A stretch of DNA of 64,000 nt from an uncultured delta proteobacterium (GTDB lineage Bacteria; Myxococcota; Myxococcia; Myxococcales; Myxococcaceae): assembly GCA_963771175.1 (NCBI GenBank), contig CAVYSY010000036.1, positions 62,385 to 126,384 on the forward strand, written 5' to 3'. Numbering within the stretch: position 1 is the first letter of the stretch; every line of letters starts with the position of its first letter. Below the pieces are notes generated by a model, which was not told where the DNA came from, searched no databases, and saw only the letters and a program-made list of their open reading frames with translations. Shown here piece after piece: positions 1-64,000 of this stretch. The translations under genes and the position numbers were made by a program.

Positions 1-635
1 GCCACGTCGGGGCCGATGCCGCAGCCCGTCTCCTTCACCAGCAGGCGCACACCAAATTCGCGCACCAGCCCCTTCACCACCTTGTAGCCACCGCGGAAGT
101 CGCGGTCTCCCTCGGGCTGGGTGAGCTCCTGCCCGGCGTTGAGGTGCAGCGCCATGCCATCGGCGCCAATGACGTCCGCCAGCCGGCGCACCCCGTCCAC
201 GCCCATCCGCACCGCCTGGTACAGGCCGATGTTGCCCAGCAGCGGCACCGTGGGGGCGATCTGCCGCACCTGGAAGGTCTCCGTGAGCTGCGGGTTCTCC
301 GCCATGGCCCGCTGGCTGCCCACGCCGAAGGCCAGCCCATACTGCTCGGCCAGCGTCGCCAGGTCCCGATTCACCACCCCGGCCCGCTCGGTGCCCCCCG
401 TCATTCCGGTAATCAGCAGCGGGTAGCGCAGCCGCTTGCCCAGGAACTCGGTGGAGAGGTCCACCTCGTCCACGGACAGTTCCGGCATCGCGCAATGCAC
501 CAGCCGCACGCACTCGAGCAGAGTGCTGTTCTCCACCGGCTCGACATCGCCGGTGGCACACAGGTCGAGGTGGGCGTCCTTCCGCTTCGCCGTCACCTCC
601 TCACCCGTGAGTTCCGCCTGACTCTTGGAAGGCAT
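1..635 (-). CDS. fni: Type 2 isopentenyl-diphosphate delta-isomerase (5' part; runs off the window edge)
   Basis: Manual translation from ATG at 635: MPSKSQAELTGEEVTAKRKDAHLDLC...PLLITGMTGG...FGVGSQRAM...ALHLNAGQE...LLVKETGCGI. RKxxH, MTGG, GSQR, HLN and KExGxG are IDI-2 motifs. Not in the ORF track because there is no stop within the window. Confidence 0.92.
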   Translation of the reverse strand, partial: MPSKSQAELTGEEVTAKRKDAHLDLCATGDVEPVENSTLLECVRLVHCAMPELSVDEVDLSTEFLGKRLRYPLLITGMTGGTERAGVVNRDLATLAEQYGLAFGVGSQRAMAENPQLTETFQVRQIAPTVPLLGNIGLYQAVRMGVDGVRRLADVIGADGMALHLNAGQELTQPEGDRDFRGGYKVVKGLVREFGVRLLVKETGCGIGPDV

Positions 636-784
636 GTGTCTGGAAAATTCCAAAAAGATTAAGAGTGTCCGCGATCCGGGAATCCCTAGCAAGCGGGGCA
701 AGCAGGCGCAAGCTGCGCCTGTGCGACAGGCACCCCCACCGAGCGTGCATGGACGGGGTGGGAGCCGGACGGTATGAGGGCGCC

Positions 785-1195
785 GTGAGCACTCCCGCGC
801 CCAAGGTGGTCGTCTTCCTCCACAGTGGGGACTACGATCGGGTCCATCAGGGCCTGTCCATCGCCGCGGCGGCGGTGGCGTCCGGCCGGCGCGCCGAGGT
901 GTACCTCTTCTGGTGGGCCCTGGAGCGCTTCCTCCAGGGTCGCCTGGACGAGCCGGACTTCACTCCCCCCCGCGAGGACGTGGCGGATCGCTTCGAGACG
1001 CGCCGCATCCCCACGCTGCGCCTGCTCCTGGAACACCTGCGCGAGTCGGGACTGTGCACGGTGCAGGGCTGCACGGGCTCGCTGGGAGCGCTGGGGGCCG
1101 AGTCCCAGGCCGACAAGGGGCCGATCGACGGCTGGGTCGGCTGGAGCGCCATCCTCCAGAGGACGGCGGGCGTGGTGGACCGCTTCTACCTCTAG
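785..1195 (+). CDS. DsrE/DsrF-like (peroxiredoxin-like) small protein
   Basis: GTG start at 785. VVVFLHSGDYDRVHQGLSIAAAAVASGRRAEVYLFWWAL...GCTGSL pattern is typical of the DsrE-like fold. Confidence 0.6.
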   Translation: MSTPAPKVVVFLHSGDYDRVHQGLSIAAAAVASGRRAEVYLFWWALERFLQGRLDEPDFTPPREDVADRFETRRIPTLRLLLEHLRESGLCTVQGCTGSLGALGAESQADKGPIDGWVGWSAILQRTAGVVDRFYL

Positions 1196-1279
1196 TCCGG
1201 TTCGATTGACCCGCCTCGTCGCCTGCTTACGTTCTTTCAGTACCCGGGAACGGGGAAAGGAAAGGCAAGGCAACGTCTC

Positions 1280-2242
1280 ATGAGTGCTGGCGGAATGTAT
1301 GGATCGTCGATGCCCCGGGAGGCCCCGGGCCCGCGCGGGAGCGGCTGGGGACACCGGCTGAGCAACGCGCTGAAGACGACGGTGCTGCTGGCCGGCCTCA
1401 CGGCGCTCATGCTGCTCGTGGGCCAGCGCCTGGGAGGCGCTCAGGGGCTCGTCGTCGCGGGCTTTTTCGTCATCATCATGAACTTCGTCTCGTACTGGTT
1501 CAGCGATCGGATCGCCCTGGCCATGCACGGGGCCCAGCCGCTGGAGTACGCCGAGGCGCCGTGGCTGCACCAGATGGTGGAGCGGCTGGCCACGCGCGCG
1601 GGCATGCCCAAGCCGAAGGTGTACCTGCTGCCCACCCGGGCGCCCAACGCGTTCGCCACGGGCCGCAACCCCCAGCACGCCGCGGTGGCGGTGACGGCCG
1701 GCATCCTGGACATCCTGGACCAGCGGGAGTTGGAGGGGGTGCTGGCGCACGAATTGGGGCACGTGAAGAACCGCGACACCCTCATCGGCACGGTGGCGGC
1801 CACCCTGGCGGGCGTCATCAGCTACGCGGCGCAGATGCTCTTCTGGTTCGGCGGCTCCCTGCTCAGCCGCGATGACGACGAGGAGGGGCTGGGCCACACG
1901 CTCGGCAACCTGGGAGTGCTGCTGGTGGCGCCCATCGCCGCCACCCTGCTGCAGCTCGCGGTGAGCCGCTCGCGCGAGTACGGCGCGGACGCCATGGGCG
2001 CGCAGCTCGGCGGAGACCCGGACGCCCTGGCGGACGCGCTGCTGAAGCTGGAGCGAGGCGCGGAGCTGATGCCCTATGACCGGGCGCCGGCCACCTCGCA
2101 CCTCTTCATCGTCAACCCACTGTCCGGCGGTGCCATCATGCACCTCTTCTCCACGCACCCGCCCATCCCCGAGCGGGTGCGCCGCCTGCGCCAGATGGGG
2201 GCCAGTCAGGGCTCCCGCGCCTGGCGCAGCGCCTGGGCGTAG
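1280..2242 (+). CDS. htpX: Zinc metalloprotease HtpX (M48)
   Basis: PNAFATGRNP, HELGH (HExxH), SRSREYGAD and FSTHPPIPERV motifs, with N-terminal TM helices. Confidence 0.93.
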   Translation: MSAGGMYGSSMPREAPGPRGSGWGHRLSNALKTTVLLAGLTALMLLVGQRLGGAQGLVVAGFFVIIMNFVSYWFSDRIALAMHGAQPLEYAEAPWLHQMVERLATRAGMPKPKVYLLPTRAPNAFATGRNPQHAAVAVTAGILDILDQRELEGVLAHELGHVKNRDTLIGTVAATLAGVISYAAQMLFWFGGSLLSRDDDEEGLGHTLGNLGVLLVAPIAATLLQLAVSRSREYGADAMGAQLGGDPDALADALLKLERGAELMPYDRAPATSHLFIVNPLSGGAIMHLFSTHPPIPERVRRLRQMGASQGSRAWRSAWA

Positions 2243-2249
2243 CCGGTGA

Positions 2250-3137
2250 CTACCCCGCGGCCGACACGGGCGACGAGCCCTCGGCCGCGGGCTTCACGGG
2301 GGCCAGGCCGTCGAGCTTGTCGAAGTTCTCGAAGGGGTTCTCCATCATCTCGCGCAGCGTGTTGGCCAGGACGCTGGCGTGGAAGCCGTCGATGTAGCGG
2401 TGATCGAACGTGGCGTTCACGTTCATGATCTTCCCGACCACCACCTTCCCGTCCTCCACCACCGGCGCGTCCTTGATGGCGCCCGGGGCGATGAAGATGG
2501 GCACGCGCGTGTAGGGCACCAGCGGCACGTAGGCCGTGTCCAGCCCCAGCGAGCCCACGTTGGTGACGATGGCCGAGCCGAACGCGTCCCGGGGCATGCC
2601 CGCCCAGCTCATGTCCAAGTTCAGCGTGTACATGAGGAAGGAGATGAGCCAGGTGAAGAAGTTGAGGAAGAGGTAGGGAATCCTCTGGATGGTCCCCTTG
2701 CTCTTCTCCAGCATCTCGTCCTTGCGCTGGCGGACCTTCTGCACCGCGGCCTCCAGCTCGGCGGAGATCTCCCGGAGCGACTTCTGCTCCGCGTCGTCGA
2801 TCTTCGCCGAGGTGAGGTCCACCTTCCCGCCATCCGTCTGCACCACGAGGGTGGAGATGGTGATGCGCTGGCGCAGGTAGATTTTGTTGAAGCGCAGGAT
2901 GGCGTTGGCATCCGGGCAGCGGCGAAGGGCCTCGGCCATGGCCTTGGCCAGCAGGTGCGTGACGGTGAGACGGATGCCCGTCTTCTGCCGGAAGGCCTCG
3001 ATGTAGGCGACGGCCTTGTCCATCCGCAGCGTCAGCGTCCCGTACACCGTCGGGTCGTACGCGGTCTTCCAGCTCCCGATGGCGAGCTTGCGGAAGCTGG
3101 AAACGTTCTCCTTGGGAATGAGCTCCAGATGCGCCAT
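2250..3137 (-). CDS. Stand-alone 2-oxo-acid dehydrogenase E2-like acyltransferase catalytic domain
   Basis: Start MAHLELIPK. FGSAIVTNVGSLG and catalytic DHRYIDG motif present; no lipoyl domain. Confidence 0.8.
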   Translation of the reverse strand: MAHLELIPKENVSSFRKLAIGSWKTAYDPTVYGTLTLRMDKAVAYIEAFRQKTGIRLTVTHLLAKAMAEALRRCPDANAILRFNKIYLRQRITISTLVVQTDGGKVDLTSAKIDDAEQKSLREISAELEAAVQKVRQRKDEMLEKSKGTIQRIPYLFLNFFTWLISFLMYTLNLDMSWAGMPRDAFGSAIVTNVGSLGLDTAYVPLVPYTRVPIFIAPGAIKDAPVVEDGKVVVGKIMNVNATFDHRYIDGFHASVLANTLREMMENPFENFDKLDGLAPVKPAAEGSSPVSAAG

Positions 3138-3353
3138 GACGCGGTCGTCCCTCCAGAAAAGTGCGCGCGAGCCCGCCAGCATCGCGTTTTCCGGCGCTCG
3201 GAGAAAGCCCCCCTGCTCTACTCTCCGCCACCCGGGCCGCCCGAGCACCCCGTCTCCCAGGCTCCTAACTTGAGGAACACCCCCCTTGCCCGCCACCGCG
3301 GGCGAGAGGGGCTGGGCCCGGTCCAGTGGCCGGAGGGCGGACGACGAGCCCTA

Positions 3354-3381
3354 TTGACGTCTCGCCTCCGGACGTTAGGCT
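3354..3381 (+). promoter_or_regulatory. Putative sigma70-type promoter (TTGACG-N16-TAGGCT)
   Basis: Near-consensus -35/-10 pair about 35 nt upstream of the GTG at 3418. Confidence 0.4.
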
Positions 3382-3417
3382 GCGCCGCTTTTTGCATCAT
3401 TTTTGGAGGTCTCCCTC

Positions 3418-4477
3418 GTGACGGAAGTACTCCTCATCGTCGTCTCGGTGCTCTTTGTCATCTCGCTCGGCTACATCTTCTTCGGCCAGAAGCAGGCCGC
3501 GGCGCTCCCCGCCTCCTCCTCCACGTCCAACGTGAGGGCCGAGCTCGAGTCCGACACCAAGGCGCGAGCGCGTCTGGAGTCCGAGCTGGAGCGCAGGCGC
3601 AAGGAGATGGATGAACAGCGCTCGCAGCTGCAGGAGATGAAGGAGCAGCTCAAGCAGGCCAAGCGGAAGCTCTACGAGCAGAAGGAGTCGGAGAAGGGCG
3701 ACAAGGACCTGGCCAAGGCCCGCGCCGAGGTGGAGCGCAATGCCTCCACGCAGCTCGAGGTCGTCCGGAGCGAGCTGGCCCAGGCCGAGGCGGAGATCGC
3801 CCGGCTGAAGTCCGAGGTGGAGATGGGCCGGGGTGGCCGCCGCGCCCCCGCCCCCGCGGCTGCTCCCGCTCCGGCGGTGGCCGCCACGCCGGCGCCGCAG
3901 CAGCAGGTGTCCGCCCCCGCGGGCGAGGTGGTGGTGACCGCGACCGTGACGCCCGCCGCCGCCCCGGCCGAGCCGGCCGCCGAGAAGGCCCAGCGGCGCT
4001 ACCGCGACCTGAACGACGCCGACCGCGAGAAGATGGAGCGGCTGGAGCAGACGGCGAACAAGGAGCGCAGCCGGGCCGCCGAGCTGGAGCGCGAGCTCAA
4101 GCGCATCAAGGGCCGCGCCGACTCGCAGCAGCGCATCTTCTCCGCCAGCAAGAACGAGCTGGAGCTGGTGAAGGACAAGTACAAGGCGCTGGAGAAGCGC
4201 CTGAACCGCACGCTGCTGGAGCGGGATCTGCTGCGCCGGGCCATCAAGGACCTGGAGAAGAAGACGGGCATGCTGGCCGACCGCACGGAGCTGACGCCGG
4301 ACGAGATGGCCGCCAGCGACCGGAAGGTGGAGGAGGCCGCGCAGGCCCGCAGCCGCCGCCGAGACCGCGCAGCAGCAGGCCGTCGCCGCCGCGACCGAGC
4401 AGACCGGAGCCGCCAGCACCGAGCAGCCCGCGACGGGCGAGAAGCAGGACGAGAAGCCCGCGACCCCGACCGCGTAG
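3418..4477 (+). CDS. Membrane-anchored coiled-coil protein (TolA-like), with a frameshift near 4350
   Basis: N-terminal TM helix, two coiled-coil blocks and an Ala/Pro linker. The alternative frame gives a natural tail AAAETAQQQAVAAATEQ...KPATPTA* ending at TAG 4477. Confidence 0.7.
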
Positions 4478-4543
4478 TGACTCCCCTCGGGGGGTAAGGA
4501 CCTCGGGGGCCTCGGGTTGTCACGAGGCGCCCCCCCTCCAGGC

Positions 4544-6121
4544 TCAGTCCAGCGGTGCCGGCGTGTAGATGACCAGGTCCCCCAGCGTCGTCCGCCGGCC
4601 CCCTTCGTTGTCCAGACCTCCCGCGATGAGCACCGAGCCGTCCTCCAGCACCGTGCACGTGTGCTGGTGACGCTGGCGCTCCAGCAGCGGCAACCCGAAC
4701 ATCGCCGGCGAGCCCCCCTCATTCCCCGGGACGAGCAGCTCCCCGTGTGGGTCGCTCAGGAGTCCACTCACGGTGGCCCGCAGCCCTCCGGAGGTGAGCA
4801 CCCGCCCGTCCGGCAGCGCCACCGCGCACAGGCCGCTCCGGGCGAACACCTGCGGCCCCGCCGCCACCTCGCCCGTGGGAGATGACCTCCGAGGACGCCA
4901 GGAGCCGCCGCGCGCTCTCCACGCTGTCGGGCGCATCATGGCCGCCCACGTACAGCAGCCGGACCAGCCCGCCGAAGGGGACGAGCGCCGCGTCACGCCG
5001 GGGCTCGCGCAGTCGGAGTCCCTCGTCCACCGGCACGAAGGTGCCCCCCTCATACGAGAAGAAGAGCACCTCCGGCCGCAGCTCCTTCCCGTCCGAGCCG
5101 CCCACCACGGCGATGCGCTGCCCCTGCCGCACCGGCATCACCCCCATGCCCACCCGCGGCACCGGGGTGCCCACGGAGAACACCCTGCCCGTCTCGGGCG
5201 TCATAGCCCTCGGCCTCGGACACCACCGCGCCCCCCGCCCCCACTCCGCCGACAAGCAGCACCCGCCCACTCGCGTCCGCCGCCGCCGCATGGTGGCCGC
5301 GCGCCGCCTTCAGCGTCACCCCCGTGTACGTCCGCTGCGCCACGTCCAGCACCAGCGCGTTCCCCACGGGCACCGTGCCCTCCACCGACTCCACCTCCCC
5401 GCCCGCGAGCAGCACCTTGCCACCCGGCAGCCGCGTCGCGGTGTGGAAGGCGCGCGGCGAGGCCTGGAAGGAGCCCTCCGCTCCCGTCCCCAGCTCCGGC
5501 GCCGGCTCCAGCTTGCCCGTCACCGGGTCGAACAGCTCCGCGGAGGACAGCGTGGAGGTGTCGTCGTTCAGGTCGACCTCGACGCCCCCGGCCAGCAGCA
5601 CCCGGCCGTCCTCCAGCAGCGTCGCGGTGTGCCCCGCGCGAGGGTGGGCGAGCGAGGCGCACGCGCCGCCCGGCATGCCCACCTGCGCGTACTCATTCAC
5701 CCGACGCAGGGAGACGCGGACCATCGGGCGCGCGACCCCGCCCGACTCCGGCACGTCGAAGGGGTGCGAGCGCCCCAGGGCCACCACGCGGCCTCCCGCC
5801 TTGGGAAGGTCCGTGTACCCGCGCACCTCCAGCACCCGCCCCGAGCCCGCGAAGACGGCCGGCAGCTCCGCCGTGCCCCGGTCCACCGGGACGTAGCGCT
5901 CCACGGGCTCCATCCCCGGGCCGGACACCCGGAAGCGCAGGTACTGGACGCCCGTCAGCGGGGGCGTACCCGTGCAGGTGGGGTTGAGGAGCATCAGCGG
6001 TATAGAGCCCATCCCGGGGCCCACAGGCGGAGACGAGCCCCAGCGCCGCCACGGCGAGAACGCGACGCAGCCTCCGCTCCCAGGCCCTGCGAGCGGGCGA
6101 CCGGGCCCCGCCCTCTCCCAT
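4544..6121 (-). CDS. Kelch-repeat lipoprotein (split by at least 3 indels)
   Basis: Lipobox LGLVSAC near the start. Repeated R-x-x-H-T-A-T-x-L-x-x-G-x-V-L-x-x-GG kelch motifs spread over ORFs 5050..6195, 4719..5291 and 4544..5053. Confidence 0.75.
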
Positions 6122-6283
6122 GCCCCGAACGAAGGGCAAGGTCCGCCCGTTGATACTCCGCACCATGGCGCTCCCCTTTTGCGGTTTCCGGCCACGGCGC
6201 AGGCAAAGATGGCTTGCGCTCGGACCGTGGCGAGCGTAGCGATGCCCTCCAGCCGTGGTCAACGCGGCCCCTCTGTCCCCTGA

Positions 6284-7825
6284 ATGAAGCTCTCGCTCGC
6301 CACCCGCATCTTCCTCGGCTACGCGGTGGTGCTCGTCACCTTCGGCGCGGTGTCCCTGTTCAGCGTGGCCGAGCTCCACCGCAACCGGTTGGAAATCCGC
6401 CTGGTGAGCCAGGGCTACCTGCAGCTCTCCCAGGACGCGGCGGCGCTCGAGACCTTCCACACCAACCAGGAGAAGGACACCGAGCGGCTGCTCGACGAGA
6501 GCAGCGTGGAGACGCGGCGGGCGCTCATCCGGCTGGCCCGACTGTACTTCCCCTCCCTCATGGCCCAGCGGCTGGAGGCGGCGCAGGCCCGGGCCCGGGA
6601 GGTGCAGACCCTGGCTCCCGCGGGCGAGGTCCACTTCGTCCGGGACCTGGAGACGCGCCTGGGAGAGCTCGCCAACCGCTACCAGGCGTACGGGCGGGCG
6701 GCGGATGCCGTCTTCACGGTGCTCGCGGACGAGGCCCCGGCGGCGGGTGAGCTGGCCCGAGCCACCAACGAGCTGCGCCAGCAGGAGACGTCCATCGGCC
6801 GCGACATCCGCTTCCTGCGCGCCGCCCTCAGCAACCGCATCCGCGAGCGTGTGGACGGGGCCGAGGACCGCGAGCGGCGCACGGGCCTGGCCATCATCAC
6901 CCTGTCGGTGCTGGCCATCGTCGTGGGACTGGTGGCCACCGCCTGGTCGGCGCGCACCCTGCGCCCGGTGCGCACCCTCATCGAGGGCGTGTCGCGCATC
7001 GGCCGGGGCGACTACAGCGCGCAGTTGGGCGTGCGCGGCGACGACGAGGTGGCGGTGCTCGCCCGTGAGTTCGACGCCATGGCCCGCTCGCTCCAGGCGC
7101 GCGAGGCCCAGCTCAAGGCCCAGGCCGAGGCCCTCATGCGCGCCGAGCAACTGGCCGCCGTGGGCCGCATCTCCGCGCAGGTGGCCCACGAGGTGCGCAA
7201 TCCCCTGTCCTCCATCGGCCTCAACGTGGAGCTGATGCAGGACGCCTTCGAGCGCGCCACCTTCGAGGCGCCGGAGGAGGCCCGCGAGGCGCGCGAGCTG
7301 CTCGCCGCCGTCACGCGCGAGGTGGACCGGCTCACCGAGGTGACGGAGCAGTACCTGCGCATGGCGCGCCCGCCGAGGCCCAGCCTCGAGCCCACCGACG
7401 TCACCGAGGTGCTGGCCAGCGTGCTGGACTTCTCGCGCGAGGAGCTGGAGCGCGCCGGTGTCGAGGTGGTGAGCGAGCCCGCCTCGGAGCCCCCGCGGGC
7501 CCTGGCCGACGACGGCCAGTTGCGCCAGGTGTTCCTCAACCTCCTGCGCAACGCGCGCGAGGCCATGCCGGACGGCGGCCGTCTCACCATCGCCACCCAG
7601 GTGCACGAGCGCGAGGTGGAGGTGGCCCTGCGGGACACCGGGCGCGGAATGACCGAGGCCGTGCGCTCCCGCATCTTCGAGCCCTTCTTCTCCACCAAGG
7701 AGGACGGTACGGGGCTGGGCCTCGCCGTCTGCCAGCAGATCCTCAAGTCCCACGGAGGCTCGCTCTCGTGTCGGAGCGAGCCCGGCCGTGGCACCACCTT
7801 CTTCGTCAAGCTTCCACGCGCATGA
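6284..7825 (+). CDS. Membrane sensor histidine kinase (HAMP-HisKA-HATPase)
   Basis: Two TM helices, HAMP (GDDEVAVLAREFDAM), H-box AHEVRNPL, N-box NLLRNA, G-boxes DTGRG and GTGLGL. Confidence 0.95.
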   Translation: MKLSLATRIFLGYAVVLVTFGAVSLFSVAELHRNRLEIRLVSQGYLQLSQDAAALETFHTNQEKDTERLLDESSVETRRALIRLARLYFPSLMAQRLEAAQARAREVQTLAPAGEVHFVRDLETRLGELANRYQAYGRAADAVFTVLADEAPAAGELARATNELRQQETSIGRDIRFLRAALSNRIRERVDGAEDRERRTGLAIITLSVLAIVVGLVATAWSARTLRPVRTLIEGVSRIGRGDYSAQLGVRGDDEVAVLAREFDAMARSLQAREAQLKAQAEALMRAEQLAAVGRISAQVAHEVRNPLSSIGLNVELMQDAFERATFEAPEEAREARELLAAVTREVDRLTEVTEQYLRMARPPRPSLEPTDVTEVLASVLDFSREELERAGVEVVSEPASEPPRALADDGQLRQVFLNLLRNAREAMPDGGRLTIATQVHEREVEVALRDTGRGMTEAVRSRIFEPFFSTKEDGTGLGLAVCQQILKSHGGSLSCRSEPGRGTTFFVKLPRA

Positions 7826-9147
7826 GCTTCAGCTACCACCGTGACGTGCTGCCCAACGGCCTGCGCGTCGTCACCGTCGAGACCCCGCACCTGCACACCG
7901 CCCTGCTCGCGGTGTACGTGCGTACCGGCAGCCGCCACGAGACGGCCGCCAACAACGGCGTCAGCCACTTCCTGGAGCACCTCTTCTTCCGAGGCACCGA
8001 GGGCTGGCCGGACACCATCAAGATGAACACCGCCGTGGAGGAGGTGGGCGGCAACCTCAACGGCGTCACCACGCGAGACCACGGCTACTACTACACGCCC
8101 CTGCACCCGGCGAACCTGGACGTGGGGCTGGCCGTTCTCGGGGACATGCTCACCCGCCCCAAGCTCACCGACATGGAGGTGGAGCGGAACATCATCCTCG
8201 AGGAGATGCTCGACGAGGTGGACGAGAAGGGCCGGGACATCGACATCGACAACCTGTCCAAGCAGCTCCTCTTCGGCGACCACCCGCTGGGCTTCAAGAT
8301 CGCCGGCACGCGCGAGTCCGTGTCGAGCCTCACCCACCAGCAGGTGCTGGAGCACTTCGCGCGCCACTACGTCACGGGCAACCTGGTGGTGACGGCGGCG
8401 GGCCGGGTGAAGCGCGACGAGGTGCTCGCGCTGGTGGAGCGCCACTTCGCGCGGATGCCCATGGGCTCCGAGAGCCTCGATATCCCGCCGCCGCTCACCC
8501 CGGGCGGGCCCAACTTCCACTTCGTCACGCACGACGAGGCCCAGACGGAGTTCCGCATCAGCTTCCGCACCGTCCCCGAGCACCACGAGGACTGGCCGGC
8601 CCTGCAACTGCTGCGGCGCTTCCTGGATGACGGACTGTCCTCGCGGCTGCCCTTCGAGATCGTGGAGAAGCGCGGGCTCGCCTATTCGGTGCATGCGTCG
8701 CTGGAGGCCTTCCACGACACGGGCGTCTTCGAGATCGAGGCCGCGAGTGCCCCGGATCGGGCCTCGCTGGTGGTGGGGGAGACGTTCCGGGTGTTGGGCG
8801 AGCTGTGCGACAAGGAGGTGGGCGAGGAGGAGCTGGCGCGCGCCAAGCGGCGGCACCGGATGCTGCTGGAGTTCTCGCAGGACTCGCCGGGAGAGCTTGC
8901 GGGGTGGTTCGGCGGGACGGAGCTGTTCCGTCAGCCCGAGTCCTTCGGCCGGCGAGCGGATCTGGTGGACGCGGCCAGCGCGGCCCACGTGCGCGAGGTG
9001 GCCCGGCGCTACTTCGCCCGGGAGAACCTCACCGTGGTGGCCGTGGGCCAGCGCAAGGGCGCCAAGGCCCTGGAGAAGGTGGTGGAGACGGCGGAGGGAC
9101 TGCCCTCGGCGCCCGCGCCCAGCCGCCGACGCTCCAACGCGACGTGA
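7822..9147 (+). CDS. M16 (pitrilysin-family) zinc peptidase
   Basis: Inverted zinc motif HFLEH, LPNGLRVV N-terminus, SSRL...RGLAYSV. ATGA overlap with the kinase gene. Confidence 0.92.
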   Translation: MSFSYHRDVLPNGLRVVTVETPHLHTALLAVYVRTGSRHETAANNGVSHFLEHLFFRGTEGWPDTIKMNTAVEEVGGNLNGVTTRDHGYYYTPLHPANLDVGLAVLGDMLTRPKLTDMEVERNIILEEMLDEVDEKGRDIDIDNLSKQLLFGDHPLGFKIAGTRESVSSLTHQQVLEHFARHYVTGNLVVTAAGRVKRDEVLALVERHFARMPMGSESLDIPPPLTPGGPNFHFVTHDEAQTEFRISFRTVPEHHEDWPALQLLRRFLDDGLSSRLPFEIVEKRGLAYSVHASLEAFHDTGVFEIEAASAPDRASLVVGETFRVLGELCDKEVGEEELARAKRRHRMLLEFSQDSPGELAGWFGGTELFRQPESFGRRADLVDAASAAHVREVARRYFARENLTVVAVGQRKGAKALEKVVETAEGLPSAPAPSRRRSNAT

Positions 9148-9210
9148 GACCCCACTCGGAGGGCAACCGGCCGCTCGGCGAGCGGAGCATTTGTGCTAGG
9201 GATACGGTGA

Positions 9211-9816
9211 ATGATGCCCGCCGTCGCGAACCGGAAGGAACCCGTCATCTTCAGTCAGGTGGTGGAGGCCCTCTTCAAGCACGCCATCAAGGACCGGCTC
9301 GACTCGGACGCCCGGCGGAGACTCCGGGCGATTGGCATCGACGTGGACCAGCCGTTCCTGGTCGCCTACTCCGTCCCGGCCTGGTTCGCGGCCGTCGGGG
9401 TCTGCGCCGAGGTCCTCTACCCGGACGTCTCCAGCGAGGAGGCCCGGTACCGGATCGGCCACCAGGTGGTGGACGGCTACGGGCAGACCACCATGGGCCG
9501 GGCCGTGTTCGCGATGCTCCGGATGCTCGGCTGGCAGCGCTCGCTGACGCGCATCCCCCGCGGGCTGCAGTCGGGGACCAACTTCCTCACCGCCCACACG
9601 CGCTTCCTGGACGGGGGCGAGCTCGAGGTCACCTTCGAGGTGCTCCCCGAGTTCCACGCCGCCCTCGGCTCGCAGCCCGGCATCGACCCGTACTTCATGA
9701 ACGGCAACATGGACGCGATGATGGCGCTGGTCGGCGTGCCGTTCTCGGGCGGCGAGCTACAACCCATCGAGCCCGGCTCCCAGCGCGTCGTCTACGTGCT
9801 GCGCCCCAAGGCCTGA
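9211..9816 (+). CDS. Myxobacterial DUF2378-like protein
   Basis: About 200 aa with VEALF...LRAIGID...Y.VPAW...G...VDGYGQTTMGRA pattern characteristic of this paralog family. Confidence 0.7.
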   Translation: MMPAVANRKEPVIFSQVVEALFKHAIKDRLDSDARRRLRAIGIDVDQPFLVAYSVPAWFAAVGVCAEVLYPDVSSEEARYRIGHQVVDGYGQTTMGRAVFAMLRMLGWQRSLTRIPRGLQSGTNFLTAHTRFLDGGELEVTFEVLPEFHAALGSQPGIDPYFMNGNMDAMMALVGVPFSGGELQPIEPGSQRVVYVLRPKA

Positions 9817-9826
9817 GCCCAACCGC

Positions 9827-10633
9827 TCAGGAGTCGCTCGCGTTGAGGTAGCGGGTGATGCGGAGCATCAGCGCGAGCGGGGTGAAGGGCGCGAACCAGG
9901 CCGTGAGACGGTTGACGAACCCGGGCACCACCACCGCCCTGCCCCGCACCAGGCCCCGGTAGCCCAGCTCGGCCACCTGCCGCGCACCGAGCGTCCCGAG
10001 CGGCCCGCTGAAGAGCCGGGAGCGCTGGTGCTCCGACGCCCGGGCGGCGAACTCCGTCTCGGTGTAGCCCGGGCACAGGGCCGTCACCTTCACCCCGTGC
10101 TCCCGCAGCTCCTCGTGGAGCGCGGCGGAGAAGGACAGCACGTACGCCTTGGAGGCGTAGTACACGGACATGAGCGGTCCGGGCTGAAAGGCCGCCAGCG
10201 AGGCCACGTTGAGCACGTACCCGCGCCGCCTCGCCACCATCCCCGGGACGAGCTCGCGGGTGAGCGCGGTGAGGGCCCGCACGTTGAGGTCGATCATCCC
10301 GAGCTGCGGCTCGGCGGGCAGTGCGGAGAAGCCCCCCGCAAGGCCGTAGCCGGCGTTGTTCACCAGCACGTCGATCTCGAGCTGGCGCGCCGTCACCTCG
10401 CGCATCACGGTGGCGACTCCCTCGGGTGAGCCGAGGTCCGCGCCCACCACCACCGAGGGCATCCCGTGGGCCTGCTGGAGCTGATCCGCCAGCGCCTGCA
10501 TCGGCTCTGTACGCCGGGCCACCAGCACCAGCGCATACCCCTCGCGAGCCAGGAGCACCGCCAGCTCCCGGCCAATGCCGCTGGACGCTCCCGTCACCAG
10601 CGCATACCTGCGCACCTGCATCATGCCCTCCAT
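9827..10633 (-). CDS. Short-chain dehydrogenase/reductase
   Basis: TGASSGIG, NNAG and YxxxK (YYASK) motifs. Confidence 0.93.
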   Translation of the reverse strand: MEGMMQVRRYALVTGASSGIGRELAVLLAREGYALVLVARRTEPMQALADQLQQAHGMPSVVVGADLGSPEGVATVMREVTARQLEIDVLVNNAGYGLAGGFSALPAEPQLGMIDLNVRALTALTRELVPGMVARRRGYVLNVASLAAFQPGPLMSVYYASKAYVLSFSAALHEELREHGVKVTALCPGYTETEFAARASEHQRSRLFSGPLGTLGARQVAELGYRGLVRGRAVVVPGFVNRLTAWFAPFTPLALMLRITRYLNASDS

Positions 10634-10634
10634 G

Positions 10635-11960
10635 TCAGCGCCTCCCGCCACGAATGATGAGAGGACCGGACGACTTCTTCTTCCGGGGCACGAGCTTCTT
10701 CAGCGCCTTCTGGGTGTCCAGGTACTGGAAATTGGTCGGGTCGCGCTTCAGCGCCTCGCCGATGAGCTTCAGGCCCTGCTCGGGCTTCAACCGGAGCTCG
10801 GCGTACAGCTCGGCCAGCGCCGCCTTCTCCTCCAACGAGGCCTCGCCCACCTCGAGGAGTTGCTCCAGGCTGGAGAGGGCCTGCTGCGGCGCACCCGCCT
10901 GCCGCTGCAGGCGCCACATCCGAGAGAGCGCCGGAGCGAAGCGGGGGTTCATCCCGAGCGCGTTGCCGTAGTCCTCCTTCGCGCGCCCCAGGTCTCCCTG
11001 CGTCTCCAGCGCGCGGGCCCGGACGTAGAGGGCCCGTGCGGACTCCGGCTGCGCCCGCAGCGCCCGCTCCACCAGCGCCAGGGCCTCGGTCGGGCGCCCC
11101 AGCAGCAGCTTCACCTCGGCGAGCCGCGCCAGGAGGTCCGCGTTCTGGGAGTAGTGGGTCACCGCGTCCGAGAGGAGCTTCTCCGCCTCCTCGATGCGCT
11201 CGAGCGCGAGGAGCACCTGCGCCCGCAGCGTGACGACCTCCGGCAGCGAGGCCTCCTCGCCCTGGACCTGGGCCAGGTCCTGCTCGGCGTATTGCGCGAA
11301 GCCGCTCCGCAGGAAGTAGCGGGCGCGCAGGATGCGAGCCGCCGTGAGCGCCGGCTGCTCCTCCAGGAGCCGATCCATCAGCTTCGCGGCGAGCACCTCG
11401 TCGCCCTTGGCCAGGAGGATCTCCGCCTCCACCACCTTGGCGGCCACGTCATCCGGGCGCTCGCGCTGGATGCGCTCCAGCGTCTGGAAGGCGGCCTGGT
11501 GCTGGCCTTCCAGGGTCTGCAGGTGGGCCAGCTTGAGGATGTCCAGGTCCCCGAGCTCGTCGGTATCGCGCAGCTCCAGCAGCAGCGCGATGGCCTCGGA
11601 GAGGCGCCCGTCCTGCTCGTGACGCGCGGCGATCTTCCGCTTGATGTCGGGGCCCTCGGCGGGATTGAGGGCCATGGCCTGCTTGAGGGTCAGGATGGCC
11701 GCGCCCGAGTTGCCGGCCTGCCGCTGGGCATCGGCGAGCAGGAGCAGGGGCTCGGTGCTCTCGGGCATCAGGCCCGCGGCCTCGCCGAAGACCTTGACGG
11801 CCAGCTCGGCCTGCCCGCTGGAGAGCAACTCACGGCCCTGCTCCAGCTTCGCCTGGGCCGTCTGATCACGACGCTGCACGGAGACGGTCTCCGCGTCCTT
11901 GCAAGCGAGCGGTAGCAACAGGGGTAGGACGAAGAGCAGGCGGGTAGATTTCAAATGCAT
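10635..11960 (-). CDS. Tetratricopeptide-repeat lipoprotein
   Basis: Lipobox LPLAC followed by multiple TPR-like helical pairs. Confidence 0.8.
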   Translation of the reverse strand: MHLKSTRLLFVLPLLLPLACKDAETVSVQRRDQTAQAKLEQGRELLSSGQAELAVKVFGEAAGLMPESTEPLLLLADAQRQAGNSGAAILTLKQAMALNPAEGPDIKRKIAARHEQDGRLSEAIALLLELRDTDELGDLDILKLAHLQTLEGQHQAAFQTLERIQRERPDDVAAKVVEAEILLAKGDEVLAAKLMDRLLEEQPALTAARILRARYFLRSGFAQYAEQDLAQVQGEEASLPEVVTLRAQVLLALERIEEAEKLLSDAVTHYSQNADLLARLAEVKLLLGRPTEALALVERALRAQPESARALYVRARALETQGDLGRAKEDYGNALGMNPRFAPALSRMWRLQRQAGAPQQALSSLEQLLEVGEASLEEKAALAELYAELRLKPEQGLKLIGEALKRDPTNFQYLDTQKALKKLVPRKKKSSGPLIIRGGRR

Positions 11961-12000
11961 CGCTGAGATGCAGGGTAGCGGATGTTATCCTGCGCCGTCG

Positions 12001-12336
12001 ATGGACCCATTCGTGCGGCGCCTCGTGGAGAGGCTCCATGACCCAGCGCGCCCCCTGTCGCGCAACCGGCACTTCCACACGTTCGACACCCCCGAGGGTC
12101 GGATGGCGCTGAAGGTGTACAAGCGGCTGAACAGCCTCCACCAGGACATCCTCGCCTGCGTGAAGGAGGGCCGACGCGCGCGCCTCTTCCGCCAGGTGAA
12201 CGACGAGGGCGAGCACCGCATCGAATTGCACTTCGAGCGGATCGCCGGCCGTCGCGTGTCCCACCTGAAGGCGGCCGAGCTGGAGCTGCTCGCCAACCTG
12301 CCGGGCGTGCGTGACGCGCTCGACGGCGACCTCTAG
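12001..12336 (+). CDS. Hypothetical protein (MDPFVRRLVERLHDP...LSRNRHFHTF)
   Basis: Strong GC3 codon bias from ATG 12001. Confidence 0.7.
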   Translation: MDPFVRRLVERLHDPARPLSRNRHFHTFDTPEGRMALKVYKRLNSLHQDILACVKEGRRARLFRQVNDEGEHRIELHFERIAGRRVSHLKAAELELLANLPGVRDALDGDL

Positions 12337-12452
12337 GCCTGGGTGGCGCCCAGAGGCATCCGCACCACCCGGCGCAGGCCGATGAAGTAGAGGACCGCGA
12401 GGAGCGCGGTCATCAGGCCCCACAGGGCGTAGTTGTCCACCGGCAGCGTTGG
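12333..12452 (-). pseudogene. Probable 3' remnant of a membrane-protein gene
   Basis: Reads PTLPVDNYALWGLMTALLAVLYFIGLRRVVRMPLGATQA* with genome-typical codons. It shares the CTAG stop with the convergent gene, and the frame degenerates upstream with an in-frame stop. Confidence 0.45.
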
Positions 12453-12602
12453 TGCAAAGGCAAGCCCTTTCTTCTGGCCTACCCGGGGCAGCGCCCAGTG
12501 TGTCAGCCAGACAACAAAACATGGAAGTCAAGTCTTTCTCGTTCCACGGGTTGCTGGCCATATCGCGCTGGAGTCCCCCCCACAATCCGACGGAGAAGAT
12601 CG

Positions 12603-14174
12603 ATGTCCTGGCTGCGTGTCATTGCCCTATCGGCCATGGTCCTGGCGCTGAGCCTCGGTACCACCCCCGCATCCGCCTCATCCTTCCGCCTCGCCAACAT
12701 CATGGTGCGCGATGGAGTGGTGCTGGATGCGAATGTCTTTACCCCCGACACGCCGGGGCCGCACCCTGCGATCATCTTCATCACCAGTTGGGCGTTGCCC
12801 AACATCGAGTACCTCGTGCAGGCCCAGCAGTTCGCCGACGCCGGGTACGTCGTGCTCTCGTACACCCCCCGCGGCTTCTACACCTCGGGCGGTTACATCG
12901 AGACGGCTGGGCCCAAGGACGTCAGCGATGTGAGCGACATCATCGACTGGCTGCTCACCAACACCTCCGCGGATCCGGCGCGCATCGGCGCGGCGGGCAT
13001 CTCGTATGGCTCGGGGATCAGCCTGCTCGGCTCCGCGTTCGACTCGCGCATCCGTGCCGTGGCCGCCGTGAGCACGTGGACCGACCTCCAGTACTCGCTG
13101 CTCGCGAACCAGACCCGCCACCAGCAGGCCGCCGGGCTGCTGAAGCTCTCCGGCGTGCTGACGGGGCGGCCCTCGGCGGAGCTGCAGCAGATTCTCTCGG
13201 ACTACTTCGACAACCGGAACCTCGCGGGGATCAGCGCCTTCGCCCAGGTGCGCAGCGCCGCGACGTACCTCGACCGCATCAACGCGAACCGCCCCGCGAT
13301 CCTCATCGCGAACGCCTATGGCGACAGCCTGTTCGCGCCCAATCAGCTCTCCGACTTCTACACCCGGCTGACGGGGCCCAAGCGGCTCGAGCTGCGCCCG
13401 GGAGATCACGCCATCCCGGAGCTGACCGGCGTCCTCGGTCTGCCCAATGACGCATGGACCAGCGTGCACCGCTGGTTCGACTACTACCTGCGTGGCGTGA
13501 ACACCGGCATCGCCGCGGAGAAGCCGGTCCAGCTCCAGGTACGTGGCCAGAGTGGCTACGAGGCCTATTCGTCGTGGAGTGAAATCTCGACGAGCACCGC
13601 GCGCTACAACCTGGGCGAGGTGAACTGGTGGAACGGCGAGGGCGAGCTCGTGTCGAGCGCGCAGACCGGCTGGAGCCGGACGGTCTTCGCGGGCGACGAC
13701 ACCGTCGCCAACGGAGGCATCGTGATGCTGACGAACGGCGCCGAGGCGCTCACGGGTGAGCCGCCGATCGCGTGGATTCCCGCGGTGGACCGGGACAACG
13801 CGGGCGTCTGGCAGTCGGGCTCGCTGACGAGTGCGCGCCGTCTGCGTGGGGCCGCGCACCTGCGCCTGACGGTGACTCCGGGCAGCTCCGGGCAGACGAC
13901 GATCATCGCCTACCTCTACGACACGGACGCGCTCGGGACCGGGCACCTGGTGACGCATGTGGCCTACACGATCCGGGGCGCGGTGGCCGGCCAGGCCTAC
14001 ACCGTGGACACCGACTTCCCGGCCACGGTCTACGACGTGCCGAGCGGGAACCGGCTCTCGCTCGTCGTCGACACCGTCGACCCGCTCTACGCCGACCAGG
14101 GAGCGCTGTTCACCTCGGTGAAGTTCTCCTCGCCGGGGACCAATCCGTCCTACGTGTCGCTGCCGCTCAAGTAA
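12603..14174 (+). CDS. Secreted CocE/NonD (peptidase S15-like) alpha/beta hydrolase
   Basis: Signal peptide MSWLRVIALSAMVLAL..ASA, MVRDGVVLDANVF, nucleophile motif GISYG, C-terminal jelly-roll domain. Confidence 0.85.
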   Translation: MSWLRVIALSAMVLALSLGTTPASASSFRLANIMVRDGVVLDANVFTPDTPGPHPAIIFITSWALPNIEYLVQAQQFADAGYVVLSYTPRGFYTSGGYIETAGPKDVSDVSDIIDWLLTNTSADPARIGAAGISYGSGISLLGSAFDSRIRAVAAVSTWTDLQYSLLANQTRHQQAAGLLKLSGVLTGRPSAELQQILSDYFDNRNLAGISAFAQVRSAATYLDRINANRPAILIANAYGDSLFAPNQLSDFYTRLTGPKRLELRPGDHAIPELTGVLGLPNDAWTSVHRWFDYYLRGVNTGIAAEKPVQLQVRGQSGYEAYSSWSEISTSTARYNLGEVNWWNGEGELVSSAQTGWSRTVFAGDDTVANGGIVMLTNGAEALTGEPPIAWIPAVDRDNAGVWQSGSLTSARRLRGAAHLRLTVTPGSSGQTTIIAYLYDTDALGTGHLVTHVAYTIRGAVAGQAYTVDTDFPATVYDVPSGNRLSLVVDTVDPLYADQGALFTSVKFSSPGTNPSYVSLPLK

Positions 14175-14227
14175 CGGAGCAGGTGCCTGTTGGCGGGGCC
14201 GGCGGACTCGACGCCGGCCCCCGTTGC

Positions 14228-16394
14228 TCAGGGATGCGCGATGACGATGAGCGTTGACGCCCGAGCTTCGACGCACGTCATCACCTTGCGCATGGTCACG
14301 GGGTCCAGCGCACCGAACGCCTCGTCGAGCACCACGACACTGGCCCGCTGCAGCAGCGCCCGGGCCACGAAGACACGGCTCTGCTCCCCATGCGAGAGCT
14401 GCCACCCGCTCTCCCCGACCAGTTGCATCAATCCCGAGGGCATCCGGGCCAGCAGCTCCCCCAGCCCCAGCTCCTCACAGAGCGCTCGGGCGTTTTGCAG
14501 ATCCTCCTGCGAGGGAGGCCAGGCGCGGCCCAACAGCAGGTTCATGGCCAGCGTGCCGGACACCACGTGGTTCTCGTGGAACTGAGGAGCACTGGCGATC
14601 TGCGCGCCCCACCCGTGCGACGTCCAGGTCGCCATGTCCAGGCCTCCCAGCAACAACAGCCCCGAGCCCTGGCCCCTCAACCCCGTCAGGATGGAGGCGA
14701 ACGTCGACTTGCCCGAGCCAGAGGGCCCCTCGAGCAGCACGCGCTCTCCCGAGCGAACCACCAGAGAGGCCCGCTCGAGCACCGCCCGTGGCGCCCCCGC
14801 GTGCTTGAAGACCAGATCGCGCACCTCGAGCAGGGCCTGGGCCTTCGGGGGCGCCGCGCCTGGGGAGAGAGGAGAGGCGCGGGTCACCCTGCCCTTCTCG
14901 CTCTCACGGGCCGCCTCTCCCGAGGCGTTGGAGCGCTTCGCGGCATCCAGGATGGGACGCACGCTGTGAAACAACACGCGCGCGCCGCTGAGGGCCAGGG
15001 CTCCGGTGGTCAGCGCCGCCAGCGCGCGCGTCGCCATGAGCGCGGCCCCCACTCCCACGGCGATCCTCGCGGTCGAGGCTCCCGCGAGCACGCCTGGGAG
15101 CGTCGCGAGGATCGCCACCGGGAGGAGTCCCCGCCTGGAGAGCGCCACCACCCGCGCCGTCGCCGCGTCCCACTGCTCGGAGGCCTCGGCATAGTGGGCC
15201 AGCTCATGGTCCTCCTCCTCGTGCCAGCGCGCCGGCAGCTCCTGCGCGAGCCGCGTCCGGTGGCCGAGCATCCGCTCGATGAGCGCATGCGTCATGACGA
15301 CCCGCGCCTCCGTCCACCTGCGGAAGCGTGAGCGACTGGCGCGCGATCAGCACCGCCAGCAAGCAGCAGAAGCCCCCCAGCACCAGCAGCCCGAGCCAGC
15401 CCGCGGGGCCGGTCACCATCACGCTCGCCGCCAGCACCAGATCGATCGCCGCCAGGAGGCTGGTGAAGCTGCCCACCAGCGCCATCTGCTCCATCCCCGC
15501 GCTCTCGAAAGTCCTCCCGACGTACTCGCCAATTCCACCGCGGCGCGCCTCGTCCACGGGCAGCGCGAGCGCCCCCGCCAGCAGGTCGCCTGCGCAGCAG
15601 CGCGGAGAGGTCCATCGCCAGGGACCCCTGCGACCAGGCCAGCGCCGCCTGGAGCGGCACCATCGTCAACCCCATGAGGGCCCAGGCCCAGAGCCACCCA
15701 TGGTCGAGCTGCCCATTGAACGCGCCCCGTCCAATCAACCACCAACCGGCGAGCAGGCACACCTGGACGACCACCGCCAGCAGCAAGAGCAGGACCAGCC
15801 GCCGTCCGGCCCGCAGCGACCGCAGGTGATGGACCAGACGGGCTCCAGGTGGCAGCCGGAGCGTGCGCGCGGCGATGAGGTGGGTATTGGCGAGCTGGGC
15901 TCCCAGCAACGCCCGCCGGGCCAGGGTCCGCTGGGGTGCCGGCAGTCCCGCTCGCTCCAGGACGCGATCGGCCACGGGCCCCTGTTGCGCCCTCGACGAT
16001 CGCCTGCACGGCGGCGGTCAGCAGGGAGAAGGGAACCTCGTGCGGCGTCTCATCCGGGGCGATGAGGTCCGCGGCTCTCCCCCGAGGGGGACACGCGAAG
16101 CAGTGCGAGCACCCTACGCCCCTGGGTGCTCGGCACATCCACGAGGGCCGGGGCCGCGCGGCCCAGGGCACGTTCCACTTCGCCGTGGCGCGTGTAGAGC
16201 AACTCCAACTCGAGCCCCAGCGCATGGGCCGAGGCGTCCAGCCACGCCCCCACGCGGCTCGGGTCCTCGGGTACCGCGCGCGAGAGGACCGGGAGCGGAT
16301 TGGGGAGCGGCAACCGCGCCGCACGCGCCAGCGCCTCCAGGGCTTCGCCCGCTCGCGCGAACGGCCAGGACACTGCGTCCAGCTCACCCGACAT
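14228..16394 (-). CDS. ABC transporter (fused TMD+ATPase), second subunit; split by about 4 indels
   Basis: Start MSGELDAVSWP overlaps the end of the upstream transporter. TM segments lie in ORFs 15292..15975 and 15204..15557. Walker A GPSGSGKS, signature LSHGE and LDE lie in 14228..15295. Confidence 0.8.
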
Positions 16395-19090
16395 GAGCCA
16401 CCCCCTCCTCCTCCTCCTCGTGTCGCTCGGAGAGCACGCCCTGCTCCAGGACCAGCCGCCTCCACCCCTCCCGCCTGGACAGCTCCCCCCGCATCGACGC
16501 CTCCTCATCCAGCAGTGCGCGGTAGTGGGAGTCCTCGCACGCCGCGAGCGCCTGGGGAGCCCCGTCCTCGACCAGCCTCCCGTCCTTGATGACCAGGACG
16601 CGGTCGAACGAGAGCGTCTCGGCGATGTCATGCATGATGCAGAGCAGCGTGGTCCCCTCGAATCCCTGTCGTGCCCGCTCCAACAGCGCCGTGCGACGGT
16701 CTCGCTCGAGTCCCCGGAACGGCTCGTCGAAGATGGCCAGCCGCACCCCTGGCCGGAGCAACGCCCGGCCCAGGCGCACCCGCTGCCCCTCACCGCCCGA
16801 CAACAGACTGCCCCCCTCGCCCAGCCGGGTCTCGAGCCCCTGGGGCAGCTTGTCGAGCAACTCGATGAGGTCGGCCCTGTGCAGCACCTGGCCCACCCGG
16901 GGCAGCACCTCGGCCTCGTCGGCGCCATAGGCGAGGTTGTCCACCAGGGACTTGTTCCAGAGCGTCACCTCGGGCTCCAACCACGCCGTCTCCCGCCTCA
17001 GCCGCCACAGGGCCGCCCCCTCCAGCGGCTCGCCATCCACCTCGACGCGGCCCGCGGCCGCCGGTGCCAGCCCAGGAGGACTGCCCACCAGTGACGATTT
17101 CCCAGCGCCCGAGGGGCCCACGATGGCGACGTGCTCCCCGGGTTGAACCGAGACATCAATCCCTTGCAGGAGGGTGTGGCCCCCGGCCTTCACCTCCACC
17201 TGACGCAGCGAGAACCCAACCCCCCGAGCCCCTTCCACCGGTCGCTCCGTCTGTCCTGGGGTGGCCAGCGCGACGCTCGTGGACACCTCGTCCGGAGCGA
17301 GCAGTGGCTCCATCAATCGGCCAGTGAACGACGAGGCGGCGGGGTACTGGCGCAACGCCTCGGCGATCTGCTTGCCCAGCGTCGGCACGGCGAGCGCCCA
17401 GTAGACGAGCAGCAGGACAGCCCCGGGTTGTACCCCCTTCGAGAGGGCGTGCAGGACAATGACAACCGAGCCCCCGGTGGCGGCGAGGGAGGCGAGCGTG
17501 TCCGCCGTGGTGCTGCGGCGCAGCAACGTGCGGGCCGCGGAGATGAACTCGTGCAGCGGCTCCTCATGAGCCCGGCGGAGCGTCAGCTCGGCATGGTGCG
17601 CCCGCAGCGCCACGGCCCCGCGCAAGGCGTCGAGGTAGAAGCGCGAGAGCACCCCGTCGAAGTCCCGCATCCGGCGATCGGCTTCGAGCAACGAGCGCTG
17701 CGCGACGAGGGGGATGCCGAGCGCCAGCCCACCCGCCAGGAAGATCAAGGGGGCGCTTCGCGGAGCCAACCACGTCAGCCCCACGAGCGTCACGAACAGC
17801 TCGGCGGCGGCGCGCAGCACCAGGGCCGCGAGGTTGGGCACGTTGCGCACCATGTGGATGCCATGGCAGCGCTGGGCCATGTCCGAGATGAGCCGGCTGC
17901 GGAAATAGCTGTCACCCAGGCGTGGGATTTTGTCGAGGAACGCGAGCCGGAGGCGGAGTTCCAACCGCCGTCCCAGGCGGAGCGTCCCGAGAGAGAGAGG
18001 CAGCTCGATCGCGAACAGCACGCCCATCAGGACGAGCAGCGTCACGACGCCGGCGATCCGCTGTTCGGTGGTCGTGAGATAACGACCCGCGTCGATGACC
18101 CCGCGCAGGAGCAGCGCCTCCAGGAAGCCGCCCACCGCCGCGGTCACCCCCATGGCGGCGAGCACCCTCGGCGTGAGCACCCCGTCCCGGCGCATCAAGG
18201 CCACGAGCTCACGCAGGGGGCGGGTGGGCGCCTCCTTCAAGACGGCCTCGAGCCCCGGAGACAGCGGGGGTTCATCCTCCCCGTGCTCGCCGCGCAGCCC
18301 CTTCGCCCGGATGCAGACGACGCCGCGCAAGGTGATCTCCTCGGCGTCCGGCCCTCCCACCGCCGTCCAATAGGCGGGGGGAATGAGCTCCTCGGCGCGA
18401 CCCTCGTCCAGGGCCGTGCGCACCTCGAGCAGGAGCTGCTCGACGAACGCCGCCGCCGTCTCGCCAGGCTGGAGGCCGTCACCCTCCACGAGCGTCTGCA
18501 CCAACCGCACCGTCGCATCCAGGCAGGCCAGGCCCTTCCAGGTGGAATCCCCGAGCGCCTCGGCGACGAGTCGCTCCGACAACGGCCCCTCGACGAGCTC
18601 GGACAGCCTGCGACGCAGACCCACGAGGAACTCCTCCGTGCCGGCCCACTCCCGGAACCCCTCGGCGGACACGGGCATCGCGTGCACGAAGCACCGGTCG
18701 AGCAGCTCGGCGGCGGACACCCACCGCCGCCCCAGCGCCGGATCCATGATCTGGACGCGGTTGCCCCACTTCTTCCAGAGCACCACGAAGTGCAGGTTGC
18801 CGTCCGCGAGCCTCACCACCACGATGGCCGGCAGCGCCCCGGTCTCCTCGAGGAGCAGGTGATCGCGCGGGAGCATGCCCTGCTCCGCATCCAGCCCGAG
18901 GCTGACGGCCAGCTCCTCGAGCACATCCATGGACGTGCCGTCGACGTCGGTCTGGCAGAGCTCTCGGAGCCGTCCATAGCTGACCGGCACGCCGGAAGCC
19001 GCCGAGCAGGGCCTTGAGGGCCGCCGGACCGCAGTCCATGGCCGACGTCTGGATGACTTCTGGAACGAAAAGACGTGGTGCACCCGCCAT
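16384..19090 (-). CDS. Peptidase C39-containing ABC transporter (PCAT); frameshift near 18995
   Basis: MAGAPRLFVPEVIQTSAMDCGPAAL (catalytic Q..C), HFVVL (His), MDPA (Asp), then TMD, Walker A GPSGAGKS, LSGGE and FDE. Confidence 0.88.
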
Positions 19091-19093
19091 GGC

Positions 19094-20290
19094 TCAGCTC
19101 CCCCCCTTCGGCGACTCCGTCCCGCCCTCTACCCGCAGGACCCTGGGTTGCTCCCGTGCCGGACGGTCGAGCCCCCGACCCAAGGTGCGAAGCACGAGCT
19201 GCGACGGCGTGGCCTTCCCCACCGCGACGTCCACGAGGCCAGGCAACCCATGCTCGAGCGGAATGCCCGGCGGCAGCTCATCCACCGAGAGCTCGACTCG
19301 CACCAGGCCATCGCGAGGCTCACTCGCCACCGCCACCACCGTGGCCTCCAGCATCCCGAACTCCGCCCAGGAGAAGCCCTCCAACCGCATGCGAGCCCGC
19401 TGACCCTCGCGGATACGCCCCAGGGCCTCCGGGGAGAACTGCGCGACGACGCGCACGGGTCCACCGGCGACGATGGTCGCGATGGGGTCACCGGCCTTGA
19501 GCTGCGCGCCCACGCGTACGGAGCTCGTCTCGCCGAGGACGCCATCCGCCGGCGCTCGAATGATACGGCGCTCCAGCTCCTCGCGCAGGCGCTCCACGTT
19601 GGCGCGCGCGACGCTCTCGTCCGACTCGAGCCGGGCAATCTCTCCCTGCAGCGCGGCGAGGCGGGTGCGCCGATCGGTGGACTGAATGCCACCTTCCGCT
19701 CTCACCCGCGCCAGCGTGGCCCGCGCGGCCTGCTCCGCGGCCAGGGACCGCTCCAGCTCCGTATGGGACCTGCTCCACTCCATCTCGCTCAACACGCCCC
19801 GCTTCCAGAGCCGCTCGGTGGTGGACTCCTCCTCCTTGGCCCGCCGCGCGACCGCCTCGGCATCGATGAGCCGGGCCCGCGCCTCCTCCACGCCCGCGAT
19901 CCCCTGCCCTTTTTGCTCCACCAGGCCATGCTGCTCGGCCTCGAGCTCCGCGCGCGCCGCCTCGAGCTGAGGCCCCAGTCCTTGAAGCACGGCCTCCGCC
20001 TCCGCTACCCGGCGCTCCTCCTGCACATGCTCCAGCTCGACGAGCACATCTCCCGCATGCACGGGGCGGTGAAGCTCCACCTGCGTCTTCACCACCCGTC
20101 CCGCCACGGGTGCATCAATGGCGTACACCTCGCCATGGAGCTCCAGACGCGCCTGCGCGCTGCGCTCGTAGACGATGATGCGCGCCTGGAGGAACCAGCC
20201 CCCCCAGATCGCGAGCAGCCCCACCGGTATCAGCCAGAGCGCCGGCCGCCCGCGCCCGCGCACCAGGGCGCGCCAGGTGCGTGGAAACAT
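19094..20290 (-). CDS. HlyD-family membrane fusion (secretion adaptor) protein
   Basis: N-terminal TM, IDAPVAGRV and IRAPADGV lipoyl-like halves, long alpha-helical hairpin. Start codon uncertain. Confidence 0.88.
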   Translation of the reverse strand: MFPRTWRALVRGRGRPALWLIPVGLLAIWGGWFLQARIIVYERSAQARLELHGEVYAIDAPVAGRVVKTQVELHRPVHAGDVLVELEHVQEERRVAEAEAVLQGLGPQLEAARAELEAEQHGLVEQKGQGIAGVEEARARLIDAEAVARRAKEEESTTERLWKRGVLSEMEWSRSHTELERSLAAEQAARATLARVRAEGGIQSTDRRTRLAALQGEIARLESDESVARANVERLREELERRIIRAPADGVLGETSSVRVGAQLKAGDPIATIVAGGPVRVVAQFSPEALGRIREGQRARMRLEGFSWAEFGMLEATVVAVASEPRDGLVRVELSVDELPPGIPLEHGLPGLVDVAVGKATPSQLVLRTLGRGLDRPAREQPRVLRVEGGTESPKGGS

Positions 20291-20456
20291 GCCTTCGACC
20301 TTCAAGTGGCTGGCCAAATCGCCCCCCGTCTCGACCGTGCCGTCCTGCGGATGGAGGGGGCCCGTTGGCTTTGTCAGGGAGAGTGACGCTCCGAGGGAGC
20401 GGCCTGCTCGTCCTCCAGGCAGGCGTCTCGCCCAGGCATTCCGGAGGTGCCTCGCG

Positions 20457-20489
20457 TCACAAGAACCACCCCCCTGCTCAGACCGTACG
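20457..20489 (+). promoter_or_regulatory. Conserved upstream motif, copy 1 (TCACAAG-N11-TGCTCA-N2-CCGTACG)
   Basis: Near-identical arrangement at 22646..22679. Both copies end 27-30 nt before an ATG. Confidence 0.5.
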
Positions 20490-20516
20490 CGAATCACACC
20501 TGTCTGGAGCTCTCGC

Positions 20517-22328
20517 ATGAGTCAGAACGCTGTATCGGTTGATCCCCACGAGACGCTGTACCTGCCCCTGCGGCGTCGCTTCATGAGCGAGTACGTGACC
20601 ACGCCCGAGGGCACCCGGGAGCTGCGCATCTTCTACGGCCTCAAGGAGATCACGATCGATGAGCCGGACCTGCTCTCCTTCGGAGAGAACCTGCTCAAGC
20701 AGGACGAGTTCATGGCGGGCAGCGCCACCCTATGGAGCGAGGGTGAGCCCTACCCCTGGGAGCGCGTGAGGGAGCTGCTCGAGGCGCTGCTGGACGAGGA
20801 GATTCTCTCGCGCGAGGCCCCGAAGCCCGCGCCTTCGGAGAGTGACGTTCATCGAAGCTGGATGGAGGCCGAGGCCCGGCGGGTCGCGCCCACCGAGCCC
20901 CTGTGGTGGAACCCGGACTGTCCCCGGGTCATGGAGCGGTTGGTGGGGCGGCCGCTGGAGTTGGGCTTCCTCGAAGCGGTGATTCCGGTGCATCGCGTCG
21001 CCCACCCGGCGCTCGACGCGGAGGGGCGCCATATCGGGGAGAGCAACGTCTTCCCCGACGCCATGCGAATGAAGCTTCCGACGGATTGGCGACCGTGCCC
21101 CTACCCGGGCAGCCGCTATCGGGACGAGGCGATGATGAACGTGACGGCGCTCAAGTCGATGACACGGCACTGGAAGTCCGTGTTGCAGGGGGTGCTCGCG
21201 GTGCGAGAGGAGTTCCTGCGCCACCATCCCCTGCTCCCGGACGGGCGCTGGCGGCTGGGGGATCTTCACGCCCTGTGCTGCGCCGTGCTGGCTCTACCAA
21301 CCCTGCGGTTGATGCGCGCGAACGCGCCCGTGCCCAATGGCGAGCTGGATCCCGTGCTCTCCTCCATGTTCCGGGTGACGGACGGCGTGCGGATGGTGAC
21401 GGCCTACATGCTCTTCCTCCCGGAGCTGCCGATGCCGTACGACACGCCCATGACGGCGGCCGAGCTGCTCCGCTTCACCGAGCAGGACAATCACTTCCTG
21501 TCGACGCGGGGCGTCTGCGCCGGTCCCCCGCACATGGTGGAGGAGTTCCTCGCGACGCTGATGGATGGCAAGCCCGTGGCGGGCGTGCCCAGGCCCGCGG
21601 AGGAGTGGGACGACGAAATCCCCACGGCGATGGATTACGGGATGCGGGGACTCCAGCTCTATTGCCTCCAGTTCAACCTGTGGAGCCACATGTGCCGCGC
21701 CTACGAGTCGATCCGCGCGGCGCTGCTCGACGTGGAGGATGAGCCGGGTGGAATCTGGAGCCGGATGCGCGCGCGTGTCGAACGCGATTGGGCGATGATC
21801 CTGCCCACGCGACTGCACACCTCCACCCAGCGAGATTGGGCAGAGGCCCGCTACATCGAGATGTTCGATCAGGCCCAGCGCGGCCTGAAGGGCTTCCGGG
21901 AGGACGCGCTGCTTCGCTTGCAGGACGTGTTCACCCCCGCGAGGGACGAAATGGATGGGAAGACCCGCCGGCAACTCCGACAGATGCTCCGCTCGCTCGC
22001 GGGCTCGCCCCCGGGGGCCCGGAGAGACGCCCTCGACACCATCGCGGACGCCGCGGCGGAGTTCCTGGCCCTCGAGCGCTCAACGCTTCGCGCCCTGGAA
22101 GGTGTTCAGCGCCAGGTCAATGCGTTGCTCCAGCGCCCCCATCCAGCGCGAAAGTTCTCCAGCGCGGATCTCTCGCTGCATCTCCGCCTGCGCCAGGGCA
22201 CCATCGGCGTGCTGCCCTACCTGCTGGATGTATTCCGGGATGAGCTGGGCATCGTCGTCGAGAATACGGAGGACGACACCCGCTGCGATCTGGTCAGCTC
22301 GCCCTACCAGCAGGTAGCCCAGATGTGA
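20517..22328 (+). CDS. Uncharacterised 603-aa protein, candidate RiPP maturase (possible N-terminal RRE/winged-helix)
   Basis: Clean ORF with typical codon bias directly upstream of three precursor genes. The N-terminal ~100 aa end in PWERVRELLEALLDEEIL (wHTH-like). Cys/His-containing segments: HRVAHP, WRPCPYPGSRY, MNVTALKSM, GVCAGPPHM. The ORF is well supported; the function is inferred. Confidence 0.7.
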   Translation: MSQNAVSVDPHETLYLPLRRRFMSEYVTTPEGTRELRIFYGLKEITIDEPDLLSFGENLLKQDEFMAGSATLWSEGEPYPWERVRELLEALLDEEILSREAPKPAPSESDVHRSWMEAEARRVAPTEPLWWNPDCPRVMERLVGRPLELGFLEAVIPVHRVAHPALDAEGRHIGESNVFPDAMRMKLPTDWRPCPYPGSRYRDEAMMNVTALKSMTRHWKSVLQGVLAVREEFLRHHPLLPDGRWRLGDLHALCCAVLALPTLRLMRANAPVPNGELDPVLSSMFRVTDGVRMVTAYMLFLPELPMPYDTPMTAAELLRFTEQDNHFLSTRGVCAGPPHMVEEFLATLMDGKPVAGVPRPAEEWDDEIPTAMDYGMRGLQLYCLQFNLWSHMCRAYESIRAALLDVEDEPGGIWSRMRARVERDWAMILPTRLHTSTQRDWAEARYIEMFDQAQRGLKGFREDALLRLQDVFTPARDEMDGKTRRQLRQMLRSLAGSPPGARRDALDTIADAAAEFLALERSTLRALEGVQRQVNALLQRPHPARKFSSADLSLHLRLRQGTIGVLPYLLDVFRDELGIVVENTEDDTRCDLVSSPYQQVAQM

Positions 22329-22402
22329 TTCGAATGAGAATCACAAGGAGTTCGTCCCTCGCTCCTCCTGTGTGAGGTGTCTCAGAAAGGAGGAGTAAAC
22401 AC

Positions 22403-22513
22403 ATGAAGATCAAGACGAAGATTCGGGGTGGTGCGCGCACGTGCTTCGGTGGCATCTTCGGACCCATCGTCGTTCGCCCCCCAGTCCTCCGACCGCCCAT
22501 CTCCCTCGCGTAG
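22403..22513 (+). CDS. Double-glycine precursor peptide 1: MKIKTKIRGG-ARTCFGGIFGPIVVRPPVLRPPISLA (36 aa)
   Basis: Strong SD (AGGAGGAG) upstream; leader nearly identical to precursors 2 and 3. Confidence 0.85.
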   Translation: MKIKTKIRGGARTCFGGIFGPIVVRPPVLRPPISLA

Positions 22514-22547
22514 AAGAATCCAGGGAGAAGGATCCGCGTTTGATTCA

Positions 22548-22583
22548 AGTCGCCAGTGGGCGGAGCATCGCCTGCTGGCGACT
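22548..22583 (+). terminator. GC hairpin after precursor 1 (no clear U-tract)
   Basis: AGTCGCCAGTGGGCG-GAGCAT-CGCCTGCTGGCGACT; near copy of 22919..22954. Confidence 0.55.
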
Positions 22584-22645
22584 GTGTCTTGCGGGGTACG
22601 GCTCGTCGTCCCACACGGGCCTTTTGAAAACAACTCAGACAAAAA

Positions 22646-22679
22646 TCACAAGCGCCACGCCCCATGCTCAATCCGTACG
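22646..22679 (+). promoter_or_regulatory. Conserved upstream motif, copy 2 (TCACAAG-N12-TGCTCA-N2-CCGTACG)
   Basis: Matches 20457..20489; lies in an AT-richer gap 30 nt before the ATG of precursor 2. Confidence 0.5.
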
Positions 22680-22709
22680 TAGCGCGTAGCGCTCAGGAGG
22701 AGCAAACAC

Positions 22710-22778
22710 ATGAAGGTCAAGACCAAGGTTCGTGGTGGTGCTCGGATGTGCAGCGGCGGCAGCGGCACTTTCTTCTAG
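22710..22778 (+). CDS. Double-glycine precursor peptide 2: MKVKTKVRGG-ARMCSGGSGTFF (22 aa)
   Basis: CTCAGGAGGAGCAAACAC-ATG ribosome-binding context; synonymous differences relative to precursor 3. Confidence 0.85.
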   Translation: MKVKTKVRGGARMCSGGSGTFF

Positions 22779-22828
22779 CCGCAGAAGTACCCGATGGATT
22801 CGCACTCTCACTCAGGAGGAGCAAACAC

Positions 22829-22894
22829 ATGAAGATCAAGACCAAGATTCGGGGCGGAGCTCGCTCGTGTAGCGGCGGCGGCACCTTCTTCTAG
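22829..22894 (+). CDS. Double-glycine precursor peptide 3: MKIKTKIRGG-ARSCSGGGTFF (21 aa)
   Basis: Identical CTCAGGAGGAGCAAACAC-ATG context; tandem paralog of precursor 2. Confidence 0.85.
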   Translation: MKIKTKIRGGARSCSGGGTFF

Positions 22895-22918
22895 CAGCAG
22901 AAGTACCCGTTGAATTCC

Positions 22919-22960
22919 AGTCGCCAGTGGGCGGAACATCGCCCGCTGGCGACTCTTTTT
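22919..22960 (+). terminator. Intrinsic terminator after precursor 3
   Basis: AGTCGCCAGTGGGCG-GAACAT-CGCCCGCTGGCGACT followed by CTTTTT. Confidence 0.75.
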
Positions 22961-22981
22961 CGTGGGAGGGTCTGGAGGGGA

Positions 22982-24484
22982 CTACCCGGCGGCGGCGGGA
23001 GAGACAGGGCGCTGCACCTGTACGCCGGGCAGCATGGGCGCCGGGTTGAGCGACAGGATGAGCAGGCTGCGCAGGGCCTCCTTGAGGTCCTCTCCCACGC
23101 TGGCCGCCCCCGCCGGTGCGCCCTGCAGCTCCGCCGGCACCGGGTGGCCCACCACCACCACCGGAATGCGGACGTCCCACGCCAGGAAGTACGCCAGCTT
23201 CACCGCCGCCTCCGACGTGTCGAACAGCAGCGCCCCCGCGGCTCCCGAGCTGAACGGCCGCCACAGCGGCCTCGCCGCCTCCGCCGGAGGCAGCACGCAG
23301 AAGTCCAGGTGCAGCAGCTCGTGCAGAGCCATCCGCCCCAGCGTCCCGAAGCCGCTCTTCACCGCGGGGGGCTCGGCCGCCACGGCCGCGATGTCCGGCA
23401 TCTGCGACAGCAGCCGGCGCGCCACCGCCGGACCACTGCCGCACACGAAGATCTTCGCGGTGGCCTCGCGCGAGGCGCCCTTGCCCCGCAGGATGCGTCC
23501 GCGCAGCGCGTGCAGCTCGGCGGGCCCCATCAGCGGGCCGCTGTGCCCCTCCTCCGTCTCCCCCTCGGCTACGCGGGCCACGCCCTTCTGGAGGAGCGTG
23601 TGCAGCACGCCCACCACCTCCAGGTCCGTGGCCGGCGCCAGGTCCAACACCTCGCCCACCGCCCGGGGCTGGCGCAACAGCTCCACCACCTGCGCCGTCA
23701 CCGGGTGCTGGTCCTGCGTCAGGTCCGCGTCCGGCGCGAGCACCAGCCGGGCGTTGCGCGGCGGCAGCCCCGGCAGCAGCCGGTTCACCTCGTCCGCCTG
23801 GCGCATCGCCTCCAGCAGCGAGTCGTCCATCCCGCGCTGGATGCGCGGCTTTCCCCCGCTGCCTCCCGGCGCGAAGGTGAACGAGCCCTCGGCCCACACC
23901 AGCAGCCGGAAGAGGGCCTTCTCTCCCTCGGCCCGGCCCACGCGCGCGTTCGCCGGGCGGCCCTCCACCACCGATATCTCTCCGCGCTCGTTGCCCCGCT
24001 CCAGCGTCAGCTTCCCGCTGCGCTTGTTCATCCCCAGAATCTGCATCAGGTCCGGGATGCTGAGCTGGCTGAGCGAGCCTTCGATCTCCTGCACATCGCT
24101 CTTGAGGTCCTTCGCCGCCTCGTTGCGGCGGAAGACGTGCTCGATGCGGGAGAGCACCTCGTCGATGTTGAAGGGCTTGCGCAGGTAGCCCTCACGCAGG
24201 CCACGGGCCTTGTCCGCCTCGAACCTGCCGGTGGAGACCAGCACCGGGATGTCATCCGTGCGCGGGTTGGTGCGCAGGATGTTGATGAAGGTGCGCGCGT
24301 CCAGCAGATGGCACGCCTCATCGAAGAGGATGAGCTCCGGGTGGCGCAGCACGGCCACCTCCAGGGCCCGCGAGCCATCCGGCGCGTAGTGCACCTGGTA
24401 GCCCTTGGTGCGCAACGCACGGGAGAGCGGGCGGACCGACTCGAGATCGGGGTCGGCGATGAGGATCTTTCGAACCTGGGCCAC
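22982..24484 (-). CDS. Atypical response regulator: receiver + DUF4388 + degenerate small-GTPase-like C-terminal domain
   Basis: KILIADPD...LILFD...YLRKPF receiver. IEGSLSQLSIPDLMQILGMNKRSGKL is typical of DUF4388. C-terminal KIFVCG...LWRPFSSGAAGALL. Confidence 0.8.
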   Translation of the reverse strand: MAQVRKILIADPDLESVRPLSRALRTKGYQVHYAPDGSRALEVAVLRHPELILFDEACHLLDARTFINILRTNPRTDDIPVLVSTGRFEADKARGLREGYLRKPFNIDEVLSRIEHVFRRNEAAKDLKSDVQEIEGSLSQLSIPDLMQILGMNKRSGKLTLERGNERGEISVVEGRPANARVGRAEGEKALFRLLVWAEGSFTFAPGGSGGKPRIQRGMDDSLLEAMRQADEVNRLLPGLPPRNARLVLAPDADLTQDQHPVTAQVVELLRQPRAVGEVLDLAPATDLEVVGVLHTLLQKGVARVAEGETEEGHSGPLMGPAELHALRGRILRGKGASREATAKIFVCGSGPAVARRLLSQMPDIAAVAAEPPAVKSGFGTLGRMALHELLHLDFCVLPPAEAARPLWRPFSSGAAGALLFDTSEAAVKLAYFLAWDVRIPVVVVGHPVPAELQGAPAGAASVGEDLKEALRSLLILSLNPAPMLPGVQVQRPVSPAAAG

Positions 24485-24496
24485 GGGCGCTCCCTG

Positions 24497-26347
24497 CTAG
24501 TACGGCTGGAGATCGTATTCCGACTGCAGGCGGGTGATGAGCCCGTCCACCACGGCGGTGTCCGACGAGTGGAAGCCCCAGGTGGTGCCCAGCCCGCGGC
24601 GCTGGATGAGCGCGTAGGCGGCGTTCTCCGAGAGCCAGAGGAGGAACTCGTGCCGGCCCATCCGCTCGTCCCCCTCCAGGAAGACAGGCGTGAGTCCCGG
24701 GTGCGACTCCAGATCCGACCGTCGCCCCAGCAGGTAGATGCGCGAGGCCATGTCGGGCGGGGCCGACTCCAACCCCAGCGCGATGGGCAGGTCCGCTCGG
24801 ATTTCGGGGCTGCCCACGTACAGCAGCCCGCGCGAGGTCGGATCCCTCAGCAGCTCGCGGGCGATCTCCGCCTGCAGCTCGTCGAAGAGGACGTCGGACA
24901 CCTTGCCCCGACGAGAGGGCTCGGCGTTGTCCTCCACCGGCAGCCTGGGGCTGGAGGCGTTGCCGAGCAGCAGGTCCACCTCGTCCCAGAAGGGCAGCGT
25001 GTCCAGCATCAGCTTGCGCTGCAGTGACGAGCGCCGCTCGTCCATGCGCCGACGGCAGCGGTGGACCAGCTCGTCGAAGTCCTCGCCGTCCTTGGGAAAG
25101 GTGCTCGCCCCGCCCACCAGCGCGAGCGGCAGGCGCGACTCCACCTCCTGCGCATCCGGCTCCTCGCGCACCGCGGCCAGCGCGCGGCGCACGAACATGA
25201 TCGCGCCGAAGAAGTCCGTCTCCGGCAGCAGCAGGTAGAACTCCTGGTCGCTCGCCTTGGCGATGACGTCCGAGTCGCGGACGATCTTCGAGAGCGCCTT
25301 GATGATGCCGCGCACGGCGCGCTTGGCGTCCTGCGTCCCCAGCCGCATCTTCACCAGGGGCAGGTTGTCCACGGAGAACGTCAGCAGCGAGAACATCCGC
25401 CCGTAGCGCCGCGCCTTGTAGATTTCCTTGGAGGCGTAGTCGGTGAAGTAGCTGAGGTTGTAGGCGGCGGTGTCCCGGTCCCGCAGGCCGAGCCGCTGCA
25501 GCGACTGCACCCGGCGGCCGTTCTTGATGCCCACCGCGGCCGAGTCCCCGAGAATCTTCGCGTAGCGCACGTGCTCGGAGCGGAAGTCCCCGGCGAGCGG
25601 GTCCGAGAGCTGCGCCAGGCCCATGATCTCCCCGCTGAGGACGAAGGGGACGTAGAGCACGGGAGAGCGCTCGTCGCGGGCGATCCACGGCATGGCCTCG
25701 CGCAGGCGGTTGCCGAGCGGCCCCTCGGGGCTCATGCGCTCGGCGAGGAACTGCCTGTCCAGCAGGCCCCGGTAGGCGCGCAGGACGAGGTGTCCCCGGT
25801 CGTCGGCGATCCACAGCGCGGCGCTCTGGGCGTCGCACACGGAGGCGAGCTCGGCGGCCACGCGCTCCTGGAGCCACTCGAGGTCCGGCTGGGAGAGGAG
25901 CTCCAGACAGCGCTGGTGGAGGTTCTGGTAGCGGGCGAACTCGAGGTTCTCGCTCTGGAGCTGGGCGCGCTCGTGGCGGAGCTGGGCGCGCTCCGTGGCC
26001 CGCTCCGTGGCGAGCAGCAGGTCCGTCTCGTCCACGGGCTTGGAGAGGACGACGGCCACCCCGGCGCTCAGGGCCATGGCCGAGCCCTTCACGTCCGTGC
26101 GCTGGGTAATGAGGATGACCTCCTGGTCGGGGTCGCGCTCGCGCAGCTTCGCGGTGAGGGCAAAGCCATCCAGCTCGGGCATCACCACATCGGTGATGAC
26201 CAGGTCGAAGGAGGTGCGAGCCACCTCTTCCAGCGCCCGGGCGGCGCTCTCCACCGTGACGACGCGGTAGCCCCTCCGGGTGAGCATGTCGGAGGCGAGC
26301 TGCCGGAAGAAGTTGTCGTCATCGACGACGAGGATCGGACCAGCCAC
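24497..26347 (-). CDS. Receiver-GAF-degenerate GGDEF domain protein
   Basis: ILVVDDD...ITDVVMPELDG...KP receiver, GAF domain, DRDTAAYN. A-site reads ASDQE, preceded by RDSD (RxxD). Confidence 0.85.
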   Translation of the reverse strand: MAGPILVVDDDNFFRQLASDMLTRRGYRVVTVESAARALEEVARTSFDLVITDVVMPELDGFALTAKLRERDPDQEVILITQRTDVKGSAMALSAGVAVVLSKPVDETDLLLATERATERAQLRHERAQLQSENLEFARYQNLHQRCLELLSQPDLEWLQERVAAELASVCDAQSAALWIADDRGHLVLRAYRGLLDRQFLAERMSPEGPLGNRLREAMPWIARDERSPVLYVPFVLSGEIMGLAQLSDPLAGDFRSEHVRYAKILGDSAAVGIKNGRRVQSLQRLGLRDRDTAAYNLSYFTDYASKEIYKARRYGRMFSLLTFSVDNLPLVKMRLGTQDAKRAVRGIIKALSKIVRDSDVIAKASDQEFYLLLPETDFFGAIMFVRRALAAVREEPDAQEVESRLPLALVGGASTFPKDGEDFDELVHRCRRRMDERRSSLQRKLMLDTLPFWDEVDLLLGNASSPRLPVEDNAEPSRRGKVSDVLFDELQAEIARELLRDPTSRGLLYVGSPEIRADLPIALGLESAPPDMASRIYLLGRRSDLESHPGLTPVFLEGDERMGRHEFLLWLSENAAYALIQRRGLGTTWGFHSSDTAVVDGLITRLQSEYDLQPY

Positions 26348-26384
26348 GGCGTGAGGGACTCGAGGGGGAAGTGGACAGCGGAGG

Positions 26385-27242
26385 TTACCGGCCCTCGAGA
26401 TCCGGGACAACGCCCGTGAAGACGAAGGCCGCGGGCCCGCGGAGGCGGATGTCCGACAGGTCCGCCAGCACCCGGATGTGCAGGTCACCGCCCGGCAGGT
26501 TGACACGCAGCCAGGCATCCGCCTGGACGCGCTTGGCGAGCACCGCCGCCACGGCCGCCGCGCCAGCCCCGGTGCCACAGGCCTGGGTGAGGCCACAGCC
26601 GCGCTCCCACACCACCACGGTCAGGCCGCCGTCCGCGTCCACCCGGGTGAACTCGACGTTGGTGCGGTCCGGGAAGCCGGGGTGCCGTTCGAGCTGGGGG
26701 CCCAGGCGGCCCGCGTCCTCGAGGGGCTGGTCGAGCAGGACGAGGTGCGGGTTGCCCATGCTGATGGCATGGCCGCGCAGCCCGGAGTGGCCGGGCACGG
26801 GCTCATCGAGGAACGGCTGGCCGGTGGCACCCGAGGGCAGGTTGGAGGCGACGAGCCGCGCCGGCCCCAGGGAGAGCTCCACCTCCGCCACGCCGTCCGC
26901 GCCGTACCTGGGCATGCACGTGAGGATTCCGGCGCCCGTCTCCACTTCGATGGACTCGGGCCGCTCGCCGGAGTTGTCCACGAGGTACTTCACCGCGCAC
27001 CGCAGGCCGTTGCCGCACATCTCCGCGACGCTGCCATCGGCGTTGTGGACCACCATCCGCGCCACCGCCGACTCCGAGGGCAGCAGGGAGAGGATGCCAT
27101 CCGCGCCGATGCCCAGGCGCCGATCGCACAGCAACCGCGACGTCTCCGCGTCGACGTCCATCCCGGTCTTGCGACGGTCCAGCACGATGAAGTCGTTGCC
27201 GATGCCGTGATACTTGAAGAAGAACTCTGCGCCGGCGCTCAT
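26385..27242 (-). CDS. dapF: Diaminopimelate epimerase
   Basis: KYHGIGNDF, EMCGNGLRC, SMGNPH, ERGCGLTQACGTG. Confidence 0.96.
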   Translation of the reverse strand: MSAGAEFFFKYHGIGNDFIVLDRRKTGMDVDAETSRLLCDRRLGIGADGILSLLPSESAVARMVVHNADGSVAEMCGNGLRCAVKYLVDNSGERPESIEVETGAGILTCMPRYGADGVAEVELSLGPARLVASNLPSGATGQPFLDEPVPGHSGLRGHAISMGNPHLVLLDQPLEDAGRLGPQLERHPGFPDRTNVEFTRVDADGGLTVVVWERGCGLTQACGTGAGAAAVAAVLAKRVQADAWLRVNLPGGDLHIRVLADLSDIRLRGPAAFVFTGVVPDLEGR

Positions 27243-27266
27243 GCTTGGAATCCTAGTCGGGCCGTG

Positions 27267-30200
27267 TCAGCCCTGCTCGTCGGTTTTCGGGTCGGAGGGA
27301 GCTGCCTCGGATGCCGGCGAACCGGCGGGCGAGGCGGGTGTGCTCCCCTTTGGGCGGCGAAGTAAATCATTCTTCACCGCGTTGATCTCGGCGTTGGCCC
27401 GCGCGTAGATGTCCTGAACGGTGTTCGACCCCGCCCGGGCCGAGCTGCGCTTGAGCGTGGCCAGTTCGGACGCCTGTCCCTCCAGGCGCTGCTGCTGCTC
27501 CGCGATTGCCGCATCGCGCTCGGCCAGGGTGGCCTGGAGGGTCTCGAGCTCGCTCTGCAGGCGCTCCACTTCCTCGGACAGCTCCAGCACGGCCTCGGAG
27601 TCCGATACCGGCTTGCGCGTTTCGAGCTGCTTGATCTTCTCCCGCAACCCGGCCCGCTCGCTCTCGAGGGCCTGGAGCCGAGCCCCCAGCGCCTCGGCGG
27701 CCTGGGCCTGCTTCGCCTTCTCCGTACGCTCGGCGTCGAGGAACTTCACCGCCTCCGCGGAGGCCGCCTCCAGCGCGGTCACCCGGCCCTCCAGACGGAT
27801 ACGGGCCGCGCGGGCCACCGTGAGATCCGAGCTGAGCCGCTCACGCTCGGACACGAGCCCGGCCTTCTCCGATTCCAGCTTCGCGAACTGCTCCTGCACG
27901 GCCTGCGCGGAAGCCTCCCGCTCCCGGGCCTGCCGCTCGACCTCGTTCGCCTTGGACTCCAGCTCGGCCAGCTTCTCCTTCGCGGAGGCCTCCTGCTCCC
28001 GGGCCTGCTGTCTGGCTTCATCCGCCAAGGCCTCCAGCTCGGCCAGCTTCTCCTTCGCGGCCTCCAGACTGGCGGTGGTCTCCGAGAGACGGACCTCGAG
28101 CTGGCTCGCCGACTGCTCCGCCTCCGAGACCCGCTCCCGCTCCGCCTCGGTGGCCGAGTGGGCCCGGACCAGCTCCGCGCGTACGTCCTCGAGCTGGGCG
28201 CGGGTGGCCTCGACAGCCGCGCGCTCCTTCTCCAGCTCGGCCCGGGCGGCCTCGACCGCCGCGCGCTCCTCCTGGAGGGCGGATTCGAGAGAGGGCGCCT
28301 TGCCCGCGATACGCCGCGCCGATTCGAGCTGCACGGTGAGCAGCTCCGCCTGCTCGTGCTCCGCGGTGAGCCGGGCCTGGGCCTCGGTCAGCTCCGTCTG
28401 GAGGTGCGCGATGTGGGCATCGCGATCGCGCAGGCCCATGTGGGCTTGCTGGAGGGCCATCGAGGCCTGCTGTGCCTGGAACCGGGCGGCCTCGAGCTGT
28501 CCCACCTGGGCCCGCAGCACCGCCAGCTCCTCGTCCTTCCTCGCGAGGTCGTCCCGGAGCCCCTCCAGCTCCACCCGGGACTCCACCGCGTCGCGCTTCC
28601 GGGCCTCGCGCTCCGTGGAGATGGCCTCCTCGCGCGCACGGGCCTCCGCGAGCCGCGCCTCGGCCTCGCGCAGCTTCTCCTCGAGCTCGCGGGCGCGCGA
28701 GTCCAGGCCAGAGGCCCGGGTGGTCTCGGCCTCGTGCTCGGAGCGCAGGCGCGTGAGGGCCTCCTGCTGCTCCTTGGACGTGCCGCGCTCCCACTCCAGG
28801 CTCGACCGGAGCTCCTCGACGAGCTGCTTCTGCTCGACCAGGGCGACGCCGAGGTCCTTCCCCTCGCGCAGGGCCGTCTCCAGCTCCTCGCGCAGGGCCG
28901 CGGCCTCCTGCCGGGCCACCTCCAGGGCCTCGAGCCGCGCCCGCTCGCGTTCGTCCGCGCCCGCCCGGGCGGACTCCAGGTCCGCGCGCGCCTCGGCCAG
29001 CGACTGCTCCACGGCCTCGCGCCCGGTGCGCTCCGAGTCCAGCTCGCGCCGGGTCTCCGCGAGGGTGGCCTCCACCTGCTCGCGTCCCTGCTGCTGGGAC
29101 TCCGCCTCGGTACGGGCCTGGGCCAGCGAGGCCTCCAGTGCTTCCCGCTCCCGCCGTGCCTCTTCGAGCTCCGCCTCGGTCCGGGCGCGCTGCCGCCGCT
29201 CGGTATCGAGGTCCGTCCGGGCGGTACCGAGCGAAGCCTCGGTCTGCGCCTTGCTCTCGCGCTCCCACTCCAGCTCGGCGCGGGCCGATGCGAACGACTC
29301 CTCGGCCTGGGTGCGCTGCTTCCGCTCGGCGTCGAACTCCGCGCGAACCGACGCGAGCGACTCCTCGGCCTGGGTGCGCTGCCGCCGCTCGGTGTCGAGC
29401 TCCGCGCGGACCTGCGTGAAGGCCTCCTCCGACTGCCCATGCACCTGCTGCGCGGAGTCGAGCTCGGCACGGGCGGAGGCCAGCGCGGCCTCGAGCCCGG
29501 TGCGCTGCCGACGCTCCGATTCGAGCGCGGACCGCTCCTGCGCCAGGGTCTCCTCCACCTCGGCCCACTGCCGCCGCTCCGATTCGAGCTCGGCCCGCTC
29601 CTGCGTCAGAGCCGCTTCCACCCCGGCCCGCTGCTGCCGCTCCCCTTCGAGCTCGGTCCGGGTCCTCGCGTTCTCCTCATCCACCAGGAGACGCTGCTGC
29701 CGCTCCGCCTTCAGCTCCGCCCGGGCCCTCGCGAGCGACTCCCGCGCCTCCGCGAGCTGCTGCCGCTCCCCCTCGAGGTCCGCCTGCGTCGACGTCCCCG
29801 CCTCCTCCAGCAGGGTGCGCTGATTCCGCTCGACCTCGAGCTCGGCCTGGACTCGCGCCAGGGCCTCTTCCAGCCGCGCCCTTCCCTGCTGTTCGAGCGC
29901 GAGCCCGGCCAGGGCCTGCTCTCGGGCCTCGTCCGCCTTCGCCCGCTCCTGCTGCTCGGCCGCGATGGTGCCCTGCGTCGCCTTCAGCGCCGCGTCGAGC
30001 CGGGCGATCGACTCCACGTCCGAGGCCCGCGCCCGCTCCAGCTCGGTGAGCGTCGCCTCGGCCTCCACCACGCGCCGCCGTAGGGCACCACGCTCATCGG
30101 CCCACTCCTGCCGTTGGGCCTCCAGCTCGGCGAGGACGCGCGCCGCCTCCTCGCGCGCGGCCACCTCCACCGCCATCTGGTTCTCGAGCCCCTCGGCCCG

Positions 30201-32027
30201 ATGCTGCTGGGCCTCGCGCGCGGCCTTCTCCCGAGCGGCCTCGGCAACAGCCGCCTCCGCCCTCGCCAGCGCCTCCGCGACCGCCTGCTCCAGCCGCTCG
30301 TCCGCGAGCCGGCGCTCTTCCTCGATCGCCGCCTCCAGCTCCGCCGCGGCGTGGACCCGCTCCTGCTCGTGCGACTCCAGGCGAGCCTGGGCCTCGTGAA
30401 GGGCCTGCTCGAGCTTCGCGGCCGCCGCCCGGACGTGCTCCTCCGCGCGCGAGCGGGCCTCCACCTCGGCCTGGAGCTGCTCCACCCCGGCGCGAGCCGC
30501 CGTGAGCTCCGTCTCCAGCCCCCGCCACTCGGCCTCGCGCGCGGTCAGACGAACTTCCGCGTCCCGCCGGCCCGCCTCCGCGGACGACACGCGCCGGGCA
30601 CCGTCCTCCACCTCGCGCGACATGCGCGCCAGGTCCGCGTCGCGCGAGCGCAGCAGCTCCTCGGCCGCCTTGCGCGACGCCTCGGCCCGGGTCACGTCCG
30701 TCTTGAGGTGCTCCACCGCGGCGAGCGCCGTGGAGTACTGCTCGGCGATGCGCAGCTCGCGCTCGCGGGCCGCCTCCGCCTGCCGCCGCAGGTCCTCGAG
30801 CTGCTCCCGAGCGCGCTCGGTGACGAGCCGGTCCTTCTCGCGCTCGACGCGCAGGCCGGCCATCTCGTCCTGCAGCTCGCGCAGGTGGGTGTACGCCTGG
30901 GTGAGGCGCTCGCGCGACTCCTCCAGGGAGGTGTTCAGCTCCTCGCGGCGCGCCCGCTCCAGCCGCAGCGCCTCCTGGGAGCCCAGGGTCTGGATGTCCG
31001 CGTCCTTCCGAGCGCGCTCGGCGGCCTCCAGCTCCAGTCGCTGCTGGGTGAGGCGCCGGTCCGCGTCGGACACGCGCTCCAGGGCCACCTGCAGCTCCAG
31101 CTCGGTGCGGCGCAGGCGGGAGGACAGCTCGTCGCGCTCGCGGGTGGACTCGGGGGTGCCGCGCGCCTGCTCCAACTGCGCGGTGAGCCGGGCCACGTCG
31201 TCGCGGGCGATCTCCAGGGCGGGCTTGAGCTGGGTCACCTCGGTCTCGCGGTCGGTCAGCTCCGCGCGCAGCCGGGTGAGGGACTCCTTGAGGCGACCGG
31301 TGCGCTCCTCCCAGCCCTTGGCGCGCTGGGCCACCTCGTCCAGCTTGCCGCGCGTGAAGGCGAGCGGCTCGGGCGGCAGCTGCACCCAGGTGGGGTCCAC
31401 GATGCGCGCCGGCTCGTGGCCGGCCACCACGACGAAGTAGGCCGCCTCGCTGCCGCGGATGAGGGTGCCGTCCACCGGGAGGCCCTCGCCCTTCTCGAAG
31501 GCGAGCTGGTAGCCCAGCACCGGGGACTGGGTGGCCACCTCCACGTGGGGGAAGTGCGGCGAGAGCGCGTCGAGGAGCTGCCCGTACGTGGGCGGCACGC
31601 CCTCCTCGAGGTCCATGAGCTGCCAGAGCGCCAGCCCCGCCGCGTTGCGCAGGCCGCCGAGGAGGTAGCCCTGCCGATTCACCAGCCGCGCCAGCTCGGC
31701 GAGCAGCGTGGGTGCGCGCACGTAGGGCGCGAGGTCCGCGACGAGCACCAGGTCGAAGCTGCCGGGCTCGAGGTCGTCGTAGACATTGGCGCGGTAGCGC
31801 AGCGTGGCGCTGCCATGGGCCTTCTGCGCCGCCTCCACCGCCTTGAGGTCCGCGTCGCAGGCCACCACGGTGCGGGCCCCGCGCTCCAGGAGGAAGCGCG
31901 CGCTCTCGCCACCGGTGGTCGCGACCGCGTCCACTTCGAGCACGCGGCGGCGTGCGAAGAGGCTCTCCGCGAAGATGTACCGGGGCAACAGCTCGCTGGT
32001 CCCCAGGCGGCGGAATGTGGGATGCAT
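27267..32027 (-). CDS. Methyltransferase-like domain fused to a ~1300-aa coiled coil
   Basis: N-terminal class I SAM-MTase-like fold (RRVLEVD...VVACD...GSFDLVL), then E/A/R-rich heptads. Confidence 0.85.
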   Translation of the reverse strand: MHPTFRRLGTSELLPRYIFAESLFARRRVLEVDAVATTGGESARFLLERGARTVVACDADLKAVEAAQKAHGSATLRYRANVYDDLEPGSFDLVLVADLAPYVRAPTLLAELARLVNRQGYLLGGLRNAAGLALWQLMDLEEGVPPTYGQLLDALSPHFPHVEVATQSPVLGYQLAFEKGEGLPVDGTLIRGSEAAYFVVVAGHEPARIVDPTWVQLPPEPLAFTRGKLDEVAQRAKGWEERTGRLKESLTRLRAELTDRETEVTQLKPALEIARDDVARLTAQLEQARGTPESTRERDELSSRLRRTELELQVALERVSDADRRLTQQRLELEAAERARKDADIQTLGSQEALRLERARREELNTSLEESRERLTQAYTHLRELQDEMAGLRVEREKDRLVTERAREQLEDLRRQAEAARERELRIAEQYSTALAAVEHLKTDVTRAEASRKAAEELLRSRDADLARMSREVEDGARRVSSAEAGRRDAEVRLTAREAEWRGLETELTAARAGVEQLQAEVEARSRAEEHVRAAAAKLEQALHEAQARLESHEQERVHAAAELEAAIEEERRLADERLEQAVAEALARAEAAVAEAAREKAAREAQQHRAEGLENQMAVEVAAREEAARVLAELEAQRQEWADERGALRRRVVEAEATLTELERARASDVESIARLDAALKATQGTIAAEQQERAKADEAREQALAGLALEQQGRARLEEALARVQAELEVERNQRTLLEEAGTSTQADLEGERQQLAEARESLARARAELKAERQQRLLVDEENARTRTELEGERQQRAGVEAALTQERAELESERRQWAEVEETLAQERSALESERRQRTGLEAALASARAELDSAQQVHGQSEEAFTQVRAELDTERRQRTQAEESLASVRAEFDAERKQRTQAEESFASARAELEWERESKAQTEASLGTARTDLDTERRQRARTEAELEEARREREALEASLAQARTEAESQQQGREQVEATLAETRRELDSERTGREAVEQSLAEARADLESARAGADERERARLEALEVARQEAAALREELETALREGKDLGVALVEQKQLVEELRSSLEWERGTSKEQQEALTRLRSEHEAETTRASGLDSRARELEEKLREAEARLAEARAREEAISTEREARKRDAVESRVELEGLRDDLARKDEELAVLRAQVGQLEAARFQAQQASMALQQAHMGLRDRDAHIAHLQTELTEAQARLTAEHEQAELLTVQLESARRIAGKAPSLESALQEERAAVEAARAELEKERAAVEATRAQLEDVRAELVRAHSATEAERERVSEAEQSASQLEVRLSETTASLEAAKEKLAELEALADEARQQAREQEASAKEKLAELESKANEVERQAREREASAQAVQEQFAKLESEKAGLVSERERLSSDLTVARAARIRLEGRVTALEAASAEAVKFLDAERTEKAKQAQAAEALGARLQALESERAGLREKIKQLETRKPVSDSEAVLELSEEVERLQSELETLQATLAERDAAIAEQQQRLEGQASELATLKRSSARAGSNTVQDIYARANAEINAVKNDLLRRPKGSTPASPAGSPASEAAPSDPKTDEQG
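28960..29900 (-). repeat. About a dozen degenerate 63-bp (21-aa) coding tandem repeats
   Basis: Units such as RAELDTERRQRTQAEESLASV / RAEFDAERKQRTQAEESFASA / RAELESERRQWAEVEETLAQE. Confidence 0.75.
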
Positions 32028-32127
32028 GAGTTCGGTCGGCCGAGTATAGCCCTGGGAACGGTTGTCCCAAGGAAAGCATCGGGGAGGGAAATCGCCTCTC
32101 CGCTCGGACGTCTGGGGAGTGAGCGAT

Positions 32128-33000
32128 ATGAATCCGATGATGAACCCTCAGCGCCAGCAGAGCTTCGGCCGCCGGGCCACGAGCGCCTTCACCCGGCTGC
32201 TCGTCACCCTCCTCATCCTCGGCCTGGGCGGGGCGGTGGTCTTCCTGCTCTCCCAGCTCAACGCCCGCACCTTCACCCTGGCCCAGGAGAACGGGCACCT
32301 GGTGGTGATGAAGGGCCGGATGCTGCCGACGGGGTCGGTGCCCTACCGCCCCGGGGATGCGCGGCAGGCGGACACCTACGCCCCCATTCCCCTCGAGGGC
32401 CGGGACGTCTCGAGCCTCCTGGAGCAGAAGTTCACCGAGCGGGACGAGCTGGACCGGGCCCTCTTCCCGGTGCTGGAGGGGCTCGCCCGACCGAGGGTGG
32501 ACTCGGACGAGCCGGGCCGGCTGGAGAAGGGCCTCTACTACCTGCGGCGCGCGGAGCTTCTGTCCGGGCTGTCGGAGGAGCAGCGGCGCGCGCTGGAGAC
32601 GATGAAGGCGGACGTGGCCTTCTTCCAGGCGAGGCAGAAGCTGGAGGAGGCGCGCCGGGACGTGACGGAGGCGCTGACGCAGCTCAAGCTGGCGGCGGAG
32701 AGCCGGAACCGGAACACGCAGCGGGCCAACCAGATGCTCACCACGATAGGCCCGGCGGCACAGGCCCTGGAGAAGGCGCTGCGGGCCGTCGATGCCAGTC
32801 TGGCGGGGTCCGCCGGCATGCCGTCCGAGACGCACCTCCCCGCGCCGGCTCCCGAGGGACAGCAGGCGGCGCCCCAGCAGACTCCCGAGACCCCGACGCC
32901 CGCGGCGCCGCGGCAGGAGCCGGGAGTGCGGAGCACCGACAGCGAGACGCAGCAGCGCCCCACCGGGACGGGGCAGAGCAGCACGGGACCGGAGCACTGA
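32128..33000 (+). CDS. Hypothetical single-pass membrane protein with helical domain and P/Q/T-rich tail
   Basis: [20 protein letters not shown]; typical codon bias. Confidence 0.75.
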
Positions 33001-33052
33001 CTCCGCGCTCGCGTGCGGTATACCTGCGGGCCTCACGAGGAGAGGCACTCGC

Positions 33053-33616
33053 ATGACGATGACCCCGGTTCCCCCCGAGATGAAGAGACTCGAGCCGTTC
33101 GAGCTGGCCCTGCGCGAGGCCGGCATGGGCTACCCCGAGGTCACCGAGGACTTCCCGTGGGGCCACCGGACGCTCAAGGTGAAGGGCAAGGCCTTCGTCT
33201 TCATGGGGATCAGCGGCGAGGAGGGCCTCTTCTTGTCGGTCAAGCTGCCCCAGTCGAACGGTGCGGCGCTGATGCTGCCGTTCGCGCAGCCCACGGGGTA
33301 CGGACTGGGCAAGAGCGGCTGGGTGAGCGCCAACTTCGGCGCGCGCGACACGCCCCCGCTGGAGATGCTGCGCCAATGGCTCGACGAGAGCTACCGCGCG
33401 GTGGCGCCCAAGAAGCTCGTGGCGCAGCTCGGCGGTGGGGCCGGAACACCGAAGGCGGAGAAGGCCGAGGCCGCCCCGGCCAAGAGCAGGGCCAAGACCT
33501 CGCCGAAGAGCAAGACCGCGCCGGTCGCGGCCAAGAAGACCGCGACGAAGAAGACCGCCACCCGGAAGACGGCGGCGAAGAAGCCCGCGGCCAGCGCACG
33601 AGCCCGCCGCGCCTGA
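33053..33616 (+). CDS. MmcQ/YjbR-family protein with Lys/Ala-rich tail
   Basis: [17 protein letters not shown]...YGLGKSGWV...[20 protein letters not shown] upstream. Confidence 0.82.
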
Positions 33617-33628
33617 GCCACGCGGTGG

Positions 33629-33658
33629 ACATCACTCGGAGTCGCCTCCGAGTGATGT
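33629..33658. terminator. Perfect 13-bp-stem hairpin between convergent genes
   Basis: ACATCACTCGGAG-TCGC-CTCCGAGTGATGT. Confidence 0.55.
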
Positions 33659-33674
33659 GGCGGACTCCGAGGAA

Positions 33675-34208
33675 CTACTTCCCCTTCATCTGGCCGATGA
33701 AGGCCAGGTTGCGGTAGCGCTCGGCGTAGTCGAGGCCGTAGCCCACCACGAAGACGTCGTCGATGACGAAGCCCTTGTAGTCGATGGGCACCTGGGTGCG
33801 CGCGCGGGCCGGCTTCTCCAGCAGCGTGCACACCTTCACGGACGCCGGGTGCCGGGCCCGCAGGTTCTCCAGCAGGAAGCTCATGGTGAGCCCGGTGTCG
33901 ATGATGTCCTCGATGACGAGCAGGTGCTTGCCCGCCATGGGCTTGCTCACGTCCGTGGTGATGCGGACCTCGCCCGTCGTCTCGGTGCCGCCCTGGTACG
34001 AGGACACCCCGAGGAACTCGAGTGTCAGCGGCAGATCGATGGCCCGCGCCAGGTCCATGGCGAAGAAGGTCGAGCCCTTCAGCACGCAGACGAGCGTGAG
34101 ATCCTTGCCCTGGTAGTCGCGGGTGATCTGCGCACCCAGTTCGCGCACGCGCGCCTGGAGCTTCTGCTCGTCAATGAGGATGCCGACGTCCTGCTCGTAG
34201 AAAGCCAC
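33675..34208 (-). CDS. hpt: Hypoxanthine phosphoribosyltransferase
   Basis: VLKGS, LLVIEDIIDTGLT, FVVGYGLDYAERYRNL. Confidence 0.96.
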   Translation of the reverse strand: MAFYEQDVGILIDEQKLQARVRELGAQITRDYQGKDLTLVCVLKGSTFFAMDLARAIDLPLTLEFLGVSSYQGGTETTGEVRITTDVSKPMAGKHLLVIEDIIDTGLTMSFLLENLRARHPASVKVCTLLEKPARARTQVPIDYKGFVIDDVFVVGYGLDYAERYRNLAFIGQMKGK

Positions 34209-34218
34209 GGTCCTACCT

Positions 34219-35034
34219 CTACACGTACGCGTTGTTCATGATCTCCCCGAAGCCGCCGCCACCGGGGACGATGTACTGCCGATCATCCAACCCCCGCTCC
34301 TTCTCCCACAACTCGCCGGGAACGGTGCCGAACACCTCGGGCGGTGACATTCCGCGGTCCAGCCGCAGCGCGTACACCACCACATCGGGGTGCTCCTTCG
34401 TAATCTTCCGCAGGAACTCGGGGGTGACGATCAGGTTGAGGCTGAGGATGCGCCGGGGTGTGCCCGCGATCTTCTCTTTGTACATGGACACCGCGGTGGA
34501 CAGGCTGCCGCCGGTGGCGCCCATGGGGTCCGGGAAGAGGACGAACGCGTCGTCGATGTCCCCGCCAATCTTCGCCCCGCCGATGTTCGACCCGACCACC
34601 GTCTCCTTGGCGTCGATCATCCGGCTCATGATGATGTGATCCTGGCGCACCAGCACCGGGTCCACCGTGGTGTTGAGCAGATCGTACGTCACCTGCGAGG
34701 GCAGCGTGCCGGCGCGGGCGATGTTCACCGTCACCGCGCGCACATCCGGGTCGATGACCTCGCCCTGGTAGATGCCCTGGGGCGTGTGGTCGATCATCCG
34801 CGTGGGCAACGAGGCCATCTTGCGCGGGAACTCCGCGTTGATGACCGTCTTCACCAGGTCCGTGTAGAGCAGCGCCACCAGCCGGTTGATCTCCGGCTGC
34901 ACCGTGCCCTTGGCGCACAGACGCGCGAGCTGCGAGAGGAGGAAGGGATTGCCCACCAGGTGGACGTTGGGGCCATACCGGTGGGGCATCTCGCTCAACC
35001 GGAAGGGGACGTTGGAGTAGAGGGTGTCACGCAT
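34219..35034 (-). CDS. upp: Uracil phosphoribosyltransferase-like protein
   Basis: IARAG, PRPP-binding DPMGATGGS, YIVPGGGGFG. Confidence 0.75.
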   Translation of the reverse strand: MRDTLYSNVPFRLSEMPHRYGPNVHLVGNPFLLSQLARLCAKGTVQPEINRLVALLYTDLVKTVINAEFPRKMASLPTRMIDHTPQGIYQGEVIDPDVRAVTVNIARAGTLPSQVTYDLLNTTVDPVLVRQDHIIMSRMIDAKETVVGSNIGGAKIGGDIDDAFVLFPDPMGATGGSLSTAVSMYKEKIAGTPRRILSLNLIVTPEFLRKITKEHPDVVVYALRLDRGMSPPEVFGTVPGELWEKERGLDDRQYIVPGGGGFGEIMNNAYV

Positions 35035-35054
35035 GGCACGGGCCTCCAGGGCTT

Positions 35055-35657
35055 TCAGTGGCCGAACAGATCGAGCGTCTGAGGGGGAGTGGCCTCGGTG
35101 GGCTCGGCCCGGTGGCACTTGCGGCAGCGCGCCTCGTAGGCCCCGGCGGCGCCCACCACCACGCGCTCTCCGCTGTCCACCAGCCGCTGCGAGCGGTTGG
35201 CCGGATTCCCACACACCACGCAGATGGCCAGTTCCTTCGTCACGTACTCGGCGATGGCCAGCAGTTGGGGCATCGGCTCGAAGGGACGCCCCTGATAATC
35301 CTGATCCAGCCCCGCGACGATGACGCGGATGCCCCGATTGGCCAGGGCCTCACACACCGACACCACCTCGGGCCCGAAGAACTGCACCTCGTCGACGCCC
35401 ACCACCTGCGTCCGGGGGGAAAGGTGGTGGAAAATTTCTTCAGCCCGTTCGATCGGGATGGACGTCAATTTCAGCTGGGAATGGCTGACGACCTGGGTCT
35501 CGTCGTAGCGAGTGTCCAGCTTCGGCTTGAAGACCTGGACTGTCTGCTTTCCGAAGACGGCCCGTTTGACGCGGCGAATCAACTCCTCCGTCTTGCCGGA
35601 GAACATCGAGCCGCAGATGACCTCTATCCACCCGATATCTTTGGGAAATTGATGCAC
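35055..35657 (-). CDS. tdk: Thymidine kinase
   Basis: GSMFSGKTEELIRR, DEVQF, GLDQDY, CxxC...RCRKC zinc motif. Confidence 0.96.
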   Translation of the reverse strand: MHQFPKDIGWIEVICGSMFSGKTEELIRRVKRAVFGKQTVQVFKPKLDTRYDETQVVSHSQLKLTSIPIERAEEIFHHLSPRTQVVGVDEVQFFGPEVVSVCEALANRGIRVIVAGLDQDYQGRPFEPMPQLLAIAEYVTKELAICVVCGNPANRSQRLVDSGERVVVGAAGAYEARCRKCHRAEPTEATPPQTLDLFGH

Positions 35658-35853
35658 GAGGAGGACTCGACCGGAGGCTGTGCGGGAGTGCGGGTCTCCT
35701 CTGACATGCCCCCTCTGGGACGTCAACTATCCAATGGGCAAGCAAGCGGGCGATCATCCTGGACCGTCCGCCCCGCCGCTCACCCGCGCGCCCCGCCTCC
35801 ATTGGCAAGCATCTTGAACCAGCGACGCCCCGGTTCCAACGGGGGAGGCACGG

Positions 35854-36225
35854 GTGGCGGCGACGACTCAGGTGACGCGCGGGGCGGGTATCGCAGGTAT
35901 CGAGGGGGCTTCGTTCCACATCACTCCAGCGGCCGTCCTGCTGCTGGTGCTCAACCTGCTGGATGGGCTCTTCACCCTCACCTTTTTACAGCTGGATGTG
36001 GCCGAGGAGCTGAACCCGCTGATGCGGCTGGCCTACGAGCACTCGCCCCTGGCCTTCATGACGGTCAAGGTCACCATCGTCAGCCTGGGGCTCACCCTGT
36101 TGTGCCTGCATCGCTCGATGCGGCTCAGCCAACGGGCCATCCAGGCGGGGGCGGCGCTCTACGTCGTCATCGACGTGTACCACCTCGCCTTCCTGGCCCA
36201 TTTGTGTCTTCACGGCATCGGTTGA
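35854..36225 (+). CDS. Small membrane protein (DUF5658-like)
   Basis: LNLLDGLFT...ELNPLM...F..VK pattern; three TM segments. Confidence 0.7.
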   Translation: MAATTQVTRGAGIAGIEGASFHITPAAVLLLVLNLLDGLFTLTFLQLDVAEELNPLMRLAYEHSPLAFMTVKVTIVSLGLTLLCLHRSMRLSQRAIQAGAALYVVIDVYHLAFLAHLCLHGIG

Positions 36226-36315
36226 GTCACAAGAAGCCCGGACAGACTTGATTTTCCAGGCCGGACTGTCCCAGGCTCGCCCGCCAGCTCGGACCACAAG
36301 GGTCTTGGGGGGACC

Positions 36316-36615
36316 ATGAACATCACCGACGTCAAGGTGTACCCGGTCGACGAGGATAAGCTGAAGGCCTACGTCACCATCACCTTGGACCACTGCTTCG
36401 TCATCCGGGATCTGAAGGTCATCCACGGCGCTTCCGGCCTGTTCATCGCCATGCCGGCCAAGCGACGCAAGGACGGGACCTACAAGGACATCGCCCACCC
36501 GCTCAATGCCGACACGCGCAACCAGATGGAGCGCACCATCCTGTCGGAGTACGAGCGACACCTGCAGACAGCAGCCGGGGGAGAGACCCTCTTCCCGCCC
36601 GTGGAAGCCGACTAG
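36316..36615 (+). CDS. spoVG: SpoVG-family nucleic-acid-binding protein
   Basis: MNITDVKV...LKAYVTITLD.CFVIRDLKVI.G..GLFIAMP...YKDIAHP. Confidence 0.93.
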   Translation: MNITDVKVYPVDEDKLKAYVTITLDHCFVIRDLKVIHGASGLFIAMPAKRRKDGTYKDIAHPLNADTRNQMERTILSEYERHLQTAAGGETLFPPVEAD

Positions 36616-36703
36616 CCAGGCGGTCGACGGAGACCCGGCACCACCGGGCAAGCAAGATGGAAGGTGCTTCCCTTCCGTCACCGGCCGCGCTAGTAGCGCG
36701 ACC

Positions 36704-37654
36704 ATGCAGCCTCGCGACTTCAAGGTGTTCTCGGGGAGCTCCAACCCAGCTCTGGCCCGCAGTATCTGCGAGTACCTCAAGCGCCCCTTGGGGAATGCCA
36801 CCGTGGGTCGATTCTCCGATGGGGAGATCCACGTGGAGATTGGCGAGAACGTGCGCGGACACGACGTCTACATCGTCCAGTCCACGTGCCCGCCCGCGAA
36901 CGACCACCTGATGGAACTGCTCATCATGTGCGACGCGCTCAAGCGCGCGAGCGCCGGCTCCATCAACGCCGTCATCCCCTACTACGGGTATGCCCGGCAG
37001 GACCGGAAGGTCGCGCCGCGCACCCCCATCACCGCCAAGCTGGTGGCGGATCTGCTGGAGGTGGCGGGGGCCACACGCGTGGTGTCCATGGACATGCACG
37101 CCGGGCAGATCCAGGGCTTCTTCAACATCCCGTCGGATCACCTCTACGCCTCGCCCGTCTTCCTGGACGATGTGCGCAAGAAGTTCCCCGACTCGCAGGA
37201 GATGGTCATCGTCTCGCCGGACGCGGGCGGCGTGGAGCGGGCGCGCGCCTACTCCAAGCGCCTCAACTGCGGGCTGGCCATCATCGACAAGCGCCGGCCG
37301 CGCCCCAACGCCTCCGAGGTGATGAACCTCATCGGCGACGTGAAGGGCAAGGACGCGGTGCTGGTGGACGACATGGTGGACACCGCGGGCACGCTCACCC
37401 AGGCGGCCGCCGCCCTGAAGGAGCGGGGCGCTCGCCGGGTGGTGTCCTACGCCGTCCACCCCATCCTCTCCGGGCCGGCCATCCAGCGCATCCAGGACTC
37501 CATGCTGGAGGAGGCGGTCTTCACCGACACCGTGCCCCTCTCTCCCGCCGCCCAGGCCTGCGGGAAGATCCGCGTCCTCACCACCGAGCGCCTCTTCGGC
37601 GAGGCCATCGCGCGCATCCACCGCGCCGACTCGCTCAGCTCGCTCTTCGTCTAG
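36704..37654 (+). CDS. prs: Ribose-phosphate pyrophosphokinase
   Basis: FSDGE, PYYGYARQDR, VSPDAGG, VDDMVDTAGT. Confidence 0.97.
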   Translation: MQPRDFKVFSGSSNPALARSICEYLKRPLGNATVGRFSDGEIHVEIGENVRGHDVYIVQSTCPPANDHLMELLIMCDALKRASAGSINAVIPYYGYARQDRKVAPRTPITAKLVADLLEVAGATRVVSMDMHAGQIQGFFNIPSDHLYASPVFLDDVRKKFPDSQEMVIVSPDAGGVERARAYSKRLNCGLAIIDKRRPRPNASEVMNLIGDVKGKDAVLVDDMVDTAGTLTQAAAALKERGARRVVSYAVHPILSGPAIQRIQDSMLEEAVFTDTVPLSPAAQACGKIRVLTTERLFGEAIARIHRADSLSSLFV

Positions 37655-37843
37655 ACGTCGAAGCGCCTCCCTGCCCACCGGGCGGCTTGACTCCAGCCGC
37701 CCGCGCTGGCATGTCGCACCCCACACCACGCCGGCCCTTCTCTTCCATGAGGCGCCGTCTCGGGGCCCGCCACGGGGCGGGATGCCAGAGGCGCCGGGGT
37801 TTCCGGCGAGGTCACACCGCAGTCCCCATACCGAGGAAATTCC

Positions 37844-38538
37844 ATGTCCATCGACAAGAGCACGCTCGAGGTCAAGACGCGCGAGGGCGCTGGCAAGGGC
37901 GCCGCCCGCAAGCTGCGCGCCACGGGCCTGGTGCCCGCCGTCGTCTACGGCAAGCACATGGAGAAGCCGCTGTCCATCGCCGTCAACGCCAAGGCCGTGC
38001 GCCAGGCGCTCAACACCCCGCACAAGCTCAACACCCTCCTCACCCTGAAGGGCGCGGGCGCCGAGCGGCAGGTCCTCTTCAAGGACTACCAGCAGGATCC
38101 GGTCACCCGCGAGATGCTCCACGTGGACTTCATCGCCGTGCGCGACGAGGACCTGGTGAAGGTGAACGTGCCCCTGGTGCTCACCGGCAAGGCCGAGGGC
38201 GTGGCCGAGGGCGGTCTGCTCACCCAGGCCCGCCGTGAGCTCGAGGTCTACGCCAAGCCGCGCGCCATCCCCGAGAAGATCGAGGCGGACGTGACGCACC
38301 TGAAGATCGCCACGGCGCTCCACATCAACGATGTGAAGCTGCCCGAGGGCGTGGTGGTGAAGACGAACGTCAACTACACCCTGGCGGTCGTCAGCGCGCC
38401 CGAGGGCGCGGTCGAGGCGGCTCCGGCGGCGGCTGCCGCGGCGGCTCCGCGGCGGCGGCGGCCAAGCCGGCGGCTGGCGCGGCGGCCAAGCCCGCGGCGG
38501 GTGCGGCGGCCAAGCCCGCGGCTGGCGCGAAGAAGTAA
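37844..38538 (+). CDS. rplY: 50S ribosomal protein L25/Ctc (frameshift near 38450 in the Ala-rich tail)
   Basis: GKGAARKLR..G.VPAVVYG, Q.DPV...LHVDF. The alternative frame ends ...AAAKPAAGAKK* at TAA 38538. Confidence 0.92.
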
Positions 38539-38559
38539 TTCGTCCTTCCTGCAGCAGGC

Positions 38560-38601
38560 GCGGGGCTGGTCCGGAACAAGGGCCGGCCCCGTCCGTTTTT
38601 T
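38560..38601 (+). terminator. Putative intrinsic terminator/attenuator after rplY
   Basis: CGGGGCTGGTCC...GGGCCGGCCCCG stem, then a short gap and TTTTTT. Confidence 0.45.
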
Positions 38602-38613
38602 GGAGAGGCTCCC

Positions 38614-39192
38614 ATGAAGCTCATCTGTGGACTGGGCAATCCCGGGCGCGAGTACGAGCGCCACCGGCACAACATCGGTTTCATGGTGGTGGAGGCGCTG
38701 CTGTCGCGCGCGCGCGCCCAGCTCAACCACGAGAAGTTCCAGGCCCGGGTGGGTCAGGGCACCCTGGGGGGCGAGAAGGTCCTCTTCCTGGAGCCGCAGA
38801 CGTACATGAACCTGTCCGGCCGCTCGCTGGCCGAGGCGGCGCGCTTCTACAAGGTGCCAGTGGAGGACATCCTCGTCATCCACGACGAGCTGGACCTGCC
38901 CTTCGGGCGGCTGCAGCTCAAGGCGGGTGGAGGCAGCGGGGGCCACAACGGGCTGAAGAGCAGCGTCTCCAGCCTGGGCGCGGACGGCTTCATCCGCCTG
39001 CGCTTCGGCATCGGCAAGCCGCAGGGCCCCAACGCCAGGGAGCGGGTGGCCGGCTACGTGCTGTCCAACTTCGACGACGCGGAGCGCCGGCAGCTCGACG
39101 AGCTGATCTCCCAGGCGGCGGACGCGGCGGAGACGTGGGTGCGCGACGGACTGGCCACGGCGATGAACCGGTTCAACAAGCGGGCGCCTTGA
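38614..39192 (+). CDS. pth: Peptidyl-tRNA hydrolase
   Basis: [34 protein letters not shown]. Confidence 0.97.
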
Positions 39193-39421
39193 CTCGGGGG
39201 CGGGCCCCCCGTAGAAGGCCCGTTCCCCGCTGGCCGGAAGCCTCGGCAGGGCGGCGGTGTTGTTCTTTTCCATCTTCCCGGGTGCGTGCATCCGGGACGA
39301 AGCGCGAGGGAGACGGGCGCGCGGTTTTCCCGTCCCCGGCGGACGATCCCCCTTGGACCGGCTGACCGTTTCCCCGCTCCTCGGACAACCGGGGGGCCCT
39401 CAACCCCAAGGGGAGAGAAAC

Positions 39422-39889
39422 ATGGCTGATACGCAGGCCGCCAAGCGGCTTCGTGAGTACGAGACCATCTTCCTGGTCAAGCCGGACCTCACCGACGACA
39501 ACGTGGACAAGCTCAAGGAGCGCGTCCGCGGCATCGTCAGCCGTGAGGGTGGCAAGGTCATCCGCTTCACGGTGTGGGGCAAGAAGAAGACGGCCTACAC
39601 CATCGCCAAGCAGCCCCGCGCCATCTACGTGCACGCCAACTTCCTGGGCGACACCAGGCTGGTGGCCGAGATCGAGCGCAACCTCCGCAACTATGACGAG
39701 GTCACGCGCTACCTGTCCGTGAAGCTGGCGGACGAGGTGGATCCCGAGAGCCGTCCGGTGCTCGAGGACGTCAAGCTGGCCGGTGACGTCGAGGAGGCGC
39801 GTCCGGGTGCGGCTCCGGTGGAGCGCGCCGAGGTGGCGGCCCCCGATGAGGCTGGCGAGGCGGATGAGGAGACCACCGAGGAGGCCTAG
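39422..39889 (+). CDS. rpsF: 30S ribosomal protein S6
   Basis: REYETIFLVKPDL...WGKKKTAYTI; position in the rpsF-rpsR-rplI-dnaB cluster. Confidence 0.95.
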   Translation: MADTQAAKRLREYETIFLVKPDLTDDNVDKLKERVRGIVSREGGKVIRFTVWGKKKTAYTIAKQPRAIYVHANFLGDTRLVAEIERNLRNYDEVTRYLSVKLADEVDPESRPVLEDVKLAGDVEEARPGAAPVERAEVAAPDEAGEADEETTEEA

Positions 39890-39940
39890 TGCCCCCTTGG
39901 TCTTCTTCCACGGACCCATTCCAGAGATAAGAGAACACTC

Positions 39941-40279
39941 ATGATCGGCACGAATGACAGGAGCGGTCCCCGCGGCGGTGGTGACCGGGACAGGGACAGG
40001 GGCGACCGGGACGGTGGTCGCGGTGGCGCCGGCGGCGATGACGAGAAGCGTGGCGGACGTGGCTTCGGCCGCAAGAAGGTCTGCCGCTTCTGCGCGGAGA
40101 AGAACGCGAAGGTGGACTTCAAGGATCAGGCGACCCTGAAGTACTTCGTCACCGAGCGCGGCAAGATCATCCCCCGCCGCATCTCCGGCAACTGCGCCAA
40201 GCACCAGCGTGAGGTGGCCACGGCCATCAAGCGCGCCCGCGGTCTGGCGATGCTTCCCTACAACGCGATGGTCGGCTGA
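39941..40279 (+). CDS. rpsR: 30S ribosomal protein S18 (Zn-binding CxxC type, RG-rich N-terminal extension)
   Basis: RKKVCRFC...[19 protein letters not shown]...AIKRAR. Confidence 0.96.
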
Positions 40280-40308
40280 AAGCCGTCCCGTACCAACGGA
40301 GACATCAC

Positions 40309-40755
40309 ATGAAGGTCATTCTTCGTGAGGACGTCGCGAACCTGGGTAAGTCCGGGGAGCTCGTGACTGTGAAGGACGGCTTCGGCCGCAACTACCTGCT
40401 GCCGCGCAAGCTGGCGGTCCTGGCCACCGAGCAGAACGTGCGCCAGCTCGAGCACGAGCGGGCGGTCATCACCGCGCGCAACGCCAAGCTGAAGGGCGTC
40501 GCCGAGGAGCAGGCCAAGAAGATCGGCGCCGTGAAGGCCGTCATCCGCCGCAAGGTGGGTGAGCAGGACAAGCTGTACGGCTCGGTCACCGCGCTGGACA
40601 TCGCCGAGGCGCTCGCCGCCCAGGGCCAGACGGTGGACCGCCGCCACATCCACCTGCCCGAGCCCATCAAGGCCACGGGTCAGTACGAGGTGGAGCTGCG
40701 GCTGCACCGCGACGTGGTGGCGAAGATCAAGGTCGAGGTCGCGCCGGAGGCCTGA
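40309..40755 (+). CDS. rplI: 50S ribosomal protein L9
   Basis: [39 protein letters not shown]. Confidence 0.97.
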
Positions 40756-40791
40756 GAGGGTCGCCGACACCGTCTTCGCACCTGAGAAGAC

Positions 40792-40833
40792 AAGGGCCGT
40801 CCGGGTGTCCTACCCGGGCGGCCCTTCCTTTTG
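40792..40833 (+). terminator. Intrinsic terminator after rplI
   Basis: AAGGGCCGTCCGGGT-GTCCT-ACCCGGGCGGCCCTT then CCTTTT. Confidence 0.7.
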
Positions 40834-40933
40834 CGGGAGGGAGCCGGTCCAGGGCCACACACCGCGTGTCAGGAACACCTGCTACGCAGTCGCTACAGAC
40901 CCGTAGCGGAGCCTGTAGACTGGCCGGGCAGCC

Positions 40934-42304
40934 ATGAACAACATCCTCGACATTCAGACAGGCGGGCGGCGGTCTCACGAGGATCTGGCCGCCGAGCGCG
41001 CGGTGCTCGGCGCCGTACTCGCGGACAACTCGCTCATCACCAACCTCGCGGAGGTGGTGCACCCGGACGACTTCGCCAGCCCGGCGCACGCTCAAATCTT
41101 CGGGGCGATGCTCAAGCTCGACGGCTCGTCGCGGCAGGTGGATCACCTGACGCTGGCCGAGGAGCTCAAGGTACTCGGGCAGCTCGCGGCGGTGGGCGGC
41201 CCGGCCTACCTGATGAGCCTGGACCAGGTGGTGCCCGTGCCGGGCAACGCCACCCAGTACGCGCACATCGTCAAGGATCAGGCCCTGCGGCGGCGCCTGG
41301 CGGGTGTGGGCCGGGAGATCCAGGACCTCGCCAGCCAGGAGACGGGCGAGCTGGAGGCGCTGCTGGACGAGGCCGAGCGCAAGGTCTTCCTCCTGGCCGA
41401 GAAGAAGCGCGAGGGAGACCTGCGGCCCGTCAGCGACCTGATGGAGCACACGCTGGACCTTCTCGACAAGATGAAGGCGGCGTCCACGGGCATCACCGGC
41501 CTGTCCTCGGGCTACGTCGATCTGGACAACCAGCTCACGGGCCTGCACCCGGGCGAGCTCATCATCCTCGCGGCGCGCCCCGGCGTGGGAAAGACGTCCT
41601 TCGCGATGAACATCGCCACGCACGTGGGGCTGGCGGACGACCCCAAGGCGGCGGCCATCTTCAGCCTGGAAATGCCCGCGGATCAGCTCCTCATGCGTCT
41701 GCTGGCCTCGAGCGCGCGCGTGGACATGAAGAAGCTGCGCGGCGGCCGGCTCACCCCGCACGACGAGGAGAAGTTCCAGGAGATGGCGGGCAAGCTCTAC
41801 AACGCCCCCATCTACATCGACGACTCGGGTGGTCTCTCCCCGTTCGACCTGCGCGCCAAGGCGCGGCGGCTCAAGCAGAAGGACCCGCGGCTGTCGCTGA
41901 TCATCATCGACTACCTCCAGCTCATGCACCAGAAGGGCAAGGTGGAGAGCCGCCAGCTCGAGGTGGCGGAGATCTCCCGCGCCCTGAAGCAGCTCGCCAA
42001 GGAGCTGGAGGTGCCGATCATCGCGCTCTCGCAGCTCAGCCGCAAGGTGGAGGAGCGCAAGGGCGGCAAGCCGATGCTCTCGGACCTGCGCGAGTCGGGC
42101 TCCATCGAGCAGGACGCCGACGTGGTGATGTTCATCCACCGCGAGGACCAGGGCGACGGCGAGGGCGGCGGAGAGCCCCGCGCGAGCTCGGCGATCCCCG
42201 TGCAGCTCATCATCGCCAAGCAGCGTAACGGCCCCATCGGAGAGATCGACCTCGTCTTCCTCGCCGAGTACACGCGCTTCGAGAGCCGAGCCCGCGGCGA
42301 TTAG
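40934..42304 (+). CDS. dnaB: Replicative DNA helicase
   Basis: AARPGVGKT, FSLEM, IDYLQL, LSQLSR, DLRESGSIEQDAD, KQRNGP. Confidence 0.98.
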   Translation: MNNILDIQTGGRRSHEDLAAERAVLGAVLADNSLITNLAEVVHPDDFASPAHAQIFGAMLKLDGSSRQVDHLTLAEELKVLGQLAAVGGPAYLMSLDQVVPVPGNATQYAHIVKDQALRRRLAGVGREIQDLASQETGELEALLDEAERKVFLLAEKKREGDLRPVSDLMEHTLDLLDKMKAASTGITGLSSGYVDLDNQLTGLHPGELIILAARPGVGKTSFAMNIATHVGLADDPKAAAIFSLEMPADQLLMRLLASSARVDMKKLRGGRLTPHDEEKFQEMAGKLYNAPIYIDDSGGLSPFDLRAKARRLKQKDPRLSLIIIDYLQLMHQKGKVESRQLEVAEISRALKQLAKELEVPIIALSQLSRKVEERKGGKPMLSDLRESGSIEQDADVVMFIHREDQGDGEGGGEPRASSAIPVQLIIAKQRNGPIGEIDLVFLAEYTRFESRARGD

Positions 42305-42310
42305 CGCGCC

Positions 42311-42979
42311 TCAGACCACGAGGGACATCCGGACGCGCCTGCGCCCCTTCTCGAGCTGCCGCACCAGGGACGCGGGCGAGTCCCCCGACTCGCTCCACGC
42401 ATCGATCGACTCCAGCTCCCAGTCCTCAAAGACTCCCGCCCCCTCGAAGCCGGGGATGAAGCCCTCGCGCATGGCCTGCTGCACGCCCCGCAGCGGCCCG
42501 ACGATGACCACGTCACCGAAGCCGAAATACCTCAGCGGCGAGCCGCACGCGTCGAGCGCCGCGTTCAGCAGGGCCAGCACCGCGTTGAGGTTGTAGTAGT
42601 CCGACAGGTCGTGGAACGTGACGCCGTACCGCCGCCCCCCATGCGTCAGGCGCAACGTGTACCGGCTGTCCGTTCCTCCGCCCGCGTCGCTGGAGTCCTC
42701 CAGGCCGGGAGTGTGCGCCTCCCCCTCCACGTCCGCCTCCTCCGGCAGCACCTGGGTGAACCTCGCCCCGTCGAGCAGGGGCGACACAAGGGGAAGGAGC
42801 GCCCACACCAGCTCCCCGTGGTCCACGGGGTACGTGCCCGCCTCGGGGTCGAAGCCGTAACCGCGCCCGAGGCGCACGAAGGTCTCGTCCCAGTACTCGG
42901 GGCTGTTGTCCTGGGGCACCGGAGCCCCAAGGGAAATCTGGAGCAGCTCGCGCAGGCGTTGCTCGTTCTGGATGGCCAT
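42311..42979 (-). CDS. Hypothetical protein
   Basis: SD GGAGAGG upstream; codon bias; no family recognised. Confidence 0.7.
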   Translation of the reverse strand: MAIQNEQRLRELLQISLGAPVPQDNSPEYWDETFVRLGRGYGFDPEAGTYPVDHGELVWALLPLVSPLLDGARFTQVLPEEADVEGEAHTPGLEDSSDAGGGTDSRYTLRLTHGGRRYGVTFHDLSDYYNLNAVLALLNAALDACGSPLRYFGFGDVVIVGPLRGVQQAMREGFIPGFEGAGVFEDWELESIDAWSESGDSPASLVRQLEKGRRRVRMSLVV

Positions 42980-43132
42980 GTCACCTCTCCGTCCTCAACA
43001 CCTCCTGTCTCCCATGGCGGTCTGACAGTGGGCGGCACGCCCGGACCCGTCTGGTGCAGCTGTTGCTGGCCAGGGGCCGCGGCTGAGGACATCTCGCCGC
43101 GGCCCTCACCCACCCGGGGATGACGCCGGCGA

Positions 43133-45085
43133 CTACCGGCGCTTCACCTTCACCTCGAACTCGCAGGTGGCGGAGTTGCCCGCCGCATCGGTCGCCTTCA
43201 CCCGGACCTGCGTCACCCCGAGCCGGAAGGTGGACCCGGACGGGTGGCTGTAGCGCACCCTCGGCGAGGACACCGCGTCCGTCGCTCGCGCCGCCGGGTA
43301 CTCCACCACCATGTGCTTGCCGTGCTTCAACCATACCGTCCGATCCTTCGGGCACTTGAGGCGAGGCGGCCGGGTGTCCTGCACCTTCACCTTGAAGGTG
43401 CAGCTCGCGCCGTTGCCGGCCACGTCCGTCGCGGTGGCGGTCACCCGCGTAGTGCCGAGCGAGAAGGTGCTGCCGGGCTCGTGGCTGTAGCGGATGGCGG
43501 GGCAGCGGGTGGTGTCGTCCTCCGCCCGCGCGGGGGGAAGCGCACGGAGGCTCCGTACGCATCCGTCGCCTCCACCACCACGTGACCCGGGCAGGAGATG
43601 CGAGGCGGGCGCGAGTCGGCCAGCGCGGAGCGCGGGAGGACCCACGGTTCCTCGCCATGGACGCCGTCATCGGCGACGAAGAGGATGCGGCCCCCACTCT
43701 CGAGGAAGGTCCGCGGGGAGGAGCCTTCCGGCCCGGGACGGATGTCCTGCAGCAGGAAGGTGCCCTCCTCCGTCCCATCGCTGCGCCATAACTCCAGACC
43801 GGTGACCCCGTCATCCGCGCCGAACAAGAGCCGCCCGCCCACCGCGAAGAGCTCCGGGCGGAAGGGGAAACCGCTCGCTGGTCCCGGACGGATGTCCCGG
43901 ACGAGCTCCGTGCCCGCCGCCGTCCCATCGCTCCTCCACAACTCGGTGCCGTGGACCCCATCGTCAGCGTCGAAGAAGGCCGTGCGGCCGATGGTGGCGA
44001 TGTTCCCCCCGACGCCACTCGCGAGTCCCGGGTTGAGATCCACGACGAGCCGCGTGCCCGCTGGCGTCCCGTCCGTCACCCACAGCTCGCGACCGTGGAC
44101 TCCATCCTCTGCGTGGAAGAAGACACGCCCGGCGGCGGCGGTGAGCGCCCCGGGGAAAGAGCTGGCCGGCCCGGGCCGGATGTCCGCGAGGAGCACCGTC
44201 CCTTCCTCCGTCCCGTCCGTCACCCACAGCTCGTTGCCGTGGGCGGCATCCGTGGCGATGAAGACGACGCGCCCCCGGCACAGGCGTGAAGCTGAAGGCG
44301 ATCGCGCCCTCCGGGCCGGGGTTGATGTCCTTGAGCAGCACGGTGCCCTCCTCCGTCCCGTCGCTCACCCATGGCTCGCCCCCGTGGATGCCGTCATCGG
44401 CGTTGAAGTAGATCGTCCCGCCCACCCGCACGGGCATGAAAGGAGCGCCCGAGCCCTCCGGGCCGGACCTGATGTCCTTGACGAGGAAGGTGCCCTCCTC
44501 CGTCCCGTCGCTCACCCACGGCTCGCTCCCGTGGATACCGTCATCAGCCCGGAAGAAGAGCCTCCCGCCTCCCGCGGAGATGAGGAACGACGGCAAGGAG
44601 TGCCCCGGACCCGGGTTGATGTCCTCGACGAGCCGGGTGCCCTCCTCCGTCCCGTCGCTCGTCCACAGCTCGATGCCGATGACCCCATTGGTGGCCGGGA
44701 AGAAGAAGTCTCCGCCGGCCACGGCGGAGTTGAAGTCGGCGTCAATGAGGATGAACGAGGAGCCCGCGCCGGGGTTGATGTCCTTCAGCAGCCGGGTCCC
44801 CCCGGGAGTGCCATCACTCACCCACGGCTCGAAGCCAAACTCCTCGTTGAAGGCCTCGAAGAAGAATGTGCCGCCCCTCTCGGACGGAATGCTGAGGCTC
44901 GAGCCCTCTGGCCCCGGGCGGATATCCCGGAGCAGGATGGCGGGCGGGCCATCCGGCTGCGGACAGTGGGGCCCATCCCGCCACTCCACCACGGAGCCAG
45001 GTGGGCCCTCCGCCGTCAGAGGTGCCTCACTGGAGGCAAGAGAGACCACGGGTAACAACAGCAACGCCGACCACCAGGGCTTCAT
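43133..45085 (-). CDS. Secreted ELWxxDGT-repeat beta-propeller protein with C-terminal HYR domains (at least 2 indels)
   Basis: Signal peptide MKPWWSALLLL. About 9 (E-L/P)-W-x-x-DGT..GT..L.DI.PG repeats. HYR-like PGSTF.LG.T.V...ATD..GN...C.F.V.V twice. Confidence 0.85.
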
Positions 45086-45436
45086 CGCCACATCCCCCTC
45101 CGCGCGGCGCCATGCCACGCGCCGCGGGGAAGCTGGGGGCCCTGGTCTGGCATGTCCATCACCCCAAAGCCCCGTGCCGCCAAGAACGCCTGCCCCCTCT
45201 TGCCGCCGGGCACAGGAGCGTTCATCCGAAGCCAATACCTCCCAACCGCGGAACAGGTCTGGCGGTCGCCCGCGCCCCAAGAGTGTTCGCGCGGCGGGGA
45301 GATTCCCATGGCTCTCACCTCTCCACGGAGTCCATGAGCTCCCGAGGGTGCGACCGTGGATGGGTCTTGCTGCCGAGCGGGCCAGGCCTCCAGAACGAGC
45401 TGGAGCTCCTCGCGCCCGTGGGGCGCCAGAGGAGGC

Positions 45437-46178
45437 TCAGTCCCGGCCGGTGCGCAGGTAGCGCGCAACGTAGGGCCTTCGCCCGGCGCGCGGCGGCGCC
45501 AGGTGCCCTGCCCCGCCCCAGCTCCACCGCGAAGGCCGAGGCCAGCCGGCACCCCGAGCCCCGGCGCTCGGGTGGGCGCGCCAGCCGCTCCCCTTCCAGC
45601 ACCACGTCCCGGTCCGGCAGGCACAGCACGTCCACCGCCCCCGTCGCCCGGTGCCCGCCCTTCACCAGCACCGCGCCGAAGCCGTGCGCCACCAGCGCCC
45701 TGCCCGCCTCGCGCGCCTCCTCCACCGTGCGCACCTCGCCCCCGCCGAGCAGCCACGCCGCCTCGTCCAGGTTCGGCGTGAGCGCCACCTTCGGCCCCGC
45801 CAGCGACAGGTAGTGCCGCCGCGTCAGCTTCGAGAGCGGCTCGCCTCGCGACGTCCGCACCACCGGGTCCACCACCCACCACGCGTCCACGCCCTCGAGC
45901 GCCTCGCGCAGCACGGCCAGCAGCGCCGGCCCCGGCACCTGTCCCAGCTTCACCGCGTGCAACGGCCCCAGCTCGAGCGCCGCCGTCACCTGCGCCCGCA
46001 GGACGCGCGCCGACGTGGGCTGGTACAGGAACGTCTCCCGGCCCTGCGCCGTCTGCGCGGAAGGCACGGCCACCGGCGCGCCCCCCAGCGCCCGCACCGT
46101 GGCCACGTCCGCCAGCAACCCCGCCCGGCCCGTGGGCTCGTGGCCCGCGCACAACAGGATGCGCGGCGCCCCGCTCAC
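45437..46178 (-). CDS. thiD: Hydroxymethylpyrimidine/phosphomethylpyrimidine kinase (ThiD-like); indel near the C-terminus
   Basis: AGHEPTGRAGLLAD, VVDPV, LTPNLDEA, VLVKGGH, RGSGCRLASA. Corrected tail AKAYVARYLRTGRD*. Confidence 0.82.
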
Positions 46179-46937
46179 CGCCGGTGCTCGCGCGCCTTCT
46201 GGATGAAGCCGCGATACACCCCCACGTGCGCCGGCACCGTGTGGAGCATCAGCTCCGGGTGCCACTGCACGCCCAGCGCGAAGGCGTACTGGGTGGACTC
46301 GATGGCCTCCACCACTCCGTCCGGCGACACCGCGCTCACCACCACCTGCTCGCCGATGCGCTGCGCCGCCTGGTGGTGCGTCGAGTTCACCATGAGCTGG
46401 CCTCGGCCCACGGCATCCGCCAGCAGCGTCCCCTCCCGCACGTCCACCGGGTGCTGCGGCTGGGTCCGGTCGTGCTTCTGCTCGTGCTCGTGCGCGTTCG
46501 GCACCTCGCGGCCGATGTCCTGGTGCAGCGTGCCGCCCAGCACCACGTTGAGGAGCTGCATGCCCCCGCAGATGCCCAGCACCGGAATGTTGCGCTTGAG
46601 GGCCCCGCGCATCAGCGCCGTCTCGAAGCTCGTGCGCGACACCTTCAGCGGCCCCATGCCCTCGCGAGCCGTCTCGCCATAGGCCTCGGGGGGAATGTCG
46701 AAGGCCCCGCCCGTGACGAGCAGCCCGGAGATGCGGTCCAGGTACGCGTCCACGCAGCCCAGCGTCGTCCGAGTACGGCAGCACGAAGGGCAGGCCCCCC
46801 GCGCGCAGCACCGCGTCCGCGTAGGGCACCTTCAGCTCGTAGTACGGGAACGGCGAGTCCGGCCGCGTGGCGGCGAAGTCCGGGGTGATGCCGATGTTGG
46901 GCCGGCGCGGGGCCTGGCCATGGCCATGGGTCTTCAT
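46175..46937 (-). CDS. Peptidase C26 / PuuD-like glutamine amidotransferase-family hydrolase (frameshift near 46760)
   Basis: RPNIGIT...Y.DAV..AGG.P, GLLVTGG.DI.P, LGICGGMQLLNV, VNSTHHQ, GVQWHPE. Confidence 0.88.
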
Positions 46938-46955
46938 GCGTCTTGGCCCGCGAGG

Positions 46956-47611
46956 CTAGCCCCGCCGCACGCCCCTGTCAAAAGCAGCGGCCAGGCGACG
47001 CACCTGCTCGGCAATGTCCTCGGCGAGCAGGGCATCGGAGGCCACCGCCCCCCCGTGGCCCCTGTCGCCGCCAGGTCCGCGATGTTCTCCAGCTTCACCC
47101 CGCCAATGCCCACCACCGGCAGCGGGCTCTCGCGCACCACCGCGGCGAAGCCCCCCAGCCCCAGCACCGGCGCGGGCACCTGCTTCGTCGTGGTGCCGAA
47201 GACGGGCCCCAGGCCCACGTAGTCCGCCCCGGCCGCCCGCGCCGCGTGCGTGTCCGCCAGACCTCGCACCGTCACCCCCACCAGCCGCCCCGGGCCCAGC
47301 AGCGCCCGCGCCGCCTCGGGCGGCAGGTCCTCGTCTCCCACGTGCACCCCGTCCGCCCCCGCCAGCAGCGCCAGGTCCACCCGGTCGTTCAGCAGGCACA
47401 CCGCACCCGCTCGGCGGCAGGCGGCCACCACCTCGCGCGCCGCCCCCAGCGCCTCCCGGAGGGGCGTGCGCTTCATCCGCAGCTGCACCACCCGCGCTCC
47501 ACCGGCGAGCAGGCGCGCGGCCTTCTCCCCCAGTGGCAGCTCGGGGCGGACGGTGTCATCACAGAGGACATAGAGGCCTCGGGGAAGAGCTGGGCGGGCG
47601 GGGGTGTTCAT
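46956..47611 (-). CDS. thiE: Thiamine-phosphate synthase (frameshift near 47050)
   Basis: VQLRMK, LNDRVDLA, GVHVGDED, GPVFGTTTK, VGIGG; tail AVASDALLAED... in the alternative frame. Confidence 0.9.
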
Positions 47612-47641
47612 CGGCTCCGGACGGGTGGGGGTTCAGTGGCG

Positions 47642-47669
47642 TTGACAGAGGGTAGCCCTGCTATAAGGT
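47642..47669 (+). promoter_or_regulatory. Putative sigma70-type promoter (TTGACA ... TGCTATAAGGT)
   Basis: Perfect -35 and an extended -10-like element about 40 nt upstream of ATG 47707. Confidence 0.45.
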
Positions 47670-47706
47670 GGCGCGCCCTTTTCCAAGAGATTCCGAGGAG
47701 TTGACC

Positions 47707-47977
47707 ATGGCCAATCCCAGCGACCCCAAGCACATCGACAAGCGCACGGCTGAACGCTACCTGCGCAGCGGCGTGCTGGACGAGAAGTCCTACCAGCGTC
47801 ACATCGAGACCCTGCCGGACGTGGCCGAGAAGTCCGTGCCCGTGGAGACGGTGATGCACGACGAGCTCGAGGACGACGAGGACTTCGAGGACGACGAGGA
47901 CCTGAGGACGAGGAAGACGAGGACGAGGACGAGGACGACGAGACGAGGACGACGAGGACTCCCGAGTAACGCCATGA
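47707..47977 (+). CDS. Small hypothetical protein with a poly-Asp/Glu tail (indels in the low-complexity tail; 3' end approximate)
   Basis: SD GAGGAG; MANPSDPKHIDKRTAERYLRSG...LPDVAEK, then a GAC/GAG-rich run. Confidence 0.65.
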
Positions 47978-48285
47978 CCGAGGAGAAGCGCGGAGAGACG
48001 TTCGTGATGCGGGGTGAGGCGACGTCGAGCGCCCCCGAGGCCCCCATCACCTTCAGCACCTTCCTCATCGGACTGGCCTCCTCCGCCCTCATCCACCTGG
48101 GGGAGGCGCCCAACCCGGAGACCGGCAGGGCCGAGCGGGAGCTCGTGCTCGCCCGCCAGAGCCTGGACCTGCTGGGGCTGCTGCACGACAAGACGCGCGG
48201 CAACCTCACCGCCGAGGAGCAGCAGCTCTTCGACAACCTCCTGGCCGATCTTCGCCTGCGCTTCGTGGAGGCGAACAAGCGGTGA
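47974..48285 (+). CDS. DUF1844-like small protein
   Basis: FSTFLIGLASSALIHLGE.PNP....L.LARQSLDLL.LL..KTRGNL..EE...L.DLRLRFV. Confidence 0.8.
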   Translation: MTEEKRGETFVMRGEATSSAPEAPITFSTFLIGLASSALIHLGEAPNPETGRAERELVLARQSLDLLGLLHDKTRGNLTAEEQQLFDNLLADLRLRFVEANKR

Positions 48286-48941
48286 CTCGCCCGGCCTCCC
48301 CTCCTCAGGCCCTGCCGCGAGGCCTCCGCCTCGCGGCCCTGGTGTGTCTCATCCTCTCCGGCCTCTCGGGCTTCTCCTCCCTCAAGGAGACCCTGGAGCT
48401 CAGCCAACTGTCGGAGCTGAGGGACGAGGCCAGCAACCTCGCGCGCTTCTCCAAGGACAAGGACCTCATCGTGCTCGCGCGCCTCTCCGAGGCCCAGCTC
48501 GCCGCGCGCGAGCCCCTGCGCGAGTCCCGCTCCCTGGTCCTGGGGGCGCTCTCGCTGGCGTGCGCCTTCATGTTCGTGTGCTCCGGCCGACTCCTCCGGC
48601 CGGCAGGGCTGCCCCTGGAGCGGATCCGCCGGCTACTCGGGGGCTCCGCCATCATCGCCGCCCTGCTGCGCACCATCGACGGCGCTCAGTCGGCCGTCAT
48701 CGGCAGGAGCGTGGGGGCGGCCGCGGTCGACATCCTCGGCACCCTGCCCGAGTTCCAGAAGCCCGAGGCCCTCGCCCAGCTCAAGGCCGGTCTGCCCGGG
48801 CTCTCCGCGGCCTTCGCGATGGTGCTCACGGCGATCATCGCCGGCACCTTCGCCCTGCTCGGCCAGTACTTCCGCAGCGAGCGCGTCCGCGAAACCATCA
48901 TCGCCCACGACGGCGAGAACCTCGCCGAGGAGGAGGACTGA
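48282..48941 (+). CDS. Hypothetical membrane protein
   Basis: GTGA overlap with the upstream gene; 4 hydrophobic segments. Confidence 0.72.
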
Positions 48942-48972
48942 GGGCCTCGCGGGCCCTCCGCCTCCGGCGCCT

Positions 48973-49563
48973 TCAGGCCGCGACACCCCGGAGCAGGCGT
49001 GCCAGCGGCGGCTCCGTCTCCGAGCCGTTGAGCGTCAGCCGAGTGCTCGGCATGCGGTGCAGCCGCAGCAGCAGCTCGCGCTCCACCCCGTACACCCACG
49101 CCAGGTGGCCCAGCGGCCAACGGGCCTGCATCTGCTCGAAGGCCTCGTCGTCGAACTCCCCCTCCTCCAGGCACTCGGGCAGCTCTACCTCGTCGTACAG
49201 CAACCGCTCTCCGCCCACATGGTGGCCTCCACCGAAGGCCAGGACCTCCTCGTACTCCTGGGGGTCGTAGACGTAGGAGTGGACGGTGATGCCCATCTCC
49301 TGGGACAGCAGCCGGGCCAGGGCATGGTGCTCGCTGTACCAGTGCGAGCCCCGACGCCCCGCGGTCCGTGGGCCGTCCAGGGCCAGCCGGATGACCTTGC
49401 GCCGACGGTAGACGGATACCGTCAACAGGGTGTCCTCCGGGGCGCCGTCCAGGACGAGCGCCCGCCGGGCCAGCTCCATGAGCCGCAGGTTCCCGAGAGA
49501 CTCTATTCGGATGAGGTAACCGCCGTGCGCTTCCAGTCGACACCCCCCAATGTGGGGCCGCAT
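48973..49563 (-). CDS. Hypothetical protein (start uncertain)
   Basis: The C-terminal ~190 aa of ORF 48973..54141 has protein-like composition ([13 protein letters not shown]...WPLGHLA); the rest of that ORF is antisense shadow. Confidence 0.65.
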
Positions 49564-49710
49564 ATACCTGGGAGAGAGGGAGAAAGGCAACTCCCGGAGA
49601 GTCTGGAAGTCCGTAGAGGCTCCAAGCATCCAGGCCCCTGCCCGACCCGAAGTGAAATGCCAGGGCCCGCGCGTGCTTGCCAAGGGGTCTTCGACCCTTA
49701 CGTTGGGGTC

Positions 49711-52314
49711 ATGCGACTCGACAAGTTCACTGTAAAGGCCCAAGAGGCCATTCAAGAGGGGCAGTCGCTGGCCCGTCGTGCCGATAACCCGAACTATGAG
49801 CCCGAGCATCTCGCGACGGCTCTGCTCGGGCAGAAGGACGGCATCGTCGAGCCGCTGCTGCGCAAGATTGGTGTGGACGTGAAGCTCTTCGCCTCCCGGC
49901 TGGGAGAGGCGCTCCAGAAGCTGCCCCGGGTGCAGGGCGGCGAGAGCGCGATGCTCAGCCAGCGGCTGATGAAGACCTTCGACAAGGCCGAGGACGAAGC
50001 CAAGTCCCTCAAGGACGACTTCGTCTCCAGCGAGCACCTGCTGCTGGCCCTCACCCAGGACAAGGGCTCCGTGGGCGAGGTGATGAAGTCCTCGGGCGTG
50101 ACGCGCGACCGCGTGCTCAACAGCCTGAAGGAGGTGCGCGGCTCGGGCCGGGTGACCAGCCAGGACGCCGAGTCCACCTACCAGGCGCTGGAGAAGTACG
50201 GGCGCGATCTGACGGATGCGGCGCGGGCCGGCAAGTTGGATCCGGTCATCGGCCGCGACGAGGAGATCCGCCGCTGCATCCAGGTGCTCAGCCGGCGCAC
50301 GAAGAACAACCCGGTGCTCATCGGTGAGCCGGGCGTGGGCAAGACGGCCATCGTCGAGGGCCTGGCGCGGCGCATCATAGACGGGGACGTGCCCGAGGGG
50401 CTGAAGAACAAGCGCCTCGTGACGCTGGACCTGGGCGCGATGGTGGCCGGAGCCAAGTTCCGCGGCGAGTTCGAGGAGCGCCTCAAGGCGGTCCTCAAGG
50501 AGGTGGCCGACGCGGCGGGGGAGATCATCCTCTTCATCGACGAGATGCACACGCTGGTGGGCGCGGGCAAGGCCGAGGGCGCGATGGACGCGGGCAACAT
50601 GCTCAAGCCGGCGCTGGCGCGCGGGGAGCTGCACTGCATCGGCGCCACCACGCTGGACGAGTACCGCAAGCACATCGAGAAGGACGCGGCCCTGGAGCGG
50701 CGCTTCCAGCCGGTGATGGTGGGCGAGCCCACGGTGCACGACACCATCAGCATCCTGCGCGGCCTCAAGGAGCGCTACGAGGTGCACCACGGCGTGCGCA
50801 TCCAGGACTCGGCGCTGGTGGCGGCGGCCAACCTGTCCAACCGCTACATCTCCGACCGCTTCCTGCCGGACAAGGCCATCGACCTCGTCGACGAGGCGTG
50901 CAGCCGCCTGCGCATCGAGATCGACTCGATGCCCACGGAGCTCGACGACATCCGGCGGAAGATCACCCAGTTGGAGATCGAGCGCGAGGGCCTGCGCAAG
51001 GAGACGGATCCGCACTCGCAGGAGCGGCTGGCGCAGATTGAGAAGGAGCTGGCCAACCTCAACGAGCGCTTCAACGCGCTGAAGACGCACTGGGACCAGG
51101 AGAAGAAGGCGATTGCCGGCATCCGCGAGCAGAAGGAGAAGCTCGAGAAGGCCAAGAACGACCAGGCGACGGCGGAGCGGCAGGGCGACTTCAACAAGGC
51201 CGCGGAGGTGAAGTACGGCGTCATCCCCGGCCTGGAGAAGGAGATCTCCCAGCAGAACGAGAAGCTGACCGAGCTGCAGAAGAGCCACAAGTTCCTCAAG
51301 GAGGAGGTGGACTCGGAGGACATCGCGCAGGTGGTGGGCAAGTGGACGGGGATTCCCGTCTCGCGACTGGTGGAGGGAGAGGTCCAGAAGCTGGTCCACA
51401 TGGAGGACCGGCTGGCCAAGCGCGTGATTGGTCAGCGCAGCGCCATCGAGGCGGTGAGCAACGCGGTGCGCCGGGCGCGCTCCGGGTTGCAGGACCCGAA
51501 CCGGCCGATCGGCTCGTTCATCTTCCTGGGCCCCACCGGCGTGGGCAAGACGGAGACGGCCAAGGCGCTGGCGGAGTTCCTCTTCGACGACGACAGCGCG
51601 ATGGTGCGCATCGACATGTCCGAGTACATGGAGAAGCACGCCGTGGCCCGGCTCGTGGGCGCCCCTCCGGGGTACGTCGGCTACGAGGAGGGCGGCCAGC
51701 TCACCGAGGCGGTGCGGCGCCGGCCGTACACGGTGGTCCTGTTCGATGAGATCGAGAAGGCCCACCCGGACGTCTTCAACATGCTGCTCCAGATCCTGGA
51801 CGAGGGCCGGCTGACGGACAGCCAGGGGAGGACCGTGGACTTCAAGAACACGGTGCTCATCATGACGAGCAACATCGGCTCGCAGGCCCTGCAGGAGGGG
51901 ATGGCGGGCAAGGAGGAGCTGGACGAGGCCACGCGCGACGACGTGATGGGGATTCTCCGCCAGCACTTCCGGCCGGAGTTCCTCAACCGCGTGGACGAGG
52001 TCATCCTCTTCGAGCCGCTGCGGAAGAAGGACATCCAGCACATCGTGGCGCTGCAGGTGGCGAGACTGCAGAAACTCCTGGCCGACAAGCGGCTGACGCT
52101 GGAGCTGACGGAGAAGGCGGAGGCGCTGCTGTCCGAGCGCGGCTACGACCCGACGTACGGAGCGCGACCGCTGAAGCGGGCCATCCAGAAGTACCTGATG
52201 GATCCGCTGGCGCTGAAGGTGCTGGGCGGCGAGTACGCCCCCGGAGACCACATCGTGGTGGACGCCGACAAGAACGGGCTCACCTTCGGCAAGGGGCAGG
52301 CGAAGGCGGCGTAG
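49711..52314 (+). CDS. clpB: ATP-dependent disaggregase ClpB
   Basis: Two AAA+ modules ([16 protein letters not shown]), middle coiled coil, [20 protein letters not shown]. Confidence 0.98.
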
Positions 52315-52333
52315 TCTCCCCTGCCCTGCTCTG

Positions 52334-52368
52334 AAGCCCCCGGGCCGCGAAGGTCCGGGGGCTTTTTT
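52334..52368 (+). terminator. Intrinsic terminator after clpB
   Basis: AAGCCCCCGGGCC-GCGAA-GGTCCGGGGGCTTTTTT. Confidence 0.85.
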
Positions 52369-52419
52369 CATGCATGGCCGCCCATTGACGGTCCAAGGCA
52401 TCCGACAGAGAGTCGCCCC

Positions 52420-54450
52420 GTGATTCTCCCACTGGTGGCCGCCCTCCTGGCGAGCCAGCCGAACGACCTCCAGCAGCCCGACACGGGTGCCCCCGGCCCC
52501 GCAGTTGTCGGCGAAAGCACGCCGGCCCCCGCCGAGACGCTCCCCGCCCCCCCTCCCGAGCCCGAGGAGATCGACCGGCGCAAGCAGACGGTCATCACCG
52601 CCTCGCGCACCGAGCGCAAGCTCGAGGACGTGGTGGTGGCCACCGAGGTCATCACCCGGAAGCAGATCCAAGCCATCGGCGCGAGGGACCTCGGCCAGCT
52701 CCTCCGGCAGCACCCGGGCGTCGAGCTCGTCCACACCTTCCGCGGCACGGGCCTGCGCCTGCAGGGGTTGGATCCCGAGTACGTGCTCGTGCTCGTCGAT
52801 GGTGAGCGCGTCAGTGGCCGGGTGGGCACCACGCTCGACCTGGGGCGCTTCAGCCTGCGCGACGTGGAGCGCGTGGAGATCGTCAAGGGTCCGGCCGCGG
52901 CGCTCTACGGCGCGGATGCCATCGGCGGCGTGGTGAACCTCATCACCCGCCGTGTGCAGCGCCCCCTGGAGGCGAGCGCCCGGGGCTCCTTCGGCATGCT
53001 CCTGGAGGGCGACGTCCGCGCGCACGCGGGCACGAAGCAGGGTCCCTTCGAGGTGCGCGTGGGTGGCGGCTACCGCACCCGCAACCCCTACGACTGGGAG
53101 CCCACGGACGCGGCGACGAGTGGCGCGGGCCTCAAGCGGCTCGATGGCGACGTGGCCCTCTCCTACTCGCCCGATGACCGCTCCCGGCTGTGGCTGCGCA
53201 GCCAGTACAACCGCCGCGACGAGGACGCCGTCGACCTCAACCCCTCGGGCGCCGTGCTCGACCGCCGGCAGCGGCAGGAGCAGTTCGATGTCTCGCTCGG
53301 CGGCCGGAAGCTGCTCCCCAGCGACACCTCGCTGCTCGTCCGGGGACACTTCGGCCTCTTCCGAGATCAGCTCCTCCAGGACCAGCGCGGCTCGCGGGCG
53401 CTCGACGACTACTCGCAGAACATCACCCGGCTCTACGAGGGAGTCTTCCAGGCGGACCACCGCATGGGCCAGCATGCGCTGACCGGGGGCATCGAGGTGC
53501 TCGGCGAGCGCCTCAGCTCGATGCGGCTCGTGGAGAGCCCGGTGGGCCGCATCCGGGGCGGCGTGTTCGTCCAGGACGAGTGGGACGTGGCGCTGTCCTC
53601 GGATGACTCCGGGCCGAAGCTGAAGGTGGCGCCGGGCTTCCGCTTCGACCTGGACTCGCAGTTCGGCGGAGCGCCCTCGCCCCGGCTCGCCCTCAAGCTG
53701 GATCCGAGCCCGGCCCTGACGGTGCGCACCTCGGTGGGCCTCGGGTTCCGCCCACCGTCCTTTCAAGAGCTCTACCTCCGCTTCGCCAACCAGGGCATCG
53801 GCTACATTGTCGCGGGCAACCGGAACCTCACGGCCGAGCGCTCGGCGGCGGTGAACGTCGGCGTGGACTGGCGCCCTCCCCTCGACGGCTGGGTGCTCTC
53901 CGCGAGCGGCTTCCACACCCGCCTCAACAACCTCATCAACATCACCGCCGGAGGCGTGCCGAACCCGGACGACCCGGTGACCTTCAGCTACGAGAACGTG
54001 GCCCGGGCGTACACCCAGGGCGTCGAGCTCAACGGCCGCTTCAAGCTGCCCGTGCGCTCGACGTACCTCGATCTGGGGTACATGCTCCTCGACGCGAAGG
54101 ACCTGACGCGCGATCGCCCGCTGGAGGGCCGCGCCCGGCACCGCGTCAACGCGCAGCTCACCACCCGCTACCGCCCGCTGGACCTCGAGGCCGTTGTCCG
54201 GGGTTCGTGGGTGAGTGGCCGGCCGTACTTCCTCGGGGAGGCCGGCGGCATGGCCAACGTGCTCGGCTACGGAGAGGAGAGGGAGGTGTGGGCGCCCTCG
54301 TACTTCGATCTCGAGACCTCGGTCACCTACAAGCTCCGAAGCGGGTTCGAGGTCTTCGTCACCGGCTACAACCTGCTCAACGTGGGCGACCAGCAGTTCA
54401 ACCCGCGCCCTCCACGAGGCGTTCTGGGTGGCGTCCAGTGGGAGTACTGA
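52420..54450 (+). CDS. TonB-dependent outer-membrane receptor (probably heme/siderophore)
   Basis: TVITASRTE TonB-box-like segment, plug LVLVDG...VERVEIVKGP.AALYGADAIGGVVNLIT, FRPPSFQELY, C-terminal aromatic residue. Confidence 0.92.
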   Translation: MILPLVAALLASQPNDLQQPDTGAPGPAVVGESTPAPAETLPAPPPEPEEIDRRKQTVITASRTERKLEDVVVATEVITRKQIQAIGARDLGQLLRQHPGVELVHTFRGTGLRLQGLDPEYVLVLVDGERVSGRVGTTLDLGRFSLRDVERVEIVKGPAAALYGADAIGGVVNLITRRVQRPLEASARGSFGMLLEGDVRAHAGTKQGPFEVRVGGGYRTRNPYDWEPTDAATSGAGLKRLDGDVALSYSPDDRSRLWLRSQYNRRDEDAVDLNPSGAVLDRRQRQEQFDVSLGGRKLLPSDTSLLVRGHFGLFRDQLLQDQRGSRALDDYSQNITRLYEGVFQADHRMGQHALTGGIEVLGERLSSMRLVESPVGRIRGGVFVQDEWDVALSSDDSGPKLKVAPGFRFDLDSQFGGAPSPRLALKLDPSPALTVRTSVGLGFRPPSFQELYLRFANQGIGYIVAGNRNLTAERSAAVNVGVDWRPPLDGWVLSASGFHTRLNNLINITAGGVPNPDDPVTFSYENVARAYTQGVELNGRFKLPVRSTYLDLGYMLLDAKDLTRDRPLEGRARHRVNAQLTTRYRPLDLEAVVRGSWVSGRPYFLGEAGGMANVLGYGEEREVWAPSYFDLETSVTYKLRSGFEVFVTGYNLLNVGDQQFNPRPPRGVLGGVQWEY

Positions 54451-54452
54451 CG

Positions 54453-55055
54453 ATGCGGACGATGCGACGGACGATGCTGCTCCTGGGGCTCGCGGTGGCG
54501 GGCTGTGCCCCGGATCTGCGCACGGACTACCCGTTCGACGGCCAGAGCAACATCGGGCCGCTCGTCGAGGTGTCGCCCCAGGAGGACGGGAGCAGCGTCA
54601 CCCTCATCGACGCGACCAACAAGTCCGCCCTGGTCTTCTTCGACATCGACGAGGGCCGGGAGCTGAAGGCCGACGAGGCCTTCGACACCAACGCGTGGGA
54701 CCTGGCCTTCCAGCGCTACACCGTCACGATGAACGGTGGCGGCGGCAACCCGACCGGCGAGGTGCGGGTGGCGGTGCTCAAGGACGCGAGCTGGGACTCG
54801 CTCACCTCCGCCCCGGCCGAGGGCTACCAACAGGATGCCTCGGAGCCGGTGTTCATCGGAGTCGAGGGCGGCTGGTACAGCTACGACCTCGTCAAGCACC
54901 GGCTCATCCCTCGCGACGAGCTGCTGTATGTGGTCCGGAGCAGCGCGGGACGGTTCTTCAAGCTGCGGATGCTCTCGTACTACGACAGCGCGGGCACGCC
55001 AGCGCGCCTCTCGTTCCGCTACCAGCCCCTGCGGGCGCCCTCCGTGGCGCCCTGA
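54453..55055 (+). CDS. HmuY-family lipoprotein
   Basis: Lipobox VAGC; WDLAFQRY...NGG; GWYSYD...H....LYVVRS..G..FKLRMLSYY. Confidence 0.85.
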   Translation: MRTMRRTMLLLGLAVAGCAPDLRTDYPFDGQSNIGPLVEVSPQEDGSSVTLIDATNKSALVFFDIDEGRELKADEAFDTNAWDLAFQRYTVTMNGGGGNPTGEVRVAVLKDASWDSLTSAPAEGYQQDASEPVFIGVEGGWYSYDLVKHRLIPRDELLYVVRSSAGRFFKLRMLSYYDSAGTPARLSFRYQPLRAPSVAP

Positions 55056-55192
55056 GCATCACTGCTCCTCGGGCAGGGGCAGTGACGACAGGGGTGCCGG
55101 AGCTGGTACGGAGGGACCGGACTCGGGCTCCAAGCCCCCCGAGCCTGGAAGCAACCGGCACCCCGGCCACCTCCAAGCACGCTCCCTCGACT

Positions 55193-57094
55193 TCAGGCCT
55201 TGGACTCGGGTACGGACAAGGCCTGGGCCGGAGGCAGACCCTGCGTGCTGGCGACCAGCATTCGCCCGAGCAGCGCCTCCGTCAGCCCGCCCCCGCCCGC
55301 ACCACCCACCGCGATGTCCGGCACCAGCTTCACGTGGTGCTCGCCGAGGATGGTGGCCACCTGCACCGCGGTGTACGCCGCCGGCCCCAGCGCCTCCTGG
55401 CCCTGGCGGTGGGCCTCGGCCTGCGCGGCGCCCACCTGGCGCACCAGCTCGGCCTCGGTCTCGGCCTTGGCGGCCCCCACCCGGCGCACCTGCTCGGCCT
55501 CCGCCTCCGCCTTCGCCGAGCCCACCATGCGCACCGACTCGGCCTCCGCCTCCGCGCGCGCCCTCACCGACGCCGCATCACCCCGCGCCGACTCCACCTG
55601 CGCCCGCGCGTTCTGCTCGCTGATGCGCACCTGCTGCTCGCTGCGCACCACCTCCGCCTGGATATTGGCGATGGCCAGCTCGCGCTGCAGGTCCTGCCGC
55701 TTGATCTCCGCCTGCCGCTGCACCTCGTACGTGCGCTGCAACTCCTCGGCGATCTTCCGGTCCGTCTGCGTCTTCATCAGCTCCGCGGGCGGCACGATGT
55801 CGCCGATGAGCGTGTCGATGCACTCCACGTCATACGCCTGGATGGCCTTGCGGATGGAGTCATACGCCTGCTTCTGCCGGTCGCTGCGCGCGGAGAGGAA
55901 CTCCAGCACCGTCACCTCCTGCGCCGAGTTGCGGAAGTAGTTGCCCACCGTGGGCTGCAGCACGTGGTCCACCAGGTTCTGCATGCTGCCCACCCGCGAG
56001 ATGACACGCGGTGCGTTCTTCACGCCAATGTGGATGATCTGCGACACGTCCAGGCTGAAGCTGAACCCGTCCTTGCTGCGCACCAGGATGCTGGAGAGCT
56101 TGTCGTCGTAGCGATGCGCCTCCGTGCGGTTGGCCCAGTTGAGGACGATGTTGGTGGTGGGCACCAGTTCCACCTTCATCACCCGCGTGTTGAGCGGGTG
56201 CTTGCCGGGCAGCAGCGGCTCCACCCAGACGCCCTTGCCTCCGCGCTCCACCAGGTCGCCGTGGGTGAAGGCGTCGCCGGACACGTCCACGTGCTCGCTG
56301 CCGACGTAGGACACCACCACCCCCACGTAGCCGATGGGAATCTCCGTCAGGGGGATGAGCTCCACCTGCACGAACCAGGGGTTGAGGTTCCACGAGCCGG
56401 ACATCAGCACCTCCTCCTGGAGGCCGCGGCAGCCGCCCGCGTCGATGAAGGCCTGCGGACTCTGGAAGCTGTCATGGCGCGCGGCGACGGGGCCGGCCAG
56501 GTCCCCCGCGGGCACCGGCTTGCCGTCCAGCACCGTGACGATGCCCACGCGATCCGGAGGCACATGGAAGACGCGGAGCTCGTCGGGGAGCATGCCGTGC
56601 CGCTCCGCGTTCGCGGCCGTCACCACCTCGAAGAGCGAGGGGTTGATGCGGTAGTGGCCCGCGGTGAGAAAGCCGCTCTGCCGGCCACGCTCGCCGCCAT
56701 TGCGCAGGAACGCCTCCGCGTCCTGGAAGTTGTCGCAGTCCACCTCGCGCCCGAGGATGCGCTCCATGGGCAGGTTCGCGCCGTCCTTGGCCACCACGAG
56801 CGCCACCTCGCCCGGCGGGACGATGACGAGCGGCACGCGCTCCACCTTGAACTGCCAGCGCCACAGGCCGTAGTGCCAGCCTGGAGGCAGCATCCGCGCC
56901 TGGTACCCTGCCTCGCCCGCGCGGGCGATGAGCCGCCCCGGAGGCAGCGGCCGCCCGAAGCGCCGGATGACGAGCCCGGACTCCCCCTCGTGGATGACCC
57001 AGGTACCCAGCATGAAAATGACCCAGAACGCCACTCCGGGCAGCAACAGCGCCGCGGCGATGAGCAGGAGGTGGGCCTGGATGAAGTCGAACAT
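55193..57094 (-). CDS. SPFH/flotillin (band 7) domain membrane protein
   Basis: N-terminal TM, repeated G.Q...L.PG.Y/W modules, SKDGF...LDVSQIIHI SPFH core, AEAEA flotillin-like coil. Confidence 0.88.
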   Translation of the reverse strand: MFDFIQAHLLLIAAALLLPGVAFWVIFMLGTWVIHEGESGLVIRRFGRPLPPGRLIARAGEAGYQARMLPPGWHYGLWRWQFKVERVPLVIVPPGEVALVVAKDGANLPMERILGREVDCDNFQDAEAFLRNGGERGRQSGFLTAGHYRINPSLFEVVTAANAERHGMLPDELRVFHVPPDRVGIVTVLDGKPVPAGDLAGPVAARHDSFQSPQAFIDAGGCRGLQEEVLMSGSWNLNPWFVQVELIPLTEIPIGYVGVVVSYVGSEHVDVSGDAFTHGDLVERGGKGVWVEPLLPGKHPLNTRVMKVELVPTTNIVLNWANRTEAHRYDDKLSSILVRSKDGFSFSLDVSQIIHIGVKNAPRVISRVGSMQNLVDHVLQPTVGNYFRNSAQEVTVLEFLSARSDRQKQAYDSIRKAIQAYDVECIDTLIGDIVPPAELMKTQTDRKIAEELQRTYEVQRQAEIKRQDLQRELAIANIQAEVVRSEQQVRISEQNARAQVESARGDAASVRARAEAEAESVRMVGSAKAEAEAEQVRRVGAAKAETEAELVRQVGAAQAEAHRQGQEALGPAAYTAVQVATILGEHHVKLVPDIAVGGAGGGGLTEALLGRMLVASTQGLPPAQALSVPESKA

Positions 57095-57129
57095 GGGGGC
57101 ACTTCCTTTCGAGTGTTGCCCGCCTGAAT

Positions 57130-57145
57130 TGCATCCGCCCTGCCA
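57130..57145 (-). promoter_or_regulatory. Sigma-54 promoter (-24/-12) of the SPFH gene
   Basis: Minus strand reads TGGCAGGGCGGATGCA, with GG and GC at exactly canonical spacing, 35 nt upstream of ATG 57094 and next to a divergent enhancer-binding protein gene. Confidence 0.8.
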
Positions 57146-57236
57146 ACTCCAACCCATTGGTTTTCCTGGAGCCCCTTCCCCGCGCGAGGACTCGAACCGA
57201 ATTGGATTTCGGTGCGACCGGTGCTCGAATGACGGC

Positions 57237-58583
57237 ATGGCCACCATCCTCTGGGAGGGCGCTCCCCCTCCGCCGTCGCTGTCCTCCCGCCTCTCCTCCG
57301 AGGACCACCGACTCGTGACGCGAGGCACCGCCGAGCTGGTCGTGGTCTGCACGCCCTCGGCGGCACGGGTGCCCCCGCCCCCCGTCGCGGCCCTGCCGTG
57401 GGTGTGGGCCAGCCGTGCGCGCATTCCCGCCCTGCTCGCCACCGAGGCCGCGCTGGCCGGCGCCTATGACACGGTGTGGCTGGGCTCCGAGGACGGGCCC
57501 CGGCGATTGCTGGCCCGGCTCGCGGAGCTGGCCACCCCCGAGCCAGCTCCGGCGGACGCGCCCACCTTCGTGGCCAGCAGCGCCGCGGCTCGCGCCACGC
57601 TCCATCAAATCCACCGCGCCGCCCGCACCTCCCAGCCCGTGCTCATCACCGGCGAGACGGGCAGCGGCAAGGAGGTGACGGCGCGGCTGCTGCACACCCT
57701 GGGCGAGCGCCGCGGCGGGCGCTTCGTGCCCATCAACTGCGCGGCCATCCCCAACGAGCTGATGGAGGGCGAGCTGTTCGGCTACACCAAGGGCGCCTTC
57801 TCCGGCGCCACGCGCGGCTTCGATGGGCAGCTCATGGCGGCCGAGGGCGGCACCGTGTTCCTCGATGAGATCGACGACACGCCCGTGCCCCTGCAGATGA
57901 AGCTGCTGCGCGTGCTGGAGGACCGGGTGGTGACGCGCCTGGGCGAGTCCGAGCCCCGGCAGGTGGACTTCCGCATCGTCGCGGCCACCAACAGGGACTT
58001 GCGCGAGCTCATCGCCCGGGGCGCCTTCGGGGCGGACCTCCACGAGCGCCTGGCCATCGTCAGCATCCACCTGCCGCCCCTGCGCGAGCGGCTGGAGGAT
58101 CTGCCCGTGCTGCTCGAGCACTTCATCGCCCGCTTCCAGCGCGAAGAGCCCTCCGCGCCGCGAGGGCCGGTGCACGTAACGCCCGAGGCGCTCGCCGCAC
58201 TCGAGGCCTACCCGTGGCCGGGCAACATCCGCGAGCTGCGCAACGTCCTCTTCGAGGTGCTCGTCTACAAGCGGGTGGGCAGTGAGATCCTCCCCTCGGA
58301 CCTACCCAAGCGCGTGCTGCGCCGGGGCGTGGAGCGGGTGGCGCGCGGCAGCCTGGACGCGGGGGCGGTGGCGCGTGCCATGGATGCGGGCACCTTCAAC
58401 CTGCGCGCGGAGGTGGAGTCGCTGGAGCGGCTGGCCCTGTCACTGGCCCTGGAGCGCACCGGAGGCAATGCCTCGCGCGCGGCGGCGCTGCTGGGCGAGG
58501 TGGGCCGCGGCCGCTCCGCCGACCCGGGCGCAACGGTGCGCGCCATGCTGCGCCGGCTCGGGATGACGGCCGGTCACAACTGA
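57237..58583 (+). CDS. Sigma-54-dependent enhancer-binding protein with atypical N-terminal domain
   Basis: GETGSGKE, ELFGYTKGAFSGA, FLDEI, WPGNIRELRN, C-terminal Fis-like helix pair. Confidence 0.92.
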   Translation: MATILWEGAPPPPSLSSRLSSEDHRLVTRGTAELVVVCTPSAARVPPPPVAALPWVWASRARIPALLATEAALAGAYDTVWLGSEDGPRRLLARLAELATPEPAPADAPTFVASSAAARATLHQIHRAARTSQPVLITGETGSGKEVTARLLHTLGERRGGRFVPINCAAIPNELMEGELFGYTKGAFSGATRGFDGQLMAAEGGTVFLDEIDDTPVPLQMKLLRVLEDRVVTRLGESEPRQVDFRIVAATNRDLRELIARGAFGADLHERLAIVSIHLPPLRERLEDLPVLLEHFIARFQREEPSAPRGPVHVTPEALAALEAYPWPGNIRELRNVLFEVLVYKRVGSEILPSDLPKRVLRRGVERVARGSLDAGAVARAMDAGTFNLRAEVESLERLALSLALERTGGNASRAAALLGEVGRGRSADPGATVRAMLRRLGMTAGHN

Positions 58584-58585
58584 CC

Positions 58586-58802
58586 TGGGACTCACCCGCC
58601 CAGGACGAGGCCGCCCGGATCCGTCGTGGCCCCGAGCCGCGAGGTCGCCTTTCGCGCCGCGCCGCTCTGCGGGTCGCGCTCGAGCACGAGCCGCCAGGCC
58701 TCCCGCGCCTGCTCGCTCCGGCCGAGCCGCTCGAGACAGTCCCCCCAGGCCAGCAACCCGGAGCCGCCTTGTCCCTTGTACGGGTGCGTGGCCCCGGCCT
58801 CG
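58586..58802. repeat. 217-bp direct repeat, copy 1 (orphan 3' end of the TPR gene)
   Basis: Aligns without gaps to 62061..62277 with about 10 mismatches by my count. Confidence 0.92.
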
Positions 58803-58832
58803 GGGCGCACGGCACTCAACGCGGCACCGGTC

Positions 58833-59654
58833 TCACCGCAGCGCTTCCAGCTCCGTGAGCCGGGCAAGCAATTGAGCGGGCTGCTCCTCGTCGGCGAGCC
58901 GCTCCGCCAGCCCGTGACTGGCCAGCCGTGCCACGTGGGCCAATCGCACCAGGTGTGCACGCCCGCGCTCTCCTCCCACGAGCACCACCAGCAGCCGCAG
59001 GGGCAGGCGATCCGGCGTCTCGGCCTGGAGGGGCTTGGCCAACGTCACGACGGCGGCCACCGGCGCGGCGTGCTCGACGAAGGCGTGGGGCACCGCCACG
59101 CCGTTGCCCACCATGCAGGAGGCCTCTGCCTCGCGCCGCTTCAGCTCCGCCACCAGCCGGGGGGCGCTCATGCCGGGGCAGGCCACCACCAGCCGCCCCG
59201 CGGCCACGTCCAGCGCGTCCTCGAGCGCCGTGCAGGTGAGGCGCAGCACCATCCGCTCGGGCGCCAGCAGCGGGGCCAGGGCGGGCACCGGGGCCTCATG
59301 CCCGGCGACACTCCGCACGGGAAACTCCGCGTCCAGGAACTCGCGCACCCGGGCGAGCTGCTGACTGGAGAGGCCCCGGCGCGCCATCTCCAGGAAGAGC
59401 ATGCTGGCGCCAGGCACCTGCTCCACGTAGTGGGCCACGAAGGGGCTCAGCCGGTTCGCCACGTCCATGAGCAGCGTGGGGGGCACGTCCAGCTCGCGGG
59501 CGATGGCGGAGAGCCGCTCCGGCGTGGGAGCCGCATCCAGCCCGTTCTCCACACGGCTGAGGTAGGCGCTGGACACGCCGATGCGACGGGCGAGGTCGCG
59601 CAGACTCAGCCCCGCGTCCACGCGCAGCAGTCGGATGGTCGCTCCCAGATGCAT
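58833..59654 (-). CDS. XRE-type HTH fused to a PTS EIIA (Ntr/fructose-like) domain
   Basis: LSLRDLARRIGVSSAYLSRVENG HTH; RREAEAS..VGNGVAVPHA EIIA motif with the phosphorylatable His. Confidence 0.88.
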   Translation of the reverse strand: MHLGATIRLLRVDAGLSLRDLARRIGVSSAYLSRVENGLDAAPTPERLSAIARELDVPPTLLMDVANRLSPFVAHYVEQVPGASMLFLEMARRGLSSQQLARVREFLDAEFPVRSVAGHEAPVPALAPLLAPERMVLRLTCTALEDALDVAAGRLVVACPGMSAPRLVAELKRREAEASCMVGNGVAVPHAFVEHAAPVAAVVTLAKPLQAETPDRLPLRLLVVLVGGERGRAHLVRLAHVARLASHGLAERLADEEQPAQLLARLTELEALR

Positions 59655-59700
59655 GACGTCGTCGTCTCGTTTCCGGTTCGTGCGAGTTGCGGATGATGAC

Positions 59701-61866
59701 TCAGGAGAAGGGGCCGCCGGCCGGGAGCGCCGGGGTTGCATCGAGTTCGTTCTCGGCCGCCCTGGCGGCGCTCGCCTGACGGGGGTGGTGCACCACCAGC
59801 AGCGACGTGGGCGCCTCCCGGATGAGGCGCTCGCGGTACAGGCCGAAGAGGCTGTTCTCCAGCCCCCACTCCGCCCCTACACCTACCACCACGAGGTCAT
59901 ACCCGCGCCGCGCTTCTTCCAAGGCCGCGTCCTCGGGCGAGTCGTGCGCCACCACGCGCGTGTGCACGCGCCCGAGCTCCTCCGGGAAGAGCTCCTCGAC
60001 GGGGGGCCGCGTTCCCGTGTGCCCGCGCGAGCCTTCGGGTGGGGTCACGTACAACACCATCACCTCCGCGCCCGAGGAGCGCTGCAGGCGCCGCGCCAGG
60101 GCAAGCGCCGCCCGGTCATCCGGACTGGCGATGAAGGGCACCAGCACCCGGCGGACCTGCTCCAGCCCCCGGTCCACCAGCACCGCCACGTCCGTGCCCG
60201 CCTCCTGCATCACCTCGTGCACCGTACCTCCCAGCATCGTGCGGCTGAAGAGCGGCTTGTGCCAGCCGAGCAGGATGAGGCTGGCCTGCTTGGCCTCGGC
60301 GGTGCGGCAGATGTCCAGCCCGGGCTCGGCCGACACGAAGGACAGCGGGCGCACCTCCAATCCCAGGCTGCTGGCACGGCCCACCAATGGGGCCAGGGTG
60401 TTGCCGCTGGCCTTCTCCGGGTCACGGCGCAGATGGAAGGAGGCGCGCTCGGAGGGGGCAATGAGGTGCAGGGCGTAGAGCTGGGACGACTGCGCGGGCA
60501 CACCGAGGAGGGCGCGCCCCAGGGTCACCATGCCGGCTCCCGCCTGCTCATGGGACACGCACATCAACACGGTGAAGGGCGACACCTCCGGAAGCGTGAC
60601 CACCGGGGCGAGCGACACCTGGTCCCGCGCCATCTCCTCGGGGGGATAGATCCACCGCAGCAGCGGCGTCGTCATGAACGTGGTCACCAGCGCCATCACC
60701 ACCATCATGGTGAAGAGGGTGGGCGAGATGACGCCCAGATCCAGGCCGATGTTGAGCACGATGAGCTCCATCAGCCCGCGGGTGTTCATCAGGACGCCGA
60801 GGGCCCCCGCCTCGCGCCAGCGCATGCCGGTGAACCGCGCGGCCAGCGCACTGCCGCCGAACTTGCCCACGCAGGCCAGGAAGATGATGAGGCCACACAT
60901 CACCCAGTGGTCGCCGGTGGACAGCAGTCCAATCTGCGTGCGCAGGCCGCTGAAGGCGAAGAAGAGGGGCAGCAGCAGCACCACCGCCACGTCCTCGAGC
61001 TTCTCGGCCAGCGCCTGCGCCAGCCCGCCCTCCTTGGGGATGACCGCGCCCATCATGAAGGCGCCGAAGAGGGCATGGATGCCGATGAGCTCCGTGGCCC
61101 ACGCGGACGCCAGCAGCATCATCAGGGTCAGGGCGACTCCGTTCTGGTTGAGCCCCTCCTTGTTCGCCACGCGCGCGCCCAGCCGCGCCAGGAAGGGCCG
61201 CACCAGCCCCAGCATGAAGGCGATGTAGAGCAGCGCCAGGAGCGTGGTGAGCCCCGCTTGCATCAGGTTCGAGGCCCGCACGATGGAGACGACGAAGGCC
61301 AGCAGGCACCATGCCGTCACGTCGTCCACCGCCGCGCAGGTGATGGTCATGGCGCCCACCCTGGACTGGAGCAGCCGCCGCTCGGTGAGGATGCGCGCCA
61401 GCACCGGGAAGGCGGTGATGCTCATCGCCACGCCCATGAAGAGCACGAAGGAGGAGAAGGGCACCGAGGGCTCGGACAGCCTCGGGTAGAGCCACAGCGC
61501 CGCCGCCGCGCCCAGCGCGAAGGGCACCAGGATGCTCGTGTGGCTGATGATGACCGAGGCATGTCCCCGGCCCTTGAGCATCCGCGGGTCCAGCTCCAGC
61601 CCGATGAGGAACATGAAGAGGATGAGCCCCACCTGGCTCAGCATCTTCAGCACCGGCATGGCGCTGGCCGGGAACAGCCACTCCATGGCTCCCGGCGCCA
61701 CCCACCCCAGCAGCGACGGGCCCAGGAGGATGCCCGCGAGCACCTCGGCGATGACCAGTGGCTGGCCCAGCCACCGCGCGCCCCGCCCGATCAGCCGGGA
61801 AACTCCAATGATCACGAGGAATTGCACGATCAACAAGGTGAGCGCGTTGTGTGCGACGGCGTGCAT
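59701..61866 (-). CDS. Cation:proton antiporter (CPA2/CHX-like) with C-terminal USP-like domains
   Basis: GQPLVIAEVLAGILLGPS, SITAFPVLARIL, AAVDDV, MNTRGLMELIVLNIG; cytoplasmic USP-like tail. Confidence 0.92.
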   Translation of the reverse strand: MHAVAHNALTLLIVQFLVIIGVSRLIGRGARWLGQPLVIAEVLAGILLGPSLLGWVAPGAMEWLFPASAMPVLKMLSQVGLILFMFLIGLELDPRMLKGRGHASVIISHTSILVPFALGAAAALWLYPRLSEPSVPFSSFVLFMGVAMSITAFPVLARILTERRLLQSRVGAMTITCAAVDDVTAWCLLAFVVSIVRASNLMQAGLTTLLALLYIAFMLGLVRPFLARLGARVANKEGLNQNGVALTLMMLLASAWATELIGIHALFGAFMMGAVIPKEGGLAQALAEKLEDVAVVLLLPLFFAFSGLRTQIGLLSTGDHWVMCGLIIFLACVGKFGGSALAARFTGMRWREAGALGVLMNTRGLMELIVLNIGLDLGVISPTLFTMMVVMALVTTFMTTPLLRWIYPPEEMARDQVSLAPVVTLPEVSPFTVLMCVSHEQAGAGMVTLGRALLGVPAQSSQLYALHLIAPSERASFHLRRDPEKASGNTLAPLVGRASSLGLEVRPLSFVSAEPGLDICRTAEAKQASLILLGWHKPLFSRTMLGGTVHEVMQEAGTDVAVLVDRGLEQVRRVLVPFIASPDDRAALALARRLQRSSGAEVMVLYVTPPEGSRGHTGTRPPVEELFPEELGRVHTRVVAHDSPEDAALEEARRGYDLVVVGVGAEWGLENSLFGLYRERLIREAPTSLLVVHHPRQASAARAAENELDATPALPAGGPFS

Positions 61867-62060
61867 GGGCCACCTCCGTGAAGCGTTAAGTTCGCACTTA
61901 TCAGCTTCCAGATGAGCGTGTCACCCTCCCCTTCGCCTCTCATCCCAGCGACGCCATGGCCGCCCGCCTGGTCCACGTTCAACGAGAACTGCGCGGAGCG
62001 CCCCACGCGGCACGGACGCACGGCGCACCTCGGGCCGGTCCGGGAGTCCTGGAGGGCGCA

Positions 62061-62277
62061 TGGGACTCACCCGCCCAGGACGAGGCCGCCCGGATCCGTC
62101 GTGGCCTCGAGCCGCGAGGTCGCCTTTCGCGCCGCGCCGCTCTGCGGGTCTCGCTCGAGCACGAGCCGCCAGGCCGCCCGCGCCTGCTCGCTCCGGCCGA
62201 GCCGCTCGAGGCAGTCCCCCCACGCCAGCAACCCGGAGCCGCCCTGCCCCTTGTATGGGTGAGCGGCCCCGGCCTCG
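62061..62277. repeat. 217-bp direct repeat, copy 2 (within the intact TPR gene)
   Basis: See copy 1. Confidence 0.92.
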
Positions 62278-63092
62278 AAGTGACGGAGGGCCTCGTCCAG
62301 GTGCCCCGCCTCCAGGGCGATCCGCCCGAGCAGGAACAACCCGTTCCTCGTGCTCGCGACCCGGCGCGCGAGCGCCAGTCCCGCTCGTGCTTGCTGCTCG
62401 GCCTCGTCGTACCGCCGCAGTGACAGCAGCGCCGCGGCATGCGTGAAGGCCACCTCGCTCCAGTACACGCGGGGCAGATCCTCGCGCTCCACCTGCTCGA
62501 TGCACGAGAGCGCGTCGGCGCCCCACCCGGTATTCGCCTGGATCCACGCCCGTTGCAGGAGGATGCTATTGCGCAGGATCGGCACCTCGCCCACCGCCTC
62601 CTCCAATCGGTGGAGACGCTCGCCGGCGGCCTTCCAGTCACCGAGGTTGTAGAGCGCCTCGCAGAGATTGAGCTGCACCAGGGCCTCGGGCTCGCCGAGT
62701 GGCTCCTGCTCCGGCGCCTGGGCCTCCTGCCGCGGCCAGAGGTGCTCGACCTCGAGTGCCTCCTTGTAGAGACCCGCGTTGATGAAGGTGTTGATGGCCG
62801 TGTTGGCGAGCGCCCAGGAGCCCACGGCCCTGGCCTCGTCCGCGAGGCGCCGAGCCCCCTCGATGGCTCGCGCGGTCTCTCCGAGCGCCTCCCGCGCATG
62901 CACCGTCAACTGCCGCAATGACCGCCGCATCGCCGCATCGGGCCCCAGCAGCCAGATGAGGCGGGTGAGCAGGAGCGTGCCGCGATAGGCGCCCAGGTGG
63001 AAACTGCACTCCTCCGCGAGCTGGAACAGCGCGCCGATGAGCACCTGCCGCAGCAGCACGAAGACCAGGAGGGAGAGGGCGAGCTTGAGCAT
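62067..63092 (-). CDS. Tetratricopeptide-repeat protein with N-terminal hydrophobic segment
   Basis: Helical repeats, e.g. LFLLGRIALEAGHLDEALRHF and WGDCLERLGRSEQARAAWRLVLERDP. Confidence 0.8.
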   Translation of the reverse strand: MLKLALSLLVFVLLRQVLIGALFQLAEECSFHLGAYRGTLLLTRLIWLLGPDAAMRRSLRQLTVHAREALGETARAIEGARRLADEARAVGSWALANTAINTFINAGLYKEALEVEHLWPRQEAQAPEQEPLGEPEALVQLNLCEALYNLGDWKAAGERLHRLEEAVGEVPILRNSILLQRAWIQANTGWGADALSCIEQVEREDLPRVYWSEVAFTHAAALLSLRRYDEAEQQARAGLALARRVASTRNGLFLLGRIALEAGHLDEALRHFEAGAAHPYKGQGGSGLLAWGDCLERLGRSEQARAAWRLVLERDPQSGAARKATSRLEATTDPGGLVLGG

Positions 63093-63145
63093 GAAGGGAC
63101 CCCCTCAGCCTAACGCGCATGGGGGGGACACACGATGCCTGCTCG

Positions 63146-63871
63146 TCAGGCGGGCGACCCCGCGTCTCGAGGGGAACGGACCGCCTCCTCGTAGCCCGGC
63201 GGGGGTGGCCCCGCCGGGGATGGCGTGAGGGGCAGACCCCTCCGCCGGCACGTGGGCCCGATGAGCGTGAGGGCCCCCTGGGCTGCGAGCGCGAGCAGCG
63301 AGCGCAGCAGCTCGGTTCCTCCCCGCGAGGGCGCGGCGAGCGGCACGCGGAAGCAGAGCGCGTCGTCGTCCTGCTCGGGCTCGCAGGGCGCGAGGGCCTG
63401 GACGAGCCGGTACATCGGCAGGTTGCCCGACAGCACCCGGAACTCGAAGCCCTCCACTCCCCGCTCGCGCGCGGCCTCCTCCAGCCTGTCCATCAGGACG
63501 CGACCGAGCCCCTTGCCCTGGGCATCGTCCACCACGGTGATGGCCACCTCGGCGATCTCGGGAGCGTGGGCCAGGCGGATGAACCGCGCCACGCCCAGCC
63601 CCACCTCCCGCCCGCTGGGGCTCCTCGTCACCGCCCCGATGGCCACGTGCCGCTCCCCATCCACGTGCGTGAGGTAGAGCAGCTCCTCCTGGGAGAGCCG
63701 CGGCTTGGCGGACAGGAAGCGCTGGAGGCGCGAGCGCGAGGAGAGCCGCTCGAAGCCGTCCTTCAGCAGCGCGGCGTCCTCGGGCCGTACCATCCGCAGC
63801 TCCGCCCACGTCTCATCCGCGAGCGACAGCCGCTCACGGTACTGAGGATGGAAACGGCGGTAGGGCTGCAT
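63146..63871 (-). CDS. GNAT-family N-acetyltransferase (acyl-CoA-synthetase-associated type); 3' end uncertain
   Basis: LS..SR..RF, AEVAITVVDDAQGKGLG (motif A), VL..N.PM. Confidence 0.85.
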   Translation of the reverse strand: MQPYRRFHPQYRERLSLADETWAELRMVRPEDAALLKDGFERLSSRSRLQRFLSAKPRLSQEELLYLTHVDGERHVAIGAVTRSPSGREVGLGVARFIRLAHAPEIAEVAITVVDDAQGKGLGRVLMDRLEEAARERGVEGFEFRVLSGNLPMYRLVQALAPCEPEQDDDALCFRVPLAAPSRGGTELLRSLLALAAQGALTLIGPTCRRRGLPLTPSPAGPPPPGYEEAVRSPRDAGSPA

Positions 63872-64000
63872 CGCGGACCTCCCAGTGGCTGGCCTTGAAA
63901 CTGCGCCCGATGCCGCACTGCGGCAAGCCGTCCGGGACCCCCTTTCGGACACATGAGAGGTAGCGGACAACAGGTGCGTCAGACTCTCCGCAATTCAGGT

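Follow-up and report, generated by a model that had tools for sequence, protein, structure and literature searches.

A gene for a 603-aa protein of an unnamed family, three genes for very small peptides and a set of peptide-exporter genes lie together in DNA from an uncultured delta proteobacterium (GCA_963771175.1 CAVYSY010000036.1:62385-126384). We consider, with a probability of roughly 0.7, that maturase, precursors and export form a widespread, unnamed module of the RiPP type, in which a leader-guided enzyme acts on the single cysteine of the peptide core. The pairing of tiny peptides with a large protein probably marks an undescribed modified-peptide pathway.

The analysed stretch of DNA (the window) is 64 kb long, and the cluster occupies 14228..22960 (Table 1). 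The locus is myxobacterial. The cluster is divergent: HlyD, the C39-ABC transporter and a second ABC transporter are on the minus strand, and the 603-aa ORF and three micro-ORFs are on the plus strand. All of these elements, together with the SDs of the micro-ORFs and the terminator, had been listed in an earlier sequence-only reading, and all were found. The tight coupling it described on the minus strand was also seen: the HlyD stop at 19094 and the C39-ABC start at 19090 leave a gap of 3 nt, and the second ABC gene, with its start at 16394, overlaps the C39-ABC stop at 16384. Neither a sigma-70-like nor a sigma-54-like consensus was found in the divergent intergenic region. The terminator hairpin with its T-run spans 22919..22954 and is G+C-rich (−39.5 kcal/mol, z −6.65), and none of 200 shuffled sequences folded as well. 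The hairpin 3' of micro-ORF 1 nearly duplicates the stem of the terminator (repeat D2; the two copies are 83% identical). For the possible hairpin upstream of this micro-ORF, the centroid structure has −21.8 kcal/mol (z −1.89), and 10 of 200 shuffles fold equally well. The micro-ORF region gave no match in Rfam.

Table 1. Features of the cluster (positions counted from the first letter of the window)
Feature	Position	Strand	Remarks
Second ABC exporter gene	14228..16394	−	Four reading-frame pieces as assembled; ABC_tran E 9.2e-20 in the last piece (Pfam)
Peptidase-C39 ABC transporter (PCAT) gene	16384..19090	−	Peptidase_C39 E 4.4e-13, ABC_tran E 3.9e-20 (Pfam); frameshifted as assembled
HlyD-family periplasmic adaptor	19094..20305	−	Intact; HlyD_3 E 5.7e-17 (Pfam); start TTG 20305 or ATG 20290
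Divergent intergenic region	20306..20516		211 nt; presumed promoters of both operons
603-aa protein, unnamed family, presumed maturase	20517..22328	+	N-terminal winged-helix (RRE-like) domain ~13-93; all-alpha ~105-600
Possible hairpin, anti-SD pairing with SD of micro-ORF 1	22361..22396	+	Inverted repeat I2; weak evidence
Micro-precursor 1, 36 aa	22403..22513	+	MKIKTKIRGG + ARTCFGGIFGPIVVRPPVLRPPISLA; SD AAGGAGGAG 6 nt upstream
Hairpin 3' of micro-ORF 1	22548..22584	+	−32.1 kcal/mol, z −3.72; without clean T-run
Micro-precursor 2, 22 aa	22710..22778	+	MKVKTKVRGG + ARMCSGGSGTFF; direct repeat D1
Micro-precursor 3, 21 aa	22829..22894	+	MKIKTKIRGG + ARSCSGGGTFF
Intrinsic terminator, end of maturase-precursor operon	22919..22962	+	16-bp stem, 11 G-C pairs, tail CTTTTTCG

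Each micro-ORF in the window is preceded by a AGGAGGAG-type SD and starts with MK(I/V)KTK(I/V)RGG, so that the coordinates and SDs bear out the claim of three tiny ORFs with a common leader 3' of the 603-aa gene. The leader pattern occurs three times on both strands of the window, exactly at these ORFs. Outside the window, 76 homologous loci were fetched from Myxococcota, Pseudomonadota and one Acidobacteriota bin. In 73 of them, SD-preceded micro-ORFs with the same leader adjoin the ~600-aa gene (160 micro-ORFs, up to 14 per locus). Each of the 160 shares its strand with the nearest maturase homologue, which lies within 1 kb in 131 cases. In an earlier leader scan, 2 of 131 matches were on the minus strand, both beside a minus-strand maturase copy. 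The sequence-only reading had staked its proposal on co-occurrence of 603-aa homologues with such peptides and with transporters, and the proposal withstands this check: besides the peptides, ABC genes are present in 41 of the 76 loci and HlyD in 33. In the other 35 loci the fetched flanks contain no ABC gene; short contigs and extra paralogues make up many of these cases. In Steroidobacter and others, the maturase, precursors, HlyD, PCAT and second ABC gene form co-linear operons.

The family consensus of the leader, M-K-[IV]-K-[TS]-[KN]-[VI]-R-[GA]-G, is basic and 10 residues long, and its basic and aliphatic residues alternate, as in a β-strand. Position −1 is Gly in 160 of 163 leaders, −2 is Gly, Ala or Ser, −4 is Val, Ile, Leu or Met, 149 of the 163 have Lys at −7, and no residue precedes −10; this conservation is partly by construction, because the search pattern was taken from the window sequences. 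At the nucleotide level, third codon positions vary (0.32-0.49, codons 5-10) and second positions are nearly fixed, save for the Gly/Ala position 9. The cores are hypervariable, and the precursors range from 21 to 56 aa. Nevertheless, exactly one Cys is present in 142 of 153 unique cores (five have none), and of 122 single-Cys peptides, 107 have an Arg within −2 to +1 of that residue. Core types follow the maturase clades in a FastTree tree. As is generic for a RiPP cluster, short precursors whose leader is conserved and whose core varies are thus found here beside a putative modifying enzyme.

It is extremely improbable that the micro-ORFs are untranslated or encode lipoprotein-type signal sequences. 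The strong SDs and the synonymous-versus-nonsynonymous codon pattern across phyla argue for translation. The lipoprotein reading draws on the UniRef automatic name "Lipoprotein", carried by several Myxococcus fulvus homologues, and on the basic N-terminus followed by a Cys. A lipoprotein signal peptide was considered and rejected: the myxobacterial forms have neither a hydrophobic h-region nor a lipobox, and the Cys is only three to four residues after the Gly-Gly. By inspection, the window cores have the Cys four residues after Gly-Gly and no h-region.

The 603-aa protein has no match in Pfam or NCBIfam; a Pfam scan of 25 family members at E ≤ 10 also gave none, and sequence searches of the PDB found no relative. 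The protein has 390 homologues, which among the matches listed are all hypothetical or unnamed, and the family comprises 748 cluster representatives. The AlphaFold (AF2) model has a pLDDT of 87.5 and a pTM of 0.83. Foldseek comparison of this model with the PDB gave no match at E ≤ 1e-3, and residues 105-603 gave none in an Atlas search; the all-helical domain is therefore without a fold match. A catalytic fold or cofactor site was recognised in neither the structure nor the sequence searches. Pfam domains of LanB/LanC/LanM, YcaO, radical SAM, P450, ATP-grasp, lasso B/C and DUF692/MNIO were absent from the ORFs of 14228-22328 and from the 25 family members; the earlier claim that LanB/C/M, YcaO, radical SAM, P450 and ATP-grasp are lacking therefore holds in the scanned ORFs of the cluster.

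The N-terminal domain (model pLDDT 88.8) consists of three strands (16-21, 27-33, 36-40) followed by three helices (43-52, 60-65, 74-86). In Foldseek its matches included the microcin B17 synthetase complex McbBCD (6gri_2, probability 0.95), the cyanobactin heterocyclases LynD (4v1t, 0.89) and TruD (0.80), and the PbtF RRE (8t19, 0.54; TMt 0.54), all weakly: E was 0.05-0.33, with none at E ≤ 1e-3, and TMq was 0.48-0.55. The best matches were not RREs but winged helices of JmjC ribosomal oxygenases. The PqqD/RRE sequence models of Pfam and NCBIfam did not match this domain, and a profile search of the PDB gave only DEP-domain matches (E 0.06-0.34). As in the RRE-dependent maturases LynD/TruD, McbBCD and PbtF, the protein joins an N-terminal domain of strands followed by helices to a large, catalytic-looking one, and its gene adjoins those of the precursors. 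Unlike in these enzymes, the large domain is all-alpha and matches neither YcaO, E1-like, LanB/C, rSAM nor any other known maturase.

A winged helix followed by a large helical domain, with tiny peptide genes adjoining and two-component genes near some loci, might also suggest a cytoplasmic receptor or regulator that works like the RRNPP quorum-sensing receptors, the peptides being its signals. We regard this as quite improbable. Three strands followed by helices is the order of an RRE, unlike that of DNA-binding winged helices, and Pfam scans found no HTH family. Hypervariable cores, with up to 14 precursors in one locus, are unlike a pairing of one receptor with one signal. Furthermore, we know of no RRNPP system in diderms.

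The assignment of the 603-aa protein as an enzyme is favoured by the conservation of the family. Among 173 members of 27-100% identity, approximately 40 positions are at least 95% conserved. In the all-helical domain, those conserved family-wide are H163, D167, E153/E175, C194-x5-R200, a G-V-C334-A-G-P loop and seven arginines. Judged from the sequence, the conserved His, Asp, Glu, two Cys and seven Arg look like an active site. Some family members are naturally fused to a GNAT or to MTS-type methyltransferases.

These features bear on another explanation, in which the PCAT exports the peptides without modification, as double-glycine peptides like class II bacteriocins, microcins or pheromones, and the 603-aa protein is an accessory factor (immunity, chaperone or secretion adaptor). 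A [GA]-G motif with a PCAT/HlyD cassette is typical of such peptides and fits this explanation, as does the lack of a recognised catalytic fold. Several proteobacterial loci adjoin pairs of a histidine kinase and a sigma-54 activator, an arrangement that resembles autoinduced bacteriocin systems. However, an accessory factor would not readily account for the active site-like conservation, the RRE-like domain, the methyltransferase and GNAT fusions, or the retention of a single Cys next to Arg in cores that are hypervariable elsewhere. In addition, the protein shows neither a signal peptide nor a membrane segment by eye; for immunity against a secreted peptide this is unusual. This explanation is considered unlikely.

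In the preferred reading of a leader-guided maturase, the three micro-ORFs would encode precursor peptides, each with a 10-residue basic leader and a one-Cys core in which the Cys is usually flanked by Arg. The N-terminal winged-helix domain would bind the leader as RiPP recognition elements do, and the all-helical domain would then modify the single Cys of the core. We infer such post-translational modification. The leading guess for the reaction is a thiol-directed alkylation, acylation or sulfur transfer; the many conserved arginines suggest an anionic co-substrate, bearing phosphate or carboxylate. By analogy, the C39 domain of the heterodimeric PCAT/ABC pair would cut the modified peptide after [GA]-G, and the cut peptide would pass through HlyD and an outer-membrane factor.

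The exporter has the same three-gene architecture as the NHLP/Nif11-type cassette (TIGR03794 HlyD, TIGR03796 ABC1 with C39, TIGR03797 ABC2). The NHLP models are among the best NCBIfam matches of the window pieces and are the best match of the PCAT of an intact homologue. However, the scores fall far short of the curated cut-offs: 173.3 versus 853.3 bits for the PCAT and 99.3 versus 709.4 for the second ABC protein of the homologous locus L022, and 34.6 versus 156.2 for the window HlyD. The leader domains of NHLP and Nif11 substrates are long, whereas those of the present substrates have 10 residues. Cleavage after Gly-Gly is proposed by analogy with other C39 peptidases, although the leader is not a canonical double-glycine leader as described in the LahT150 study, with G-G/A/S at −2/−1 and hydrophobic residues at −4, −7 and −12 (PMC6363468). 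According to that study, LahT150 recognises the 13 C-terminal leader residues, hydrophobic residues at −7 and −12 are required, and the substitution L-7K abolished cleavage (PMC6363468). The present leaders share with those substrates the Gly-Gly or Ala-Gly motif and an aliphatic residue at −4; unlike them, they are 10 residues long, have Lys at −7 and have nothing at −12 (PMC6363468).

In 15 loci, a gene for a di-haem CCP/MauG-like protein flanks the maturase gene; its best NCBIfam match is "MbnH family di-heme enzyme" (125.5 versus a cut-off of 362.85). MbnH di-haem enzymes occur in methanobactin-type operons, and several hosts of the family are methanotrophs; the window locus has no such gene. 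MbnB/MbnC-like genes were absent from the recurrent neighbour gene clusters, for which one representative from each of nine clusters was scanned with Pfam. To our knowledge, the precursors and leaders described here are unrelated to those of methanobactin.

The suspicion that the class is unassigned is supported: the system matches no characterised RiPP class and no Pfam or NCBIfam family, and no description of it was found in the searchable literature. We lean slightly toward a new RiPP class of Myxococcota and Pseudomonadota. It would combine a 10-residue leader, among the shortest known, with an unseen all-helical enzyme fold, an undescribed reaction on a single Arg-flanked Cys, loci that serve as natural core libraries (up to 14 members each), and lineage-specific tailoring by an MbnH-like di-haem enzyme or a fused methyltransferase or GNAT.

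The sequence-only reading had called the locus a complete pathway. This does not apply to the assembled window copy: frameshifts interrupt both ABC genes, and the seven indels responsible had been overlooked. The DCGPAAL catalytic-Cys motif lies within residues 1-32 of the PCAT, which are read in frame −1; residues 33-898 are in frame −2 (tblastn). After codon 32, an extra C (near 18995) shifts the frame by +1 and parts the Cys motif from the remainder, and a +1/−1 pair near 17082/17060 scrambles seven codons after Walker A. The C39 domain with its catalytic Cys, the TMD and the NBD are all present, but not in one frame. The closest relative (L001) has a single open frame across the first of these sites, and the PCATs of L010 and L022 are intact; the C39 domain of intact homologues has the Cys, His and Asp motifs. 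The second ABC protein has an N-terminal C39-like domain (by eye), followed by TMD and NBD. Relative to the intact L022 homologue (711 aa, tblastn), residues 1-138, 137-273, 270-353 and 354-711 are in frames −3, −2, −3 and −1, respectively, and comparison with four homologues placed single-base insertions near 16075, 15986, 15585 and 15330. Either the dedicated exporter of this strain is inactive or the assembly of that stretch is faulty.

If the former, the locus would be a decaying remnant in this genome, with true exporter pseudogenes and no secretion from here, a possibility to which we give a little less than an even chance. The seven frameshifting 1-nt indels lie within 4.9 kb of the two ABC genes, judged against intact homologues, and outside long homopolymers. 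The other 40 ORF pieces of the window scanned with Pfam mostly gave full-length matches (e.g. ClpB, DnaB, TonB-dependent receptor, Na/H exchanger), and a 1626-aa ORF stays open. However, insertions make up six of the seven indels, and such a preponderance may also reflect a local error of assembly or consensus. The translated ABC pieces are 79-81% similar to their homologues (54% for the N-terminal piece of the second ABC protein), and thus as homologue-like as the intact HlyD, which is 78% identical to that of L022 over 403 aa in one frame with no stops. Nonsense codons are absent from the ABC genes outside the shifted stretches; decay, if real, must therefore be very recent. The maturase, precursors, SDs and terminator are all intact, and related genomes have paralogous loci without an adjacent exporter, which presumably share one.

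As assembled, the window offers a natural example of a disrupted dedicated exporter beside a retained maturase and precursors. If the 603-aa protein is a maturase, its fold would be new among enzymes, and the cysteine chemistry that it adds to peptide natural products would probably be new as well. A 10-residue leader read by a fused recognition domain would be an unusually compact handle for peptide engineering. Rule-based genome miners are blind to the family, because the enzyme and the 21-56-aa precursors are outside every annotated family. Because the family is large and has hosts among soil myxobacteria, methanotrophs and Burkholderiales, its products may be ecologically common, and may act as signals, antibiotics or metal ligands.

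The gene for the 603-aa protein, the presumed maturase, and the genes for short peptides with a shared leader form an almost obligate pair. A word-indexed search returned 390 homologues of the protein, and the 120 listed of them were all hypothetical or unnamed, without a Pfam domain; an exhaustive search gave 748 cluster representatives at E<=1e-3. When one genome per species was scanned, 208 stretches were found to encode such a protein, and the best 80 of these gave 76 loci (L001-L076) for comparison. They belong to Myxococcota and to Gamma-, Beta- and Alphaproteobacteria, together with contigs of bins labelled Planctomycetota and Acidobacteria. With a strict leader pattern and a required Shine-Dalgarno (SD) sequence, 86 micro-ORFs were found in the loci, all on the same strand as the maturase homologue. 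The widened pattern, again with an SD, gave 160 micro-ORFs. All 160 share the strand of the nearest maturase homologue, which is at most 1 kb away for 131 of them and at most 3 kb for 137.

The sequence-only reading had proposed that the protein co-occurs with same-leader micro-ORFs and transporters, and this was borne out: micro-ORFs are present in 73 of the 76 loci, ABC genes in 41 and HlyD in 33. The loci free of micro-ORFs are L058, L061 and L003. Two of these offer hardly any sequence 3' of the gene, L058 being a contig of 2.3 kb and L061 stopping about 116 nt past it; this does not account for L003. Because the leader pattern was derived from the window, its amino-acid conservation is partly built in; strand, distance and codon pattern served as controls independent of it. 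In leader codons 5-10 the third positions are variable (0.32-0.49), and the second positions are almost fixed save at the G/A position. Elsewhere in the 64-kb window, the leader pattern was found on neither strand beyond the three micro-ORFs. In three loci from Myxococcales MAGs (L025, L026 and L033), units of maturase and precursors stand in tandem, two or three in each; in L026 one unit, along with its precursors, has the opposite orientation.

Features of the locus and their positions in the window
Feature	Position	Strand	Remarks
ABC2 (second ABC gene)	14228..16394	minus	
PCAT (C39-ABC gene)	16384..19090	minus	
HlyD	19094..20305	minus	
603-aa ORF	20517 to 22328	plus	
Micro-ORF 1	22403..22513	plus	36 aa, MKIKTKIRGG-ARTCFGGIFGPIVVRPPVLRPPISLA; 3' of 603-aa ORF
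Hairpin 3' of micro-ORF 1	22548-22584		near copy of terminator stem, without clean T-run
Micro-ORF 2	22710..22778	plus	22 aa, MKVKTKVRGG-ARMCSGGSGTFF
Micro-ORF 3	22829..22894	plus	21 aa, MKIKTKIRGG-ARSCSGGGTFF
Terminating hairpin	22919..22954	plus	16 stem pairs and T-run, -39.5 kcal/mol, z -6.65; ends micro-ORF array

Each of the three micro-ORFs in the window is preceded by an SD of the AGGAGGAG type, and repeat analysis showed that they are copies of a 93-nt unit. The precursor region contains two near-identical 37-nt hairpins, one after precursor 1 and the other (22918-22954) after precursor 3; the first lacks a clean T-run and the second has a T-run, and the pair could cause partial read-through and unequal precursor dosage. 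In addition, a CUCCUCCUG stretch located 15-20 nt upstream can base-pair with the micro-ORF 1 SD (window 22361-22396). The centroid of this fold is -21.8 kcal/mol (z -1.89), and 10 of 200 shuffles fold equally well; in the predicted folds, micro-ORFs 2 and 3 keep their SDs free. This pairing may tune the translation of precursor 1. The region 20000-23200 showed no sigma-70-like promoter and the intergenic region no sigma-54-like site, the sigma-54 counts across the window being at chance level. The stretch 14000-23300 matches no Rfam family at E<=0.1.

The peptides combine a conserved leader with cores that vary but conserve a Cys(Arg) site. The leader consensus is M-K(Q)-I/V-K-T/S-K/N/R-V/I-R-G/A-G. 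Cores measure 5-47 residues (median 17); outside the Cys(Arg) site they are hypervariable, with a high content of Gly and Pro. Exactly one Cys is present in 142 of 153 unique cores, and Arg lies within -2 to +1 of the Cys in 107 of the 122 single-Cys peptides of the first set; the spacing of the Cys from either core end varies widely. The number of precursor genes per locus ranges from 1 to 14. In a FastTree phylogeny of 78 family members, the core types track the maturase clades, and the window groups with the Archangium MAG locus L001 at an SH-like support of 98. Leader codons 7, 8 and 10 mostly end in T (GTT 77/163, CGT 81/163 and GGT 86/163 in the window and L001-L076), which suggests a constraint at the level of RNA or translation initiation in addition to that on the peptide, the G+C content of the window itself being about 70%. 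Two loci from Crenothrix/Methylococcaceae (L051 and L065) have Cys-free cores rich in His, Asp and Gly behind the usual leader (e.g. ...DDAPGHVR...), and two from Rubrivivax (L042 and L075) have, also behind the usual leader, cores in which an early R-C is followed by runs of over 15 glycines. The micro-ORFs might encode unmodified double-glycine peptides to which the large protein is an accessory; beside the conserved Cys(Arg) site, this seems unlikely.

An AlphaFold model of the 603-aa protein, based on a 25-sequence alignment, was confident (pLDDT of 87.5, pTM of 0.83). In it, strands and then helices make up an N-terminal domain (approximately residues 13-93), the rest being all-helical. 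In a Foldseek search against the PDB, the whole model gave no match at E<=1e-3, and its sole consistent local match was the winged-helix domain of JmjC ribosomal oxygenases. These oxygenases also ranked first when the N-terminal domain was modelled alone (pLDDT 88.8). They were followed by the microcin B17 synthetase complex McbBCD (6gri_2, probability 0.95) and the heterocyclases LynD (4v1t, 0.89) and TruD (0.80); the isolated PbtF RRE (probability 0.54, TMt 0.54), ThcOx and TbtB were matched as well. All of these matches behind the oxygenases had E values of 0.05-0.4. Weak as they are, they fit, and do not prove, assignment of the predicted domain as an RRE-like (RiPP recognition element) leader-binding domain.

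The protein carrying this RRE-like domain has a conserved set of polar residues. Among 173 members with 27-100% identity, at least 95% conservation was found for E153, R160, H163, D167, R171, E175, N177, C194, G198, R200, N208, R230, R286, D289, R292, the G-V-C334-A-G-P loop, Y374, Q531 and R540. The low-confidence parts of the model are two loops around the conserved cysteines. Since many of the conserved residues are arginines, it might be guessed that a co-substrate is anionic; likewise, the two conserved cysteines, together with His and Asp, might point to thiol or metal chemistry. The C194-x5-R200 spacing is like that of the C-x5-R loop in phosphatases and rhodaneses, a putative parallel kept as a lead alone. 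That the large protein is a receptor or a regulator, rather than an enzyme, is very improbable.

Several structural candidates were rejected. Fumarase/aspartase, polyprenyl and terpene synthases, Fic and HD-domain proteins were regarded as generic helix matches, because their Foldseek matches to the whole model had TM<=0.14 and probability<=0.12. Sequence searches of the PDB gave nothing other than apolipoprotein A-I (helical, E>=1.4e-3) and a DEP domain, the latter being noise. In the ESM Atlas, the whole protein gave sub-threshold winged-helix leads alone (best score 0.83), and residues 105-603 gave no usable match. Natural fusions join some members of the family to a GNAT or to a methyltransferase of the MTS type with DUF7059; no fused form longer than 1056 aa was found in a search that is weak evidence.

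The C39-ABC/ABC/HlyD exporter is often linked to the pair. Neighbours were analyzed by clustering the ORFs of all 76 loci, with antisense shadows set aside. The maturase, precursors, HlyD, PCAT and ABC2 are co-linear in Steroidobacter and several other proteobacteria. An OEP/TolC gene is found in 8 loci and an S8 subtilase in 5. A di-haem CCP/MauG-like gene is present in 15 loci and absent from the window; among NCBIfam models it is matched best by "MbnH family di-heme enzyme" (125.5 bits, below the cut-off of 362.85). It is directly beside the maturase and precursors in L002, L012, L014, L015, L020, L035, L036, L040, L043-L045, L050, L057, L071 and L072, and its product is possibly responsible for a periplasmic oxidative tailoring step in some lineages. 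In five beta-/gammaproteobacterial loci (L048, L053, L054, L055 and L071), the cluster adjoins a gene pair for a histidine kinase and a sigma-54 activator, which hints at regulated or autoinduced expression. The S15 peptidase gene beside ABC2 (12315..14171) and the downstream response-regulator genes are not conserved neighbours and were therefore left out of the cluster.

For the intact transporter proteins of locus L022, NHLP export families were the best or nearly the best match, with scores far below the cut-offs; judged from these scores, the cassette would work like NHLP export without being a member of it. In the LahT150 study (PMC6363468), the recognition motif was placed within the 13 residues at the C-terminal end of the leader, and Lys was not tolerated instead of Leu at -7. 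The leader here has 10 residues with Lys at -7. C39 cleavage after [GA]-G is less certain than the sequence-only reading had assumed.

The minus-strand junctions, a 3-nt gap and then an overlap, are exactly as the sequence-only reading described. However, its claim of a complete pathway fails for the window sequence, since neither ABC gene is an open frame as assembled. Mapping of the intact L022 homologues by tblastn placed a frame switch in PCAT after codon 32, immediately past the DCGPAAL catalytic-cysteine motif, and split ABC2 into four frame pieces. Alignment of the DNA with four homologues located single-base insertions near 18995, 17082, 16075, 15986, 15585 and 15330, and a single-base deletion near 17060. 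The ABC pieces are 79-81% conserved, matching the 78% of the intact HlyD; the N-terminal ABC2 piece is conserved less (54%). No nonsense codons were found in the translated pieces outside the shifted stretches, and other long ORFs of the window, such as those of ClpB, DnaB and a TonB-dependent receptor, are open with full-length Pfam matches. The indels would reflect either very recent inactivation or a local assembly fault, and the claim is invalid for this sequence under either cause. A locus that is dead in this strain is a serious alternative, with odds slightly short of even.

Two further reading frames of the window were observed. A 1626-aa ORF (27270-32147, minus strand), unrelated to the present finding, is open and has an N-terminal methyltransferase domain; its remainder gives weak coiled-coil-like tblastn matches to HlyD. 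At 7836-8930, also on the minus strand, four ORF pieces with GC3 of 0.93-0.99 are parted by stop codons and overlap a 727-aa ORF in another frame; they may represent either a disrupted gene or a shadow frame rich in Gly, Pro and Ala.

Neither the 603-aa protein nor the peptides have a model in Pfam (up to 2025) or in NCBIfam 20.0. In NCBIfam, the three micro-ORFs of the window had no match at E<=1, and nine precursors of other loci had none at E<=10. A peptide profile search found 175 database entries at E<=0.01; the 120 listed were all hypothetical or unnamed, save for some from Myxococcus fulvus that UniRef had automatically labelled "Lipoprotein". No description of the maturase/precursor family was found in the openly searchable full-text literature; an earlier description in subscription-only papers or supplements is possible. 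A TMcin preprint appears unrelated.

From the pairing of the genes, the leader and Cys site, the exporter linkage and the conserved polar residues, we infer a RiPP-type pathway. In this pathway, the leader would dock on the winged-helix domain of the 603-aa protein, the helical domain would modify the core cysteine, and PCAT would cut off the leader after [GA]-G and export the product. The module is rated as RiPP-like, with an enzyme family that is new and a leader that is unusually short.

Follow-up and report, generated by a model that had tools for sequence, protein, structure and literature searches.

A 603-amino-acid protein of a large unnamed family, encoded beside short cysteine-containing peptide genes, is a probable peptide-maturation enzyme

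Results

Organization of the locus

We analyzed 64,000 nucleotides of DNA (the window) from an uncultured member of the Myxococcaceae. The open reading frame at 20517..22328 (+) is a real gene: it translates from an ATG to 603 amino acids (aa), GGAG is located 7 nt upstream of the ATG, and the start codon is at the same place in homologues. The product (68.9 kDa) is acidic and soluble, with no membrane segment and a maximum hydropathy of 1.44. Its homologues and a structural model, described below, mark the gene as the signature of a large unnamed family. The strings that an earlier note on this DNA had quoted from the protein (WERVRELLEALLDEEIL, HRVAHPALDAEGRHIGESNVFP, WRPCPYPGSRY, MNVTALKSMTRHW, and STRGVCAGPPHM) are all found in its translation.

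Three precursor-like ORFs are downstream on the same strand. The first (22403..22513, +; 36 aa) encodes MKIKTKIRGG followed by ARTCFGGIFGPIVVRPPVLRPPISLA and has a Shine-Dalgarno sequence, AGGAGGAG, upstream. The second (22710..22778, +; 22 aa) encodes MKVKTKVRGG followed by ARMCSGGSGTFF, and the third (22829..22894, +; 21 aa) encodes MKIKTKIRGG followed by ARSCSGGGTFF. A hairpin that resembles an intrinsic terminator, with a 16-pair stem and a T-run (22919..22954, +), closes the enzyme-peptide operon, and a GC-rich copy of this hairpin without a strong T-run follows the first peptide ORF (22548..22583, +).

The genes on the other side of the 603-aa gene are those of an export set. Divergent from it is a gene for an HlyD-family periplasmic adaptor (19094..20305, -), recognized by family matches and by alignment to relatives; the alignment places its start at approximately 20305, whereas the longest ORF would begin at an ATG at 20518. 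Next are a C39-peptidase/ABC exporter (16384..19090, -; Pfam Peptidase_C39, E 4.4e-13) and a second ABC permease/ATPase (14228..16394, -), the latter an apparent pseudogene with at least four frame changes. As the earlier note had said, the 603-aa gene is the sole non-transport gene between the HlyD/ABC genes and the three small ORFs. A frameshift near 18994 in the C39-ABC gene detaches its first 32 codons, which hold the QTSAMDCGPAAL segment with the catalytic Cys. Because exporter genes in the window are frameshifted, this copy may not work as a system.

The 603-aa protein belongs to a large family that matched no known family

The protein had been called an orphan. That label is wrong: of 8000 candidates scored, 390 were homologues at E<=1e-3; at the same threshold, profile searching across 1.84 billion proteins returned 1094 family cluster representatives (50%-identity clusters); and in species-representative genomes, tblastn confirmed 196 loci that encode family members. 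Every source name among the homologue matches listed was 'hypothetical protein'. Three family members have a HemK/PrmC-type protein methyltransferase domain fused at the C-terminus, and one has a GNAT domain fused at the N-terminus.

The earlier note could not assign the protein to a known family, and our searches agree. There was no match to the window protein in Pfam at E<=0.01 or in NCBIfam, no PADLOC match with three family members, and no family match in PDB sequence searches. Two PDB sequence matches, to apolipoprotein A-I (E 0.002, helices 375-495) and to DUF5610 (E 0.31), were spurious and involved low-complexity helical sequence. Searches of the literature with the leader and core motif strings returned only unrelated papers on flaviviruses or sonochemistry, and in keyword searches no title or abstract start described this enzyme-peptide family; subscription-only papers were outside the scope of both.

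The predicted structure of the whole protein is confident (pLDDT 90.7), and its body is nearly all helical. In a search of PDB folds with Foldseek, the whole model had no match at E<=0.001 (best E 0.068, TM ~0.12). The top matches were long helical proteins, fumarases and transporters, which we discounted at a TM of only ~0.12, and neither LanC nor a prenyltransferase was among the 38 matches listed (ranks up to 48). The ESM Atlas had no usable match to residues 120-603; for the full-length protein, its matches were limited to weak clusters of winged helices, with scores <=0.83, below the stated reliability level. Together, Pfam, NCBIfam, PADLOC, and the PDB fold search detected no catalytic family, cofactor, or known catalytic fold.

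A conserved core contains invariant His, Cys, and acidic residues

The family alignment and the model define a conserved core, approximately residues 125-375 (20889..21641, +), that is a candidate active site; mean pLDDT is >90 over residues 130-190 within it. Thirty-two residues are invariant across 74/74 family sequences. These include R540 and, in the core, E153, H163, D167, E175, R184, C194, R200, N208, W219, S282, R286, D289, C334 (in GVCxGP), and Y374. Cys334 immediately precedes helix 338-350 in the model. The strings quoted in the earlier note coincide with H163, D167, E175, C194, R200, N208, W219, and C334, and the proposal made there, that Cys and His residues in these motifs could bind metal or act as nucleophiles, is made plausible by their invariance in all 74 sequences.

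The N-terminal domain is a predicted winged helix with RRE-like topology

In the models, residues 1-108 adopt a winged-helix fold (isolated domain, pLDDT 90.2). By DSSP of both models, strands come first (13-15, 22/23-28, 34-40, and 43-47), followed by three helices (50-59, 67-72, and 81-93). The models and Foldseek place the domain at approximately residues 10-97 (20544..20807, +). Its order, an antiparallel beta-sheet and then three alpha-helices, is that of RRE domains, which are ~80-100 residues long.

The best Foldseek matches of the domain were the winged helices of the ribosomal oxygenases MINA53/NO66 (E 8.6e-4 to 0.06). RREs matched weakly (McbBCD, LynD, TruD, PbtF-RRE, TbtB, and PqqD; TM 0.4-0.53, E 0.1-0.5), for example McbBCD 6gri (E 0.11, TMq 0.48), LynD 4v1v/4v1t (E 0.3, TMq 0.52), the PbtF RRE 8t19 (E 0.34), and PqqD 5sxy (E 0.46, TMq 0.48, TMt 0.53). 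There was no match to Pfam PqqD in any of 44 family members at E<=1. The resemblance to an RRE that the earlier note had proposed thus holds for topology, and RREs are among the structural neighbours, but their E values reach only 0.1-0.5, MINA53/NO66 rank better, and the profile search gave it no support. Prediction of a complex between the enzyme and the 36-aa precursor, run without controls, gave ipSAE values of 0.10 and 0.21 (mark 0.32), which neither favour nor disfavour binding. The pI of the 603-aa protein is 5.4, compared to four basic residues in the peptide leader.

Family genes are adjacent to tandem genes for short peptides with a common N-terminus

We fetched 76 loci from several phyla. 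In 72/76 of them, the family gene adjoins 1-11 small tandem ORFs whose products begin with the pattern M-K-[IV]-K-[TS]-x-[IVL]-R-[GAS]-G (a relaxed regex). Leader-type ORFs were present in 70/76 loci by the first regex, and two further loci were added by variant leaders, which end G-A and A-N. In two of the 4/76 loci without peptides, the sequence stops <=116 bp past the enzyme gene. There were 162 leader-type ORFs (150 unique), compared to 3 regex matches in reversed-sequence controls. Nearly all of the peptide ORFs in the fetched loci (156/159) share the enzyme's strand, and 151/162 have a Shine-Dalgarno motif ahead of them. The link between the 603-aa protein and the MKIKTKIRGG peptides that the earlier note had drawn in the window therefore extends across several phyla, and the arrangement is that of a RiPP cluster, with precursor-like genes beside a putative maturation gene. 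Such clusters typically also have a class-defining enzyme that belongs to a known family, and none was found here (Pfam, NCBIfam, PADLOC, PDB sequence, and PDB fold).

The peptides are 15-57 aa long. All 150 unique peptides have a conserved N-terminal block of 10 residues. Only Thr and Ser occur at position 5, though the regex permitted seven residues there; position 9 is Ala in 70, Gly in 69, and Ser in 11, and Gly at position 10 was imposed by the search pattern. Exactly one Cys is in the tail of 138/150 peptides, and Cys is absent from 5/150. An Arg is no more than two residues away from a Cys in 138/150, preceding it in 112 and only following it in 26. Between 0 and 37 residues follow the Cys. 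The tails are otherwise hypervariable, even between close relatives: at one locus (L001), the enzyme is 81% identical to that in the window, yet the peptides end RRGCPI and RRGCFY, as opposed to ARSCSGGGTFF and others in the window. The peptides of one subfamily end ...R-C-x-G-x (...P-V-S-R-C-V-G-I), and a protease and a methyltransferase co-occur with them. Of nine precursor peptides compared with NCBIfam, the window's three and six encoded at other loci, none had a match.

Exporter genes and other neighbours

Homologues of the C39-ABC exporter are in 39/76 loci at E<=1e-5, 32 of these at E<=1e-50, and homologues of HlyD and of the second ABC protein are in 35/76 and 36/76, respectively. They include proteobacterial loci at 35-50% identity. 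About half of the 76 loci have no exporter within 8 kb. The intact C39-ABC protein of one locus (L009) has both the QTSAMDCGPAAL (C39 Gln/Cys) and HFVVL...DP motifs, and its best NCBIfam match is TIGR03796 (E 1.9e-49); for the window protein, that family ranked fifth (E 2e-40). These exporters have the N-terminal C39 domain with catalytic Cys and His that is expected of the type, although the frameshift in the window copy cuts off the segment with the Cys. The leaders have the Gly-Gly, Gly-Ala, or Gly-Ser-type end of double-glycine substrates, with the reservation given above about position 10. Double-glycine leaders are usually ~15-30 residues, longer than the 10-residue block of the 150 peptides, and this short block may therefore serve some other function.

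Some subfamilies have nearby genes for accessory enzymes, either a MauG/MbnH-like di-haem enzyme or an S8 protease and a methyltransferase. Two-component or sigma-54 regulators are frequent neighbours of the family gene, including a response-regulator cluster in 12 loci. Two genes flanking the set in the window were rejected as cluster members: an S15/CocE-NonD hydrolase (12498-14174) has a homologue in 0/76 loci, and a response regulator with DUF4388 (22982-24484) has one in 2/76.

Discussion

Because the family gene is almost always beside short peptide genes with a common start and a single Cys, we believe that the 603-aa protein is probably a cytoplasmic, leader-binding maturation enzyme of an undescribed ribosomal-peptide family, acting at the conserved Cys. 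Leader binding, catalysis, the Cys as target, and any chemistry are what we infer in the following model. The downstream small genes would make precursors with a basic, strand-prone 10-residue leader (M-K-I-K-T-K-V-R-G/A-G) and a hypervariable tail, in which the sole constant feature would be one Cys with an Arg beside it. The RRE-like N-terminal winged helix, rich in conserved acidic residues, would bind the leader, and the helical core, with invariant His163, Cys194, and Cys334 plus Asp, Glu, and several Arg, would act on the Cys or the Arg-Cys site. One possible chemistry is metal-activated thiol alkylation at a putative His/Cys/Cys site. The HlyD/C39-ABC/ABC set would then cleave behind residue 10, where the Gly-Gly-type site ends, and export the product, and in some subfamilies the di-haem enzyme, or the S8 protease and methyltransferase, might carry out further tailoring.

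Comparison with known systems

RRE-dependent RiPP enzymes (PqqD/PqqE, LynD/TruD, McbBCD, TbtB, and PbtF) share with this family an N-terminal winged helix of ~90 residues, strands and then three helices, and a gene that adjoins precursors with a conserved leader and a variable core. Unlike them, the 603-aa protein has no sequence match to PqqD or to a known catalytic partner domain, its body has no PDB fold match, and the leader is 10 residues. The export set resembles the NHLP/Nif11-type sets (TIGR03794, TIGR03796, and TIGR03797) in combining HlyD, C39-ABC, and a second ABC protein with a Gly-Gly-type substrate site. However, scores are far under the curated cut-offs (e.g., 168 vs 853 bits), and an NHLP or Nif11 leader domain is absent from these precursors, which are 15-57 aa long. 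Short secreted peptides in multiple tandem variable copies, exported with leader cleavage, are likewise a feature of class II bacteriocin and competence-pheromone systems. To our knowledge, those systems need no 600-aa cytoplasmic partner, whereas here that partner is the most conserved component and is kept even without a nearby exporter.

By analogy only, LanC cyclases and protein prenyltransferases, which alkylate thiols with zinc, are also comparable: they have an all-helical body with His, two Cys, and acidic residues, which are invariant here, and single-Cys substrates, and the ...R-C-x-G-x ends of one subfamily resemble a CaaX box. LanC-like enzymes of this kind are built as an alpha,alpha-toroid or barrel with a Cys/Cys/His (or Asp/Cys/His) zinc site. 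They differ in that there is no family match and that many of the peptides here have long tails after the Cys. In the ...P-V-S-R-C-V-G-I subfamily, the enzyme with the S8 protease and methyltransferase could form a bacterial counterpart of eukaryotic CaaX processing, in which Cys alkylation would be followed by trimming and methylation.

Alternative roles for the 603-aa protein

The invariant residues could also be those of a processing protease or transpeptidase that does not modify side chains, which we consider unlikely. The Cys of G-V-C-x-G-P, a sequence like a nucleophile elbow, would act together with His163 and either an Asp or an Asn to cleave or cyclize the peptide near Arg-Cys. The invariance of C194, C334, H163, D167, N208, and D289 and the position of Cys334 just ahead of a helix are consistent with this, the nearby Arg might be a specificity determinant, and the tails of varied length after the Cys are like a removable follower. 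However, no peptidase family or fold was matched (Pfam, NCBIfam, and PDB), a single cleavage rule does not fit the 26/138 peptides in which Arg is only after the Cys, and known Cys-protease folds are unlike a model that is almost all helical. If instead the protein were non-catalytic, it would be a leader-binding chaperone or export adaptor for unmodified GG-leader peptides, or an immunity protein of the producer. The failure to detect a cofactor or catalytic family and the tight linkage of the gene to peptides and exporter are compatible with such a role, and C39-ABC exporters also serve class II bacteriocin systems in which the peptide is unmodified. We regard it as quite unlikely, since invariance of a His, two Cys, Asp, Glu, Asn, Ser, Tyr, and five Arg across phyla at 35-40% overall identity would be unusual for a chaperone, a conserved Arg-Cys amid hypervariable peptides implies a site-specific interaction, and a protein of 603 aa with methyltransferase and GNAT fusions better fits a modification pathway.

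A cytoplasmic peptide receptor or transcription regulator, similar to RRNPP proteins, would have its winged helix on DNA and its helical body sensing re-imported peptide. RRNPP receptors sense peptides with a TPR-repeat domain, often preceded by an HTH at the N-terminus, and the genes for their pro-peptides are immediately downstream. The gene order (receptor, then peptide), the N-terminal winged helix, the mostly helical body, and the common presence of regulator genes nearby all suit a receptor. It is nonetheless improbable on several grounds: hypervariable peptides should mean a variable pocket, but the core is invariant; neither the window protein nor 44 family members had a TPR or HTH match in Pfam; the strands of the winged helix precede its helices, as in RRE domains; and the conserved part of the peptide is the part that export would remove.

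Implications

If the 603-aa protein is a maturation enzyme, a further and more tentative proposal, to which we give somewhat less than an even chance, is that it is the founding member of a new family of class-defining RiPP enzymes, with a fold absent from the PDB, a 10-residue leader, and a reaction on a lone Arg-flanked Cys. That family would be widespread in Myxococcota and proteobacterial metagenome-assembled genomes, and its leader would be, as far as we know, among the shortest conserved leaders. A large unnamed enzyme family (>1000 50%-identity clusters) would then be directly testable, with a simple, portable 10-residue recognition tag and naturally hypervariable substrates. A rule that pairs the enzyme with an MK[IV]K[TS]x[IV]R[GA]G peptide would annotate hundreds of small genes that are currently uncalled, and the family would represent a new RiPP class, probably with new cysteine chemistry on a new fold.

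The 603-aa protein belongs to a large and widespread family

The gene for the 603-aa protein (20517-22328, + strand) starts with an ATG preceded by GGAG, and its start Met is matched by an equivalent Met in aligned homologues. The third-position G+C is 0.86, like that of adjacent genes, in a window of ~70% G+C. All of the sequence strings that the earlier note had quoted for the protein were found in the translation, and the flanks were laid out as it had described, with transporters upstream and small ORFs downstream.

The earlier note had called the protein an orphan, and this label was wrong. A word-indexed search (8000 candidates scored) gave 390 homologues at E≤1e-3, and all 120 homologues among the matches listed were named 'hypothetical protein' in their source. 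Among 1.84 billion cluster representatives, a profile search gave 1094 at E≤1e-3, of which 728 reached E≤1e-10 and 204 reached E≤1e-30. Natural fusions were found in this family: three cluster representatives end in a HemK/PrmC-type protein methyltransferase (with DUF7059), and a fourth begins with a GNAT acetyltransferase (together P0181, P0197, P0208, and P0191). A scan of one genome per species gave 227 pattern matches, 196 of which encode a relative of the 603-aa protein, and the best 80 of these 196 provided the 76 distinct loci analyzed here.

The closest relatives, both in the homologue search and in the genome scan, were from Archangium and other Myxococcota, and several genomes have more than one copy of the gene. 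By genome labels, the loci come from Myxococcota, Gamma-, Beta-, and Alphaproteobacteria, one Planctomycetota bin, and one Acidobacteria bin. Two loci in bins labelled Planctomycetota and Ectothiorhodospiraceae (L053 and L054) agree exactly in match coordinates and identities and share the same precursor peptide. A single contig was probably placed in both bins, so claims of phylum range based on such bins are uncertain and call for care.

Genes for the 603-aa protein family are linked to genes for small peptides with a common leader

Downstream of the gene are three small ORFs (22403-22513, 22710-22778, and 22829-22894), each starting MK[IV]KTK[IV]RGG and each preceded by AGGAGGAG. A hairpin of 16 pairs with a T-run (22919-22954) ends the enzyme-peptide unit, and a hairpin after the first small ORF resembles it. 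A 59-nt repeat with a GC-rich hairpin is present after the first and third small ORFs (22537-22595 and 22908-22966, 83% identity), with the T-run in the latter copy only. This pair may be an attenuator and terminator that set the ratio of peptide to enzyme transcripts.

The link to MKIKTKIRGG peptides, which the earlier note had made from one locus, extended across the family and is the decisive result of this analysis. Our first leader pattern found small ORFs at 70 of the 76 loci; slightly different leaders were present at two more, and a relaxed pattern brought the count to 72. Among the four loci without a leader ORF, two end 116 bp and 2 bp past the gene (L060 and L061). The window and loci together have 162 leader-type ORFs (150 unique), compared to three matches in the reversed-sequence control of the same 1.15 Mb. 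In the fetched loci, 156 of 159 leader ORFs are on the strand of the enzyme gene, mostly 60-150 bp downstream, and a Shine-Dalgarno motif precedes 151 of the 162. There are up to 11 tandem copies (L071).

The peptides have 15 to 57 residues (median 25), of which the first ten are nearly fixed: K2 in 136 of the 150 unique peptides, I or V3 in 149, K4 in 133, T or S5 in 150, and R8 in 123, with position 9 (G, A, or S) and Gly10 imposed by the search pattern. The tails are hypervariable and rich in Gly and Pro. Exactly one Cys is found in the tails of 138 peptides and at least one in 145; an Arg stands no more than two residues from a Cys in 138, and ahead of it in 112. Core peptides differ even among close relatives: the enzyme of locus L001 is 81% identical to the 603-aa protein, yet its peptides are quite different from those of the window. 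Nine leader peptides had no match in NCBIfam.

Three methanotroph-type loci labelled Crenothrix or Methylococcaceae have a second peptide type upstream of the enzyme gene (L051, 7706-7819; L065, 7625-7729; L066, 6941-7042). These peptides have the usual leader and no Cys. Two of them are rich in His, Asp, and Gly (...DDAPGHVR...); that of L066 has no His.

The protein has a predicted winged helix and a conserved core that matches no known family

Pfam and NCBIfam had no match to the 603-aa protein, 44 aligned family members gave nothing consistent in Pfam, PADLOC had no match to three members, and PDB searches with the sequence or profile gave only spurious helical matches, in line with the earlier note, which could not assign it to a known enzyme family. 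The protein is acidic (pI 5.4) and without a membrane segment. The structure check that the note had proposed gave a confident AlphaFold2 model (44-row alignment; pLDDT 90.7, pTM 0.89), with a predicted N-terminal alpha/beta domain followed by a mostly helical region, and Foldseek found no PDB match to the whole model at E≤0.001 (best E 0.068, TM ~0.12).

Folded alone (40 rows; pLDDT 90.2), the N-terminal domain has four strands and then three helices. Its top Foldseek matches in the PDB were winged-helix domains from two ribosomal oxygenases, MINA53 (E 8.6e-4, TMq 0.59) and NO66, followed by the RRE-bearing McbBCD, LynD, TruD, PbtF RRE, TbtB, and PqqD (TM 0.40-0.53, E 0.1-0.5). An Atlas search gave weak indications of these winged-helix families as well. 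Of the proposal that this domain is PqqD/RRE-like, what the model bears out is a winged-helix fold whose topology is RRE-like; the domain is not established as a member of the RRE family, with the RRE matches ranking behind MINA53 and NO66.

There are 32 invariant positions among 74 full-length sequences (the window and 73 of the 79 clustered ORFs with 540-900 aa). Those inside the N-terminal domain are hydrophobic core residues. In the core, E153, H163, D167, E175, R184, C194, R200, N208, W219, S282, R286, D289, a G-V-C-x-G-P block with C334, Y374, and R540 are invariant in all 74. As judged from the alignment, the conservation pattern is that of an active site and not of a scaffold.

Exporter and accessory genes

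Genes for an HlyD adaptor, a C39-peptidase ABC exporter, and a second ABC protein are divergent from and upstream of the 603-aa gene. Using tblastn with the window's proteins, we found HlyD at 35, C39-ABC at 39 (32 at E≤1e-50), and the second ABC at 36 of the 76 loci, many of which are short contigs; the matches reach proteobacterial loci at 35-50% identity. Genomes with several copies include enzyme-peptide pairs that lack an exporter of their own. The C39-ABC relative in locus L009 is intact, with both the Gln/Cys segment of C39 and the His/Asp segment (HFVVL...DP); its best NCBIfam match was the NHLP-type C39-ABC model, far under the cut-off.

In the window, alignment to the relatives in L009 and L021 revealed a frameshift near 18994 in the C39-ABC gene, detaching its first 32 codons (18990-19090, - strand) with the catalytic Cys. 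The second ABC gene (14228-16394, - strand) has at least four frame changes relative to intact relatives, located between 16394 and 14231. Local sequence error may be behind these breaks. Long ORFs (1586 and 1297 codons) are open elsewhere in the window, so the breaks are concentrated in the exporter genes and probably reflect genuine decay, not noise across the assembly. The enzyme gene, HlyD, and three peptide genes are intact. The longest HlyD ORF (- strand) has its ATG at 20518, overlapping the start of the 603-aa gene; HlyD relatives align only from ~20305, so the true start is probably there, which would leave a 211-bp divergent intergenic region.

Two neighboring features were also observed. 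An S15/CocE-NonD family hydrolase (12498-14174, + strand) adjoins the exporter genes; it has a counterpart at none of the 76 loci and is probably not a component of the system. A 1586-aa ORF (27267-32027, - strand) lies where the window is richest in G+C (0.75, with AT skew as low as -0.31). Its only assigned domain is an N-terminal methyltransferase, and the remaining ~1450 residues have no Pfam match.

Accessory genes, found by unbiased clustering of locus ORFs with Pfam scans of samples of clusters, track peptide subtypes. A MauG/MbnH-like di-haem enzyme of the cytochrome c peroxidase family, likely a periplasmic tailoring enzyme, is encoded at 13 loci (L013, 6126-7790; L036, 8408-10648; L057, 5657-7873; L050, 5592-7271; and nine others); four of 14 ORFs were scanned and all matched CCP_MauG, and the best NCBIfam match was the MbnH family, under the cut-off. 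A TolC-like outer-membrane factor is found at 10 loci (three scanned), an S8 subtilase at six (two scanned), and a UbiE-like methyltransferase at four (two scanned). Fifteen loci (L039, L048, L051, L059, L064, L067, and nine others) encode long precursors rich in Ser, Gly, and Asn that end in R-C-x-G-x (...P-V-S-R-C-V-G-I). The subtilase is present at 5 of these 15 versus 1 of the other 61 loci, the methyltransferase at 4 versus none, and the di-haem enzyme at none versus 13.

A proposed role in peptide maturation

In our reading, the 603-aa protein is a maturation enzyme that works in the cytoplasm and is guided by the leader. With its basic, alternating sequence (K-I-K-T-K-V-R), the leader would add as a strand to the winged helix, a domain that keeps E35, E44, D48, and E57. 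Within the core peptide, only the Cys and the neighboring Arg are constant, which makes them the likely site of reaction. The invariant His and two Cys, the acidic residues, and the many Arg lead us to speculate about metal-activated thiol chemistry with an anionic co-substrate. The C39 domain of the exporter would then cut off the ten-residue leader, as the Gly-Gly-type site and the catalytic motifs conserved in C39 suggest.

We considered other roles. The foremost, although unlikely, is that the protein works on the Arg-Cys site as a protease or transpeptidase. Ranked just behind it, and slightly less probable still, is a non-catalytic chaperone, export adaptor, or immunity protein, to be set beside a core whose invariant residues look like those of an active site. 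We give little credence to an RRNPP-like receptor, the third in rank.

The proposed maturation system shares its logic with known RiPP and bacteriocin systems, in which a leader peptide is combined with a maturation protein and with export by C39-ABC. The family libraries, PDB, and literature that we searched hold no description of the enzyme family, its fold, the ten-residue leader, or the single-Cys core, and we see a substantial chance of the catalytic domain of the 603-aa protein being categorically new.

Follow-up and report, generated by a model that had tools for sequence, protein, structure and literature searches.

Tiny genes beside one large untyped protein: a probable new class of modified bacterial peptides

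Introduction

The 64,000-nucleotide stretch of myxobacterial DNA analysed here (hereafter the window) carries, just downstream of the gene for a soluble 603-residue protein of an unnamed family (X603), three very small open reading frames which encode nearly the same first ten residues and share a Gly-Gly pair at residues nine and ten. The question raised by this arrangement is whether the three are genuine precursor peptide genes and, if they are, what becomes of their products. The answer favoured here, with a probability of roughly 0.6, is that they are translated precursors of a widespread RiPP-like system, in which X603 would bind the leader and modify the core, a C39 peptidase would cleave the leader off and the product would be exported.

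The locus

The features of the locus are collected in Table 1. All three peptide reading frames were found on the plus strand with exactly the coordinates and translations given in the original prediction, and each ATG follows the predicted GGAGGAG(T/C)AAACAC. The Shine-Dalgarno GGAGGAG stands 7 nt upstream of peptide gene 1, and the ribosome-binding sites of all three genes are strong. The gene copies make up a 93-nt direct-repeat family of 67–78% identity, within which the leader differences are, codon by codon, either synonymous (ACG/ACC, CGG/CGT, GGT/GGC/GGA) or I/V exchanges, as had been proposed. A regular expression for the leader, run through six frames of the whole 64-kb window, matches these three reading frames only. 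NCBIfam returned no match to the three peptides at E <= 0.01.

Table 1. Positions of the exporter, X603, peptide genes and RNA structures in the window.
Feature	Position	Strand	Description
Second ABC transporter (ABC2)	14228..16440	-	Without peptidase domain; in at least three reading frames
C39-peptidase ABC transporter	16384..19090	-	+1 frameshift at about 18988-19000 as assembled
HlyD-family membrane-fusion protein	19094..20518	-	Family match
X603	20517..22328	+	Upstream of peptide genes; predicted acidic N-terminal winged helix and large helical domain
Precursor peptide gene 1	22403..22513	+	36 aa: leader MKIKTKIRGG and 26-aa core, one Cys in R-T-C context, RPP-repeat tail
Stem-loop 3' of peptide gene 1	22548..22584	+	Without T-run; RNA fold -32.1 kcal/mol, z -3.7
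Precursor peptide gene 2	22710..22778	+	22 aa: leader MKVKTKVRGG and core ARMCSGGSGTFF
Precursor peptide gene 3	22829..22894	+	21 aa: leader MKIKTKIRGG and core ARSCSGGGTFF
Intrinsic-terminator-like hairpin (16 pairs), then T-run	22919..22963	+	RNA fold -34.1 kcal/mol, z -5.2

The hairpin and T-run behind peptide gene 3 mark the end of the X603-peptide operon, and the stem-loop behind peptide gene 1 is probably a partial terminator or an mRNA stabiliser. As to base composition, the window is 70% GC and contains many spurious open reading frames. Several further neighbours were considered as parts of the system and set aside on their distribution over the 76 loci described below: the S15/CocE-NonD hydrolase (12498-14174) and a TPR protein recur in none of them, a DUF4388 response regulator in two and a GGDEF regulator in four.

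A conserved, short and basic leader

Beyond the window, the leader MK[IV]K[TS]x[IVL]R[GAS]G starts 153 small reading frames adjoining X603 homologues. These homologues were followed in 76 loci (47 from Myxococcota, 14 from Gamma-, 10 from Beta- and 2 from Alphaproteobacteria, and 3 others), with Acidobacteria among the groups represented. Leader-bearing reading frames lie beside the X603 homologue, on the same strand, in 69 of the 76 loci by a strict expression and in 72 by a looser one, a recurrence which excludes chance; two of the four loci without one have less than 120 nt of downstream sequence. The expectation that such a search would find the leader conserved elsewhere is thus confirmed, and with it the view that these are genuine conserved genes of precursor type. 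One to eleven of them stand in tandem at a locus, and the leader ATG of those found has a ribosome-binding site in front of it.

The residues of the leader are kept while the codons vary: Gly10 is written GGC in 76, GGT in 69, GGA in six and GGG in one of the 153 reading frames. Among the 145 unique peptides, position 9 is G in 64, A in 70 and S in 11, and G10 is present in 144. Counted back from the cut expected after Gly10, position -4 is I, V, L or M in every one of the 145 and position -7 is Lys in 131. With ten residues and a net charge of +2 to +4, the leader is as short and as basic as it was first described. A profile search with the peptides gathered 679 small proteins at E <= 0.01, all of them unnamed, and NCBIfam gave no match at E <= 10 for seven homologues together with peptide 1 of the window.

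Cores built around one cysteine

What follows the leader is far less uniform, with cores of 5–47 aa in the 145 unique peptides. The feature held in common is cysteine: 133 of the peptides contain exactly one, 140 at least one and five none, and in 133 an Arg lies within two residues of a Cys on either side. The AR-x-C-x-GG core start, which had been called invariant, is so among the three copies in the window; across the family the second GG is not conserved, and the motif is a local form. Similarly, the proposal of Arg2/Cys4 as the modification site does not hold as a position, the Cys standing anywhere from 0 to 37 residues from the C-terminus. A Cys with an Arg nearby is the sole conserved feature of the core, as would fit a modification site. 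The largest subgroup of peptides ends in ...PPVSRC[V/A]G[I/L/V], with the Cys four residues from the C-terminus.

The suggestion of a thiolactone of the autoinducing-peptide type fares worse. In AIP/agr systems of the staphylococcal type, the Cys that closes the thiolactone stands five residues from the C-terminus, and the membrane protease is of AgrB type. Here, the residues after the Cys number 22, 8 and 7 in the cores of the window, with no fixed distance in the family either; no AgrB-type gene is among the conserved neighbours, nor is any further membrane-protease gene family conserved across the loci. The thiolactone was accordingly rejected.

Proposed system

The core of the proposed system would be the tandem precursor genes and the adjoining cytoplasmic X603, to which a three-gene exporter (HlyD adaptor, C39-peptidase ABC transporter and second ABC transporter) is often added. 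In a first step the basic ten-residue leader may dock on an acidic, RRE-like winged helix of X603; in the original prediction its alternating K-I-K-T-K-I-R pattern would bind as a beta strand. The large helical domain of X603, in which a His, an Asp, a Glu and two Cys residues are invariant, would then modify the Arg-flanked Cys of the core or its immediate surroundings, by a chemistry that we would guess to be thiol-directed and possibly metal-assisted. By analogy with peptidase-containing ABC transporters, the C39 domain would cleave after Gly10 and the ABC/HlyD assembly would export the product. A di-haem enzyme of MauG-like type may act later, in the periplasm of some lineages; the window has no such gene. 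Of this scheme, the analysis establishes the gene family and its linkage, the conservation of leader and Cys, and the fold class of the N-terminal domain of X603; the steps themselves are proposals.

The exporter and the state of the locus

The reading frame 16384-19083 matches the Pfam families Peptidase_C39 (E 4.4e-13) and ABC_tran. Across the loci, the C39-ABC and HlyD genes are found in 35 of the 76 and ABC2 in 34, which substantiates the predicted genetic linkage of the peptides to a C39-peptidase ABC transporter. Where the flanks are complete (43 loci), the C39-ABC gene is present in 22 and no transporter gene lies within 8 kb in 16. The true start of the HlyD gene in the window is probably lower than called, because its relatives align from residue 43–78 only.

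The Gln/Cys motif, His and Asp of the C39 domain, which we take to be its catalytic residues, are all retained in relatives whose gene is intact. In the window, the His (in HFVV) and the Asp (in MDPA) align to PCAT1, and the Gln/Cys motif VIQTSAMDCGPAAL lies within the first 31 codons, which a 1-nt insertion has put out of frame with the remainder. ABC2 aligns to three full-length homologues (736–762 aa) in pieces, in three different frames. Both ABC genes being broken as assembled, either export would depend on a transporter gene outside this locus, or the locus is in decay.

The latter reading, a remnant whose precursors and X603 are intact, whose dedicated exporter is dead and from which no mature peptide leaves, is on the doubtful side, with a chance that has to be taken seriously. 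It is favoured by the fragmentation of ABC2, by the +1 frameshift after codon 31 of a gene which four relatives (L001, L007 and the Archangium loci L010 and L012) read through in a single frame, and by the finding of no second peptidase ABC transporter among the other large reading frames scanned in the window. The remainder of the operon speaks against it, however: X603, all three peptide genes, their Shine-Dalgarno sites and the terminator are intact. Errors of assembly may also have introduced the indels, a point on which the noise of a GC3 phase plot was too high to judge. Moreover, the 16 full-flank loci in which an X603-peptide pair has no transporter nearby belong to other genomes, from which it seems that export in trans is usual where a genome has several copies.

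X603: enzyme or receptor

The family of X603 is large, with 390 matches in one search and 1040 representatives at E <= 1e-3 in another. The protein has no transmembrane segment, and its predicted structure is of good quality (pLDDT 86.8, pTM 0.84). Residues 1–105 (pLDDT 87.9) are modelled as three strands followed by three helices (E22-28, E34-40, E43-47, H50-59, H67-72, H81-93), in other words as a winged helix. The best 50 PDB fold matches of this domain include McbB, LynD, TruD, PqqD, PbtF RRE, ThcOx, TbtB and TglHI, with Foldseek values for McbB of E 0.049 and probability 0.96, for LynD of probability 0.90 and TMq 0.54, for PqqD of TMt 0.55 and for PbtF RRE of TMt 0.53. These RRE matches are the weaker ones (E 0.05–0.5), the top matches being winged-helix domains from NO66/MINA53, which are ribosomal oxygenases (E 7e-4). 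In all 38 homologues compared, the domain has a net charge between -4 and -13, opposite in sign to that of the leader. The original prediction of a recognition-element-like domain has thus found its candidate in an acidic winged helix with RRE proteins among its fold matches. A complex prediction of X603 (alignment A1) with peptide 1 (alignment A2), run without controls, gave a score of 0.14 against a mark of 0.32, and speaks neither for nor against binding.

For X603 as an enzyme, no fold or family emerged. For the whole model, Foldseek found nothing in the PDB below E 0.001, its best rows (a fumarase/lyase family, transporters) reaching TM <= 0.13, and a PDB sequence search with the X603 profile (A1) returned apolipoprotein-type and low-complexity helical matches only. 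The ESM Atlas offered weak leads (0.83) to winged-helix clusters for whole X603 and none for residues 100-545; Pfam, run on 22 family members, assigned no family (best E 0.1), and neither NCBIfam nor PADLOC matched X603. Conservation is nevertheless strong: in 161 full-length members of 29–87% identity to P0001, 52 columns are at least 95% identical, among them H163, D167, E175, C194, R200, N208, D289 and C334, and of these H163, D167, E175, C194 and C334 are invariant in the large helical domain.

Such a protein could also be something other than an enzyme. The peptides might leave the cell unmodified, as class II bacteriocins, microcins or pheromones do. X603 might then bind leaders as a chaperone, confer immunity, or serve as a cytoplasmic peptide receptor or regulator like those of the RRNPP family, in which an N-terminal helix-turn-helix precedes a helical peptide-binding domain. 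We regard this as unlikely, with an appreciable residual chance. X603 as modelled does place a long helical domain behind an N-terminal winged helix and has no recognisable catalytic fold; the peptide genes adjoin it as in receptor-pheromone pairs, and genes for a histidine kinase and a sigma-54 regulator are found again and again, in about 9 of the 77 loci (the 76 and the window). The 52 nearly identical columns, with His, Asp, Glu and two Cys in residues 153-337, are enzyme-like, however, and their conservation parallels the constant Arg-Cys of the peptides, not the hypervariable cores which a receptor must track. The strong acidity of the winged helix makes it unsuitable for DNA binding. 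Some family members, moreover, carry a methyltransferase or GNAT tailoring domain as a fusion.

Within the favoured reading of X603 as leader-binding and core-modifying protein, a more specific version can be put forward tentatively, at less than an even chance. X603 would be the maturase of a new RiPP class, with a fold unlike solved structures, recruited through its acidic domain by the shortest known Gly-Gly leader; its thiol-centred reaction at Arg-Cys, one not described before, might be a metal-assisted S-alkylation, an S-lipidation or an Arg-Cys cross-link. If this is true, the '...PPVSRCVGI' subgroup would be a bacterial counterpart to CaaX processing, and Myxococcota, methanotrophs, Burkholderiales and others would be secreting the products as signals, metal binders or antibiotics.

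Where the leader ends, and whether it is translated

All three window peptides contain a second Gly-Gly (residues 16-17), and cleavage there would give a leader of 17 residues, nearer the usual length, with AR-x-C inside it and GTFF, SGTFF and a 19-mer as products. This is very improbable, since most members have no second Gly-Gly (for example ...RRGCPI, ...GRCGA, ...PPVSRCVGI and ...MLCAR) and in 60 of the 140 Cys-bearing peptides the Cys is 0–3 residues from the C-terminus and must therefore belong to the product. That the reading frames are untranslated, the repeats being a regulatory RNA or chance frames of DNA so rich in GC and in spurious reading frames, is scarcely credible when amino acids are kept with synonymous codon variation over several phyla, conservation is confined to the peptide frame, ribosome-binding sites precede the leaders and Rfam has no match at E <= 1 in 21800-23300.

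Relation to known systems

The nearest parallels are the double-glycine leader peptides processed by peptidase-containing ABC transporters (PCATs) such as LahT, ComA and PCAT1. Their leaders share with the present ones the Gly-Gly end and a hydrophobic residue at -4, and here too the neighbouring genes include those of a C39-peptidase ABC transporter and a HlyD-type adaptor. PMC10885120 describes LahT as serving several precursors with one leader and diverse cores, much as here, and states that known C39 domains need an amphipathic helix with hydrophobic leader residues at -4, -7 and -12. Against the part of that rule which concerns -7 and -12, the present leader has Lys at -7 and no position -12. 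It is also basic and of ten residues, whereas known leaders are acidic or helical; and where canonical leaders end in G-[G/A/S], the window peptides have G9-G10 and the family [G/A/S]-G, such that the variable residue falls, atypically, at -2. PCAT systems, furthermore, have one ABC gene, in contrast to two here, and the Cys, His and Asp of the window's own C39 domain are not in one reading frame.

The bacteriocin export sets of NHLP/Nif11 type (TIGR03794, TIGR03796, TIGR03797) likewise consist of three genes, for a HlyD adaptor and two ABC transporters, of which one has a peptidase domain and the other does not. The NCBIfam models for them match the exporter of the window far below their cut-offs, however (138.7 against 853.3, 126.9 against 709.4 and 34.6 against 156.2 bits), and the precursors here have no NHLP or Nif11 leader domain.

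In the Rax system, tailoring falls to one enzyme, RaxST, and RaxA is a membrane-fusion protein. RaxX of Xanthomonas appears, in bioRxiv 10.1101/442517, as a Gram-negative sulfated peptide processed and secreted via a peptidase-containing transporter. To that extent RaxX/RaxST/RaxB-RaxA is alike, as a Gram-negative peptide system with a PCAT; RaxST, however, is a recognisable sulfotransferase acting on Tyr, whereas X603 is of no recognised type and the conserved site is Arg-Cys.

Among maturases, X603 as modelled resembles the proteins with PqqD-type RREs, namely LynD/TruD, McbB, TbtB, PbtF and TglI in having an N-terminal beta3-alpha3 winged helix before the putative catalytic domain, and in each case precursor genes adjoin the maturase gene. 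It differs from them in the weakness of the fold matches and in its remainder, which matches no RiPP enzyme or PDB fold.

Lipidated peptides were considered as well. DAG-RiPPs or lipobox peptides, according to PMC13056109, have a hydrophobic signal peptide, a lipobox ending in Cys and an MNIO (DUF692) enzyme. This was rejected: a basic ten-residue stretch with its Gly-Gly end and no hydrophobic region precedes the core, Arg is at -1 or -2 of the Cys, and Pfam found no DUF692 among the cluster proteins scanned. No gene family beyond X603, the peptides and the exporter is broadly shared by the 76 loci. As to CaaX peptides, yeast a-factor is a eukaryotic case of one exported by an ABC transporter. 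The PPVSRC[V/A]G[I/L/V] end, ABC export and the methyltransferase fusion of some X603 homologues invite a functional analogy, which is pure speculation; X603, by contrast, matches no prenyltransferase or isoprenoid-synthase fold or family, and in the window peptides the Cys is near the N-terminus of the core.

Implications

If the favoured reading is correct, these genes would belong to a family of ribosomally made natural products that has so far escaped recognition. Its maturases would fall into about a thousand clusters at 50% identity, and databases already contain nearly 700 small proteins resembling the precursors, each of them labelled hypothetical. The enzyme would be one without a known fold, with a new chemistry on cysteine to be discovered. 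The leader, which contravenes the rules by which PCAT substrates are predicted, would be a natural test case for recognition of a ten-residue basic leader by a C39 peptidase and, together with X603, a fresh handle for genome mining. The question is directly testable, since the carriers include cultured and tractable organisms, namely Archangium (A. gephyra for one), Myxococcus, Steroidobacter gossypii and Methyloglobulus morosus.

A full-text search of the literature (supplements and some 1.7 million PMC articles lying outside its scope) found no paper on the leader, on the family of X603 or on the strings PPVSRC, KTNVRAG, KTKVRGG and KTKIRGG. The shorter string 'MKIKT' does occur in the literature, where it matches only the signal peptide of MalE.

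Short-leader precursor peptides

Three small genes lie directly downstream of the gene for X603 (P0001), a protein of 603 amino acids, and together they probably represent a new class of RiPP, in which the maturase is novel and the Gly-Gly leader, of 10 residues, is atypical. Searches of article full texts returned nothing on the X603 family, the leader or the strings of its motif, and neither the peptides nor X603 have a model in Pfam, NCBIfam, PADLOC or Rfam. The original prediction had placed three double-glycine precursors here, and the three plus-strand ORFs were indeed found with exactly the translations that it gave. As it had also described, each ATG is directly preceded by GGAGGAG(T/C)AAACAC, and a codon-by-codon reading of the leaders gives only synonymous differences or I/V swaps. 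The copies form one 93-nt repeat family in a window of 70% G+C; a six-frame regex search of the 64 kb for the leader, MK[IV]K[TS]x[IVL]R[GAS]G, returned these three genes only. Nearly identical stem-loops follow genes 1 and 3, and no Rfam family matches the peptide gene region. The 9-mer AATCACAAG occurs 64 nt (gene 1) and 66 nt (gene 2) 5' of the start codons, in unusually A/T-rich surroundings, where it may serve as a promoter or be bound by a regulator.

Features of the peptide gene cluster in the window
Feature	Position	Strand	Remarks
CocE/NonD (S15) family hydrolase	12498-14174	+	adjoins exporter genes
ABC2, second ABC gene	14228 to about 16440	-	divergent from X603
C39-ABC, ABC transporter with Peptidase_C39 match	16384-19083 (gene to ATG at 19090)	-	divergent from X603
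HlyD-family adaptor	19094-20518		divergent from X603
X603 (P0001)	20517-22328	+	directly upstream of peptide genes, same strand
9-mer, first copy	22339-22347		
Precursor peptide gene 1	22403-22513	+	MKIKTKIRGGARTCFGGIFGPIVVRPPVLRPPISLA
Stem-loop, 37 nt, 3' of gene 1	22548-22584		-32.1 kcal/mol, z -3.7; no T-run
9-mer, second copy	22644-22652		
Precursor peptide gene 2	22710-22778	+	MKVKTKVRGGARMCSGGSGTFF
Precursor peptide gene 3	22829-22894	+	MKIKTKIRGGARSCSGGGTFF
Stem-loop with T-run, 3' of gene 3	22919-22954		-34.1 kcal/mol, z -5.2
DUF4388 response regulator; response-regulator/GAF/GGDEF protein; DapF	downstream of peptide genes	opposite	

Scanning one genome per species with an alignment of X603 (A1) yielded 76 related loci, 47 from Myxococcota, 14 from Gamma-, 10 from Beta- and 2 from Alphaproteobacteria; the labels Pseudomonadota, Planctomycetota and Acidobacteria account for one locus each. 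Of these, the Planctomycetota assignment is doubtful, since L053 and L054, MAGs labelled Planctomycetota and Ectothiorhodospiraceae, have identical or near-identical coordinates and identities for X603, exporter genes and peptide, and seem to be one sequence binned under two phyla. When these relatives were searched for the leader motif, small ORFs bearing it (strict regex), with a ribosome-binding site, were found immediately adjoining the X603 homologue on the same strand in 69 of the 76 loci; the peptides make up a large, conserved family linked to X603. Slightly variant leaders occur in three further loci (L008, L053 and L054), and four are without leader ORFs, two having less than 120 nt of downstream sequence (L058, L061) and two yielding none (L003, L037).

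The 153 leader ORFs, 145 of them unique, occur at 1-11 copies per locus. Among the unique peptides the leader has M at position 1, K (135) at 2, I (111) or V (33) at 3, K (131) at 4, T (126) or S (19) at 5, K (81), N (37) or R (14) at 6, V (86), I (49) or L (9) at 7, R (118), H (14) or K (7) at 8, A (70), G (64) or S (11) at 9 and G (144) at 10. Its codons vary synonymously, Gly10 being GGC in 76 cases, GGT in 69, GGA in 6 and GGG in 1, and therefore selection acts on the peptide. Across all loci T-ending codons (GTT/ATT, CGT, GGT) are frequent at leader positions 7, 8 and 10 even where the genome has 70% G+C, which hints at a nucleotide-level constraint, for example an unstructured translation start.

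The cores, 5-47 residues long, cannot be aligned apart from a Cys/Arg signature: exactly one Cys is present in 133 of the 145 unique peptides and at least one in 140, and an Arg stands within two residues of a Cys in 133. The proposed AR-x-C-x-GG core start holds for the window copies, but its second GG is not conserved family-wide; judged by sequence, it is a local version of the family's R-x(0-1)-C signature. The suggested likeness to AIP thiolactones is unsupported, because the distance from Cys to the C-terminus ranges from 0 to 37 across the family. Nor is a lipobox reading of the peptides supported, or, for the window peptides, the MNIO-based DAG-RiPP route in the outline that PMC13056109 gives of it. 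A profile search of the databases with the peptides (E <= 0.01) retrieved 679 small proteins, none of them named save for one evident mis-annotation, the commonest type being the proteobacterial MK[IV]K[TS]N[IV]RAG...VYVPPVSRC[VA]G[ILV]. Five leader-bearing ORFs, each located upstream of X603, have no Cys (among them L002:7697-7850, L052:7706-7819, L065:7625-7729 and L066:6941-7042). His, Gly and Asp abound in some of the five, which may represent a second type of peptide or copies that have decayed.

The system follows the same logic as RiPPs and bacteriocins in which a double-glycine leader is combined with a peptidase-containing ABC transporter. By its residues, however, the family leader fails the canonical double-glycine definition. 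In the account of LahT in a review of leader proteases (PMC10885120), hydrophobic residues are recognised at -4, -7 and -12, and LahT150 is unable to remove leaders without them. The family leader is hydrophobic at -4, but has Lys at -7 and no position -12 at all, and its variable small residue stands at -2 instead of -1. NHLP/Nif11 systems have a similar three-gene export set, but the window scores far below their NCBIfam cut-offs.

X603 as the candidate maturase

A word-indexed protein search gave 390 relatives of X603, whose names, wherever a source supplies one, are all 'hypothetical' or 'uncharacterized'. A profile search of 1.84 billion cluster representatives gave 1040 matches at E <= 1e-3, of which 673 reach 1e-10 and 183 reach 1e-30. 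X603 itself has no match in Pfam, NCBIfam or PADLOC, and Pfam at E <= 1 gave nothing consistent over 22 family members. The AlphaFold model from A1 is confident (pLDDT 86.8, pTM 0.84) and, taken whole, has no match among solved structures (best E 0.17, TM <= 0.13). X603 is a soluble, cytoplasmic protein, since its net charge is -19 and hydrophobic segments are absent (the highest hydropathy over 19 residues is 1.44).

Residues 13-93 run, with E for strand and H for helix, E13-15, E22-28, E34-40, E43-47, H50-59, E64-66, H67-72 and H81-93, and the N-terminal domain modelled alone has a pLDDT of 87.9. In Foldseek this domain comes closest to the winged helices of NO66/MINA53, which are ribosomal oxygenases (E 7e-4, TMq 0.61). 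Also within the top 50 are RRE-carrying RiPP proteins, namely McbB of microcin B17 synthetase (E 0.049, prob 0.96), LynD (prob 0.90, TMq 0.54), PqqD (TMt 0.55), the isolated PbtF RRE (TMt 0.53), TruD, ThcOx, TbtB and TglHI. The net charge of the N-terminal domain lies between -4 and -13 in 38 of 38 homologues, and that of the leader between +2 and +4; we infer that the domain would bind the leader.

An alignment of 161 full-length members, whose identity to P0001 is 29-87%, has 52 columns with at least 95% identity. They are concentrated between residues 153 and 337, and among them are H163, D167, R171, E175, N177, C194, R200, N208, R286, D289, R292 and C334, the last within a GVCAGP loop. Model confidence is lowest at 197-202 and 327-333, the two loops with the invariant Cys; flexible active-site loops are often the low-confidence parts of a model. 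One guess is that the invariant His, Asp and Glu, with the two Cys, might suit a metal- or thiol-based active site. A few rare homologues carry a fused DUF7059/MTS methyltransferase at the C-terminus (P0182, P0198, P0209) and one, P0190, a GNAT acetyltransferase domain at the N-terminus, fusions that fit a biosynthetic role of the family.

The cassette and its exporter

With the window proteins as tblastn queries, C39-ABC and HlyD were each found in 35 of the 76 loci, and ABC2 was found in 34. Of the 43 loci whose 8-kb flanks are complete, 22 have C39-ABC, 23 HlyD and 25 ABC2, and 16 have no transporter gene nearby; these 16 are all from Myxococcota, several from assemblies contributing more than one locus. 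All-against-all ORF clustering across the loci gave no further broadly shared family, except for a di-haem protein and kinase/activator genes. The minimal cassette, therefore, is X603 and the precursors, usually with the three-gene exporter, and X603 is its sole candidate maturase.

Histidine kinase and sigma-54 activator genes each occur in about 9 of 77 loci (the 76 and the window), and the window's downstream regulators have homologues in 2 and 4 of the 76 (tblastn). The S15 hydrolase and the TPR protein beside the window cluster have none (tblastn); the hydrolase was rejected as a component and probably lies outside the system, because it is missing from all 76 loci. Farther out in the window are housekeeping genes, including those for ClpB, DnaB, PRPP synthetase, L25 and a TonB receptor.

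The di-haem MauG/cytochrome-c-peroxidase protein, with a RoxA-like domain, adjoins X603 in 15 of the 76 loci (L002, L013-L015, L020, L035, L036, L040, L042, L044, L045, L051, L057, L068 and L071; e.g. L013:6102-7787), and the window is without such a gene. Its N-terminus is lipoprotein-like, and in some subfamilies it may act in the periplasm as a tailoring enzyme; a mention in PMC3621798 places MauG-like enzymes in methanobactin operons too.

In relatives C39-ABC starts MAG.PRL.IPEV.QTSAMDCGPAALK...GFGVPVSYGRLRE, and the Gln/Cys motif of this stretch we take to be the active site of the C39 domain. The His (HFVV) and the Asp (MDPA) both have counterparts in an alignment with PCAT1. The window gene has a one-base insertion within 18988-19000, after codon 31, and its N-terminal Gln/Cys stretch is out of frame with the remainder, such that Pfam recognises the C39 domain from profile position 28 onwards only; the gene in L001, L007, L010 and L012 keeps a single frame throughout. 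ABC2 of the window aligns to full-length homologues (736-762 aa) only piecewise, in three different frames that change near 15320-15330, 15587-15595 and 15981-16080 (minus strand), and may be either a pseudogene or the result of an assembly error. Single frames were obtained, by alignment or scan, for X603, HlyD, the regulators and those housekeeping genes that were checked, so that the breaks are concentrated in the two ABC genes, where they may be real decay or local assembly error.

Proposed pathway

Going by their conservation, the three ORFs would be translated as precursors, the basic leader would be received by the acidic winged helix of X603, and the core would be modified by its helical domain at or beside the Arg-flanked Cys. 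By analogy, the predicted cut after Gly10 would be made by the C39 domain and export would proceed through the two ABC proteins with HlyD; in loci carrying one, a periplasmic MauG-like enzyme could add further tailoring. In the window genome, export would need a transporter encoded elsewhere, or otherwise the locus would be decaying. Export by a transporter encoded elsewhere appears to be common, because the 16 transporter-less loci with full flanks are 'orphan' pairs.
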